Shown here: piece by piece, positions 1 through 41,633 of the stretch
Layout of the letters: each line of letters starts with the position of its first letter
Position numbering within the stretch: position 1 is the first letter of the stretch
Source of the DNA: Fimbriiglobus sp.
Lineage (GTDB): Bacteria > Planctomycetota > Planctomycetia > Gemmatales > Gemmataceae
Assembly (NCBI GenBank): GCA_035539575.1
Contig: DATLIF010000338.1
Coordinates: 1-41,633 of the forward strand
Length of the DNA: 41,633 bases
Direction: 5' to 3'
Program-made: the position numbers and the translations under genes
Notes under the pieces: model-generated
Told to the model about the DNA's origin: nothing
Database searches by the model: none
What the model saw: the letters and a program-made list of their open reading frames with translations, nothing else

Positions 1-94
1 CGATCAGCGCCCGGCCGAGCGGGAGCCGGGCCTCGTCCTCCGCCACCGGAGGCGGAGGACGAGGACCGGCTCCCGCTCGGCCGGGCGCTGATCG
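1..94. repeat. 94-bp near-perfect palindrome (47-bp arms, centre CCGG at 46-49) beginning at base 1 of the window
   Basis: Checked base by base. Base i is complementary to base 95-i for 45 of 47 pairs. The only mismatches are 30/65 (g/a) and 45/50 (a/a). Confidence 0.9.
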
Positions 95-441
95 ACGACA
101 TCGACCTCGAAGAGAACGGCGGTGACGACATCCCGTCTTACATGCCGCGGAAGGGCGCGCCGCCCGCGCCCAAGCCGGCGAAGCCAGCCCAGCAACCGGC
201 CGGGCGGTCCGGCCGGGCCGCGAAGCCCGCCGCGCCGGCCAAGCCGAAGCTCGAGGCGAAGCCAGCCCAGCAACCCGCCCGTGGTTCGCGGTCGCAACCC
301 GCCCGCCGCGGCGAGGAGCCGAAGCCGGCGCGGGAGGCGAAGAAGCCAGCAGCCGAGCCGAGGCCCGTGCCCAAGCCCGCGCCCAGGCCCGCGCCGCTGG
401 CCGACGAGGATGCCGAGTTCGGGGCCGGTCTGGACCTGTAG
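1..441 (+). CDS. 3' end of a CDS (5' part outside the window); Pro/Ala/Lys-rich low-complexity C-terminal tail, function unknown
   Basis: Frame +1 is open from base 1 to TAG 439-441; the ORF track lists it only from Met 142. Codons mostly end in G/C (ccg, aag, gcc, gag). KPAQQPA is repeated (nt 181-201 and 259-279) and the product ends ADEDAEFGAGLDL. The first 94 nt are a palindrome, so the extreme 5' part may not be genuine. Confidence 0.4.
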   Translation, partial: RSAPGRAGAGPRPPPPEAEDEDRLPLGRALIDDIDLEENGGDDIPSYMPRKGAPPAPKPAKPAQQPAGRSGRAAKPAAPAKPKLEAKPAQQPARGSRSQPARRGEEPKPAREAKKPAAEPRPVPKPAPRPAPLADEDAEFGAGLDL

Positions 442-585
442 CGGTCGCGGCCCCGGACACATGCTCTCATTCCCTTCTCACCACCGGGGATCGCGCTACC
501 CCTCGGCCCGGGCGATTGATAAAACCGCTCCACAGGCGCCCACCACTCGCCGCACACCAATCTGACCTGCTCCGGGGGGCCGACC

Positions 586-3294
586 GTGCCCGTCCTGTTC
601 GCCGCGACGCTCTTCGTCAGCGCCACGCTGCTGTTCATGGTCCAGCCGATGGTCGGGAAGATGATCCTGCCGCTGCTCGGCGGCAGCCCGGCCGCGTGGA
701 ACACCTGCATGGTGTTCTTTCAGGCGCTGTTGCTGCTCGGCTACCTGTACGCGCACCACGTCACCAGCAAGTACAGCCCGGCGAGGCAGACCGCCGTCCA
801 CCTCGGGGTACTCGGGGCCGCGATCGCGTGGATGGTCGTGGCAGCGATGCTCTCCCCGAACGACGCCCCGGTCGCGGTCTTCAAGAGTCTCGCCCCGCAG
901 GGCCAGTCGTACCCGATGTTCGGGGTGATGGCGCTGCTGGCTGTCGCGATTGGATTGCCGTTCCTGGTCGTCTCGACCAGCGCCCCGCTACTGCAGAAGT
1001 GGTTCGCCTACACCGGCCACCCGTCGGCACGCGACCCGTACTTCCTCTACGCCGCCAGCAACGCCGGCAGCCTGATCTCGCTGTTGGGCTACCCGCTGGT
1101 GATCGAGCCGAGTCTGACGCTGGCCAGCCAGGCGTGGGTCTGGGCCGGCGGGTTCGTGCTGCTAATGGGCATGGTCTACCTGTGCGGCCAGGCGGCCAGT
1201 AGCCCGCTGCGGCCGCTGCCCAAGTCGAAGCCCGCGACCGCCGCCCAACCGGGGCAACCTTCCGTCGCCGACCCGGCCGCTCCGACCATCCTGCAAAAGC
1301 TCCGCTGGCTCGGTCTGGCGTTCGTGCCGTCGAGCCTGATGCTCGGCGTCACCTTCCACATGACCACCGACATCGCCTCGGTGCCGCTTCTGTGGGTCAT
1401 CCCACTGGCTCTGTACCTGCTGACCTTCATCATCGCGTTCGGCCGTACCCCGAGTTGGTTCCGCCCGGTGCTGGCCAACCTCAGCCCGGTCCTGACACTG
1501 CTGCTGGTGTTCGTGCTGACCTCGAAGGTGGCGAGCCGGGACGGGTTCACCCCGTTCATGGCTCTGTCGATCCATGTGATCGTCTACTTCTTCACCGCGC
1601 TCCTGATGCACACGGAACTGGCCCGGGAGCGGCCGCACCCGACGCACTTGACCGAATACTACCTCTGGATCTCGATGGGCGGCGTGCTCGGCGGCATCTT
1701 CAATGCCCTCATCGCGCCGGTCTTCTTCAACGAGGCATACGAGTACCCGATCGCCATCGCCATCGGCTGCCTTCTGATCCCGAGTCTGACCGAAGACGCC
1801 GAGCCGACGCCCGAGCCGACCGGCTGGCGGCGGTGGCGGCCGTACATGCTCGACGTCCTCATTCCGCTGGCCATGCTCTGCCTGGTGAGCTGGCTGACCG
1901 TCCTGCCGGAGCGGGCCGACTGGTTCGTCTCGGCGTGCAACTGGGTGGCCGAGAAGATCACCGCGGCGCTCCAGTTCTGCGGGATGTCAGTCGGCGTCTC
2001 CCCCGACACTATCCAGATCCTGGCGGTCTACGCGGTGCCGTGCATCCTGTGCTTCTTCTTCATCGACCGCCCGGTCCGGTTCGGGCTGTGCGTGGCCGCG
2101 GTCCTCGGGGTCGGGATGTACCGCGCGTACGAGTCGAAGGACACGGTGGATGCCGCCCGCAGCTTCTTCGGCATCCTCCGGGTCGAGCACTACGGCGAGC
2201 GGCAGGCGCTCTTACGGTTCGAGGGGACCGACCCGGAAGACGGCGAGAAGAAGTTCTTCGCGTACCCGTTCGACCACCGGTTCTACAAGCTCTCGCACGG
2301 CACCACCCTGCACGGGATGCAGGCGGCCGAAAGCGACACGTACCCGCTCAAGGACGACCTGAAGACCCTCGGTGCGACGTCGCCGTGGAACACGCTGCTC
2401 ACCCTCGGTGCGCAGGCCGCCTGGGACTTCCGCCAGGAACCGCTGACGTACTACCACCGCACCGGCCCGGTCGGGAAGATCTTCCACCGGTTCCGCGAGG
2501 TGGACCCGAATGGCGACGTGGCGATGGTCGGCCTGGGCAGCGGGTCGGCCGCGGCCTACGCCACGCCAGGGCAGAAGCTCACCTTCTACGAGATCGATCC
2601 GACCGTCATCGCCATGGTCGAGACGCCGAAGGTGATGAACCCGGACGAGGTGGCGAAGGGCGAGAAGCCCCGGATGGGGCCGTTCACCTTCATCGACGAC
2701 GCCCGCAAGCGCAGCGCGACAATCGAACTGGTCCTCGGCGACGCCCGCCTGAAGCTGGAGGAGCACACGGACCGCAAGTACGCCCTGCTGCTGGTGGACG
2801 CGTTCAGTTCCGATTCAATCCCGGTCCACCTGCTGACCAAGGAAGCGCTACTGTTGTACAAGGACCGGCTGACCGAACACGGACTGCTAGCGCTGCACAT
2901 CTCGAACCGGTACATCGACCTGGAACCGGTGGTTGGGGTGCTGGCGAAGGAGACGGGGCTGGTGGCGCGGGTGTTCCGGGACGACGACCAGAGCCCGCCG
3001 GGCAAGGCTCGGTCGTCGTGGGTGGTGCTGGCGAAGACCGACGCCGACCTGGGCGACGAGATCCTCGGCACAGACTCGGACGAACGATACGGCGCGATCG
3101 CCGGTGGGTTCGGGTACGACCTGTTCGACAACGCACGGTACGAGTTCTTCGTCTTCCCGTGGAAGAAACTGCGGACCCAGAAGAACCTGCGGCCGTGGAC
3201 GGACGACTACTCGGACGTGCTGGCGGTGATGCAGATGAAGGAGATCCAGGCGGTCCGCCGGTTCTTCGGGCTGCCGACCCCGAAGGACGACTGA
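586..3294 (+). CDS. Fused polytopic membrane domain / spermidine-synthase-like (class I methyltransferase fold) protein, 902 aa
   Basis: GTG start. The N-terminal ~480 aa are a run of hydrophobic helices (LFVSATLLFMVQPMVGKMILPLLGG, VIPLALYLLTFIIAF and others). The C-terminal ~300 aa carry spermidine-synthase-type motifs (VGLGSGSAAAY, LLLVDAFSSDSIPVHLLTKEA, LLALHISNRYIDL). This resembles the family databases call fused MFS/spermidine synthase. Confidence 0.8.
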   Translation: MPVLFAATLFVSATLLFMVQPMVGKMILPLLGGSPAAWNTCMVFFQALLLLGYLYAHHVTSKYSPARQTAVHLGVLGAAIAWMVVAAMLSPNDAPVAVFKSLAPQGQSYPMFGVMALLAVAIGLPFLVVSTSAPLLQKWFAYTGHPSARDPYFLYAASNAGSLISLLGYPLVIEPSLTLASQAWVWAGGFVLLMGMVYLCGQAASSPLRPLPKSKPATAAQPGQPSVADPAAPTILQKLRWLGLAFVPSSLMLGVTFHMTTDIASVPLLWVIPLALYLLTFIIAFGRTPSWFRPVLANLSPVLTLLLVFVLTSKVASRDGFTPFMALSIHVIVYFFTALLMHTELARERPHPTHLTEYYLWISMGGVLGGIFNALIAPVFFNEAYEYPIAIAIGCLLIPSLTEDAEPTPEPTGWRRWRPYMLDVLIPLAMLCLVSWLTVLPERADWFVSACNWVAEKITAALQFCGMSVGVSPDTIQILAVYAVPCILCFFFIDRPVRFGLCVAAVLGVGMYRAYESKDTVDAARSFFGILRVEHYGERQALLRFEGTDPEDGEKKFFAYPFDHRFYKLSHGTTLHGMQAAESDTYPLKDDLKTLGATSPWNTLLTLGAQAAWDFRQEPLTYYHRTGPVGKIFHRFREVDPNGDVAMVGLGSGSAAAYATPGQKLTFYEIDPTVIAMVETPKVMNPDEVAKGEKPRMGPFTFIDDARKRSATIELVLGDARLKLEEHTDRKYALLLVDAFSSDSIPVHLLTKEALLLYKDRLTEHGLLALHISNRYIDLEPVVGVLAKETGLVARVFRDDDQSPPGKARSSWVVLAKTDADLGDEILGTDSDERYGAIAGGFGYDLFDNARYEFFVFPWKKLRTQKNLRPWTDDYSDVLAVMQMKEIQAVRRFFGLPTPKDD

Positions 3295-3303
3295 GGCGCC
3301 GCC

Positions 3304-4464
3304 GTGGCCGACCGGGTACTGATCCTGGGCGCGTCGGCCCGCGCCGCGGCCGCGTCGGCACGGCGGGCCGGGCTGGACCCGTTCGCCATCGACCTGTTCG
3401 CCGACGCCGACACGCAGCAACTCTGCGACTGCCTGCGCTGCCCGCCGGACCGCTACCCCGAGGGGCTGTTCGAGCTGGCGAAGCAAGCCCCGCCGATGCC
3501 GTGGATGTACACCGGCGGGCTGGAGAACTACCCGGAGCTGATCGCCGGCTTGGCCCGCGAGCGAGAGTTATGGGGGAACGGGCCGAACGCTCTCGGATAC
3601 GCTCGCGATCCATACCAGATTGCCTGGATTCTTGAATACTACGAGCTACCAGGTCCAGGCGTGCGCCATCCATTGACCGGCTTGCCGCCAGAAGGATGCT
3701 GGCTACGGAAGCGGCGTGGTGGTTCTGGTGGTCTCGGTGTCCGAATCGCTACCCTCACGGATTTTGAATCTCCTTCCAGCGATCCAGATGGCCATTACTT
3801 TCAGCAGTTCGTTCCAGGTCGTTCGATGTCGGTGGCATTCAGTACCGGAGGCAAACTTGTCTGGCAACATCTCATGCTCGGTGTCACGATTCAACTCGTC
3901 GGCGAGTCCTGGCTACACGCTCCTCCCTTCCGGTACGCGGGCAACATTGGTCCGGTTGACTTGACGGACGAGATCACTCAACAAGTGCGAACTGCGGGCG
4001 ACCGGATCGCGACCCATACCGGACTTCGTGGGACGTGGGGCATTGACTTTGTGATGCACCTTGAGTCCCCATATACCATCGAAGTCAACCCCCGATACCC
4101 CGCGTCCGCTGAGATCATCGAGTTTGCAACCGGTCGCCCGGTACTGGCGGTGGGCCTCGAAGACTCGGCCCACCCTACGAAGACCGTCGGCAAGGCCATC
4201 TACTACGCCCCACACCGCCTCACCTTCCCCGCCTCCGGCCCGTGGGACGACTCCGTCCGCCACGCCGCCGACGTCTGGCGCCGCCCCGACTTCGCCGACG
4301 TGCCGCACCCCGGCGAGGTCATCGAGGCCGGGCACCCGGTGCTAACCATCCTCACTGAAGCGGACACCGAGGCGGCATGTCTCGCCCGGTTACAATCACG
4401 GGCGGCGGAACTGGACCGCCTGTTCGGGTTCCCCACGCCGGAGGGCGAGTCATGCCGACCCTGA
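3304..4464 (+). CDS. ATP-grasp enzyme of the type found in H4MPT/methylofuran C1 gene clusters (methylotroph orf7/orfY class; MfnD/MptN-like ligase candidate)
   Basis: GTG start 9 nt after the previous stop. ATP-grasp-like features: LRKRRGGSGGLGV Gly-rich loop, YFQQFVPG, WGIDFVM...IEVNPRYPAS. It sits immediately upstream of mch and overlaps it by 13 nt. Confidence 0.75.
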   Translation: MADRVLILGASARAAAASARRAGLDPFAIDLFADADTQQLCDCLRCPPDRYPEGLFELAKQAPPMPWMYTGGLENYPELIAGLARERELWGNGPNALGYARDPYQIAWILEYYELPGPGVRHPLTGLPPEGCWLRKRRGGSGGLGVRIATLTDFESPSSDPDGHYFQQFVPGRSMSVAFSTGGKLVWQHLMLGVTIQLVGESWLHAPPFRYAGNIGPVDLTDEITQQVRTAGDRIATHTGLRGTWGIDFVMHLESPYTIEVNPRYPASAEIIEFATGRPVLAVGLEDSAHPTKTVGKAIYYAPHRLTFPASGPWDDSVRHAADVWRRPDFADVPHPGEVIEAGHPVLTILTEADTEAACLARLQSRAAELDRLFGFPTPEGESCRP

Positions 4465-5399
4465 ACGATCGGGCCGACCGTGTGGCCAACGAACTGGAGC
4501 GCAACGCCGACGCCTTGCGTGTGTCCGTCTCCCGCGTCGGCGGCAGCCGGGTGATCGACTGTGGTGGCGGTGTCACCGGCAGCCTCGCCGCCGGGCTGCT
4601 CATGGCCCGCGCCTGCCTCGCCGACCTCGCCGAAGTGGGGTTCGTGCCTTCCCCGATCGCAGAGTTGCCCGGCCCAGCGGTGCAGGTGCGGACCGACGAC
4701 CCGGTGCGGGCGTGCCTGGCGTCGCAATACGCCGGCTGGCAAGTGTCGATCGATGGCAAGTTCTTCGGCATGGGCTCCGGCCCGATGCGAGCGGCCTATG
4801 CCAAGGAGGAACTCTTCCAGCACATCCCCGGCAAGGAGGAGCCGCAGTGCGCCGTTGGGGTGATCGAGTCCCGCAAGCACCCGACGGAAGAAGTGGTCTC
4901 GTCGCTGGTCCGCCGGCTGCCGCCGTCGGTGGAGCGACTAACGTTACTCGTTGCCCCGGCGTCGAGTCTCGCCGGCAACGTGCAGGTTGTGGCCCGCTCC
5001 GTCGAGACGGCCCTGCACAAGCTCCACGAACTCAAGTTCGACGTGAAGCAAGTCGTCAGCGGATACGGCGTCGCCCCGCTGCCGCCGGTCGCCCGTGACG
5101 AACTGGCCGCCATCGGCCGGACCAACGACGCCATCCTCTACGGCGGTCGGGTGACGCTCTGGGTGCGGACCGACGACGAGCATATTGAGGCGCTCGGCCC
5201 GCGGGTGCCGTCGAGTGCGTCGAAGGACCACGGGGCACTCTTCGCAGAACTCTTCGCCCGGTACGGCGACTTCTACAAGATCGACCCGCTCTTGTTCTCG
5301 CCCGCCGAGGTGACGTTCGTGAACCTGAAGACTGGCAACTGTCACACGTTTGGCCAGGTCGAACCGGCGTTGTTGCGGAAGTCGTTCTACGGGGAGTAA
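4452..5399 (+). CDS. mch: Methenyltetrahydromethanopterin cyclohydrolase
   Basis: Strong resemblance to Mch: VIDCGGG, ASQYAGW, GMGSGPMRA, SSLAGNVQVVARSVETALHKL, IGRTNDAILYGGRV, KDHGALFAELF..GDFYKIDPLLFSPAEV. The ORF track starts at 4377. I prefer ATG 4452 (MPTLNDR...), which overlaps the upstream stop and gives about 315 aa, the usual Mch length. Confidence 0.9.
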   Translation: MPTLNDRADRVANELERNADALRVSVSRVGGSRVIDCGGGVTGSLAAGLLMARACLADLAEVGFVPSPIAELPGPAVQVRTDDPVRACLASQYAGWQVSIDGKFFGMGSGPMRAAYAKEELFQHIPGKEEPQCAVGVIESRKHPTEEVVSSLVRRLPPSVERLTLLVAPASSLAGNVQVVARSVETALHKLHELKFDVKQVVSGYGVAPLPPVARDELAAIGRTNDAILYGGRVTLWVRTDDEHIEALGPRVPSSASKDHGALFAELFARYGDFYKIDPLLFSPAEVTFVNLKTGNCHTFGQVEPALLRKSFYGE

Positions 5400-5404
5400 C
5401 AGTC

Positions 5405-6268
5405 GTGCGGATCGCCCTGCTCTCCGGCGGCACAGGCTGGCACGTTAAAGACCTGGCGCGGGCCGCGGCCGACCTCGGCCACGCCGCCGGCATCCTCGAC
5501 TTCCGCCGACTATCCGCCGGTGCCCCCAGCCAGGGATACGAACCGCTTGCCGGCTACGATGCCGTGGTCGTCCGCACCATGCCGGCCGGGTCGCTGGAGC
5601 AGGTTGTCTTCCGCATGGACATGCTCCACGCGGCGGCTGCGGCCGGCGTCCTGGTACTCAACCCGCCGCGGGCCGTCGAGGCGTGCGTGGACAAGTACCT
5701 GACCAACGTCCGGCTCCTCGCCGCCGGGCTGCCGGTGCCGGAGACGGTCGCCTGCCAACGGGCCGACGACGCCCTGATGGCGTTCGACCGCCTCGGCGGC
5801 GATGTGGTGGTGAAGCCGCTATTCGGCGCCGAGGGTCGCGGTATGGTGCGGGTGATCGACCCCGAACTGGCGTGGCGGACCTTCCGTGCCATCGAGCAGA
5901 CTGGCGGGGTGATCTACCTGCAACGGTTCGTCCGCCACCCCGGCTGGGATCTGCGGGCGTTCGTGATCGGCGGCAAGGTGGTCGCGGCCATGAAGCGCAC
6001 AGCCCGCGGCGACTGGCGGACGAACGTCGCCCAGGGCGGCACCGCCGAGCGGGCCGAGTTGGCTTTTTCCGAACGCAAGCTGGCCGTGCAGGCGGCCGAG
6101 GCGGTCGGGACGGCGGTGGCCGGTGTGGACTTGTTGCCGGGGCCGGGTGGGGAGTGGTTCGTGATCGAGGTAAACGCGGTCCCCGGCTGGCGGGCGCTCG
6201 CCGCGGTAACAGGGCATGACATCGCAAGGACGGTCGTCCGGTTCCTGGCCGAGGAGTACCGGCTGTGA
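5405..6268 (+). CDS. RimK-type ATP-grasp alpha-L-glutamate ligase family protein (MptN/orf5-like)
   Basis: 287 aa with RimK-like layout: MRIALLS..., VLNPPRAVEACVDKYLT, VVKPLFGAEGRGM, IYLQRFV, DLRAFVIGGKVVAAMKR, WRTNVAQGG, GVDLL...VIEVNAVPGW. GTG start 5 nt after the mch stop. Confidence 0.85.
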   Translation: MRIALLSGGTGWHVKDLARAAADLGHAAGILDFRRLSAGAPSQGYEPLAGYDAVVVRTMPAGSLEQVVFRMDMLHAAAAAGVLVLNPPRAVEACVDKYLTNVRLLAAGLPVPETVACQRADDALMAFDRLGGDVVVKPLFGAEGRGMVRVIDPELAWRTFRAIEQTGGVIYLQRFVRHPGWDLRAFVIGGKVVAAMKRTARGDWRTNVAQGGTAERAELAFSERKLAVQAAEAVGTAVAGVDLLPGPGGEWFVIEVNAVPGWRALAAVTGHDIARTVVRFLAEEYRL

Positions 6269-7131
6269 AGTTCAATGTTAGCATAAGAGAGCAGATCGCG
6301 TGCATCTGGGAGGTGTGCTCCCGAAAAGTCGGGAATGTCCACCCTGGCGCCTCGTTCGCCGATACGACGTTCACGGACTTTTTGCTCAGTGCTGCGGCGA
6401 TGGATGTGACCTTCAACTGCCAAAACTACGGTGGTGTCGGACCGGCGATCTACCTGACCGTGGAAGATAATAAGCGACTGGTCGGCAAAAACACTAACCT
6501 CGGTATTACCTTACTACTAGCTCCGCTCTGCGCCGCGGGGATGCCCTTTCGATCCATGTTGCCAAGCATCTTAAACTCGCTGACCGTCGCCGACGCTGTA
6601 CAGGTCTACCACGCCATCCGCCTCGCCAACCCCGGCGGCCTCGGTGACGCCCCGGACCAGGACGTCCGCTCCGAGCCAACTGTCACCCTGCTCGAAGCGA
6701 TGAAGCTCGCCGCAGACCACGACCTGATCGCCCGACAGTACGCCAACGGGTTCGCCGACGTCTTCGACTTCGGCGTGCCCGCGTTCCTCCAAGGGCTGGA
6801 GCAGTTCGGCTGCGTCGAGGCCGCGGTCATCGACTGCCAACTCCAGTGGCTCTCCGCGTATCCCGACTCGCTCATCGCCCGTAAGAACGGTCCGGCCATC
6901 GCCGAGGACGTTCGGCAACGCGCCGTTGAGGTGCTGCGGCTCGGCGGACTCTCCACTACCGAGGGCCGCGCCGCCGGGTTCGCGCTAGACCGGCACCTGC
7001 GCTCCGACGGCAACAGGCTCAACCCCGGCACCACCGCCGACCTGATCACCGCTTGCCTGTTCGTCGCCCTGCGGGAGAATAAGGTAGCGCCCTCCGCACC
7101 GTTCCGCTGGAACGTCCCCGACTGGCTCTAA
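6265..7131 (+). CDS. Triphosphoribosyl-dephospho-CoA synthase (CitG/MdcB) family protein, orf9-like member of H4MPT clusters
   Basis: GTGA start/stop overlap with the upstream gene. CitG-like motifs: RKVGNVHPG, NTNLGITLLLAPL, NPGGLG, ARKNGP, LNPGTTADL. Confidence 0.8.
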   Translation: MKFNVSIREQIACIWEVCSRKVGNVHPGASFADTTFTDFLLSAAAMDVTFNCQNYGGVGPAIYLTVEDNKRLVGKNTNLGITLLLAPLCAAGMPFRSMLPSILNSLTVADAVQVYHAIRLANPGGLGDAPDQDVRSEPTVTLLEAMKLAADHDLIARQYANGFADVFDFGVPAFLQGLEQFGCVEAAVIDCQLQWLSAYPDSLIARKNGPAIAEDVRQRAVEVLRLGGLSTTEGRAAGFALDRHLRSDGNRLNPGTTADLITACLFVALRENKVAPSAPFRWNVPDWL

Positions 7132-7133
7132 TC

Positions 7134-7627
7134 ATGGCCTCCGAACGCTACGTCGTCCGCGTCACCAAGGACCACCTGGTCTTCTGCTCTGGCCACTTCA
7201 TCAGCTACGCCGGCCACCAGTGCGAGCGGCTGCACGGCCACAACTACCGCGCCACCGTCGAGGTCGAGGGGCCGCTCGACGAAAACTTCTACGTCTTCGA
7301 CTTCATCGCGCTGAAGCAGCGCACGAAAGAGATCACCGACGAACTCGATACCACATGCTGCTCGCCACAGCAAACCCGGTCATCAAGGTCGAGGAGCAAT
7401 CGGGCCGCGTGCGGGTGACGTACCGTGACCGCGAGTGGATCTTCCCGCGCGAGGACTGCGTCCTGCTCCCCATCGAGAACACTACCGCCGAGTTGATCGC
7501 CCGCTACATCGCCGGCCGGCTCGCCGACGCCCTCCGCACCCGGCACAACTTCTCCCCGATCGTCCTCCGCGTCGAGGTCGAGGAGAACGTCGGCCAGTCC
7601 GCGACTTACGAGTGGCGCCCGGCCTGA
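7134..7627 (+). pseudogene. 6-pyruvoyl-tetrahydropterin synthase / QueD-family gene interrupted by a 1-nt frameshift at about 7347-7352
   Basis: Frame 0 (7134-7418) encodes the N-terminal half with C-x-x-H and ERLHGHNY motifs. It then reads ELDTTCCSPQQ..., which is nonsense. Frame -1 from 7349 reads YHMLLATANPVIKVEE...VRVEVEENVGQSATYEW to TGA 7625-7627, a normal family C-terminus. Adding one base after GAT 7347-7349 would restore the family LDH(H)MLL motif. Confidence 0.7.
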
Positions 7628-7792
7628 CCGAGCTACGTCGTTTGCAGGCCCCGATCTCCAGACGCATTTCAGTAGCACGTCCCACTGACTTCGTATTCCG
7701 TTTCGATTCGAGCGGCTTGCCGTCTATCATCCGGTTGTTTCTGCCGGCGACCGGACCCGGCCCGCATAACTGACCCCCCAACACCGGACCGC

Positions 7793-8956
7793 ATGATGGC
7801 CAACCCGCCCGACGCCAAGCCCGGCCCGTCGGCCCACGCCGCCGAGGGGTCGGGGTTTCGCCTGCTCACCCCGCTCAACGTGATGGTCCTGGCCGTCCCG
7901 GTGGCGGTCGCCCTCAAGTTCGCCGGGGCGTCGCCAGTGTGGGTGTTCGTCGGCGCGGGGCTGGGCATCATCCCGCTGGCCGGGTACATGGGCAAGGCGA
8001 CCGAGGCGCTGGCCGAGCGGCTCGGCGCCGCGGCCGGCGGCCTGCTCAACGCCACCTTCGGAAACGCGGCCGAACTCATCATCGCCCTAATGATTCTGTC
8101 TCGCGGCCCCGAGCTGTACCCGCTCGTCAAGGCGACCGTCACCGGCTCGATCATCGGCAACCTGCTCCTGGTGCTGGGGCTGGCGATCCTGGTCGGCGGG
8201 CTGCGGTTCAAGACCCAGAAGTTCGACCGCACCCACGCCGGGGTCGGGGCCACCCTGCTGGCCATCGCGGCCGCGGGACTGTTGGTCCCGACCCTCTTCT
8301 TTTACCTGCTCCCCTCGGGCCGTGCCGGGCAGACGCCCGCCGAGATCCACCTGAGCGAGGAGATCGCCGTTGTCCTGATCGTGATCTACGGGCTGAGCCT
8401 GGTGTTCACCCTGCACACGCACCGGCTCATCAGCGGTGCGGAGCAGGACCGGCACCCGGAGCAACGAGCGGGCCACGACCACTGGGGCGTGGGGCTGGCG
8501 CTGGGGGTGCTGCTGGCGTCCACCGCCGGTGTCGCGGTGCTCAGTGAGTGGCTGGTCAGCGCGATCGAGCACGCCGGTCCCGTTCTCGGGATGACCGAGA
8601 TCTTCATGGGTGTGATCGTCGTGGCGATCGTGGGCAACGCGGCCGAGCACTCGACCGCGGTGCTGGTCGCCTACCGCGACCGGATGGACCTGTCGCTCCA
8701 GATCGCGGTCGGCAGCAGCATCCAGGTGGCGCTATTCGTCGCACCTGTGCTGGTGTTCGCCAGCCTGCTGATGGGTCACTCGCCTCTACTCGACCTGCAC
8801 TTCACCCCGATGGAGGTGGCGGCGGTGGTGCTAAGTGTCGCCATCACCGCGCTGGTCTGCCAGGACGGCGAGTCGAACTGGCTGGAGGGGGCGATGCTCC
8901 TGGCCCTGTACCTGATCCTCGGCCTCGCGTTCTACAACCTGCCGGCCGCCCCCTGA
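7793..8956 (+). CDS. cax: Ca2+/H+ exchanger (CaCA/CAX family)
   Basis: About 11 TM helices and both signature alpha-repeats: GNAAELIIAL (nt ~8060) and GNAAEHSTAV (nt ~8630). Confidence 0.9.
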   Translation: MMANPPDAKPGPSAHAAEGSGFRLLTPLNVMVLAVPVAVALKFAGASPVWVFVGAGLGIIPLAGYMGKATEALAERLGAAAGGLLNATFGNAAELIIALMILSRGPELYPLVKATVTGSIIGNLLLVLGLAILVGGLRFKTQKFDRTHAGVGATLLAIAAAGLLVPTLFFYLLPSGRAGQTPAEIHLSEEIAVVLIVIYGLSLVFTLHTHRLISGAEQDRHPEQRAGHDHWGVGLALGVLLASTAGVAVLSEWLVSAIEHAGPVLGMTEIFMGVIVVAIVGNAAEHSTAVLVAYRDRMDLSLQIAVGSSIQVALFVAPVLVFASLLMGHSPLLDLHFTPMEVAAVVLSVAITALVCQDGESNWLEGAMLLALYLILGLAFYNLPAAP

Positions 8957-8977
8957 CACCCGCCCGGAGGCACCCTC

Positions 8978-10771
8978 ATGGCCCTGCGAATCGAGGACTA
9001 CGCGCTGATCGGCGACTGCCAGACGGCGGCGCTGGTCGGCACCGACGGGTCGATCGACTGGCTGTGCCTGCCGCGGTTCGACTCGGACGCGTGCTTCGCC
9101 GCGCTCCTGGGTACGCCCGACCATGGCCGCTGGCAGGTCGCCCCGACGACACCGGTTCGTTGCGTCCGCCGGTCGTATCGCGGCGACACACTGGTGCTGG
9201 ACACGGAATTCGAGACGGACGGCGGCGCGGTCCGCGTCACCGACTTCATGCCGATCCGCGGCAAGGCGCCGGACGTGGTGCGGATCGTCGAGGGGGTGCG
9301 CGGCCGGGTGTCGATGCGGTCGGAACTGGTGATCCGGTTCGACTACGGGTCGTTCGTCCCGTGGGTCCGGCGGGCGGCCGACGGAATCCGTGCCGTCGCC
9401 GGCCCGGACTCGCTCCAACTCCACACGACCGCCGAGACCCACGGCGAGAACCTGAAGACGGTCTCCGAGTTCGCGGTGGCCGCGGGTCAGCGAGTGCCGT
9501 TCGTGCTCACCTGGGAGCACTCTTACGAGCCGGAGCCGGCGGCGATCGACCCGGAGCAGGCGTTGCGGGACACCTTGTCGTGGTGGGGCGAGTGGTCGGC
9601 CCGCTGCACCTACGACGGCGAGTGGCGCGACCTGGTCGTGCGGTCGCTCATCACGCTCAAGGCGTTGACATACATGCCGTCCGGTGGGATCGTGGCGGCC
9701 GCGACCACCTCGCTGCCGGAGAAGATCGGAGGCGTGCGGAACTGGGACTACCGCTACTGCTGGCTGCGAGACGCCACCCTCACCCTGTTGGCCCTGATCA
9801 ACGCCGGGTTCGTGGACGAGGCCCGGGAGTGGGGCGACTGGCTGCTGCGGGCCGTGGCCGGCGACCCGAGCCGGACGAAGATCATGTACGGGCTGGCCGG
9901 GGAGCGGCGGCTGCCCGAGTACGAAGTACCGTGGCTGCCGGGGTACGAGGGATCGAAGCCGGTCCGGGTCGGGAACGCCGCCCACGACCAGTTCCAGCTC
10001 GATGTGTACGGCGAGGTCTGCGACGTCCTGCACCACGCCCGGCTGGCCGGCTTCCGGCCGCGAGAGGTGAGCTGGAACCTGGCCCGATCCCTGGTCGGGT
10101 TCGTCGTGGCCGCGTGGCGCGAACCGGACGAGGGCATCTGGGAAGTCCGCGGCCCCCGGCAGCACTTCACCCACTCGAAGGTCATGGCCTGGGTCGCCCT
10201 CGACCGGGTCATCAAGTCGGCCGAGCACTTCAAGATGGAGGCCCCGCTCAGGGAGTGGCGGCGGGTGCGAAAGGCGATCCACGACCGCGTCTGTCAGGAC
10301 GGGTACAACGCCGAACTCAACTCGTTCACCCAGGCGTTCGGGTCGAAGCTGCTCGACGCGAGCTTGCTGATGATCCCGCTGGTCGGGTTCCTACCGCCGG
10401 ACGACCCGCGTGTCGTCGGGACGGTGGCCGCGGTGGAGAAGTACCTGCGCAAGGACGGGTTCGTGGCCCGGTACGACACCGGACAGACCAACGACGGCCT
10501 ACCGCCGGGCGAGGGGGCGTTCCTGCCCTGCACATTCTGGCTGGCCGACTGCTACGCTCAGATGGGCCGGCGCGACGAGGCCCGGGAGCTGTTCGGGCGG
10601 CTGACCGGCCTGTGCAACGACGTGGGCCTGCTCGCCGAGGAGTACGACCCCGTGGCCGGTCGGCTGGTCGGCAACTTCCCGCAGGCGTTCAGTCACGTCG
10701 GGTTGGTGAACACCGCGTTCAATCTGTCTCGACCGGCCGAGTGCCCGGCCGAGCAGCGCAAGCGAGCGTGA
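8978..10771 (+). CDS. Glycoside hydrolase family 15 protein (glucoamylase/trehalase-like)
   Basis: Classic GH15 N-terminus IEDYALIGDCQTAALVGTDGSIDWLCLPRFDSDACFAALLG. Also RNWDYRYCWLRDA, QFQLDVYGE, GIWEVRG, HFTHSKVMAWVALDR, NFPQAFSHVGLVNTA. GGAGG lies 7 nt upstream of the ATG. Confidence 0.9.
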   Translation: MALRIEDYALIGDCQTAALVGTDGSIDWLCLPRFDSDACFAALLGTPDHGRWQVAPTTPVRCVRRSYRGDTLVLDTEFETDGGAVRVTDFMPIRGKAPDVVRIVEGVRGRVSMRSELVIRFDYGSFVPWVRRAADGIRAVAGPDSLQLHTTAETHGENLKTVSEFAVAAGQRVPFVLTWEHSYEPEPAAIDPEQALRDTLSWWGEWSARCTYDGEWRDLVVRSLITLKALTYMPSGGIVAAATTSLPEKIGGVRNWDYRYCWLRDATLTLLALINAGFVDEAREWGDWLLRAVAGDPSRTKIMYGLAGERRLPEYEVPWLPGYEGSKPVRVGNAAHDQFQLDVYGEVCDVLHHARLAGFRPREVSWNLARSLVGFVVAAWREPDEGIWEVRGPRQHFTHSKVMAWVALDRVIKSAEHFKMEAPLREWRRVRKAIHDRVCQDGYNAELNSFTQAFGSKLLDASLLMIPLVGFLPPDDPRVVGTVAAVEKYLRKDGFVARYDTGQTNDGLPPGEGAFLPCTFWLADCYAQMGRRDEARELFGRLTGLCNDVGLLAEEYDPVAGRLVGNFPQAFSHVGLVNTAFNLSRPAECPAEQRKRA

Positions 10772-10780
10772 CGCCGCTCG

Positions 10781-11080
10781 TCACACCGCGGTCCGCTGAT
10801 ACCGTTCCCGCTCCCAGTTGAATTCCCGGTCCCGCCGCAGGTGGTGGTAAGCCAGCCCGACGAACGCGATCCCCAGCCCGATCACCGCGCATGCCGTCAG
10901 GAAGATCAGGATGAACACCAGCGGCCGGTCCATTTGAGACAGCTTCACTAGGACCGGGGTCCCGTCGTCGGTCCCGGCCCGGACCGCCTGATACCGGTTG
11001 CCGATCCCGATGGCGGTCAGCCCCAGGCCGAGGAACGCCCCCGCCGCGATGATCGCCCCGCAGAGTGCTCGCATCGACAC
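10781..11080 (-). CDS. Small hypothetical membrane protein (99 aa, two predicted TM helices)
   Basis: ORF with two long hydrophobic segments (ALCGAIIAAGAFLGLGLTAIGIG and PLVFILIFLTACAVIGLGIAFVGLAY). It is co-directional with, and 30 nt downstream of, the preceding small ORF. I recognise no homology. Confidence 0.5.
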   Translation of the reverse strand: MSMRALCGAIIAAGAFLGLGLTAIGIGNRYQAVRAGTDDGTPVLVKLSQMDRPLVFILIFLTACAVIGLGIAFVGLAYHHLRRDREFNWERERYQRTAV

Positions 11081-11110
11081 GCCCTCCCGTGTGAGGCCCG
11101 TCGGGGCCGG

Positions 11111-11302
11111 TTATCGCAGCATGCCTTCCAACATCGACAGCGCCCCGCCGCAGACCAGCAGGATCACGCCCAGGATCATGATGATTGCGCCGCAGCCGCA
11201 GCTCGGCCAGCAGCCGTAGGGGCCCTTCGGTCCCCACTGCTCATTGCCGCCGCCGACCCGACCGAAGAACCCGCCGCCGCCCAGTCCGCCGTCGGTGCTC
11301 AT
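11111..11302 (-). CDS. Tiny Gly-rich / Cys-rich membrane protein (63 aa)
   Basis: I start it at the internal Met: MSTDGGLGGGGFFGRVGGGNEQWGPKGPYGCWPSCGCGAIIMILGVILLVCGGALSMLEGMLR. That start is 29 nt downstream of the M48 gene stop on the same strand. The ORF track's longer version (to 11398) would overlap the M48 gene. Confidence 0.4.
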   Translation of the reverse strand: MSTDGGLGGGGFFGRVGGGNEQWGPKGPYGCWPSCGCGAIIMILGVILLVCGGALSMLEGMLR

Positions 11303-11331
11303 GAGACCGGCCCTCGTGGTGTTGCCGCCGC

Positions 11332-12105
11332 TCACCGCGGCGAAGCGACCCGCCCCTCGTCGAACGCCTGCTTCGCCGCCCGGGCCTGCGGCGCCCACCG
11401 CCGGATGTCGCGGACCCGGGTCTCCGGGCTGGGGTGGCTCGACAGGAACTCGGGCAGCCCCGCTCCGCCCCGGGACATCATCCGCTGCCAGAACTCGGCC
11501 GCCTCGTCCGGGTCGTACCCCGCGAACGGCAGCAGGAAGACGCCGATGTGGTCGGCTTCCGACTCCTGCTGCCGGTCATATTGAAGGCTACTCAGGATGT
11601 TCCCGCCGCCCTGCAGCCGGGCCACCCGCTCGCTACCGTGGTGCGCCAGGGCATGGGCCATCTCGTGCGCCAGCACAGACGCCAGTTCACCGTCGTCCGC
11701 GGCCACCCGCAGGATGCCGGTGAATACGAAGATCTTGCCGGCCGGCAGGCAGAAGGCGTTGGCCTGCCGCTCGCGGATGACATCGGCCTCCCACTCGAAC
11801 CGGTAGCCCCGCACCTTCAGGTTGATCTCCCGCTGAAGTGGTTCGATCCCGGCGGCCCGTACCAGCTTTTCGGCCACCCGGCGGACCCGTTGGACATCCG
11901 GGGCGTCGTCCGGCAGGATCAAGTCCCGGTACTCGGCTCGCACCTCCTGGGCGGTCCGACGGCCGACCGCCAGTTCCTGCTGCGGGGTCAGGGCGAGCGC
12001 CTGATCTCGTCCGCCGGGGCCGTCCCCGGGCCGCTGCGGCGCCTCGGCGAGGCCACACCCGGCGATCAGGACGGCCACCCAACAGACCGCCGCGCGTGCT
12101 CGCAT
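11332..12105 (-). CDS. M48-family zinc metallopeptidase, lipoprotein
   Basis: HEMAHALAHH (HExxH). Signal peptide with lipobox VLIAGC. M48-like C-terminal ESEADHIG. 257 aa. Confidence 0.85.
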   Translation of the reverse strand: MRARAAVCWVAVLIAGCGLAEAPQRPGDGPGGRDQALALTPQQELAVGRRTAQEVRAEYRDLILPDDAPDVQRVRRVAEKLVRAAGIEPLQREINLKVRGYRFEWEADVIRERQANAFCLPAGKIFVFTGILRVAADDGELASVLAHEMAHALAHHGSERVARLQGGGNILSSLQYDRQQESEADHIGVFLLPFAGYDPDEAAEFWQRMMSRGGAGLPEFLSSHPSPETRVRDIRRWAPQARAAKQAFDEGRVASPR

Positions 12106-12235
12106 CGGTTGCCCCCGGGCTGATCGTCACCCGGCTCGCGACTCAATTGGCGGCCCGGGCGCAACCATGTTAGGCAGCACCTTGGACCAACGGGCAAGAT
12201 TTCGTACCGTTCTTCCGGGAGGACTGGGACCAAAC

Positions 12236-13249
12236 ATGACCTCGACCGACGCCATCGTAGTCGGGCAGGGCTTCGCGGGGACGGCCGTGGCTTGGGCCCT
12301 CCGGTGGTACGGGCACCGTGTCACCGTCATCGATCGGGCGTCCGATGTGACAGCATCCCGGGTCGCGGCCGGGCTGATTACACCAATCACCGGCCAGCGT
12401 CTGGCGAAGTCATGGCAGTTCGACGAGCTGTGGCCGGCGGCGACGGTGTTCTACCGACGGGTCGAGTCGGAACTTCGATCCCCGGTCCTCCACCTCGGCC
12501 CGTCGCTTCGACTCTTTGCCGACGCCGGCGAGGTGGCCGTCTTCGGCCGTCAGGCGAACCGCTTCCCCGAGTTGGTCGGCCCGCCCGATCCGCCGGTGGT
12601 CGTCGAAGCATTCACGGCCCCGCTTGGGGGGTTCCAGATGGCGCCCGCCGCGTGGCTGGACGCGACGGCGTACCTCGACGCTTCACGACGCCACTTCGAG
12701 CGAGAAGGCTGTTATCTCTCGGCGAAGGTGGACCCGAGTCACGACATCGAACTGGCCCCCGACTGGGTTCGACTGCCCCGTCTCGATATCCGCGGCCGCT
12801 GGCTCGTGTTCTGCCAGGGGTACGACGCGGCGGGCAATCCGTGGCTACCCGGCATGCAGGTCCACCCGGTCCAGGGCGAGATCCTGACACTGCGGATCGC
12901 CGGTCTGAGCGAGCGACGGGTCGTCCACCGGGGGGTCTGGCTCGCCCCGCGCGGCGGCGACACCTTCCTGGCCGGCTCGACGTACGACCGCGGCCGCCAC
13001 GACAGCGTCCCCACGACCCGCGGCCGGGACGAGATCTGTGCGCGAGTACGGGAGTTCCTCCGCCTGCCGTTTGACGTGATCGACCACCGGGCGGCGGTGC
13101 GGCCGGTCGCCCCCGGGAACCGGCCGGTGTTCGGTGTGAACCCCGAACGCCCTCAACTGGGTTACCTGAACGGGCTTGGCTCGAAGGGGGCACTCCAGGC
13201 GCCATACTTCGCCGACTTGCTGGCGAGCCGGCTGGTAAGTACCTGGTAA
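12236..13249 (+). CDS. FAD-dependent oxidoreductase (DAO family-like)
   Basis: N-terminal dinucleotide fold DAIVVGQGFAGTAVAWAL...VTVIDR. C-terminal LNGLGSKGAL, typical of the DAO family. I prefer ATG 12236 (GGGAGGA about 15 nt upstream) to the track's 12167. Confidence 0.75.
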   Translation: MTSTDAIVVGQGFAGTAVAWALRWYGHRVTVIDRASDVTASRVAAGLITPITGQRLAKSWQFDELWPAATVFYRRVESELRSPVLHLGPSLRLFADAGEVAVFGRQANRFPELVGPPDPPVVVEAFTAPLGGFQMAPAAWLDATAYLDASRRHFEREGCYLSAKVDPSHDIELAPDWVRLPRLDIRGRWLVFCQGYDAAGNPWLPGMQVHPVQGEILTLRIAGLSERRVVHRGVWLAPRGGDTFLAGSTYDRGRHDSVPTTRGRDEICARVREFLRLPFDVIDHRAAVRPVAPGNRPVFGVNPERPQLGYLNGLGSKGALQAPYFADLLASRLVSTW

Positions 13250-13300
13250 GAAAGCCGCATACCTGATCGCGTGTGATCGCAACCAACAAGGGTCGTGCCG

Positions 13301-14092
13301 ATGGACTTGCAACTGACGGGCGACACGGCCGTGGTCTTCGGCGCGGCGCGGGGGCTGGGGTACGCGATCGCGGCGGCGTTCGCGGCCGAGGGGGCACGGG
13401 TGGTACTTGCCGACGCATCCGCCACGGTGGCCGAGGCCGCACGCGCCGTCCCCGACGCCCGATCCGCCGTCGTGGACGTGACGGATTACCCGGCGGTGCG
13501 GGCCTACGCCGAGCGACTCTTGTCCGAGCCCAGCGGCGTGCATCACGTCGTGTACGCGGTCGGGGTCGGGTCAGGGAAGTTCGGGTTCCCGTTCTGGAAC
13601 CTTGACCCGGCGGACTGGGACCGGGTGCTGCGGGTGAACCTCGTCGGGGCGGCGAACGTGGCCCACGCCTTCGCCCCGGCCATGGCCGCGGCCCGGCGGG
13701 GGACGATGGCGTTCCTCTCGTCGGTGGCCGGGCAGATCGGGTCGCAGTCCGACCCGCCCTACAGCGCCGCCAAGGCCGGGCTGATCAACTTCGCCCAGTG
13801 TGCGGCCAAGGACCTGGCGCCGTTCGGCGTGCGGGTGAACACGCTCTGCCCCGGCATGGTGCAGACGCCGCTGAACCGATCCGTCTGGCAGTCGTGGGCG
13901 GACCGCCAGCCGGCCGACGCGCGACAGTCCTACGAGGAGTGGACGGCGGAAAAGATCCGCCGGCTGGTCCCGCTCAACCGGTGGCAGACGCCCGAGGACG
14001 TGGCCGCGATGGCGGTCTTCCTGGCCTCGCCGCGGGCGCAGAACGTCACCGGCCAGACGATCAACGTGGACGGCGGATACGTCATGAGATGA
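13301..14092 (+). CDS. Short-chain dehydrogenase/reductase (SDR) family oxidoreductase
   Basis: TAVVFGAARGLGYAIA cofactor motif, SSVAG, catalytic YSAAKAG, PGMVQTP. Alternative GTG start at 13295. Confidence 0.9.
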   Translation: MDLQLTGDTAVVFGAARGLGYAIAAAFAAEGARVVLADASATVAEAARAVPDARSAVVDVTDYPAVRAYAERLLSEPSGVHHVVYAVGVGSGKFGFPFWNLDPADWDRVLRVNLVGAANVAHAFAPAMAAARRGTMAFLSSVAGQIGSQSDPPYSAAKAGLINFAQCAAKDLAPFGVRVNTLCPGMVQTPLNRSVWQSWADRQPADARQSYEEWTAEKIRRLVPLNRWQTPEDVAAMAVFLASPRAQNVTGQTINVDGGYVMR

Positions 14093-14114
14093 CGGCCCCG
14101 CCCCATCGAATCAG

Positions 14115-15494
14115 TCACCGGACCTGGAGTTGCGAGCGGCCGCGAGGCAAATCGAAACAGACGACAACGTCACGGCCGTCACGCCGCCAGGTGCCGGATT
14201 TCAGGTCTAGCGGCCTCGACACCTCACGCAGGGCGGCCGCCTCCTTGCCCGTCGTGATCCGCGGCGCGGCGTCCCCGGCAGACTCCACCTTCAGGGTGAA
14301 CCGCGGGCTGGCGAACGGAGCGTCCAGCGCGACCACGCCGTCCGCGTGCCCGATCCGCGTCAACTCCTTCGCCGCCCAGTACCTGGCGATCTCGCTGAGC
14401 TTCATCCACAGCAGGTGGTCGTACCGCTTGTGCAGCCGACGGACCGCCTCCTGAAATACCTTGAACCCGACCTCCTCGCCGTTGAAGTAGATGCCGGTCC
14501 AGTGGCAGACCAGGCAGGCCGGCTCGCCCCGCTCGACCACGTCCACCAGCCGGCCGGACTTCAGGTCCGCGGTGATGAACTTGTCCACGCTGCCACGGTC
14601 GGAGCAGTCCCAGCCGCCGGTCCAGTCGCCGGTGCAGCCGATGACAGACACCACACACTTCGGGTCAGGACCGTCCAGGCCGGAGACGTTCTCGACCCGC
14701 GGGGCAACGCTCCGGTCGCCCCGGTCGTACAGGTGGCGGAAGTAGTGCGGAACCTCCGCCTTGAAGACGTCGCGGCACGACTCCAGCGTGGCCCGTGATA
14801 ACTCCGGGAGAACCCTGCCGGCGAACCCGCCGGGCGTGGTGATCCCCTCACACGGCAGTCCGACGTTCTTGAGGATCTTCAGCGCGTAGGCCATGTAGTC
14901 GGCCAGCTCGTCCGCCGACCGGCCGACGGTCCAGTCCCAGTTCTCCTGATACCGAATGCTCCGTTCGGGGTGCGGTTGGCCGGTTTTCGTGTCGATGACC
15001 CAGGTGTGCGTGACCATCTCCGGGTGGATGTCCCAGTCCGACAGCAGGCGCTTGCGGACGAGATCCAGGCTGTTGTCGAGGGCCTCGGCCGTCCAGCCGG
15101 GGAGGACGCGGTCGAGCCGGCCGACGCACGCCGGGTACGGGACGACGCTGTACTTTCCCTTGACGCCGTGTTCGCCGCACCAGTCGGCGAACTTGCGGAC
15201 GAAGTCGTCCGGGATCTCGTTCGGCCAGTCGCGCCACGGCTGCCGCCATTCCCTCTTCTTGCCCCAGGCGGCGGCGAACTGCGGGATCGCGAACTTGTTC
15301 AGGTTCACCAGGCAGGTCGAGTCGTCGATGATGAACGACACCGGCACCCGGCCCTGCGGGTTGAGGACCGTCACGCCCTTGTCGCGGGCCGGCCGGTCGC
15401 CGGGCACCTGGGCGAACACACCAGAGGTGAGGCTCGCCGCGCCGAACGACTGGGCCGCCGTCCGCAAGAAGTGCCGCCGCGTAACCTGCTCCAT
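14115..15494 (-). CDS. Tat-exported hypothetical protein (459 aa), possibly a carbohydrate-active/deacetylase-like fold
   Basis: Twin-arginine signal TRRHFLRTAAQSFGAASL when started at Met 15494. That start leaves 16 nt to the upstream gene, whereas the track's 15554 would overlap it. I recognise no named family; the fold suggestion is weak. Confidence 0.7.
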   Translation of the reverse strand: MEQVTRRHFLRTAAQSFGAASLTSGVFAQVPGDRPARDKGVTVLNPQGRVPVSFIIDDSTCLVNLNKFAIPQFAAAWGKKREWRQPWRDWPNEIPDDFVRKFADWCGEHGVKGKYSVVPYPACVGRLDRVLPGWTAEALDNSLDLVRKRLLSDWDIHPEMVTHTWVIDTKTGQPHPERSIRYQENWDWTVGRSADELADYMAYALKILKNVGLPCEGITTPGGFAGRVLPELSRATLESCRDVFKAEVPHYFRHLYDRGDRSVAPRVENVSGLDGPDPKCVVSVIGCTGDWTGGWDCSDRGSVDKFITADLKSGRLVDVVERGEPACLVCHWTGIYFNGEEVGFKVFQEAVRRLHKRYDHLLWMKLSEIARYWAAKELTRIGHADGVVALDAPFASPRFTLKVESAGDAAPRITTGKEAAALREVSRPLDLKSGTWRRDGRDVVVCFDLPRGRSQLQVR

Positions 15495-15510
15495 CGGACG
15501 GACCCCCTTA

Positions 15511-16578
15511 TCACCCGGAGAGCCAGCGGTCGAGGTTGTCGCGAACGAACTCATCGTCGGTCAGGTGCGGGTAGGCGCGGCAGACGCGGTCGATCTCCTC
15601 GGCCTGGCCAGGGCTGAGCGTCTCGCGCGGGTCCAGGCACCACGTCCCGGCCAGAATCCCCTGGCGGCGCAGCACCTCGTGGACCCCGGCAATGCAGCCG
15701 GCGAACCCGTTGGCCGCGTCGAAGATCGCCGCGTTGGCGTCGGTCAGTTCGCCGTTGAGGCGGAGCAACTCCGCCGGTACGGCCCCGCCGGCCGTTACCT
15801 CGTGGCAGGCCCGCAGCAACTCCACCGTCCGACGGGTCCAGACCGCCCACTGGCCGAGCAGCCCGCCGACGATCCGCCGCTCGACCTTCTGGACGCAGTT
15901 CTGGAACCGGAACGGCGTCACCAGGTCGAGCACGATGTTGTCGTCGTTCCCCGTGTACAGGGCGATATCGTCGCGGCCGGCCTCGACCACCGCCCGCACC
16001 ACGTCGAGCGTCTGGTAACGGTTGAACGGCGCGATCTTGACCGCGACCACGTTCTCGACCTCGGCCAGCCGCCGCCAGAACCCGAACGGCAGCACACGCC
16101 CGCCGACCGCCGGCTGGAGGTAGAAGCCGACGACCGGCAGGACCGCCGCCAGCCGCCGGCAGTGGTTGAGGAGCCCGTCCTCGGTCTCGGCCTGAAGCGC
16201 CCCCAGGCTCACCAGCACCGCGTGGTAGCCGCACTCGCGGGCCAGTTCCGCCTCGGCGACCGCCTGTCGGGTCGGGCCGCAGGCACCGGCAATCCGCACG
16301 ACCGGCTCCGGCCGGCGGCGGTCGGCCCGGTCCATCTCCTCGGCGACCAGTTCCAGCACCGGCCGCAACAGGGCGTGCTTCGGGTCGCGGATGGCGAACT
16401 GCGTCGTGTGGACGCCGACCGCCAGCCCACCGGCCCCAGCGTCAAGGTAGTACCGGATCAATACCCGCTGACGGCGCTCGTCGAGCCGCCGGTCGGCTGT
16501 CAGCGCCAGCGGGCAGGCCGGGATCACCTGCCCGCGCCGCAGGGCGCCACCGACCCGTGAGTCAAGTCGTATCGTCAT
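15511..16578 (-). CDS. DapA/N-acetylneuraminate-lyase-family (class I aldolase) protein
   Basis: TIM-barrel-like pattern AGGLAVGVHTTQF, VIGFYLQP-like VVGFYLQPAVGG, and a candidate Schiff-base lysine in VVAVKIAPF. 355 aa. Confidence 0.65.
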   Translation of the reverse strand: MTIRLDSRVGGALRRGQVIPACPLALTADRRLDERRQRVLIRYYLDAGAGGLAVGVHTTQFAIRDPKHALLRPVLELVAEEMDRADRRRPEPVVRIAGACGPTRQAVAEAELARECGYHAVLVSLGALQAETEDGLLNHCRRLAAVLPVVGFYLQPAVGGRVLPFGFWRRLAEVENVVAVKIAPFNRYQTLDVVRAVVEAGRDDIALYTGNDDNIVLDLVTPFRFQNCVQKVERRIVGGLLGQWAVWTRRTVELLRACHEVTAGGAVPAELLRLNGELTDANAAIFDAANGFAGCIAGVHEVLRRQGILAGTWCLDPRETLSPGQAEEIDRVCRAYPHLTDDEFVRDNLDRWLSG

Positions 16579-16627
16579 GGGAGTTCGTTTCGGCTCGCTC
16601 GGGAAGTACGGTCGGGGGACTCGGCCT

Positions 16628-18790
16628 TTATCGCCCGCCGGGGTCTCTACGCTGGAGCGGGCCGATGTACTCGGTCGCGATCACCACGTCGTCGAACCAG
16701 ACCCTGCTGACGTGCCCCTTCACCGCTTTCGTTATGTAGACGTACAGCCAGACATAATTGAGATTCAACTCCTTTGCGGTCCGCCAGCGGAAACCATCGA
16801 ACGGGGCGCCGCCCTCCGGCACGGTGAACGACTCCGGGCCGCTCTTCGCGTCGCTCCACCGGATCCCTTCGCCCCCTTCACCGCGCTGGAACTTGTCGTA
16901 TACCCACTTCCCCTTCGGGAAGCCCTTGCCGAGGTGGCCGACCGACTTGCCGTCGATCCACAGGGCCGCCTCGCCGTTAGAGTCGCCGACGTCGTTCATC
17001 TTTACCATGAACTCGACGCACACCCACTTGCTGCGCTCGACCTTCAGCTTCGGGTCGCGGATGAAGGTGTTGCCCCAGGTCTGCCCCCTCGGCGGGCTGC
17101 CGCGCATCTCGCACCAGTACGTGTAGAAGTCCCAGACCCAGTTGTTGCCGAACGGCTCGACCCCCACGGTGAACGTCTTGTCGCCGGCCGGCCGCAGCCC
17201 GGCCCCGCCCTGCGGCCACGACGTCGGCGGGTTGTAGCCGCCGATGTTCGTGCCAAAGTGGTGGATCGGGGCACACTCGGGGTCAAACTTGACGTAGAAC
17301 CGGGCATAGAGTTTGTCATAACCCGGTTTGAGCCGACGAAACAGTTGCCCGCCGGTCCCCTGTCCGCCGACGTGCGTCACCAGCAGCGATTGCTTGCCGC
17401 CGCTACCTGCCGGCACGTCGGCGGACAGGGAAAGGTTGTCCGGCCCGGAGGCCGTCTCCCAGCGGCTCGTCACCCCGGCGAGGCCCTTGGCCTCGAAGTT
17501 CTCCGCGAAGATGACCCGTGGGTCTTTCTCGATGCCCGCGTCGCCGGGATACCCGTCCGCGATGCCGGCGGTGTTCGGCTTCGCGTCCTGCTTCACCTGT
17601 CGCAGTCGCTCGAGTCGTTCGCGCCCGCGGCGGTCGATCCAGGACGTGCGGCACTCCTCGCACAGTTCCTCGAAAAGCCGGATCGCCTCGTCCGTCTTGC
17701 CGGCGCGGGCCAGCGCCTCCGCTTCCCTGAACCGCTCCTCGCCGGTGGTCAGCCCGGCGGCCATGATGCGGATGGCCTCCTCGCGGGTGACGTTCGACGG
17801 CACCTTGGCGAGCACCGGCGGGTTCGGGTCGGTGAGGACGCCGTAGGCAGCCGGGACCCGCTCGCGGAACAGCCGGCCGCGCATGTCCTGCTGCATATTG
17901 AACGCGTCCCCGCCCTGGCGGCTGCCGGCCGGGTCGATGTCCGCGATCGCCAGGCCGTCATCGCCCTCGGCCTGCGCGACGATCTTGCCCTGCGGGGAGA
18001 TGATCATGCTCCCGCGGCCGCGCTGGGCGACCACCAGCCAGACGAAGTTCTCCACCGCCCGGGTGCGGAACGCGGCCAGGCTGACGTCGCCGTCCCCGAT
18101 CGCCGCCCCACCGAGGGTCGGGTGGAAGATCACGTCCGCCCCCTGCAGCGCCAGACACCGCGGCGCCTCCGGGAAGACCATGTCGTAGCAGATCAGCATC
18201 CCGACGGTGCCCAGGCCGGGCGCCTCGAACACCGGGAACCGGTCGCCGCGGGCGTGGCCCTGCTCGGGCAGCGGGAGGTTGACCTTGTGGTACCGGCCGA
18301 TCTCCTTGCCGTCCCGCCCCAGCAGGAACGCGGTGTTATGCGAGGTGCCGTCCGGCTCGACGGTGTCGTTGCAGCAGACGAGGTACATGCGGTGCTTCGC
18401 CGCCGCCTTCCCGAGCCGGTCGAGCATCCGCGTCACCGCCTCGGGCAATACCTCCCGAAGCCGGGTCGGGTGGGCCACCTCCCACTTGAGCAGGCCGAGC
18501 GTGTCCTCCGGCAGCGCCACCGCGCCGCAGCCGGCCTCCCCGGCCTTGTGGACGAGCTTCTCCAACTCACCGAGTGAGGCATCGACGCGGGCCAGCGCCT
18601 CGGCAGGCGTCAGCCGGTAATCGATGGTCCGGTTCCGCGGCTGGGCGGCCGCGACGCGTATCACCGACTTGCCCTTCGGGGCCGGCGGGGCGTCGTCGCC
18701 GGCACTGGCCGGTGTGGGCTGCCCAACACCCAGGAACAGTGCGCAGAGGACGGAAAGGCACGGCTTACTCAGCAGGTGGAGCATGTCCAT
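16628..18790 (-). CDS. Secreted fusion protein: carbon-nitrogen hydrolase (nitrilase superfamily) domain plus a C-terminal ConA-like/polysaccharide-lyase-like domain
   Basis: Signal peptide MDMLHLLSKPCLSVLCALFLG from Met 18790. C-N hydrolase E-K-C triad context: VALPED, YHKVNLP, MLICYDMVFPE. A helical linker follows. The ~380-aa C-terminal beta-rich domain (YARFYVKFDPECAPIHHFGTNIGGYNP...WVCVEFMVKMN...LWIDG...VWFDDVVIA) resembles the lectin/lyase fold. Confidence 0.75.
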   Translation of the reverse strand: MDMLHLLSKPCLSVLCALFLGVGQPTPASAGDDAPPAPKGKSVIRVAAAQPRNRTIDYRLTPAEALARVDASLGELEKLVHKAGEAGCGAVALPEDTLGLLKWEVAHPTRLREVLPEAVTRMLDRLGKAAAKHRMYLVCCNDTVEPDGTSHNTAFLLGRDGKEIGRYHKVNLPLPEQGHARGDRFPVFEAPGLGTVGMLICYDMVFPEAPRCLALQGADVIFHPTLGGAAIGDGDVSLAAFRTRAVENFVWLVVAQRGRGSMIISPQGKIVAQAEGDDGLAIADIDPAGSRQGGDAFNMQQDMRGRLFRERVPAAYGVLTDPNPPVLAKVPSNVTREEAIRIMAAGLTTGEERFREAEALARAGKTDEAIRLFEELCEECRTSWIDRRGRERLERLRQVKQDAKPNTAGIADGYPGDAGIEKDPRVIFAENFEAKGLAGVTSRWETASGPDNLSLSADVPAGSGGKQSLLVTHVGGQGTGGQLFRRLKPGYDKLYARFYVKFDPECAPIHHFGTNIGGYNPPTSWPQGGAGLRPAGDKTFTVGVEPFGNNWVWDFYTYWCEMRGSPPRGQTWGNTFIRDPKLKVERSKWVCVEFMVKMNDVGDSNGEAALWIDGKSVGHLGKGFPKGKWVYDKFQRGEGGEGIRWSDAKSGPESFTVPEGGAPFDGFRWRTAKELNLNYVWLYVYITKAVKGHVSRVWFDDVVIATEYIGPLQRRDPGGR

Positions 18791-18824
18791 CGACCCCTTG
18801 GGGCGTTGCAAGGCGATCATAGTG

Positions 18825-20630
18825 TCAGCGGCCCTTCGAGGGTGGCTTCGGTTCAACAACTTCGGGGAGCGCCTCGCCCTCACGCAGCCGCCACCAGCGC
18901 TGGCCTTCCAGGCCGGTGAAGGTTTGCTCGCGTCCCGAGGGCCAGCGGACCGTGACGCGCTCCGCCCGCTTCGCCGCGCCGAGCCCGACGAGCAAGCGTC
19001 GCTCGCTCGCCGACAGATAGCTGCCGCCGCCGTTCACGAAGCGGACCTGCTTGCCGGCCGTGGTTTCGATCTCAACGCGCGCGCCGATCGCGTTGCGGTT
19101 GCTCGTCTTGCCATCCCCAACCAGTTCTAGACGCAGCCAACCGTGGGCCGTCTCCGTGCGATTGTGTAAGAGCGCGATCGGGCCGCCGACGTGGCTGAAG
19201 GCCAGATCGGGCCGGCCGTCGTTGTCGAAATCCGCCCAGGCCAGTCCGCGGCCGACGCGCGGCTCCCGGAAATAGACACCCACCTCGGCCGAGCCGTCCC
19301 GGAAGCGCCCCGACCCCTGACCGAGGAAAAGCTGTGCCTCCTGGGCGTAGGGCGCGCTATAGACCTCGGCGGCATGGCGTTCGACGTGACCGTTGGCGAC
19401 GGCCAGGTCGAGCCGGCCGTCCAGATCGACGTCACAGAAGACCGTGCCGAAGCCGAGCCGGTTCAGACTCGGCACACCCAGGCCGGAGCGGTGCGTCCCG
19501 TAGTGGAAGTGCATGCGGCCCGCGTTCAGGAAGAGGACGTTCGGCACGCCGTGAAAATTGGTCACGAACAGAGAGGGCCGTCCGCTGTCGTCCAGGTCGC
19601 CCGCGTCGACGCCCATGCCCGCGATGTTCTCGCCGCTCGACCCCACGGCGCAGCCGCTGAGCATGGCCTTCTCGACGAACTTTCCGCCGCCCTGGTTGTG
19701 GAAGAGGTAGGCCGGCCGCATGTCGTTGGCCGCGTAGATGTCGATCCGCCCGTCGTCGTCCAGATCGGTGAGAACCACGCCGAGCCCGGGCGCGGGCGAC
19801 GCGGCGGCGACGCCGGACGTTTCAGTCACGTCGGAAAACTTCCCGTCGCCCTCGTTGCGATAGAGCCGGTGCGTCACCGCGGCGAACTGACTCGGCATGC
19901 AATTGAAGAGCACTTTCTCGGGGCCGTACTCGCAGAGTGGGTAATTCGCGAGATCGACCTCGACATAGTTGCACACGTAGAGATCCAGGTCGCCGTCACC
20001 CTCGATGTCGCCCCAGCCACAACTCGTGGCCCAGTGTGGGTCGTGCAGGCCACCCGCCCTGGCGGTCACGTCCGCGAACCGCCGCCCGCCCCGGCCGTCG
20101 GGTTCGTTGTGATAGAGGATGACGCTACCCCAACAGGTCACCACGAGATCGTCGAAACCATCGCCATCGAAATCGCCGACCGCGCAGCCCATGCCGAAGC
20201 CCGCGCGGGCCAGGCCAGCCGCCTCGGTGACGTCGGCAAACGTCCCGTCGCCGGTGTTCCGGTAAAGCTTGTTCGTGGGGAGCAGACCGTCTGCGGACGA
20301 GGACCGGACGGGGCCGTCCTGAACGCAGAACAGGTCGAGCCAGCCGTCGGCGTCATAGTCGATCCAGCCCAGTCCGCTGCCCATCGTCTCGAGGATGTAG
20401 TTCCGCGGCGTGGCCGGGTCGAAGTGCCGGAACCCGATCCCACCGACGGCGGCGACGTCCACGAACCAGGGGACTCCTGGGGTCTGCGTCCCAGAGAGCG
20501 GCGGCGCGGCGACAGTGTCGGAAGACGGAGTGGAGGGGAACAGGAGAACGAACACCAGGGCAACCCCGGCAAGGGCAAGGGCCGTTGCCGCACTCAGGCG
20601 AAGCCAGATCGTAGGAACGGTTGGCTTCAC
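18825..20630 (-). CDS. CRTAC1-family protein (FG-GAP/VCBS repeats plus ASPIC/UnbV C-terminal domain)
   Basis: Repeated DxDxDGxxD motifs (DYDADGWLD, DFDGDGFDD, DIEGDGDLD, DLDDDGRID, DVDLDGRLD, DFDNDGRPD). UnbV-type C-terminus NRNAIGARVEI...GGGSYLSASERRLLVGLG...VTVRWPSG. N-terminal signal anchor. Confidence 0.9.
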   Translation of the reverse strand: MKPTVPTIWLRLSAATALALAGVALVFVLLFPSTPSSDTVAAPPLSGTQTPGVPWFVDVAAVGGIGFRHFDPATPRNYILETMGSGLGWIDYDADGWLDLFCVQDGPVRSSSADGLLPTNKLYRNTGDGTFADVTEAAGLARAGFGMGCAVGDFDGDGFDDLVVTCWGSVILYHNEPDGRGGRRFADVTARAGGLHDPHWATSCGWGDIEGDGDLDLYVCNYVEVDLANYPLCEYGPEKVLFNCMPSQFAAVTHRLYRNEGDGKFSDVTETSGVAAASPAPGLGVVLTDLDDDGRIDIYAANDMRPAYLFHNQGGGKFVEKAMLSGCAVGSSGENIAGMGVDAGDLDDSGRPSLFVTNFHGVPNVLFLNAGRMHFHYGTHRSGLGVPSLNRLGFGTVFCDVDLDGRLDLAVANGHVERHAAEVYSAPYAQEAQLFLGQGSGRFRDGSAEVGVYFREPRVGRGLAWADFDNDGRPDLAFSHVGGPIALLHNRTETAHGWLRLELVGDGKTSNRNAIGARVEIETTAGKQVRFVNGGGSYLSASERRLLVGLGAAKRAERVTVRWPSGREQTFTGLEGQRWWRLREGEALPEVVEPKPPSKGR

Positions 20631-21811
20631 CGGGTCACCCCGTCCCGCCCTGCCAGGCGTCGATGCTCGGCCGCCTTCGCCGACTCGCCCTTCTGGCCGT
20701 AGTACGAAGCCAGAAGCCGGTGTGCGGCAGCGTACCCCGGGTCCTCCCTGAGTACGACCTGTAGTGAAGCGAGTGCTTCCTCGGCCCGGCCGCTACCGAA
20801 AAGTAGTTCGGCGCGCCGGACCCGCACGGCCAGGCTCTCCGTCTCACCCGGTTGGGCTGTGTCTTTCTCGAAGTTCTCCCGCTGAACCCCGGCCAGCACG
20901 CGCTGGGCTTCCTCGGTCTGGCCAGCCCGGGCCAGGGCCAGACCGAGGTGGTAGCGGGCTTCCTTGTGTGAGCCACCACCCTCCGCGATCACCCGGCGCA
21001 GAAGCGGTATCGCCCGTTCCGCTTCATCCGCCTCGTAGTGAAGGACCGCGAGGAGCAGGAGACCGGGCGTGAACTGGGGCTGGCGAGCAAGAAGCTTGTT
21101 GAGAAGTGCCCGCGCTTCCGCGTTGGCGTCGCGGGCGTGGCACACCCGCGCCTGAAGGTAGAGCAATTCCTGATCGTCCGGTTGTCGCTGAAGATACCGG
21201 CGGCAGACGTGATCCGCGTCTTCGAACCGACCACTCGCCAGGCTGAACCAGACGACCTTTCTCGCCGTCGAGTCGTCGTTGGGCTCCAACTCGATGACGC
21301 GTCGCCCGTCCTCCAGCGCCAGTTCCTTGAGCCGCTGCTGTTCGTCCAGGGGCTTGACCCGCTGTGCACTCTGGTGCCGCAGGTCCATGCGAAGCCTGTG
21401 GGGTTCCGCCTGCTCCGGACGCAGTTGACACCAGTGTGTCAGAACCTGTTCGGCCTCGGCCGGGTTCTCCGTGCGGAGCAGTCCGACGGCCAGCGGTTTG
21501 AGGAGTTCGACGTTGTCCGGGTCGTACTCAAGCGCGCGGCGAAGCCCCGACTCGGCGTCACGATAGCGACCTTGCCGGGCCAGGCGGACGGCCTCCTGTC
21601 CCTCACGACTCGCCTCCGATCGCTCCCAGACGAGCCAGGCGACCACGCTCAGCGCCAGAACCGTCGCCGCCAAGCCGCCACGCAGGAGCCAGCGGCGAAT
21701 GCCCCGAGCGGACTGTCCGGGACGAGGGGTCGGCAGTTGCTTCGCGTGGGAGGTAGCCATGTTTGTGCGTGTGCCCCTCCCCCAGGCAGGCGACTCAGGG
21801 AGCCATCGCAT
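20627..21811 (-). CDS. Membrane-anchored tetratricopeptide-repeat protein
   Basis: N-terminal TM (LAATVLALSVVAWLVW) followed by TPR-like helical repeats (AEA...L...P....A...LG pattern). The stop overlaps the CRTAC1 start by 4 nt. Alternative start at ATG 21760. Confidence 0.75.
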   Translation of the reverse strand: MRWLPESPAWGRGTRTNMATSHAKQLPTPRPGQSARGIRRWLLRGGLAATVLALSVVAWLVWERSEASREGQEAVRLARQGRYRDAESGLRRALEYDPDNVELLKPLAVGLLRTENPAEAEQVLTHWCQLRPEQAEPHRLRMDLRHQSAQRVKPLDEQQRLKELALEDGRRVIELEPNDDSTARKVVWFSLASGRFEDADHVCRRYLQRQPDDQELLYLQARVCHARDANAEARALLNKLLARQPQFTPGLLLLAVLHYEADEAERAIPLLRRVIAEGGGSHKEARYHLGLALARAGQTEEAQRVLAGVQRENFEKDTAQPGETESLAVRVRRAELLFGSGRAEEALASLQVVLREDPGYAAAHRLLASYYGQKGESAKAAEHRRLAGRDGVTR

Positions 21812-21820
21812 TGCGACTCG

Positions 21821-22267
21821 TCATTCGATGACCACGGTGATGTCGTTGTTTTCCTTCGCCTCGATCTTGTACCTCTTCTTGAGCGTGAACGCCGGCCTTC
21901 CACCCCCAACGGGTGGGCCGCCAGTCCCGTCATCGACGGCACCGGCGGGACGGATGGTCACCTTGAATTCTCCCTCGACGGCACCGGCGAGCTTTTCGCT
22001 GCGCGCCCGGCTCGTGAGGGCGACGGTGTCCAGCTTGAACGTACCGTCCTCCTTGATGTCCCCGTAAGCCCTCTGCTCATCACTGGTGACCGACGTGAAG
22101 GTGATGAAACCACCCTTGAGCGGCTTGCCGTTCTTCAGCACCACCTTGCCCGTGACGGTGTACGTCTTGGGCAACTCCTCTTCCGGGGTGCAGCCTGGCA
22201 ACACCACAAGGATCAGTCCGAACCACAACGCGCCGAGAACCGCACGTCGCAATCCCGATCGAGACAT
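21821..22267 (-). CDS. Small lipoprotein with a carboxypeptidase-regulatory-like (Ig-like beta-sandwich) domain
   Basis: Started at Met 22267: MSRSGLRRAVLGALWFGLILVVLPGC (lipobox). Then YTVTGKVVLKNGKPLKGGFITF...DGTFKL, typical of the CarboxypepD_reg-like fold. Such lipoproteins commonly sit next to DUF1559 genes in Planctomycetes (from memory). Confidence 0.7.
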   Translation of the reverse strand: MSRSGLRRAVLGALWFGLILVVLPGCTPEEELPKTYTVTGKVVLKNGKPLKGGFITFTSVTSDEQRAYGDIKEDGTFKLDTVALTSRARSEKLAGAVEGEFKVTIRPAGAVDDGTGGPPVGGGRPAFTLKKRYKIEAKENNDITVVIE

Positions 22268-22386
22268 GGTCAATCTCCGAACCGGATCTGGACAATGAAG
22301 CCATCGCAGCGACAACAACCTGCCGCCCGGATGCCCGCTGTCACCGGGTAGCCGGGCGACAGACCACTTCCGCCCCATGCAGTCAA

Positions 22387-23373
22387 TTACCAGTCACTCG
22401 CCACGACAAGCCCGTCGGACGGGTGGCAGACGATGGCCCAGGTCGCGGCGCTGACGCCGGCACTGACGAAGCGAATGCTGCCGTCTCCCAGGCAAACCTG
22501 AATGCCCGCACTGTGGCCGGACTGGGCGCGGGCCGAATCGCAGCCGTTGTTCCACACGGGCATCACCTGGAACTTCAGACACTGGGAGTAGCCGGTAATT
22601 TCCCACGGCTCCTTGTATGCGGCGTTGGTGCAGACGATCGGGCGCAACCAACTGTTGGATTGGAACCACGAGCTGGTGGCTACGGTGCTGGTCGGGCTCA
22701 ACCGGCATGTGGCGTACATCTCGGTATAGAAGACCGTGTTACTGAGGCCGTCGGGGGTCGAGCCCGGAATCTTGGTGTAACCCTTCACCCCGTTCGGGTT
22801 CCAGGTGGTTTCGGTGTTGATGCCGTCCCCGAAGACGTTGTAGTTGGCCGCGTAGGACCCAACCGTGCCGTTCGCCTGGATTAAAAAGCTGCTGGCCGCG
22901 GCCTTGCCGCTCTGGTTCGAGGGGTCCGAGGGGCAGATGTAGGTCTTGGGCGCCACGGTATACGTGAACGGGTCGGTACTGGTGGTGCCGCCGTTGTGCA
23001 GGTCCGGATTCAGTTGCTTGTAGGCATTGTCCTGCTCGATGAAGGGCAGCAGGTGCTGGAAGATGGTGAAGTTCTTCCCGCGGTACGGACTCGGGGTCTT
23101 CATCGTCCACCAAAAGTTCTCCAACGGGTACTGGTTAGCCTGGGCGTTGGGCACGACAGCCGGCGGCAGAACGCCGTACGCGTCGTTCATGTTGTGGGTG
23201 GCCAGGCCGATCTGCTTCATGTTGTTCATGCACTGGGTCCGGGCGGCGGCCTCGCGGACCTTCTGGACGGCGGGGAGCAGGAGCCCGATGAGGATCGCGA
23301 TGATCGCGATCACCACCAACAACTCGATCAGCGTGAAGCCGGCACTCCGGCTGGACTTGAGCGGTCGGACCAT
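22387..23373 (-). CDS. DUF1559-domain protein with a prepilin-type N-terminal cleavage/methylation motif
   Basis: [50 protein letters not shown], the hallmark N-terminus of the family. C-terminal H..G.QV.LGDGS.RF motif. I start it at Met 23373 (MVRPLKSS). Confidence 0.9.
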
Positions 23374-23663
23374 GACGGATACCTCGGGAAATGGCGTCCA
23401 CATCGGAAGGAAATGAGGCCCACCACGACTACGACTCCGCGTTCGAGCGAAGCAGGATGACGACTGCCTGGCCGGCCGGCTGGATCGTCGCGTCGGCGGC
23501 CAGTTGGATCAGAAGGTACCCGACCTGCTGGAACCCCCTCAATCCACTTTGTGGCTTGGCAATTCCATTTTTGCGACACCACCCCTTTCGCGGCTGTGTC
23601 CGTCCGGGTACGCTGTCCGGCGCATCGGTTCGACTCCCACTGCCAGCCACACAGGAACAATCA

Positions 23664-24827
23664 GTGCCACGGCCGCCGCACGTCGCACTGCTCATCGAGA
23701 CCTCACGAGCGTACGGCCGGAGCATCCTCCAGGGCGTCGTTCGGTATCTGCACGAGCACGGGCCGTGGTCCGTCTACATCCAGCCGCACGGGCTGGAGTC
23801 GCCCCCGCCCCGGTGGCTCAAGAGCTGGCGCGGTGACGGCATCCTGGCCCGGATCAACGACCGGCAGATGGCCCGGGCCGTGCAACAAACCAGGCTGCCG
23901 GCCGTGGACCTGAGGTTCACCGTTCCGGACCTGAGGCTGCCTGCCGTCGGGATCGACAACCGGGCCGTCGTCCGGCTCGCCTACCAGCACCTTTCGGACT
24001 GCGGCTTCCGGCAGCTCGCGTTCTGCGGACTACCGCGCGGGCAGAGCGTCTGGATGGACCTCCGCAGCGACCTCTTCCGCGACCTGGCGCGGGCCGACGG
24101 CCGCCCGTGTCACGTCTTCGAGGGCCCCGAGCGGAAGTCGGCCGCGACGTGGGAGGAGGAGCAAGAGGCGATCGCCGCCTGGGTGACTCGCTTGCCCCGG
24201 CCGGTCGGGGTGATGGCCTGCAACGACGACCGGGGGCAGCAGGTCCTCGACGCCTGCCGGCGGGTCGGCGCCCTCGTGCCGGAGGAGGTGGCCGTCATCG
24301 GGGTGGACAATGACGAGATCCTTTGCAGCCTGTCCAGCCCGCCGCTGACCAGCGTCGATATCAACACGGTCCAGGTCGGGTTCGAGGCCGCGGCCCTACT
24401 GGACCGGCTGATGGCCGGCGAGCGGCCGGCGGCCGAGCCGACCCTGTTGCCGCCCCGGGGCGTGGTCCCGCGGGAGTCCACCGACGTACTCGCGACGGAC
24501 GATCGCGAGCTGGCCGCCGCGGTCCGGTACATCCGCGACCACGCCTGCGGCGGGCTGCGGGTGAAGGAACTGGTGCGCAAGACCGGCGTACCGCGGCGGT
24601 CGCTGGAGCGGCGGATGGAGAAGCTACTGGGCCGCTCCCCCAAGGAAGAGATCACCCGCGTTCAGATCGAGCGGGCCAAGCGGCTCTTAACCGAGACGGA
24701 CCTGTCGGCGGCCACGGTCGCGGAGAAGTGCGGCTACAGTCAGCCAAAGTACTTCAGCCACGTCTTCCATTCCAAGGTCGGCCTGACCCCGGGTGCCTAC
24801 CGGCGGAATGCGACCCAGCCCGGCTGA
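23664..24827 (+). CDS. XylR-type transcriptional regulator (periplasmic-binding-protein-like sensor domain plus AraC-family HTH)
   Basis: VALLIETSRAYGRSILQGVVRYLHEHGPWSVYIQ is the typical XylR-family N-terminus. The C-terminal AraC HTH reads ATVAEKCGYSQPKYFSHVFHSKVGLTPGAYR. I prefer the in-frame GTG 23664 (387 aa) to the track's 23391. It is divergent from the DUF1559 operon. Confidence 0.85.
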   Translation: MPRPPHVALLIETSRAYGRSILQGVVRYLHEHGPWSVYIQPHGLESPPPRWLKSWRGDGILARINDRQMARAVQQTRLPAVDLRFTVPDLRLPAVGIDNRAVVRLAYQHLSDCGFRQLAFCGLPRGQSVWMDLRSDLFRDLARADGRPCHVFEGPERKSAATWEEEQEAIAAWVTRLPRPVGVMACNDDRGQQVLDACRRVGALVPEEVAVIGVDNDEILCSLSSPPLTSVDINTVQVGFEAAALLDRLMAGERPAAEPTLLPPRGVVPRESTDVLATDDRELAAAVRYIRDHACGGLRVKELVRKTGVPRRSLERRMEKLLGRSPKEEITRVQIERAKRLLTETDLSAATVAEKCGYSQPKYFSHVFHSKVGLTPGAYRRNATQPG

Positions 24828-24867
24828 CGCCGGATCGAGTGTCGTTTTCAACGGGGTCCAGCGAACT

Positions 24868-24920
24868 GCCGACGCCAGTCGGCGGGTGGTGCGTCCCGAC
24901 ACCCGCCGACTGGCGTCGGC
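24868..24920. repeat. REP-like palindromic element, copy 1: 21-bp perfect stem with an 11-nt loop, between convergent genes
   Basis: GCCGACGCCAGTCGGCGGGTG (24868-24888), then an 11-nt loop, then CACCCGCCGACTGGCGTCGGC (24900-24920). The same arm sequence recurs at 39268-39321. Confidence 0.85.
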
Positions 24921-24943
24921 GGCTCGCCACACCGGTATGTGCT

Positions 24944-27160
24944 TCACTTCAGGATCACCACCTCCACCTTGCCGTACCGGTCGAGGATGTTCACCCCGAC
25001 GTCTCCACCGTGCCGGTGGAGCCGGACATCGATCGAACCGTCGCCGACGCGCAGCTTGCGGATGTGGACCTCGTTGAGCCAGTCCGGCAGCAGGGGGATG
25101 TCCAGGTGGACTCGCCCCTCCGCGGCCTGGATGCGCAGCCCCAGGCAAGATTGCAATAGCAGGAACGCGGCCCCGGACGCCCACGCCTGCGGGGAACACG
25201 CCACGGGATAAAGCGTCGGCCCCTCACCGGTCCGCCGGCCGAACCCGCAAAACAGCTCCGGCAACCGCCGCAACTCGACGAACAGGCTGGCGTCGAACAA
25301 TCCGGTGAACACCTTCAGCACCGCCTCCTTGAGGCGATACCGGGACATGCCGGCCCCGATCAGGGCGTTGTCGTGCGGCCAGACCGACCCGTTGTGGTAC
25401 GACATCGGGTTGTATCGGGCCTCGCCCTCGGCCACCGTCCGTACGCCCCAGCCGGAGAACGAGCGGTCGGCCAGGAGGGTGCCGGCGGTCCGCAGGGCCC
25501 GGTCCGGGGTCGCGATGCCGGCGTACAGGCAGTGCCCCGGGTTGGAGCTGCGGACCCGGCACGGCCGCTTCTGCCCGTCCAGCGCCAGTGCGTAAGTGCC
25601 CAGGTCGTCGCACCAGAAGGCCCGCTCGAATCGTTCGCGGAGGTCCTCCGCCTGCCGCTCCAACTCGGTCGCCCGGGCCGGGTGCCCCAGCCGGCCCGCC
25701 AGTCCGGCCGCCGCGCGCCGCGCCGCGTAGACGTACCCCTGCACCTCGCACAGCGCGATCGGGCCGTCCGCCGGACTGCCGTCCGCGTGAAACACCGAGT
25801 CGTGCGAGTCCTTCCACCCCTGCTGGACGAGCCCGTCGGCCGACCGGCGGTGGTACTCGACGAACCCGTCCTCGTCCGGGTCGCCGTACTCGTCGATCCA
25901 ACTCAGGGCCTGCTCGACGTTCGGCCAGATGGACTCGACGAACGCCCGGTCGGCGGTTCGCTCGTCGTACGCCCCGGCCAGCATCACGAACAGCGGGGTG
26001 GAGTCCACACTGCCGTAGTACCGGCCGAACGGGATCTCCCCGAGGGCGGCCATCTCGCCCTGTCGTGTCTCGTGCAGGATCTTGCCCGGCTCGGCGTCCT
26101 GTTCCGGGATCAGGGCGTCGGCCTGGGTGGCGGCCAGGTAGCCGAGGACGCCCCGCGCCACGTCGGGATCGGCCCAGAGAACCTGGAGGGCGGTGATGAT
26201 CCCGTCCCGGCCGAACGGGGTGCTGAACCACGGCACCCCGGCATACGGGTACAGGCCGTGGGGCGTCGGGGAGACCATCATGCTCAGGTCCGCCTGGCTG
26301 CGGTTGAGCCAGTCGTTGAACAGCTCGTTGTCGGTGTAGACGGTGCAGGCCCGTTCTCGGGCGGCCCGGACGCTCTGCGCCGCCTGGACCAGCGCGGGCT
26401 CGTAGCCGACGGGGTTCGGTCGGCGGTCGCCGGTCTCACAGGTGACGGCAAAGTGAACTGTTGCCTCCCCGTGAGGGGCCAACTGAACGCGGAACTGGGC
26501 GTCAGCGCCGGTGAGCCGCTCCGGCGGCGGGTCGAACGCCAGCCGGGTCCGCCGGACGACGCCGTCAAGCCCTTCGTACCCGAGGGCCACGCTCGCGCCC
26601 TCGACCGCGGGCGGGAGGTCTCGCCCCCGCCGGGGCCGCGTCGTGCCGCGAACCTCGAAGATGTCCGCGTAGTCCGCCTCGAAGTGGAAGGAGAACGTGA
26701 CCTCGATCGGGTCGCCGCCATAGTTCCGCAGCCGCACCCGCTGCTGGCAGGCGGCCTGCCACACCACGATCCCGCGGAAGACGTGGACCGTGCCCCGCGG
26801 CACGGTGATCCGGTCGCCGTCCCGGGCGTCGGGGTTGGTCAGGTCCACGGCCAGCAGGAGGTTGTCCTCCTTGGTGGTGGAGCTGAGGAACAGCGGCCGG
26901 TCGCGGCCCAGGCGGAACACCAGCCGCGACAGGAACCGGGTCCCCTCGTGGTAGAGACCCTGTTCGCGCATGCCGACCGGGCGGATGTCGCCGTGGTTGT
27001 CGAAAACGGCGAACGTGTCCCCTTGTTTGAGCACGCGGTCGCGCTCGCCGCCCGGCGGGGCGGGCGCGGTCACGTAGTAGGGATCGTCGTGGGCCAGGCC
27101 GCCGTCGGCTCCGACGGCCGCACCGATCTGGGCCACACCGCCGCTGGACTCGTCGCTCAT
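24944..27160 (-). CDS. Amylo-alpha-1,6-glucosidase / glycogen-debranching-enzyme-like protein (GDE N-terminal plus GDE_C-type (alpha/alpha)6 domain)
   Basis: GDTFAVFDNHGDI, GLYHEGTRFLS, YAGVPWFSTPFGRDGIITALQ, EPGKILHE, VEYHRRS..GLVQQGWKDS, YHNGSVWPHDNA. The motifs and their order match this family. I prefer Met 27160, which is preceded by a GGGAGGGG Shine-Dalgarno-like run. Confidence 0.85.
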   Translation of the reverse strand: MSDESSGGVAQIGAAVGADGGLAHDDPYYVTAPAPPGGERDRVLKQGDTFAVFDNHGDIRPVGMREQGLYHEGTRFLSRLVFRLGRDRPLFLSSTTKEDNLLLAVDLTNPDARDGDRITVPRGTVHVFRGIVVWQAACQQRVRLRNYGGDPIEVTFSFHFEADYADIFEVRGTTRPRRGRDLPPAVEGASVALGYEGLDGVVRRTRLAFDPPPERLTGADAQFRVQLAPHGEATVHFAVTCETGDRRPNPVGYEPALVQAAQSVRAARERACTVYTDNELFNDWLNRSQADLSMMVSPTPHGLYPYAGVPWFSTPFGRDGIITALQVLWADPDVARGVLGYLAATQADALIPEQDAEPGKILHETRQGEMAALGEIPFGRYYGSVDSTPLFVMLAGAYDERTADRAFVESIWPNVEQALSWIDEYGDPDEDGFVEYHRRSADGLVQQGWKDSHDSVFHADGSPADGPIALCEVQGYVYAARRAAAGLAGRLGHPARATELERQAEDLRERFERAFWCDDLGTYALALDGQKRPCRVRSSNPGHCLYAGIATPDRALRTAGTLLADRSFSGWGVRTVAEGEARYNPMSYHNGSVWPHDNALIGAGMSRYRLKEAVLKVFTGLFDASLFVELRRLPELFCGFGRRTGEGPTLYPVACSPQAWASGAAFLLLQSCLGLRIQAAEGRVHLDIPLLPDWLNEVHIRKLRVGDGSIDVRLHRHGGDVGVNILDRYGKVEVVILK

Positions 27161-27274
27161 GTCCCCTCCCTGGGGCGAACTCGCCCCGGTCGGGGGCACG
27201 CGGCTATTAATAGAGCCGATACGCCGCTTCCGGACAGCGTTACGTCCGTCTCACCCACGTCGAAGGAGTTCGCC

Positions 27275-28378
27275 GTGAGGATCGCACAGGTCGCGCCGCT
27301 TTATGAGTCCGTCCCCCCGAAGCTCTACGGCGGTACGGAACGGGTCGTCTCCTACCTGACCGAGGAACTGGTCCGGCAGGGCCACGAGGTCGCCCTGTTC
27401 GCCAGCGGCGACTCGATCACGCGGGCCGAGTTGGTCCCGGCCTGTCCGCGGGCGCTGCGGCTGGACGAGGCGTGCGTGGACCGGCTGGCCCCGCACTTCG
27501 TGATGCTCGAGCGGGTCCTCCGGCAGGCGCACCGGTTCGACGTGATTCACTTCCACATCGACTACCTGCACTACCCGCTGTCGCGGCGGCAGTCGGTCGC
27601 GCACGTCACCACCCTGCACGGCCGGCTCGATCTGCCGGAACTGCCGGCCCTGTACGACATCTTCCCGGACGTACCGGTCGTCTCCATCTCCGACGCGCAG
27701 CGGCGTCCGCTGCCGCAGGCAAACTGGCAGGCGACCGTCTACCACGGGCTGCCAGACACGCTCCGCCTACGCGAGCGGCCGGGTGATTACCTGGCGTTCC
27801 TCGGCCGCATCTCCCCGGAGAAGCGGGTTGATCGCGCCGTCGAGATCGCCCGCCGGGCCGGCATGAAACTGAAGGTGGCGGCGAAGATCGACGCCGTCGA
27901 TCGGGACTACTTCCGTGCGGAGGTCGAGCCGTTATTCCGCGACCCGATGGTGGAGTACGTCGGCGAAATCGGCGAGCGGGACAAGGGCGAGTTTCTGGGG
28001 AACGCGCACGCGCTGCTGTTCCCGATCGACTGGCCGGAGCCGTTCGGGCTGGTGATGATCGAGGCGATGGCGTGCGGCACCCCGGTGGTTGCGTACCGGC
28101 GCGGGTCGGTCCCGGAGGTGATCGACGACGGGGTGACCGGCTTCGTGGTCGAGGACGTCGAGGAGGCGGTCCTGGCCGTCGCGAAGGCCGGGTTCCTGGA
28201 CCGGGCGCGGGTCCGCCGGGTGTTCGACGAGCGGTTCAGCGCGGCCCGGATGGCGAGCGACTACGTGGCGGTCTACCGTCGGTTGATCGCCGGCCGGGCG
28301 GGCGTGGCCCGAGTCCGCGCCCCGGCGGCTAACAGCAAGTTCCGCGTGCGCCCCACCGCCACGGCGGCCGGGTCGTAG
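27275..28378 (+). CDS. Glycosyltransferase family 4 (GT-B, group 1)
   Basis: This is the real 3' part of the 1001-aa track ORF. GTG 27275 lies 7 nt after AAGGAG. RIAQVAPLYESVPPKLYGGTERVVSYLTEELVRQGHEV, FLGRISPEKR, PEPFGLVMIEAMACGTPV (E-x7-E region). Confidence 0.9.
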   Translation: MRIAQVAPLYESVPPKLYGGTERVVSYLTEELVRQGHEVALFASGDSITRAELVPACPRALRLDEACVDRLAPHFVMLERVLRQAHRFDVIHFHIDYLHYPLSRRQSVAHVTTLHGRLDLPELPALYDIFPDVPVVSISDAQRRPLPQANWQATVYHGLPDTLRLRERPGDYLAFLGRISPEKRVDRAVEIARRAGMKLKVAAKIDAVDRDYFRAEVEPLFRDPMVEYVGEIGERDKGEFLGNAHALLFPIDWPEPFGLVMIEAMACGTPVVAYRRGSVPEVIDDGVTGFVVEDVEEAVLAVAKAGFLDRARVRRVFDERFSAARMASDYVAVYRRLIAGRAGVARVRAPAANSKFRVRPTATAAGS

Positions 28379-28430
28379 GCCCCGAAAATGGACCGATCCG
28401 CTCGGTGTGGCCCCGGGCGGGCGGTCCGGG

Positions 28431-28436
28431 TATAAT
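28431..28436 (+). promoter_or_regulatory. Candidate -10 hexamer (perfect TATAAT) upstream of the Ser/Thr kinase gene
   Basis: A perfect TATAAT in an otherwise GC-rich 144-bp intergenic region, 87 nt before ATG 28523. The -35 position (TGGCCC, 28408-28413) is a poor match. A sequence match is the only evidence. Confidence 0.2.
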
Positions 28437-28522
28437 CCGTGTGGTCAATTTGCCGGACGGCGCCCCGTTTGTTCGCCCCCGTCTCGCCCGTCCGTCGCCT
28501 GTACCGCCGGAGAACTCGCCGC

Positions 28523-29767
28523 ATGTCGGACCCCCGTCCGCCCTCGGTCCCGGAGACGGGCCCCACACCTGTCACGCCACCGGCCGCGGAGGATGGCGCG
28601 ATCGGTCTGCACGCGCCCCAGGACCGGGCCAAGATCCCCCGCAAGTTCGGCCGATACCGGATCCAGGACTGCCTCGGCCGCGGCGGCATGGGCGCGGTCT
28701 TCCGGGCGCACGACACCCAGCTTGACCGGTCGGTGGCCTTGAAGGTCCCGTTCCTGAGCGGCGACGACGCGGCCACGCGGGAGCGGTTCTACCGGGAAGC
28801 CCGTGCCGCTGCCGCGCTGCACCACGCCAACATCTGCCCCGTGTACGACGTGGGCGAGCTTCACGGCGTCCCGTACCTGACGATGGCATTCGTCGAGGGG
28901 CGAGCGCTGTCCAAGGTGCTGGAGGCCGGCGAGTCGTTCACGCCCCGGCAGGCCGGACTTATGGTCCGCAAGCTGGCGCTGGCGATGCAGGAGGCGCACG
29001 CCCGCGGGGTGATCCACCGCGACCTCAAGCCGGCCAACGTCATCGTCCGGCCGGACGGCGAGCCGGTGGTCATGGACTTCGGCCTGGCCCGCCGGGGCGA
29101 CGACACCCACAACGAGGGGCTGACCCGCCAGGGGGACGTGATCGGCACCATCGAGTACATGTCCCCAGAGCAGTTCGAGGGAGACAACGCGGCCGTCGGC
29201 CCGGCGTCGGACGTGTACTCGCTGGGCGTGATGCTCTACGAACTGCTGACCGGCCGCCGGCCGTACGAGGGGAGTACGGCAAGCAAGATGGCGGCGATCC
29301 TGGTCAAACCGCCGCCCCGGCCCAGCGAACATCGACCGGGCCTGCCTCCGCGACTGGAGGAGATCTGCCTGACGGCGATGGCCAAGCAGCCCGCGGACCG
29401 GTACGCAACAATGACGCAGTTCGCGGTCGTGTTGACCGAATTCCTGCGGACGTTCCAGTCCGGCGCCCTGGCGCCGGTCGCGCGGTCGGCCGAGGCGCCG
29501 CCGACCCCGCGGCCCAGCGCGACCACGAAGCCGATCAAGGAAAAGCCCGTCCCACCGGAGCCCATCACCGAAGGCCCCGGATGGACACTGGTCGAGGAAG
29601 ACCCGCCGGCCCCGCCGCCACGACGATCCGCAGTCAAGCCGCGGCTGGTTTCCGACAAGAAGAAGAAGCCGCAGAAGCAGTACAACCCAGTCGTCCTCGG
29701 CGCGATCGCGCTGGCGGCGGCCTGCCTGAGCGTGATCATCGCGGCGATCATCATGAAGGTGTTCTGA
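28523..29767 (+). CDS. Ser/Thr protein kinase with a C-terminal membrane anchor
   Basis: Hanks-type motifs: GRGGMGAVF, VALKV, HRDLKPANV, DFGLAR, IEYMSPEQ. Pro-rich linker, then a C-terminal TM (VVLGAIALAAACLSVIIAAIIM). I prefer ATG 28523. Confidence 0.9.
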   Translation: MSDPRPPSVPETGPTPVTPPAAEDGAIGLHAPQDRAKIPRKFGRYRIQDCLGRGGMGAVFRAHDTQLDRSVALKVPFLSGDDAATRERFYREARAAAALHHANICPVYDVGELHGVPYLTMAFVEGRALSKVLEAGESFTPRQAGLMVRKLALAMQEAHARGVIHRDLKPANVIVRPDGEPVVMDFGLARRGDDTHNEGLTRQGDVIGTIEYMSPEQFEGDNAAVGPASDVYSLGVMLYELLTGRRPYEGSTASKMAAILVKPPPRPSEHRPGLPPRLEEICLTAMAKQPADRYATMTQFAVVLTEFLRTFQSGALAPVARSAEAPPTPRPSATTKPIKEKPVPPEPITEGPGWTLVEEDPPAPPPRRSAVKPRLVSDKKKKPQKQYNPVVLGAIALAAACLSVIIAAIIMKVF

Positions 29768-29774
29768 CGGCGCG

Positions 29775-30008
29775 TCACGCCCGGTCCTTGAGCCCCGAGA
29801 CGCCCTCGTGCTTCGCGCAATGGGCGCAGCAGTAGATCGTCCCGGCCTTCTCGACGCCGTGACCGATCACCTTGCACTCGCAGTGGGCGCAGGCCGGGGC
29901 CAGGGCGTAGATCGCGCACTCGAACGAGTCAAACGTGTGCGTCTGACCGCCCATCGTAACGGTGAATGACTTATCGTAGTCGTTCCCGCACACCTTGCAC
30001 TTTGCCAT
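29775..30008 (-). CDS. Small Cys-rich putative metal-binding protein (77 aa)
   Basis: MAKCKVCGNDYDKSFTVTMGGQTHTFDSFECAIYALAPACAHCECKVIGHGVEKAGTIYCCAHCAKHEG, with four CxxC-like pairs. Only the last 77 codons of the 364-aa track ORF are credible; the rest is antisense to the hydrolase gene. Confidence 0.7.
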   Translation of the reverse strand: MAKCKVCGNDYDKSFTVTMGGQTHTFDSFECAIYALAPACAHCECKVIGHGVEKAGTIYCCAHCAKHEGVSGLKDRA

Positions 30009-30131
30009 CGCAGAACCTCCACGGGGTACTCGCGGGCGAGTTCGGTTAGCCTGCGAGCAAGTTGCGTACCCCGACCAGGCGATCGAGGCGACCGCACCCG
30101 GCGGATCACGTTCGCCGAAGGGAGCGTTCCC

Positions 30132-30800
30132 ATGCCGACCCCGAAGCCCGACGAGGAGCCCGTCCGCGTCACCGCGGGCGGTGTCACCCTGGAGGGAAGC
30201 CTGACGGTCCCGGATCCGGCCCGCGGTGTGGTGCTGTTCGCCCACGGGTCCGGCAGCGGCCGATACAGCCCCCGTAACCGGTTCGTCGCCGGGCGGCTGA
30301 ACGACGCTGGCCTGGCCACGCTGCTCATCGACCTGCTGACCGAGGAGGAGGAGCGGGCCGAGGCGCACACCCGGCACATACGGTTCGACATTGAGTTGCT
30401 GGCCGGCCGGCTGGTCGGGGCGACCGACTGGCTGGCGGCCGACTCGCGGACAACCCGGCTTCCTGTCGGCTACTTCGGGGCGAGCACCGGCGGCGGGGCG
30501 GCCCTGGTAGCGGCCGCCCGACGGCCCGACCGGGCGGCGGCGGTCGTCTCCCGCGGCGGCCGCCCGGACCTCGCCGGCGACGCTCTGCCCCGGGTGACGG
30601 CCCCGACGCTGTTGATCGTGGGCGGCGACGACGAGCAGGTGGTCGATCTGAATGAGTGGGCACTGTCCCAACTCGGCTCGCCGGTCAAGCAACTGGTGAT
30701 CATTCCCGGTGCGGGTCATCTGTTCGAGGAGGCCGGCAAGCTGGACGAAGTCGCCCTGCTGGCAATCAGGTGGTTTGCCCGCTACCTCGCCCTGACCTGA
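30132..30800 (+). CDS. Dienelactone hydrolase-family alpha/beta hydrolase
   Basis: VVLFAHGSGSGRYSPRNRFVA, nucleophile elbow GYFGASTGGGAAL, LLIVGGDDE, PGAGHLFEE. 222 aa. Confidence 0.85.
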   Translation: MPTPKPDEEPVRVTAGGVTLEGSLTVPDPARGVVLFAHGSGSGRYSPRNRFVAGRLNDAGLATLLIDLLTEEEERAEAHTRHIRFDIELLAGRLVGATDWLAADSRTTRLPVGYFGASTGGGAALVAAARRPDRAAAVVSRGGRPDLAGDALPRVTAPTLLIVGGDDEQVVDLNEWALSQLGSPVKQLVIIPGAGHLFEEAGKLDEVALLAIRWFARYLALT

Positions 30801-31292
30801 TCGCAGTCCCAGGCCGCCCGCACGGCCCTTGGGAGTAATGCAGAGGGCATCGTCCGACGGGACGTTCACGCCAAGTGTTCGGAGCTACCCTTGTAAATCG
30901 GGGTCGAGTCTTCGAGCCTCGATCTGCAAAGCATCTCTGGATAACATCGGTTTACATTTTTGCTGGCATCTGGATTTTTTGCTTGACGCGGATTCTCTCT
31001 CCGTTTAGTTTTTGCCTCACATCTTAGTTTTTCTGTATGCGATGAGTCTCGGTGATATGCAGGGCACCCATACCCTGCGCGTCTCGCACCTGTTCTTCTT
31101 TCCTGGATTGAGTTTGCGTCGTTGTGCTTGAGTCCGGCTTCTGGGATCTTGAGTATTCAACGACAGCTTTAAGGTTCTCGCAAGCCTTGAATTGATCCAG
31201 ACTGCGCTGCGACTCGATTAGCTCGCATTCGCTTCCTGTATCGAATCTCGAGACGTTCGCTCCACGTTCCTTTCCATTCCGGAGACTCGCTC

Positions 31293-34200
31293 ATGTCGCC
31301 GTCCCACGCCCACGGTATGCGCGCCCGGTCTCGAAACGGCAAGCCGGCCCCGAAGGCCAGGCGTCGCCTCTGGGTCGAGTTCCTGGAGGACCGGACCGCG
31401 CCCTCGGGCGTGAACGGGGAGATGTGGGGTACGAACGGCATCCCGCCGTACACCTCGGGTATCAACGCTTTCCTCCCGCCGGCGATGAGCGTTCCGAATC
31501 GCGAAGGTCACTCGCTCGGCGGCGCCGCGTTCCGGCCCGTCGTCGCGCCGGGAGAAGAGAACGTGACCCGGATGGTCTGGCGCGGTCAGGAGATCGAGGT
31601 CCTGGCCGGGGAATGGATCGCCCGCTTCGACGTCGTGTCCGGCTCGCCCGCGGCCCGGCGGTCCGCCCTGGAGCAGAAGCTGTCCGGTATCGGGCTGCCG
31701 GTCAAGGTCGAGTCCGACCTCGGCGCTTCCGGTCTCTTCCAGCTCCGCGCTTCGCCGGGGGTGACTTACGAGGCCCTGGCCCGCGCGCTCTCGTCGGTCC
31801 CGGGGTATCGGTACATCGAGCCCAACGTCCTGCTGCGAGGCGCGGCCAACTTCCCGAACGACAGCCAGTTCCCGGAACTGTACGGCCTGCACAACACCGG
31901 CCAGCCGATCCTGGGTATCCCCGGCACCCCCGACGCGGACGTGGACGCCCCCGAGGCCTGGGACATCACGACCGGAAGCGCATCCGTGGTGGTGGGCGTA
32001 ATCGACAGCGGGATCGACTTCACCCACCCGGACCTGATCGACAACATCTGGACCAACCCGAACGAGATCCCCGGCAACTCGATCGATGATGATGGGAATG
32101 GATTCGTGGACGACGTCCACGGCTGGGATTTCTTCGACGGAGACAACGACCCGACCGACCAGAACGGACACGGCACCCACGTCTCGGGCACGATCGGGGC
32201 CACCGGGAACAACACGACGGGCGTCGCAGGCGTGAACTGGGACGTCAGCATCATGCCGCTGCGGTTCCTCGGGGCGTCCAACAGCGGCCCGCTCTCGGCG
32301 GCGATTGAGGCGATCAACTACGCCACCATGATGCGGCAGAGCGGGGTCAACCTCCGGGTGACGAACAACAGTTGGGGCGGTCCAGAGTTTCAGGCCCTCT
32401 TCGATGCGATCTCGGCCCACGCAGCGGCGGACATCCTGTTCATCGCCGCGGCGGGCAACGGCGGATTCGACGGGATCGGGGACGACAACGATTCGTTCCC
32501 CGCATTCCCGGCCTCGTACCCGCTGGACAACATCATCTCCGTGGCCGCCACGGACAACCAGGACCTGCGGGCGATCTTCTCGAACTACGGAGCCACGTCG
32601 GTGGACCTCGGGGCGCCGGGCGTCCTGGTGTACAGCACCGTCCCGACGTTCTTGAGCCCGACCGGGTACGCGTACTTCAACGGCACCTCGATGGCGACCC
32701 CGCACGTCGCGGGGGTCGCGGCCCTGGCCTGGAGCCTCGCCCCGGATGCCACCGCGCAGGAGATAAAGAACGCGATCCTCGCCGGGGTCGATCCGATCGC
32801 GGCGCTGAACGGGATCACGGTGACGGGCGGCCGGCTCAACGCCTTCAACACCCTGCTGGAGCTTGGCCTGTCCGTGTCTTCCACGAGCCCGGCGGCCGGC
32901 TCGGTGGTGTCCGCCCGACCGACCGAGTTCGTGGTCCACTTCTCCCATCCCTACCACCCGGACTCGATCCAGGCGGGCGACCTGACGGTCAACGGGATCA
33001 CGGCCGACTCTGTTGACCTCACCGACGAGAACACCGTGACCTTCACGTTCACGGTCAGCCCGGTCAGTGCGCAGGGGCTCCAGACGATCGCGATCGCACC
33101 CGGCGCGATCGACCCCGACGAGCCTGGCCTACCGTTCCGCGGGTATACGGGCACCTTCCGCTACGACATCTTGCCCCTGGCGGTCGTCTCGACCGGCCCG
33201 CCGACGACCGGCGGCGTGTTCACCCTCCCCGGCCCGTTCGCCTATGACGTAAGGTTCAACGAGCCGGTCGATGCGGACTCGGTCCAACCCACCGACCTGG
33301 CCCTGTCCGGCCTGCCGGGGGCGACGGCCGTCGCGGTCGCCGTTGCGGCCGACGGGCTGTCGGCCCGGTTCACGATCGCCGGGGTGAGCGGCGAAGGCAC
33401 GCTGAACGCCAGCATCGGGGCCGGCGCGATCACCGACCGGTTCGGCAACCCCGGCACAGCATTCTCGGCGAGCTACGCCGTGGACTTCGGGACGGCCCCC
33501 TACCCCGTGCCGCTGACGCCCGTCGCGCCGCGCGGCTCGCTGATCTACGACCCGGTGCAGGCCGGGACCATCGGCCAGGTCGGGGACACCGACACCTTCA
33601 CGATCACCGTGGACGCCGGCCAGACGATCACGGTGCTGGTCGAGAGTACGCCGGGCCTTCGGTCCACGGTCCGCATCACCGGGCCGGACGGCGTCGTCGT
33701 GGCCTCCACGACAGCCCCGGCCGCCGGCGACGCCGCAATCCTTCAGACCGTGCGCGTCCCCGGTCTGATCGGCGGGATCGACGCCCCGAGGACGTATCGG
33801 ATCACCGTCGGCGGCGCCGACGGCACGACGGGCGGCTACACCCTCAAGTTGGTGCTCAACGCCGCCCTGGAGTACGAGGGTTACTCCGAAACCCGCAACG
33901 ACACGCTGGTGAGCGCCCAGTCGCTCGCGGGCTCGCTTATCACCCTCCAAAATGACATCGGCGACGGGTTGAACCAGATGCCGGCCCGCGGGGCCGTGGT
34001 CGGCCGGCTCGCGGACTCGGATGTCACGGTCCCCGCAGCCCTCGAAACCGCGGACGGGAACACCAACAACGCCTGGCCGTTCCACATCGGCTTCTTCGGC
34101 CAGCCGAGCATGCGATACCAGCAGATCTATTCCGCCGGCGCGTTCAGCGACTCGGGGGTGATCGACGAGGTCCGCTTCCGCAGCAACGGCGGCGCCTTCT

Positions 34201-37200
34201 CGGCCTCGGGCATCGACGTGCGAATCCGACTGGGCTACGCGGCCACCACCGTGGCGACCGTTTCGCCCACCTTCGCCTCGAACATCGGCGCCGGTCTCGT
34301 GACCGTCTTCGACGGGCTCCTGAGTTTGTCCAGTTCCGGCGTCGCCAGCCTGTTCGACGTCGTGATCGACGTGGCCGATCTGTTCGACTACGACCCGGCC
34401 CTGGGGGACCTGCTGCTCGACATCGAGGTACGCAACGCCGCCTTCTCCCAGTTCCTCGACGCCTCGGGCTTCGGGCAACAGACCGTCACCCAGCGGGTGT
34501 TCTCCTTCCCCGGCGACGTGAACGCCACGACCGGGATCGTCGGCATCGGCGACTCGACACCGTACGGTTTGGTGACGCAGTTCGGATTCGAGTCCGACCC
34601 GGCCGACATTTACCAGATCGACCTCAAGTCCGGCCAGGGCGCGACCGTCGCCCTGACCGCGCTCGGCGGCGGCAGCGTGCAGGTCGAACTGCTCGGCCCA
34701 ACCGGCACGCCACTGGCCCTGGGCAGCGGTGGCGTCGCCAACGTCGATAGGGTGATCCGCAACTTCCTGGCGACCGCCAACGGGACATACTACCTGCGGG
34801 TCACCGGTACCCCGGGCGTGGCCTACAGCCTGGTCGTGACCCGCAACGCCGCCTTCGATTCGGAAACGAACAACGACATCGGATCGGCACAAGACCTCAT
34901 CAGCCCCGAGGCCGCGGGGCGGCGGTGGGTGCTCGGCCATGTCGAGGTCGAACAGGGACGGCTATTCGCGACTGGGGGCGACCCATTCGCGATCCTCGAA
35001 CTCGACCCCGCGACCGGCGCGATCATCCATGCCATCCCGTCGCCGATCCCGGTGGGCGGCGGCCCCGACGGGCTGGCGTTCGACGGGTCGAGCCTGTTCC
35101 TCGTGAACTCGTTCGTCAGCGACCAACTCTGGGAACTCGACCCCGACACCGGTGCGGTCCGGGACGTCGATTCGCTGGGGTCGCCGGGCTTCCTCGACGG
35201 CGTGGCGGTGCTCAACGGCCTGGTCTACGTCACCAACTCCGACACCAACCAGATCCTCGTGTTCGACCCAGCGTCCGACGCGGTCACTCGGATCATGAAC
35301 TTCGGCATTGACCTGGGGGGCGGGCTGGCAGCCGCCGTCGGCCCCGACGCCCTGGTCGCGACCGTCGGCTTCGGCTCGGTCGTCGAGATCGACCCGACGA
35401 CGGGGTCGGTCCTCGGGTCGTTCACCCCGGCGTTCGGCCCGCTGCTCGGCGTGGCGGTCGTGGACGGGGAGGTCTACCTGGGCGGCTTCTTCGGTGGAAT
35501 CGCCGTTTACACACGCGCCGGCGCTTTCCAGCGGTTCACCCCGGTCCCGTTCGGTATCACAGCGCTGGGGGGCGACGACGTCGGGTCCGGCGTCGGCAGC
35601 GACTTCTACCGCATCACCGCCGCTGGCAACCAGACGATCGAGATCGCGACGCGGACCCCGGCCGGCCTGGCGGGCGAGTTCGTCAACGCCCTCGATCCGA
35701 TCATCCGCCTCTACGACAGCGCGGGCAACCTTCTCGCCACGAACGACAACGGCGCGGCCGACGGCCGCAACGCGCTGCTGACGTACAAGGTGCCGAGAAC
35801 CGGCGGCGGCACGTTCTACGTCGAGATCACCGCGTCCGCCGCGACACCCGCGCCGACCTCGGGCGAGTACATCCTCTCGGTCAAGGGCGCGACCGGGACC
35901 CTGCCCGCCTTCCAGGTCGCGGCCACCAACCCGGCGGACGGCTCGCGCGTCCGCGGCCCCGTCACCGAGGTCAGAATCGATTTCAACGACAACGTTTTGA
36001 TGACGACCCTCGCCGCTTCCGACGTGCGGATCGACGGGAAGGTCGCGTCGGGCATCACGGTCGTGGACGGCGACACCGCGGTGTTCACAGTCGCCCAGTC
36101 GCTCTCGGAGGGGCTGCACACAATCGCCATCTCCGCCGGCGTCATCCGGGACGTGCAGGGGACGCCGATCGCGGCCTTCACGGGCACGTTCTACAACGAC
36201 GTCACCGCCCCGCGGGTCGTCTCCTCGTCGATCCAACAGGGCGACGTCCTGACCGCAGGCTTGCCGGACCTGACCGTGACCATCGGCTTCTCGGAAGCAA
36301 TGAACGCGGCTGCGATCGACATCTTCGACGTCTCGCTCGTCGGCCAGTTCTTCGGGCTGGGCTTCCTGCCGTCGAGCGTCACCTTCGACGCGACCGGCAC
36401 GGTCATGACCCTCACGTTCGCGGGGATCAACCTCCCCGAGGACGTGTACACCCTGACGCTTGGCAGCGGCGACTCCGCCTTCGAGGATCTCGTCGGCTGG
36501 AACCTGGACGGCGAAGCCCTGGCGTGGCCGATTCCACCGAACCAGTCCGGAGACGGGGTCGAGGGCGGCAACTTCGCCGTGACCTTCCTGACCGACGCCG
36601 GTCTCCGCTCCGTGCCGGTTCCGCTGTCGGCCGTCAACCCGCTCGGCAGCCTGATCTACCGCACGCCCTTCGTGTCCACTGGCGTGGTGGCCGGGTCCGG
36701 CGACACCGACGACTGGACCATCGACCTCGACCCGGGGCAGACGATCACCGTCCTGGTCGGCCCCATCGGAGAGTTGATCGGGACGGTCGAGGTCCGCGGG
36801 CCGGGCGGCGGGCTCGTCGCGACCGTGACCGGGACGGGGCCGGGGGACGCGGTCGTCCTCCAGACCGCCCCGACCACAACGGCCGGTACGTTCACGATCA
36901 CCTTCGGCGGCGCCCTGGGCACCGTGGGCGGATACACCTTCGAGTTGGTGTTGAACGCCGCACTGGAGACCGAGACCTACGGCGGGCCGTCGAACGACGA
37001 CCTGGCCTCGGCCCAGTCGATCGACGGGAGCTTCATTCCCCTGCCGACCGGGGACCGCGGCGCCGTGATCGGGCGGACTCCGGTCGGTAACTCGGTCGTG
37101 GTCGAGCAGGAGCCGAACAACGGGCCGGTGACGACCTTGTCGGCCGTCCAGAACCTGGACGACAGTCAGTGGTCGCTCGGCGACGACCCGGCGATCTTCG

Positions 37201-39245
37201 ACTCGACCATCCTGCCCCATGTCTCGGTCGTCGGGACCGGCGACGGGACGTTCGACTACTACTCGTTCACCGTGCCGACCGCGGGCGCAGTTGGGATCTT
37301 CGACATCGACTTCACCTTCGCCCTCGACTCGCTCCTGTACCTGTACGACTCGGCGGGGAACCTGATTGGGTTCAGCGACGACAACAGTGGCGACCCGGGC
37401 AGCTTCAGTTTCTTTGACTCGCTCATCTTCTACACCTTCCCGGCGGCCGGGACCTACGTCGTGGGGGTCGGATCGTACCCGGGCGTCCCGGTGCCGATCG
37501 GGGCCGCGTACACGTTGCATGTCTCGGTGGCGGGCCACCCGACGGGGTCCGCGGCCGGCGCCTTCGACACATACAGCGTGACGCTTGGCAGCGGCCAGGC
37601 GGCGGCGGTCGCGGTAACGTCTCTCTCGGGAGGCAACGTGACGGTGGAACTCCTCGACGCCTCGGGGTCGGTCGTGGCGACCTCCGGCACCGGCACCTCC
37701 GCGTCGCTGGACTTCGCGGGCGGCCTGGCCGGCACGTACTACCTGCGGGTCAGCGGAGACTCGAATACCGAGTACAGCCTCGTCGTGACCCGTGGCGCGG
37801 TGTTCGACGTCGGGGGCAACACCGGCCGGACCACGGCCCGCACGCTCGATCTGTCGGGCGGCTCGGCCGCAGTCCTGGGTCACGTCTCCCCGGTGCGGCA
37901 ACTCGTCATCAACGCGACCGACACCGGGTGGTACACCGATTTTGGTTTCCACGATCCCACTAACACGAACTACTACACCGGCCTCGCGTCGGGGTTTGGG
38001 GTGCTGCGCGGCTTCTGGACGTTCGACCTGGGTTCCCTGTCCGGGTCGGACAGTGTCCTCAACGCCCGGCTCCAGTTGTTTAACCCGTTCATAAGCGACA
38101 CGGACTTCTCGGAGACCCTCGCGTTCTACAGCGTGACGACCCCAGTCAGCGAAATCTTGGCCGGAGGGTTCGACCGCACGGACATCTATGACGACCTCGG
38201 CACGGGCACCCTGTTCGGGCAGCGGGAGGTCTTGTTCTTCGAGGACTTCACCCTTCTCGACGTTCAACTGTCCGCGGACGCCATCGCCGCACTGCTCGCG
38301 GGCGCCGGCAACCCGTTCGCGATCGGCGCGACCCTGACGACGGTTGACCCGACACGGGGTGACCAGTACGTCTTCGGCAACTCGGGCAGCCCGTCAGACG
38401 CCAGGCGGCTCGTACTCGACTTCGAATCGAAGGACTACTACAGGATTGACCTGGCGGACGCCCGGACCGTCGATGTGGCGACGGGCACCCCCGCCAGCGG
38501 GCCGGGCGAGTTCATCAACAACCTCGACCCGCTCATCCGCATCTACGATGCGGACGGCAACCTCCTGTTCACGGACGACAACGGAGCCGCGGACGGCCGC
38601 AACGCACGGCTGGCGGGCCTGAACCTGGCGGCGGGAACTTACTACATCGTGGTCGAGACAGCACTCGGCACAGCGGGTGAGTACACCCTCTCGGTGAATA
38701 CGGGCATTCCCTCCGCTTTGGTGCCACCGATCAGGAGGATCGCGCGGGCCATTGCTCCGCTGATGCCGGACATCGGCACCACGATCGAGTGCCAGTTAAC
38801 TCCGCATCCAACCCTGGACGCCACTCAACACCAACCGACAGAGGAGGTCATCACCGACCCCGATCCGGTGGTCATTCCAGGACCGGCTATTGCGCCAGAT
38901 GAAGCCCTCGCCGCGGTGGCACCCATATCACCGGCGGTCCTGGAATACTTGGCGACGGCGTCCGATATCGAACCGATCGCCCACGATTCCGCCGCGGGGT
39001 CGTGGGGAGCGACACCAGCCGCATGGCCTCACGTCATGGCGGCTGATCCGGTGCCGATGGTCGGCACCGATGACCCCCCGGGGCCATCGTTCAGTCTTCT
39101 AACTCGGGGCATCGGTTCAGACGAACAGTCGGGAACCTGGTCGATTGAATCTCCTCCATCGATCGGTGACGAGTTAACCGACTTCACACTGGTTGATTCC
39201 TCGGCCGGCGAGCTGTTCATCGACGACTGGAGTATCCGTCTCTAG
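31293..39245 (+). CDS. Giant (2650 aa) multidomain subtilisin-like (S8) serine peptidase with Ig-like, pre-peptidase-C-terminal (PPC)-like and beta-propeller-like modules
   Basis: One uninterrupted frame. S8 triad contexts: VGVIDSGID (Asp 32004-32006), HGTHVSGTIG (His 32169-32171), GTSMATPHVAG (Ser 32688-32690). An I9-like propeptide precedes them. Downstream are SbsA-Ig-like segments, at least seven D.D.Y.(I/F)-type PPC-like modules, and a repeat region at 34960-35580 that looks like a beta-propeller. Confidence 0.9.
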   Translation: MSPSHAHGMRARSRNGKPAPKARRRLWVEFLEDRTAPSGVNGEMWGTNGIPPYTSGINAFLPPAMSVPNREGHSLGGAAFRPVVAPGEENVTRMVWRGQEIEVLAGEWIARFDVVSGSPAARRSALEQKLSGIGLPVKVESDLGASGLFQLRASPGVTYEALARALSSVPGYRYIEPNVLLRGAANFPNDSQFPELYGLHNTGQPILGIPGTPDADVDAPEAWDITTGSASVVVGVIDSGIDFTHPDLIDNIWTNPNEIPGNSIDDDGNGFVDDVHGWDFFDGDNDPTDQNGHGTHVSGTIGATGNNTTGVAGVNWDVSIMPLRFLGASNSGPLSAAIEAINYATMMRQSGVNLRVTNNSWGGPEFQALFDAISAHAAADILFIAAAGNGGFDGIGDDNDSFPAFPASYPLDNIISVAATDNQDLRAIFSNYGATSVDLGAPGVLVYSTVPTFLSPTGYAYFNGTSMATPHVAGVAALAWSLAPDATAQEIKNAILAGVDPIAALNGITVTGGRLNAFNTLLELGLSVSSTSPAAGSVVSARPTEFVVHFSHPYHPDSIQAGDLTVNGITADSVDLTDENTVTFTFTVSPVSAQGLQTIAIAPGAIDPDEPGLPFRGYTGTFRYDILPLAVVSTGPPTTGGVFTLPGPFAYDVRFNEPVDADSVQPTDLALSGLPGATAVAVAVAADGLSARFTIAGVSGEGTLNASIGAGAITDRFGNPGTAFSASYAVDFGTAPYPVPLTPVAPRGSLIYDPVQAGTIGQVGDTDTFTITVDAGQTITVLVESTPGLRSTVRITGPDGVVVASTTAPAAGDAAILQTVRVPGLIGGIDAPRTYRITVGGADGTTGGYTLKLVLNAALEYEGYSETRNDTLVSAQSLAGSLITLQNDIGDGLNQMPARGAVVGRLADSDVTVPAALETADGNTNNAWPFHIGFFGQPSMRYQQIYSAGAFSDSGVIDEVRFRSNGGAFSASGIDVRIRLGYAATTVATVSPTFASNIGAGLVTVFDGLLSLSSSGVASLFDVVIDVADLFDYDPALGDLLLDIEVRNAAFSQFLDASGFGQQTVTQRVFSFPGDVNATTGIVGIGDSTPYGLVTQFGFESDPADIYQIDLKSGQGATVALTALGGGSVQVELLGPTGTPLALGSGGVANVDRVIRNFLATANGTYYLRVTGTPGVAYSLVVTRNAAFDSETNNDIGSAQDLISPEAAGRRWVLGHVEVEQGRLFATGGDPFAILELDPATGAIIHAIPSPIPVGGGPDGLAFDGSSLFLVNSFVSDQLWELDPDTGAVRDVDSLGSPGFLDGVAVLNGLVYVTNSDTNQILVFDPASDAVTRIMNFGIDLGGGLAAAVGPDALVATVGFGSVVEIDPTTGSVLGSFTPAFGPLLGVAVVDGEVYLGGFFGGIAVYTRAGAFQRFTPVPFGITALGGDDVGSGVGSDFYRITAAGNQTIEIATRTPAGLAGEFVNALDPIIRLYDSAGNLLATNDNGAADGRNALLTYKVPRTGGGTFYVEITASAATPAPTSGEYILSVKGATGTLPAFQVAATNPADGSRVRGPVTEVRIDFNDNVLMTTLAASDVRIDGKVASGITVVDGDTAVFTVAQSLSEGLHTIAISAGVIRDVQGTPIAAFTGTFYNDVTAPRVVSSSIQQGDVLTAGLPDLTVTIGFSEAMNAAAIDIFDVSLVGQFFGLGFLPSSVTFDATGTVMTLTFAGINLPEDVYTLTLGSGDSAFEDLVGWNLDGEALAWPIPPNQSGDGVEGGNFAVTFLTDAGLRSVPVPLSAVNPLGSLIYRTPFVSTGVVAGSGDTDDWTIDLDPGQTITVLVGPIGELIGTVEVRGPGGGLVATVTGTGPGDAVVLQTAPTTTAGTFTITFGGALGTVGGYTFELVLNAALETETYGGPSNDDLASAQSIDGSFIPLPTGDRGAVIGRTPVGNSVVVEQEPNNGPVTTLSAVQNLDDSQWSLGDDPAIFDSTILPHVSVVGTGDGTFDYYSFTVPTAGAVGIFDIDFTFALDSLLYLYDSAGNLIGFSDDNSGDPGSFSFFDSLIFYTFPAAGTYVVGVGSYPGVPVPIGAAYTLHVSVAGHPTGSAAGAFDTYSVTLGSGQAAAVAVTSLSGGNVTVELLDASGSVVATSGTGTSASLDFAGGLAGTYYLRVSGDSNTEYSLVVTRGAVFDVGGNTGRTTARTLDLSGGSAAVLGHVSPVRQLVINATDTGWYTDFGFHDPTNTNYYTGLASGFGVLRGFWTFDLGSLSGSDSVLNARLQLFNPFISDTDFSETLAFYSVTTPVSEILAGGFDRTDIYDDLGTGTLFGQREVLFFEDFTLLDVQLSADAIAALLAGAGNPFAIGATLTTVDPTRGDQYVFGNSGSPSDARRLVLDFESKDYYRIDLADARTVDVATGTPASGPGEFINNLDPLIRIYDADGNLLFTDDNGAADGRNARLAGLNLAAGTYYIVVETALGTAGEYTLSVNTGIPSALVPPIRRIARAIAPLMPDIGTTIECQLTPHPTLDATQHQPTEEVITDPDPVVIPGPAIAPDEALAAVAPISPAVLEYLATASDIEPIAHDSAAGSWGATPAAWPHVMAADPVPMVGTDDPPGPSFSLLTRGIGSDEQSGTWSIESPPSIGDELTDFTLVDSSAGELFIDDWSIRL

Positions 39246-39260
39246 TTGCGGATGAATGGT

Positions 39261-39328
39261 TTCGGAGCCGCCGACGCCAGTCGGCGGGTGTCACCTCACA
39301 CCCGCCGACTGGCGTCGGCGGCTCCGAA
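39261..39328. repeat. REP-like palindromic element, copy 2: 31-bp perfect stem with a 6-nt loop, 16 nt after the giant gene stop
   Basis: TTCGGAGCCGCCGACGCCAGTCGGCGGGTGT (39261-39291), loop CACCTC, then the exact reverse complement (39298-39328). It shares the 21-nt arm core with the element at 24868-24920. No T-tract follows. Confidence 0.9.
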
Positions 39329-39519
39329 TCACAGGACCTACGATGAACCACCGAAGCAGGCGTCACGTCTTCGATAAACACAGAAATATTCGTTGACGGC
39401 AAAAGTCCGCCTGGGGACGATGTCACTTCGAGCAAACCCGCGTGGGGGCAACGGATCGCCATAGACGGGTGAGGATACCGCCCGCGGGCACTTCAATGGC
39501 CCGAACCGGGTGTCACGTC

Positions 39520-41633
39520 ATGCCCGAGACCACCGATCCGGCTCGTGGGGCTGACCCGATCGATGCTCAGCCCACCGTCACCTTGCCGCCCGCGCTCGAA
39601 GCGGTCGCCGTCACCCTTACGGTGGACGGCAATCGTGTGGCCCTTACCCAGCCGCCAACCCGGGCGCCTGAGATCCCTGGCTACCAGATCATCGAGGAAC
39701 TGGGCCGCGGCGGGATGGGCGTCGTCTACCACGCGGTCCAGGTGCGGCTGAACCGGCCAGTCGCGTTGAAGATGATCCTGGCCGGGGAGTTCGCCGGGGC
39801 CGCCGAGCGCGTCCGGTTCATGACCGAGGCCGAGGTGATCGCCCGGCTGCACCACCCCAACATCGTTCAGCTCTACGAGTTCAACGTCCACAACGGCGTC
39901 CCGTACTTCTCCCTGGAGTTCGTGGACGGCGGCACCCTGGAGCGGCGACTGGCGCGGCAACCGCTGGCGCCGGCCGAGGCCGCCGCGCTGCTGGAGACGC
40001 TGGCGCGGGCGATCCAGTACGCCCACGACCACAGCGTAGTTCACCGCGACCTGAAGCCGTCGAACATCCTGCTCGAACCCCTCCCCCAGAACGGCTCTGG
40101 CCCGCCCACCGGCGGCCAGTCATCCCACCGGCACCTGCACGGGAACTCCTCGTTCGGCACGCTGAGTTGCGTCGTCCGCGAGACCGCGGTGGTGCCGAAG
40201 GTGACAGACTTCGGGCTGGCCAAGACGTCCGCCGGTAGCACCGGGCTGACGCAGTCGGGGGCGATCATGGGCACCCCCAGCTACATGGCCCCGGAGCAGG
40301 CCGAGGGCAAGGGCCGCGAGGTCGGGCCGGTAGCCGACGTCTACTCGCTCGGGGCGATCCTGTACGAGTGCCTGACCGGCCGCCCGCCGTTTCATGCGGC
40401 GACGCCGGTGGACACCATCGTGCAGGCTCTCAACGAGGAAGTCGTCGCGCCGCGACGGTTGCAGCCGAACGTACCCCGCGACCTGGAGACGATCTGTCTG
40501 AAGTGCCTGCGCAAGGATCCGGCCCGGCGGTACGCCACGGCCGACGAACTGGCCGAAGACCTTCGCCGGCTGCTGTCCGGGGAGTCGATCAAGGCCCGCC
40601 CGGTCGGGCCGGTCGAGCGGTCCGTGCGCTGGGCACGACGGCGTCCGGCGGCAGCCGCCCTGCTGGGCGTCACCACCCTGGCCGCGCTGGTTATCCTGGT
40701 CGGCGGCTGGGCCAGCAGTGCGCGACTCCGGACCGCCCTTGCGGACACGCAGGAGCAGCGCGGGCTGGCGGATATCCGCCGCCAGGAGGCCGAGGGTGAG
40801 CGGCAGCGCGCCCAGGACGCCGCCGCCGAGGCCGACCGCCAGCGCCAGGCCGCGGTGGCGAGCGCCGCCGAGGCCGACCGCCAGCGCCAGGCGGTGGCCA
40901 CCAGCCTGCGCAACCGGCTCGACGTGGTGGACGACATCCTGTTCAACATGGACGCGCGGCTGGAAAACGCGTCGGGGATGGAGTCCATCCGCCGGGAGTT
41001 CCTGGACGAGGTCCGCCGGTTCAGTGACCAACTCCTCAAGGAGAACCCGGACGACCCGTCGGTGATGCGGCAGAGCGGACGGGTGTACCGCAGCATCGGC
41101 GCGTTGGTCCGCCGGGACACCCGGCAGAGCGACGACGCCTACCGCAAGGCCCTGAGCCTCGGGAAGCAACTGACCGAGAAGTTCCCGGACAACACCGAGT
41201 ACCTGGCCGAGCTGACCAAGACGGCCGCCGGTCGGGCCATGATGTTGTGGACCGCCCGGCGGTACAAGGAAGCGGCCGGCGCCTACGCCGAAGCGACCGA
41301 GCTTACCGACCGTCTGGTCGATCGCCCGGGCCAGCCCCGGGCCACGGTCCACGCCGCCCGCCGTCGGTACTACCACGCCAACGTGCTGGAGGACCTGAAG
41401 CAGCCGGCCGACGCGGTCCGCCTGTACCGGGACGCGCTGGCCCGGCAGGAGAAACTCGCGACCGCCGCCCCGACGGACACGGACCTGCTGGAAGACCTCG
41501 GGAAGACGGCCGCCAGCCTGGCACTGGCGGTCGAGCCGACCGACCCGAACGAGGCCGCCCGCCTGCTTCGGCGTGCCCTGGACGTCCACCGGAAAGTCGC
41601 CCGTCTCGCTCCTCACTCGTCCGGGTACAAGAG
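39520..41633 (+). CDS. Ser/Thr protein kinase with a TM segment, coiled-coil repeat and TPR-like C-terminal region; 3' end outside the window
   Basis: The ORF track omits it because no stop occurs before the window ends. I translated frame +1 by hand: YQIIEELGRGGMGVVYHA, VALKMI, HRDLKPSNILL (40042-), DFGLAK (40207-), APEQ. Then TM LLGVTTLAALVILVGGW, then helical repeats to base 41633. Alternative in-frame starts: ATG 39496, GTG 39469 and GTG 39442. Confidence 0.85.
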   Translation, partial: MPETTDPARGADPIDAQPTVTLPPALEAVAVTLTVDGNRVALTQPPTRAPEIPGYQIIEELGRGGMGVVYHAVQVRLNRPVALKMILAGEFAGAAERVRFMTEAEVIARLHHPNIVQLYEFNVHNGVPYFSLEFVDGGTLERRLARQPLAPAEAAALLETLARAIQYAHDHSVVHRDLKPSNILLEPLPQNGSGPPTGGQSSHRHLHGNSSFGTLSCVVRETAVVPKVTDFGLAKTSAGSTGLTQSGAIMGTPSYMAPEQAEGKGREVGPVADVYSLGAILYECLTGRPPFHAATPVDTIVQALNEEVVAPRRLQPNVPRDLETICLKCLRKDPARRYATADELAEDLRRLLSGESIKARPVGPVERSVRWARRRPAAAALLGVTTLAALVILVGGWASSARLRTALADTQEQRGLADIRRQEAEGERQRAQDAAAEADRQRQAAVASAAEADRQRQAVATSLRNRLDVVDDILFNMDARLENASGMESIRREFLDEVRRFSDQLLKENPDDPSVMRQSGRVYRSIGALVRRDTRQSDDAYRKALSLGKQLTEKFPDNTEYLAELTKTAAGRAMMLWTARRYKEAAGAYAEATELTDRLVDRPGQPRATVHAARRRYYHANVLEDLKQPADAVRLYRDALARQEKLATAAPTDTDLLEDLGKTAASLALAVEPTDPNEAARLLRRALDVHRKVARLAPHSSGYK
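40822..40892 (+). repeat. Two tandem copies of a 42-nt (14-codon) unit inside the kinase gene
   Basis: GCCGCCGAGGCCGACCGCCAGCGCCAGGC occurs at 40822-40850 and again at 40864-40892. It encodes AAEADRQRQAAVAS / AAEADRQRQAVATS. Confidence 0.8.

Follow-up and report, generated by a model that had tools for sequence, protein, structure and literature searches.

We identified seven genes (G1 to G7), all on the minus strand, together with a divergently transcribed regulator gene in the stretch of Fimbriiglobus sp. DNA that was analysed (41,633 nucleotides of contig DATLIF010000338.1, hereafter the window; Table 1). Successive gaps within the run are 119, 9, -4, 34, 49 and 16 nt, and direct reading places the 4-nt overlap at GTGA, which joins the TGA stop of G3 to the GTG start of G4. 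The start of the regulator lies 290 nt from that of G1. The sequence-only reading had described the same arrangement; its coordinates and gaps were reproduced by the ORF listing and by reading of the junctions, and its divergent XylR-type regulator, 290 bp from G1, agrees with the start position and the Pfam domains. GC3 was 0.82-0.90 in the five frames of the run that passed the filter, those of G1, G4, G5, G6 and G7.

Table 1. Genes, domains and spacers of the cluster (positions in the window)
Feature	Position	Strand	Remarks
XylR-type regulator	23664..24827	+	387 aa; GTG start at 23664, AGGA upstream
Divergent intergenic region, 290 nt	23374..23663	.	Promoter/operator presumed from position only
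G1, DUF1559 protein, prepilin-type N-terminus	22387..23373	-	328 aa
G1-G2 spacer, 119 nt	22268..22386	-	Weak hairpin inside at 22316-22300
G2, small lipoprotein, beta-sandwich probable	21821..22267	-	148 aa; ATG at 22267, GGAG before ATG
G3, TPR protein, N-terminal membrane anchor	20627..21811	-	394 aa
G4, CRTAC1/ASPIC-UnbV-type FG-GAP beta-propeller	18825..20630	-	601 aa; GTG start; N-terminal signal or anchor
G5, predicted secreted amidase/jelly-roll fusion, whole	16628..18790	-	720 aa
G5 N-terminal domain, nitrilase-superfamily amidase	17921..18655	-	aa 46-290
G5 C-terminal domain, beta-jelly-roll, ConA/lyase-like	16631..17578	-	aa ~405-720
G6, divergent DHDPS/NAL-superfamily class I aldolase-type enzyme	15511..16578	-	355 aa
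G7, predicted Tat-exported protein, large family without a name	14115..15494	-	459 aa

Neither a sigma-70-like consensus nor an inverted repeat or operator was found in the 290-nt divergent region. Terminator-like hairpins were not above chance in the region (5 found, 6.1 expected), so an attenuator role for the hairpin in the G1-G2 spacer (7 pairs, 3 of them G-C) is speculative. The same window holds a second long co-directional coding run on the plus strand (586-10771). In addition, genes for an FAD-dependent DAO-type oxidoreductase and an SDR are convergent to G7.

The regulator matches PBP1_XylR (35.8 bits), Peripla_BP_3 (139 bits) and HTH_18 (75.9 bits) in Pfam, and its predicted architecture is that of a sugar sensor, a sugar-binding periplasmic-binding-protein-like domain joined to an AraC-type HTH. 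It shares the XylR N-terminal domain, the sensor and the AraC HTH with the regulator of the Escherichia coli xylose regulon, as well as the divergent orientation relative to a presumed target operon, whereas the targets here are not xylose transport or catabolism genes and no operator was identified. A 57%-identical orthologue is divergent from a DUF1559 gene in two loci of other genomes, L012 and L170.

G1 carries a DUF1559/SBP_bac_10 domain (PF07596, 104.5 bits) and an N_methyl segment (PF07963, 32.7 bits) and exceeds the NCBIfam cut-offs for TIGR02532 and TIGR04294; the H-X9-DG motif of the latter was also seen directly in its translation. The prepilin cleavage/methylation motif is shared with type II secretion pseudopilins and type IV pilins of the GspG/PilA class, and there are weak N-terminal matches to GspG, ComGC, PilA and the Verru_Chthon cassette proteins C and D. 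However, these cover only the first ~50 residues and score far under the family cut-offs, DUF1559 makes up the globular part, and a secretion ATPase, a platform protein and a secretin are all lacking in the vicinity. The Verru_Chthon four-gene cassettes of Verrucomicrobiota are, as their TIGRFAM descriptions have it, paralogous multi-gene cassettes known only from the PVC group; the G1-G4 module would likewise be a paralogous cassette of this group only, but with other partners, namely a lipoprotein, a TPR protein and a CRTAC1 protein.

With a lipobox-like VLPGC after a hydrophobic stretch, G2 is a predicted small lipoprotein, probably with a beta-sandwich fold. Its homologues adjoin DUF1559 genes in L012, L170, L166, L167 and L104, and more distant ones do so in L168 and L169. 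G3 matches TPR_19 (94.5 bits) and further TPR families, has a hydrophobic segment at about aa 41-62, and is weakly similar, far under all cut-offs, to PilW, Tgl, GltE, BcsC and PgaA-type TPR proteins. G4 contains FG-GAP_3 (156 bits over six repeats) and UnbV_ASPIC (70 bits). More than 7900 homologues of G4 were found; a TPR gene always precedes in the loci read, and the two are fused in P0261-P0267, in P0299 and in a single ORF of L012. Most domain calls of the sequence-only reading were borne out by Pfam and NCBIfam; those that fell below threshold were CarboxypepD_reg in G2 (E=0.054; 14 bits against a cut-off of 32) and a PL14/lyase domain at the G5 C-terminus (18.6-20.1 bits against 27 for PL14).

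G5 begins with a signal-peptide-like segment, as read by eye, followed by a CN_hydrolase domain (110 bits) in which E95, K169 and C201 are invariant or nearly so across 33 homologues. The model of this domain resembles amidases and carbamoylases (target TM-score 0.6-0.8), and its best sequence and structure matches are N-carbamoylputrescine amidase, D-carbamoylase, aliphatic amidase and formamidase. A helical linker (aa ~336-402) leads to a C-terminal domain whose model is all-beta with pLDDT mostly 85-97. The fusion is kept in proteins of ~700-740 aa from Planctomycetota and Verrucomicrobiota (773 matches), and homologues of the C-terminal domain stand alone in L012, L170 and L166. Among ten members of the C-domain family, sub-threshold matches to PL14 occur in nine, Cip1-like matches in four and PF14099 in four; Cip1 was matched in the PDB at E=0.08, and BFVD returned chlorovirus proteins and phage proteins labelled ConA-like. 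The C-terminal domain of G5 and the stand-alone homologues resemble jelly-roll lyases of the PL14, PL20 and Cip1 types in their consistent matches to PF21294, PF21340 and PF14099, and the C-terminal VWFDD motif is common to Cip1, but all scores are under the gathering thresholds and catalytic residues could not be mapped. The domain may be a carbohydrate binder only, without lyase activity. The vanin, pantetheinase and biotinidase group likewise joins an exported nitrilase-fold amidase, E-K-C triad included, to a C-terminal beta-rich domain; the similarity to vanins is marginal (pantetheinase, E~0.008), and unlike these extracellular animal proteins, G5 has a ConA/PL14-like domain that is also found alone, and its amidase domain comes closest to those of prokaryotic amidases and carbamoylases.

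G6 has no signal peptide and matches PF00701 (DHDPS, 41.5 bits). In alignments with the DHDPS/NAL superfamily, which includes DapA, NanA, KDG aldolase, KdgD and L-KDA dehydratase, K181 takes the place of the Schiff-base lysine, Y153 that of the tyrosine and T58-T59 that of the TT motif. In contrast to these enzymes, G6 is ~60 residues longer and scores 23 bits against the dapA equivalog cut-off of 206; it falls in a separate subfamily, for which 420 clusters were counted at E<=1e-30. Since G6 is equidistant from every characterised subfamily, DHDPS, NAL and KDA dehydratase among them, its substrate cannot be assigned. Both the sialic-acid-like role first proposed for it and an N-acylated or aminated acidic sugar as the substrate had been drawn from superfamily membership and are not supported.

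G7 has a Tat motif (TRRHFLR) and no sequence match in Pfam, NCBIfam, PHROG or PDB. Its family is highly conserved: it has 4381 homologues, the best 120 of which are 63-100% identical, and 80 genome loci from four phyla carry homologues of 59-81% identity. Invariant residues are D57, D58, H157, E159 and H163. A barrel and a beta-sandwich make up the model (pLDDT 83), which resembles polysaccharide-deacetylase-family structures weakly (query TM-score 0.35-0.39), the Pel-modifying enzyme PelA among the matches.

A co-directional, closely packed gene run is ordinary by itself, and it is recurrence in other genomes that raises the G1-G7 run above chance. G1-G2-G3-G4-G5 follow one another in the same order in L166 and L167 and also in L104, a more distant locus (identities of 49-71%). 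Synteny of the full order is weak evidence, because the loci that share it are close relatives (86-91% identity). In L012 and L170, both from Pirellulaceae, the set is rearranged and comprises DUF1559, a lipoprotein, a TPR-CRTAC1 fusion, a stand-alone G5 C-domain, a G7 homologue and the XylR orthologue, along with an apiosidase-like/DUF6298 GH-like protein and an S9-like hydrolase. DUF1559 lies within 3.2 kb in four of five G4-anchored loci. Among 165 control loci (1.99 Mb), only four have DUF1559 and two CRTAC1, both adjoining DUF1559. The enzymes are attached in mosaic fashion: G6 is first in L166 and last in L167, a CRTAC1-G6-G7 run without G5 is found on the P0002 contig, G7 lies immediately upstream of G5 in L165, and in L119 the genes between G7 and G5 are two of the Gfo/Idh/MocA type and one for a xylose-isomerase-like TIM protein. 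L166 and L167 lack G7, which is alone in L006 and on the P0007 contig; the Fimbriiglobus MAG that is the nearest named relative has it on another contig (L006). This mosaic, in which G6 and G7 join or leave the module between close relatives, argues for functional linkage. The recurring unit is the core of DUF1559, lipoprotein, TPR and CRTAC1 genes; conservation of the neighbourhood holds for it and for the G1-G5 order, and not for the seven-gene set first proposed. The module stands beside kinases, DUF1501 or S8 peptidases and not sugar enzymes in L168 and L169, and L172 has TPR-CRTAC1 without DUF1559. Elsewhere, homologues of G5 and G7 have Gfo/Idh/MocA, xylose-isomerase-like TIM barrel, 3-keto-disaccharide hydrolase, FGGY kinase and GH130 genes as neighbours, so that these neighbourhoods look like sugar catabolism.

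Our preferred reading, which we hold tentatively as somewhat short of an even chance, is an accessory and probably inducible envelope system built on the G1-G4 module, which would capture and process a substrate with a variable enzyme cargo. The pseudopilin-like G1 would be anchored by its prepilin-type N-terminus and G2 would be a small beta-sandwich lipoprotein of the module, while the membrane-anchored G3 would be translationally coupled to G4, a putative exported Ca-binding-type FG-GAP/UnbV beta-propeller. Together they may capture or present an extracellular or periplasmic substrate, which accompanying enzymes, differing by lineage, would process. Here these would be G5, an exported amidase with a ConA/lyase-like jelly-roll that binds or cleaves a polymer, G7, a Tat-exported, metal-dependent-deacetylase-like enzyme, and G6, a class I aldolase-type enzyme that would work in the cytoplasm on a keto-acid product brought into the cell. 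The XylR-type regulator would turn the set on upon a sugar-like effector. The gene layout, the domain families, the catalytic residues and the shuffled recurrence across genomes are shown by the analysis; we infer co-transcription of the run, the cellular locations, capture by G1-G4, a carbohydrate as substrate and every catalytic specificity.

A polysaccharide-utilisation system had been suggested at the outset. Linkage of the genes beyond the window and the sugar-type neighbours elsewhere agree with it, but the cluster lacks a transporter and a SusC/D pair, and none of its products reaches the threshold of a CAZyme family, so "glycan utilisation" goes no further than a putative label. It also counts against our reading that G6 is cytoplasmic, yet no transporter accompanies it, and so do the sub-threshold PL14 and weak G7 fold matches, the lack of conservation of the seven-gene set, the unrelated contexts of most G5 and G7 homologues, the partners of the module in L168 and L169, and L172 with its missing DUF1559. 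Like SusC/SusD-type loci of Bacteroidota, the cluster has a conserved envelope module, in which a lipoprotein is one of the surface or periplasmic components, and with it variable exported enzymes, a dedicated sugar-responsive regulator (as predicted) and gene content that is mosaic between relatives. However, it lacks a TonB-dependent transporter and a SusD-like protein, its DUF1559, TPR and CRTAC1 proteins are unrelated to SusC/D, and its function is putative.

The juxtaposition of a DUF1559-lipoprotein pair, a TPR-CRTAC1 pair and three unrelated enzymes could instead be due to chance or history, with no shared function and with a regulator that controls G1 only or something else. The DUF1559-lipoprotein pair would be one of about 70-100 in a planctomycete genome, and TPR-CRTAC1 pairs belong to a very large family. 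DUF1559 genes are evenly distributed around planctomycete genomes in 68-91 copies (PMC10632474, PMC8567305). Most G5 and G7 homologues are in unrelated contexts, the other cluster genes being absent from 78 of 80 G5 loci and 79 of 80 G7 loci, G7 is missing from or isolated in the loci noted above, and G1 is followed by the 119-nt gap and its weak hairpin. Nevertheless, the same families co-localise in varied orders and orientations in Gemmataceae, Pirellulaceae and unassigned metagenome contigs, DUF1559 is near CRTAC1 in most G4-anchored loci and in both control loci with CRTAC1 against a low background, conservation beside DUF1559 extends to the regulator orthologue, and the gaps from G2 to G7 are only -4 to 49 nt. 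We consider this explanation unlikely.

TPR lipoproteins such as PilW, PilF and Tgl act in type IV pilus systems, and G1-G4 might build or stabilise a fibre or surface layer, leaving the exported amidase and the deacetylase-like enzyme to remodel polymers of the cell's own envelope. The prepilin-type N-terminus of G1, the weak TPR similarities of G3, the presence of lipoprotein N-acyltransferase Lnt in the nitrilase superfamily (48 bits for G5 against a cut-off of 133), PelA and polysaccharide deacetylases among the fold matches of G7, and two essential DUF1559 genes in Planctopirus limnophila (PMC10632474) are consistent with such a role. Biogenesis is quite improbable, however: a sugar-sensor AraC regulator fits catabolism better, no pilus ATPase, platform protein, secretin or glycosyltransferase is encoded by the cluster or next to it, neither a DHDPS-type enzyme in the cytoplasm nor the sugar-catabolic genes around G5 and G7 homologues in other loci fit it, and the variable enzyme cargo resembles an accessory catabolic trait. 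A nitrogenous, non-carbohydrate substrate is very unlikely: the best matches of the G5 amidase domain, the DAO and SDR genes converging on G7, a Meth_synt_2 gene after G5 in L166, a stand-alone CN_hydrolase near CRTAC1 genes in L172 and the hydroxyproline and pyruvate-aldehyde chemistry of other DHDPS-family enzymes would suit an extracellular amidase or carbamoylase of small amides, polyamine derivatives or peptide-like compounds, with the jelly-roll only binding or anchoring and G6 acting on an amino-acid-derived keto acid, but it is the jelly-roll and not the amidase that accompanies the module in Pirellulaceae, the regulator is of the sugar-binding XylR type, the genes beside G5 and G7 in other loci encode sugar-type oxidoreductases, isomerases and GH-like proteins, and DAO and SDR are not adjacent to the cluster in L166 or L167.

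A probably inducible envelope system with variable enzyme cargo remains our preferred reading. No function is proven yet, but the cluster gives a starting point, open to testing, for working out what the largest unexplained protein family of Planctomycetes does.

The coordinates and gaps that a sequence-only reading had assigned to a seven-gene minus-strand cluster, G1 to G7, and the distance to its divergent XylR-type regulator were all reproduced by ORF listing and junction reading (see table). From G1 to G7 the intergenic gaps, each junction being read directly, are 119, 9, -4, 34, 49 and 16 nt. The window has a G+C content of about 68% and a planctomycetal look, with H4MPT-pathway genes, DUF1559, Ser/Thr kinases and a giant subtilase, and its proteins find their nearest named relatives among those of Fimbriiglobus sp. 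MAGs (81-91% identity). A scan for sigma-70 promoters and intrinsic terminators found none above chance, and terminator-like hairpins at the cluster showed no excess (5 observed vs 6.1 expected). The window holds a second long co-directional coding run; since packed runs of this kind are ordinary in the host genome, we judged the meaning of the layout from other genomes.

Coordinates of the cluster genes, other features of the window and features of related loci (each in its own sequence)
Feature	Sequence	Coordinates	Strand	Basis or remark
G1	window	22387-23373	-	ORF listing and junction reading
G2	window	21821-22267	-	ATG start with GGAG upstream
G3	window	20627-21811	-	ORF listing and junction reading
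G4	window	18825-20630	-	GTG start overlaps G3 stop as GTGA
G5	window	16628-18790	-	ORF listing and junction reading
G6	window	15511-16578	-	ORF listing and junction reading
G7	window	14115-15494	-	ORF listing and junction reading
Regulator	window	23664-24827	+	GTG start at 23664, 290 nt from G1 start
Second co-directional run	window	586-10771	+	
902-aa ORF	window	586-3294		
H4MPT-linked C1 run	window	3304-7131	+	
GH15/trehalase-like protein	window	8978-10771		
DAO-type oxidoreductase and SDR	window	12167-14092		Converge on G7
GDE_N_bis and MGH1-like protein	window	24944-27199		Convergent with regulator
2650-aa ORF	window	31293-39245		
Meth_synt_2 protein and 485-aa protein	L166	8336-10935		
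CRTAC1-type genes and CN_hydrolase	L172	1144-4328, 10001-14518		
G7-family locus	L001/L017	4027-7964		Example
G7-family locus	L005/L016	7020-10994		Example

The first four genes encode envelope-type products. G1 is a DUF1559 protein by its Pfam score (PF07596, DUF1559/SBP_bac_10; 104.5 bits, cut-off 23.3), its prepilin methylation N-terminus (PF07963, 32.7 bits, cut-off 21.2; TIGR02532, 26.6, cut-off 16.3) and its C-terminal H-X9-DG motif (TIGR04294, 22.6 bits, cut-off 19). Matches of G1 to pilin families are confined to residues ~10-60, and its identity as a GspG pseudopilin or type IV pilin was rejected (TIGR01710, 30.9 bits vs 88.85; PilA, 24.9 vs 400). G2 is a protein of 148 aa with a lipobox-like VLPGC; the CarboxypepD_reg label (PF13620) that it had been given is marginal, the match being sub-threshold (14.3 bits vs 32.3, E=0.054). 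PF13620 is also weakly matched by 4 of 7 G2 homologues (best E=0.007), and a CarboxypepD_reg-like fold is plausible from these sequences. A PHROG search with G2 gave no match. G3 carries TPRs and a hydrophobic anchor at its N-terminus, and G4 has the CRTAC1/ASPIC-UnbV architecture of FG-GAP-type propeller repeats (FG-GAP_3, 156 bits over 6 stretches) followed by a C-terminal UnbV_ASPIC domain (70 bits, aa 514-576). Close homologues of G4 carry the NCBI label 'CRTAC1 family protein'.

These four genes recur together. More than 7900 proteins belong to the G4 family, and in some of them the TPR partner is fused on. We read five G4-anchored loci, and in each of them CRTAC1 follows a TPR gene, either immediately or within one fused gene; the two genes of L171 and L172 overlap by 4 nt, as in the window. 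A DUF1559 gene lies at most 3.2 kb away in four of the five (L168, L169, L170 and L171), with a small G2-like protein beside it in L168-L170. As a control, five DUF1559 and three CRTAC1 queries were run against 165 loci, 1.99 Mb in total, whose anchors are G5 or G7 homologues: DUF1559 was found in 4/165 and CRTAC1 in 2/165, both of the latter with DUF1559 adjoining CRTAC1. At a DUF1559 density of roughly one per 80 kb, from the published 68-91 copies per genome and genome sizes of a few megabases, it is unlikely that chance puts DUF1559 and CRTAC1 no more than a few kb apart in some five of six independent lineages (rough binomial <1e-3). The partners of the module differ: G5-G7 in the window, GH-like and S9-like proteins in Pirellulaceae, kinases in L168, and DUF1501 and S8 peptidases in L169. 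In the 21.8-kb L172 locus no DUF1559 gene was found; 14 kb of it hold three genes of the CRTAC1 type together with a 344-aa CN_hydrolase that stands alone, which hints at a CRTAC1/C-N hydrolase association reaching beyond the fusion protein G5.

The cluster as a whole is far less constant. Of the 80 genome loci with G7 as anchor, a single arrangement, in the Pirellulaceae locus L012, has any other cluster gene, and the G7 of a Fimbriiglobus MAG (81% identity) has unrelated neighbours on its contig (L006). Among 80 metagenome loci anchored on G5, the window order G1-G2-G3-G4-G5 occurs in L104 only (49-71% identity) and G7 is near G5 in L119 and L165; when the neighbours of G5 in these loci were clustered, none proved broadly conserved except in one groundwater clade of close relatives. 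One related locus, L167, has G1-G2-G3-G4-G5-G6 followed by a convergent gene, with no G7. The Fimbriiglobus MAG locus L166 reads G6-G1-G2-G3-G4-G5, then a Meth_synt_2 protein (cobalamin-independent methionine synthase-like) and a 485-aa protein that has no Pfam family and in which the C-terminal jelly-roll of G5 occurs a second time (33% identical). On the contig of the closest G7 (P0002, 88% identity), CRTAC1, DHDPS and G7 follow in order, without G5. The Pirellulaceae loci L012 and L170 carry a rearranged version: a DUF5009-like protein, an apiosidase-like/DUF6298 protein, G7 (66% identity), an S9-like hydrolase, a stand-alone secreted G5 C-terminal domain (40% identity), a TPR-CRTAC1 fusion, a convergent lipoprotein and DUF1559, and then a divergent XylR-type regulator. 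The seven-gene unit is thus not a conserved neighbourhood, whereas the core DUF1559-lipoprotein-TPR-CRTAC1 module is, and the proposed 'operon' is better seen as one mosaic instance of this recurrent module with lineage-specific enzyme cargo. The scattered occurrence of G5 and G7 would also suit independent gene pairs juxtaposed without a common function; set beside the recurring module and the regulator retained in two lineages, we consider this somewhat unlikely.

The regulator has the full XylR-type AraC set, namely the N-terminal domain (PF22177, 35.8 bits, cut-off 27), the periplasmic-binding-protein-like sensor (PF13377, 139, cut-off 26.5) and the AraC HTH (PF12833, 75.9, cut-off 33.6). 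In L012 and L170 an orthologue 57% identical to it is likewise divergent from the DUF1559 gene. We looked for an operator in the 290-nt divergent region and its L170 counterpart and found no inverted repeats; the direct repeats there are short and of doubtful significance.

G5 consists of a nitrilase-superfamily domain, a helical linker and an all-beta C-terminal domain of ~315 aa. The C-N hydrolase call of the sequence-only reading stands: G5 matches PF00795 (CN_hydrolase) at 110.3 bits (cut-off 23.2) and has the Glu-Lys-Cys triad, E95 being invariant and K169 and C201 nearly invariant across 33 homologues, and its amidase domain resembles amidases and carbamoylases (target TM-score 0.6-0.8). 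All NCBIfam matches were far below cut-off, so that no equivalog-level identity was found for the amidase. The C-terminal domain gives a high-confidence all-beta model, and the whole model matches, among viral structures (BFVD), CN hydrolases, chlorovirus proteins and phage proteins labelled ConA-like lectin/glucanase. The PDB fold search did not place this domain, the top 50 matches of the whole model being all nitrilase-fold. The domain gives a marginal PDB hit to Cip1. PL14 was matched by nine of ten members of the domain family, all sub-threshold (best E=6.7e-6), with sub-threshold Cip1-like and PF14099 matches as well; PL14 membership of G5 itself was rejected (18.6-20.1 bits vs the Pfam cut-off of 27). 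On the model and, as indirect support, the BFVD matches we accept a predicted ConA/lyase-like jelly-roll as a fold-level statement, in line with the earlier call.

G6 belongs to the DHDPS/NAL superfamily by its Pfam match (PF00701, 41.5 bits, cut-off 22.1) and its catalytic residues, with K181 aligning to the Schiff-base lysine, Y153 to the tyrosine and T58-T59 to the GTTGE threonines. Identity as the housekeeping DapA was rejected (TIGR00674, 23 bits vs cut-off 206), as was a NanA-specific one: the family profile gives NAL (8u8w) 29 bits vs 30-39 for many DHDPS entries. The earlier DapA/NAL-family aldolase call stands at superfamily level. G6 falls in its own subfamily of ~355-aa proteins (420 clusters at E<=1e-30), equidistant in profile comparison from DHDPS, NAL and L-KDA dehydratase.

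G7 is predicted from sequence to be Tat-exported. Its N-terminus, TRRHFLRTAAQSFGAASL, has the twin-arginine pattern (S/T-R-R-x-F-L-K and a hydrophobic stretch), two sources name homologues 'twin-arginine translocation signal domain-containing protein', and PF10518 is found on one homologue. Searches of Pfam, NCBIfam, PHROG and PDB sequences (the last with single-sequence and profile searches) gave no match, and the family is large, with 4381 homologues, the best 120 of which are 63-100% identical. The 80 genome loci (59-81% identity) span Planctomycetota, Verrucomicrobiota, Bryobacterales and Poribacteria. The commonest neighbours there are a PVC-specific PSCyt1/PSCyt2/PSD1 giant protein (13/80) and DUF1501 (11/80), and a PQQ_2 beta-propeller adjoins G7-family genes in 7/80. 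The structure model (pLDDT 83) shows a barrel followed by a beta-sandwich, with weak matches to polysaccharide-deacetylase-family proteins and the allantoinase PuuE (query TM-score 0.35-0.39) and lower ones to GH barrels. An invariant IIDDST and H157-x5-H163 are similar, though not identical, to the NodB metal/catalytic motifs, and deacetylase-like chemistry for G7 is a reasonable guess, no more. As an unusually conserved protein, probably exported, with a Tat signal and no Pfam family, G7 merits study in itself.

Other genes of the window appear to lie outside the cluster. The FAD-dependent DAO-type oxidoreductase and the SDR, whose stop is 22 nt from that of G7, were rejected as members, being near the cluster in no related locus, and so was the GDE-like GH, an alpha-glucan/compatible-solute-type protein. 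The DAO and SDR are probably unrelated to the cluster because they are absent beside it in L166 and L167, and in the P0002 contig an 857-aa gene converges on G7 instead. The GH15/trehalase-like protein, an alpha-glucan or compatible-solute-type GH, is likewise not near the cluster in related loci. The H4MPT-linked run encodes an ATP-grasp protein, the methenyl-H4MPT cyclohydrolase MCH (371 bits), a RimK-like ATP-grasp protein and a CitG-like triphosphoribosyl transferase; such a run is usual in planctomycetes and does not bear on the cluster. The coding signal of the 902-aa ORF is strong (GC3 0.93), and Pfam returned nothing for it at E<=0.001. The giant ORF combines an S8 subtilase domain with three PPC domains and Big_5, and gives signals of the IRG7-like galactose-binding and PQQ-like beta-propeller types; in L169, too, a giant S8 protein stands beside the DUF1559/TPR-CRTAC1 module.

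We class the cluster as a putative regulated locus for substrate utilisation, made up of uncharacterised parts. An accessory role of this kind is proposed because a conserved envelope module, exchangeable exported enzymes, shuffled order and a regulator orthologue in two lineages fit the pattern. In the full model G1-G4 would form an envelope-associated device that captures or presents substrate, G5, with its amidase and glycan-binding or -cleaving jelly-roll, would process an extracellular or periplasmic polymer together with G7 as a metal-dependent-deacetylase-like Tat-exported enzyme, G6 would act on a keto-acid product after import, and the regulator would induce the gene set. This model comes from genomic context and we hold it tentatively, as possible though short of probable; cotranscription of the cluster, localisation and all substrate specificities we infer. 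A cluster for envelope or fibre biogenesis or remodelling would suit the prepilin-type N-terminus of G1, whose likeness to pseudopilins covers only the N-terminal ~50 residues; with a sugar-type regulator and a cytoplasmic DHDPS-type enzyme alongside we think it quite improbable.

The glycan-utilisation reading proposed earlier is supported in part. The regulator type, the sub-threshold PL14/Cip1-like signals and the weak deacetylase-like fold speak for a carbohydrate, as do neighbours of G5 and G7 homologues (Gfo/Idh/MocA, xylose-isomerase-like TIM barrel, 3-keto-disaccharide-hydrolase domain, FAA hydrolase, FGGY kinase and GH130). Against it, the cluster has no transporter and no CAZyme above family threshold, most G5- and G7-family members are in other contexts, and some versions of the module have non-sugar enzymes; a nitrogenous, non-carbohydrate substrate, which the amidase would suit, is quite improbable given the regulator type and the neighbours just listed. 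Of the elements of a CAZyme cluster (CGC), a transcription factor is present and PL14, at 18.6-20.1 bits vs 27, is the sole CAZyme-like signal. The cluster is similar in logic to a Bacteroidota PUL, yet it fails the defining SusC/D test: Pfam scans of the eight products and flanking genes gave no TonB_dep_Rec, Plug or SusD, and this identity was rejected. SusC/D-type PULs are not known from PVC genomes. The DUF1559-lipoprotein-TPR-CRTAC1 cassette could conceivably be a Planctomycetes/PVC-specific capture-and-uptake apparatus, a SusC/D counterpart on pseudopilin-like proteins present in many copies, each with its own cargo and regulator, a proposal that we regard as distinctly unlikely.

DUF1559 proteins form the largest paralogous family in planctomycete genomes, with 68-91 copies, at least two of which are essential in Planctopirus limnophila (PMC10632474, PMC8567305). 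In the literature the family is described as hugely expanded and functionally uncharacterised, its genes being scattered around the genome with signal-peptide genes as frequent neighbours (PMC8567305, PMC10632474, PMC2754498, PMC4807772). In the literature searched we found no paper tying DUF1559 to TPR-CRTAC1 pairs or to these enzymes, and nothing tying UnbV/ASPIC/CRTAC1 or DUF1559 to polysaccharide utilisation. Bacterial CRTAC1/UnbV-type proteins and the G7 family, whose thousands of members are about 60-70% identical across four phyla, are likewise uncharacterised. The cluster sets one DUF1559 gene in a defined, recurring, regulator-adjacent setting with assayable enzymes, and offers a concrete, testable way to learn what DUF1559, proteins of the CRTAC1 type and the G7 family do. 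If the capture-and-uptake reading were true, it would account for the huge expansion of DUF1559 and for macromolecule uptake by these bacteria. Should the module prove to be a general device for acquiring substrates, with enzyme cargo that can be swapped, the reading of catabolic potential from PVC genomes would change.
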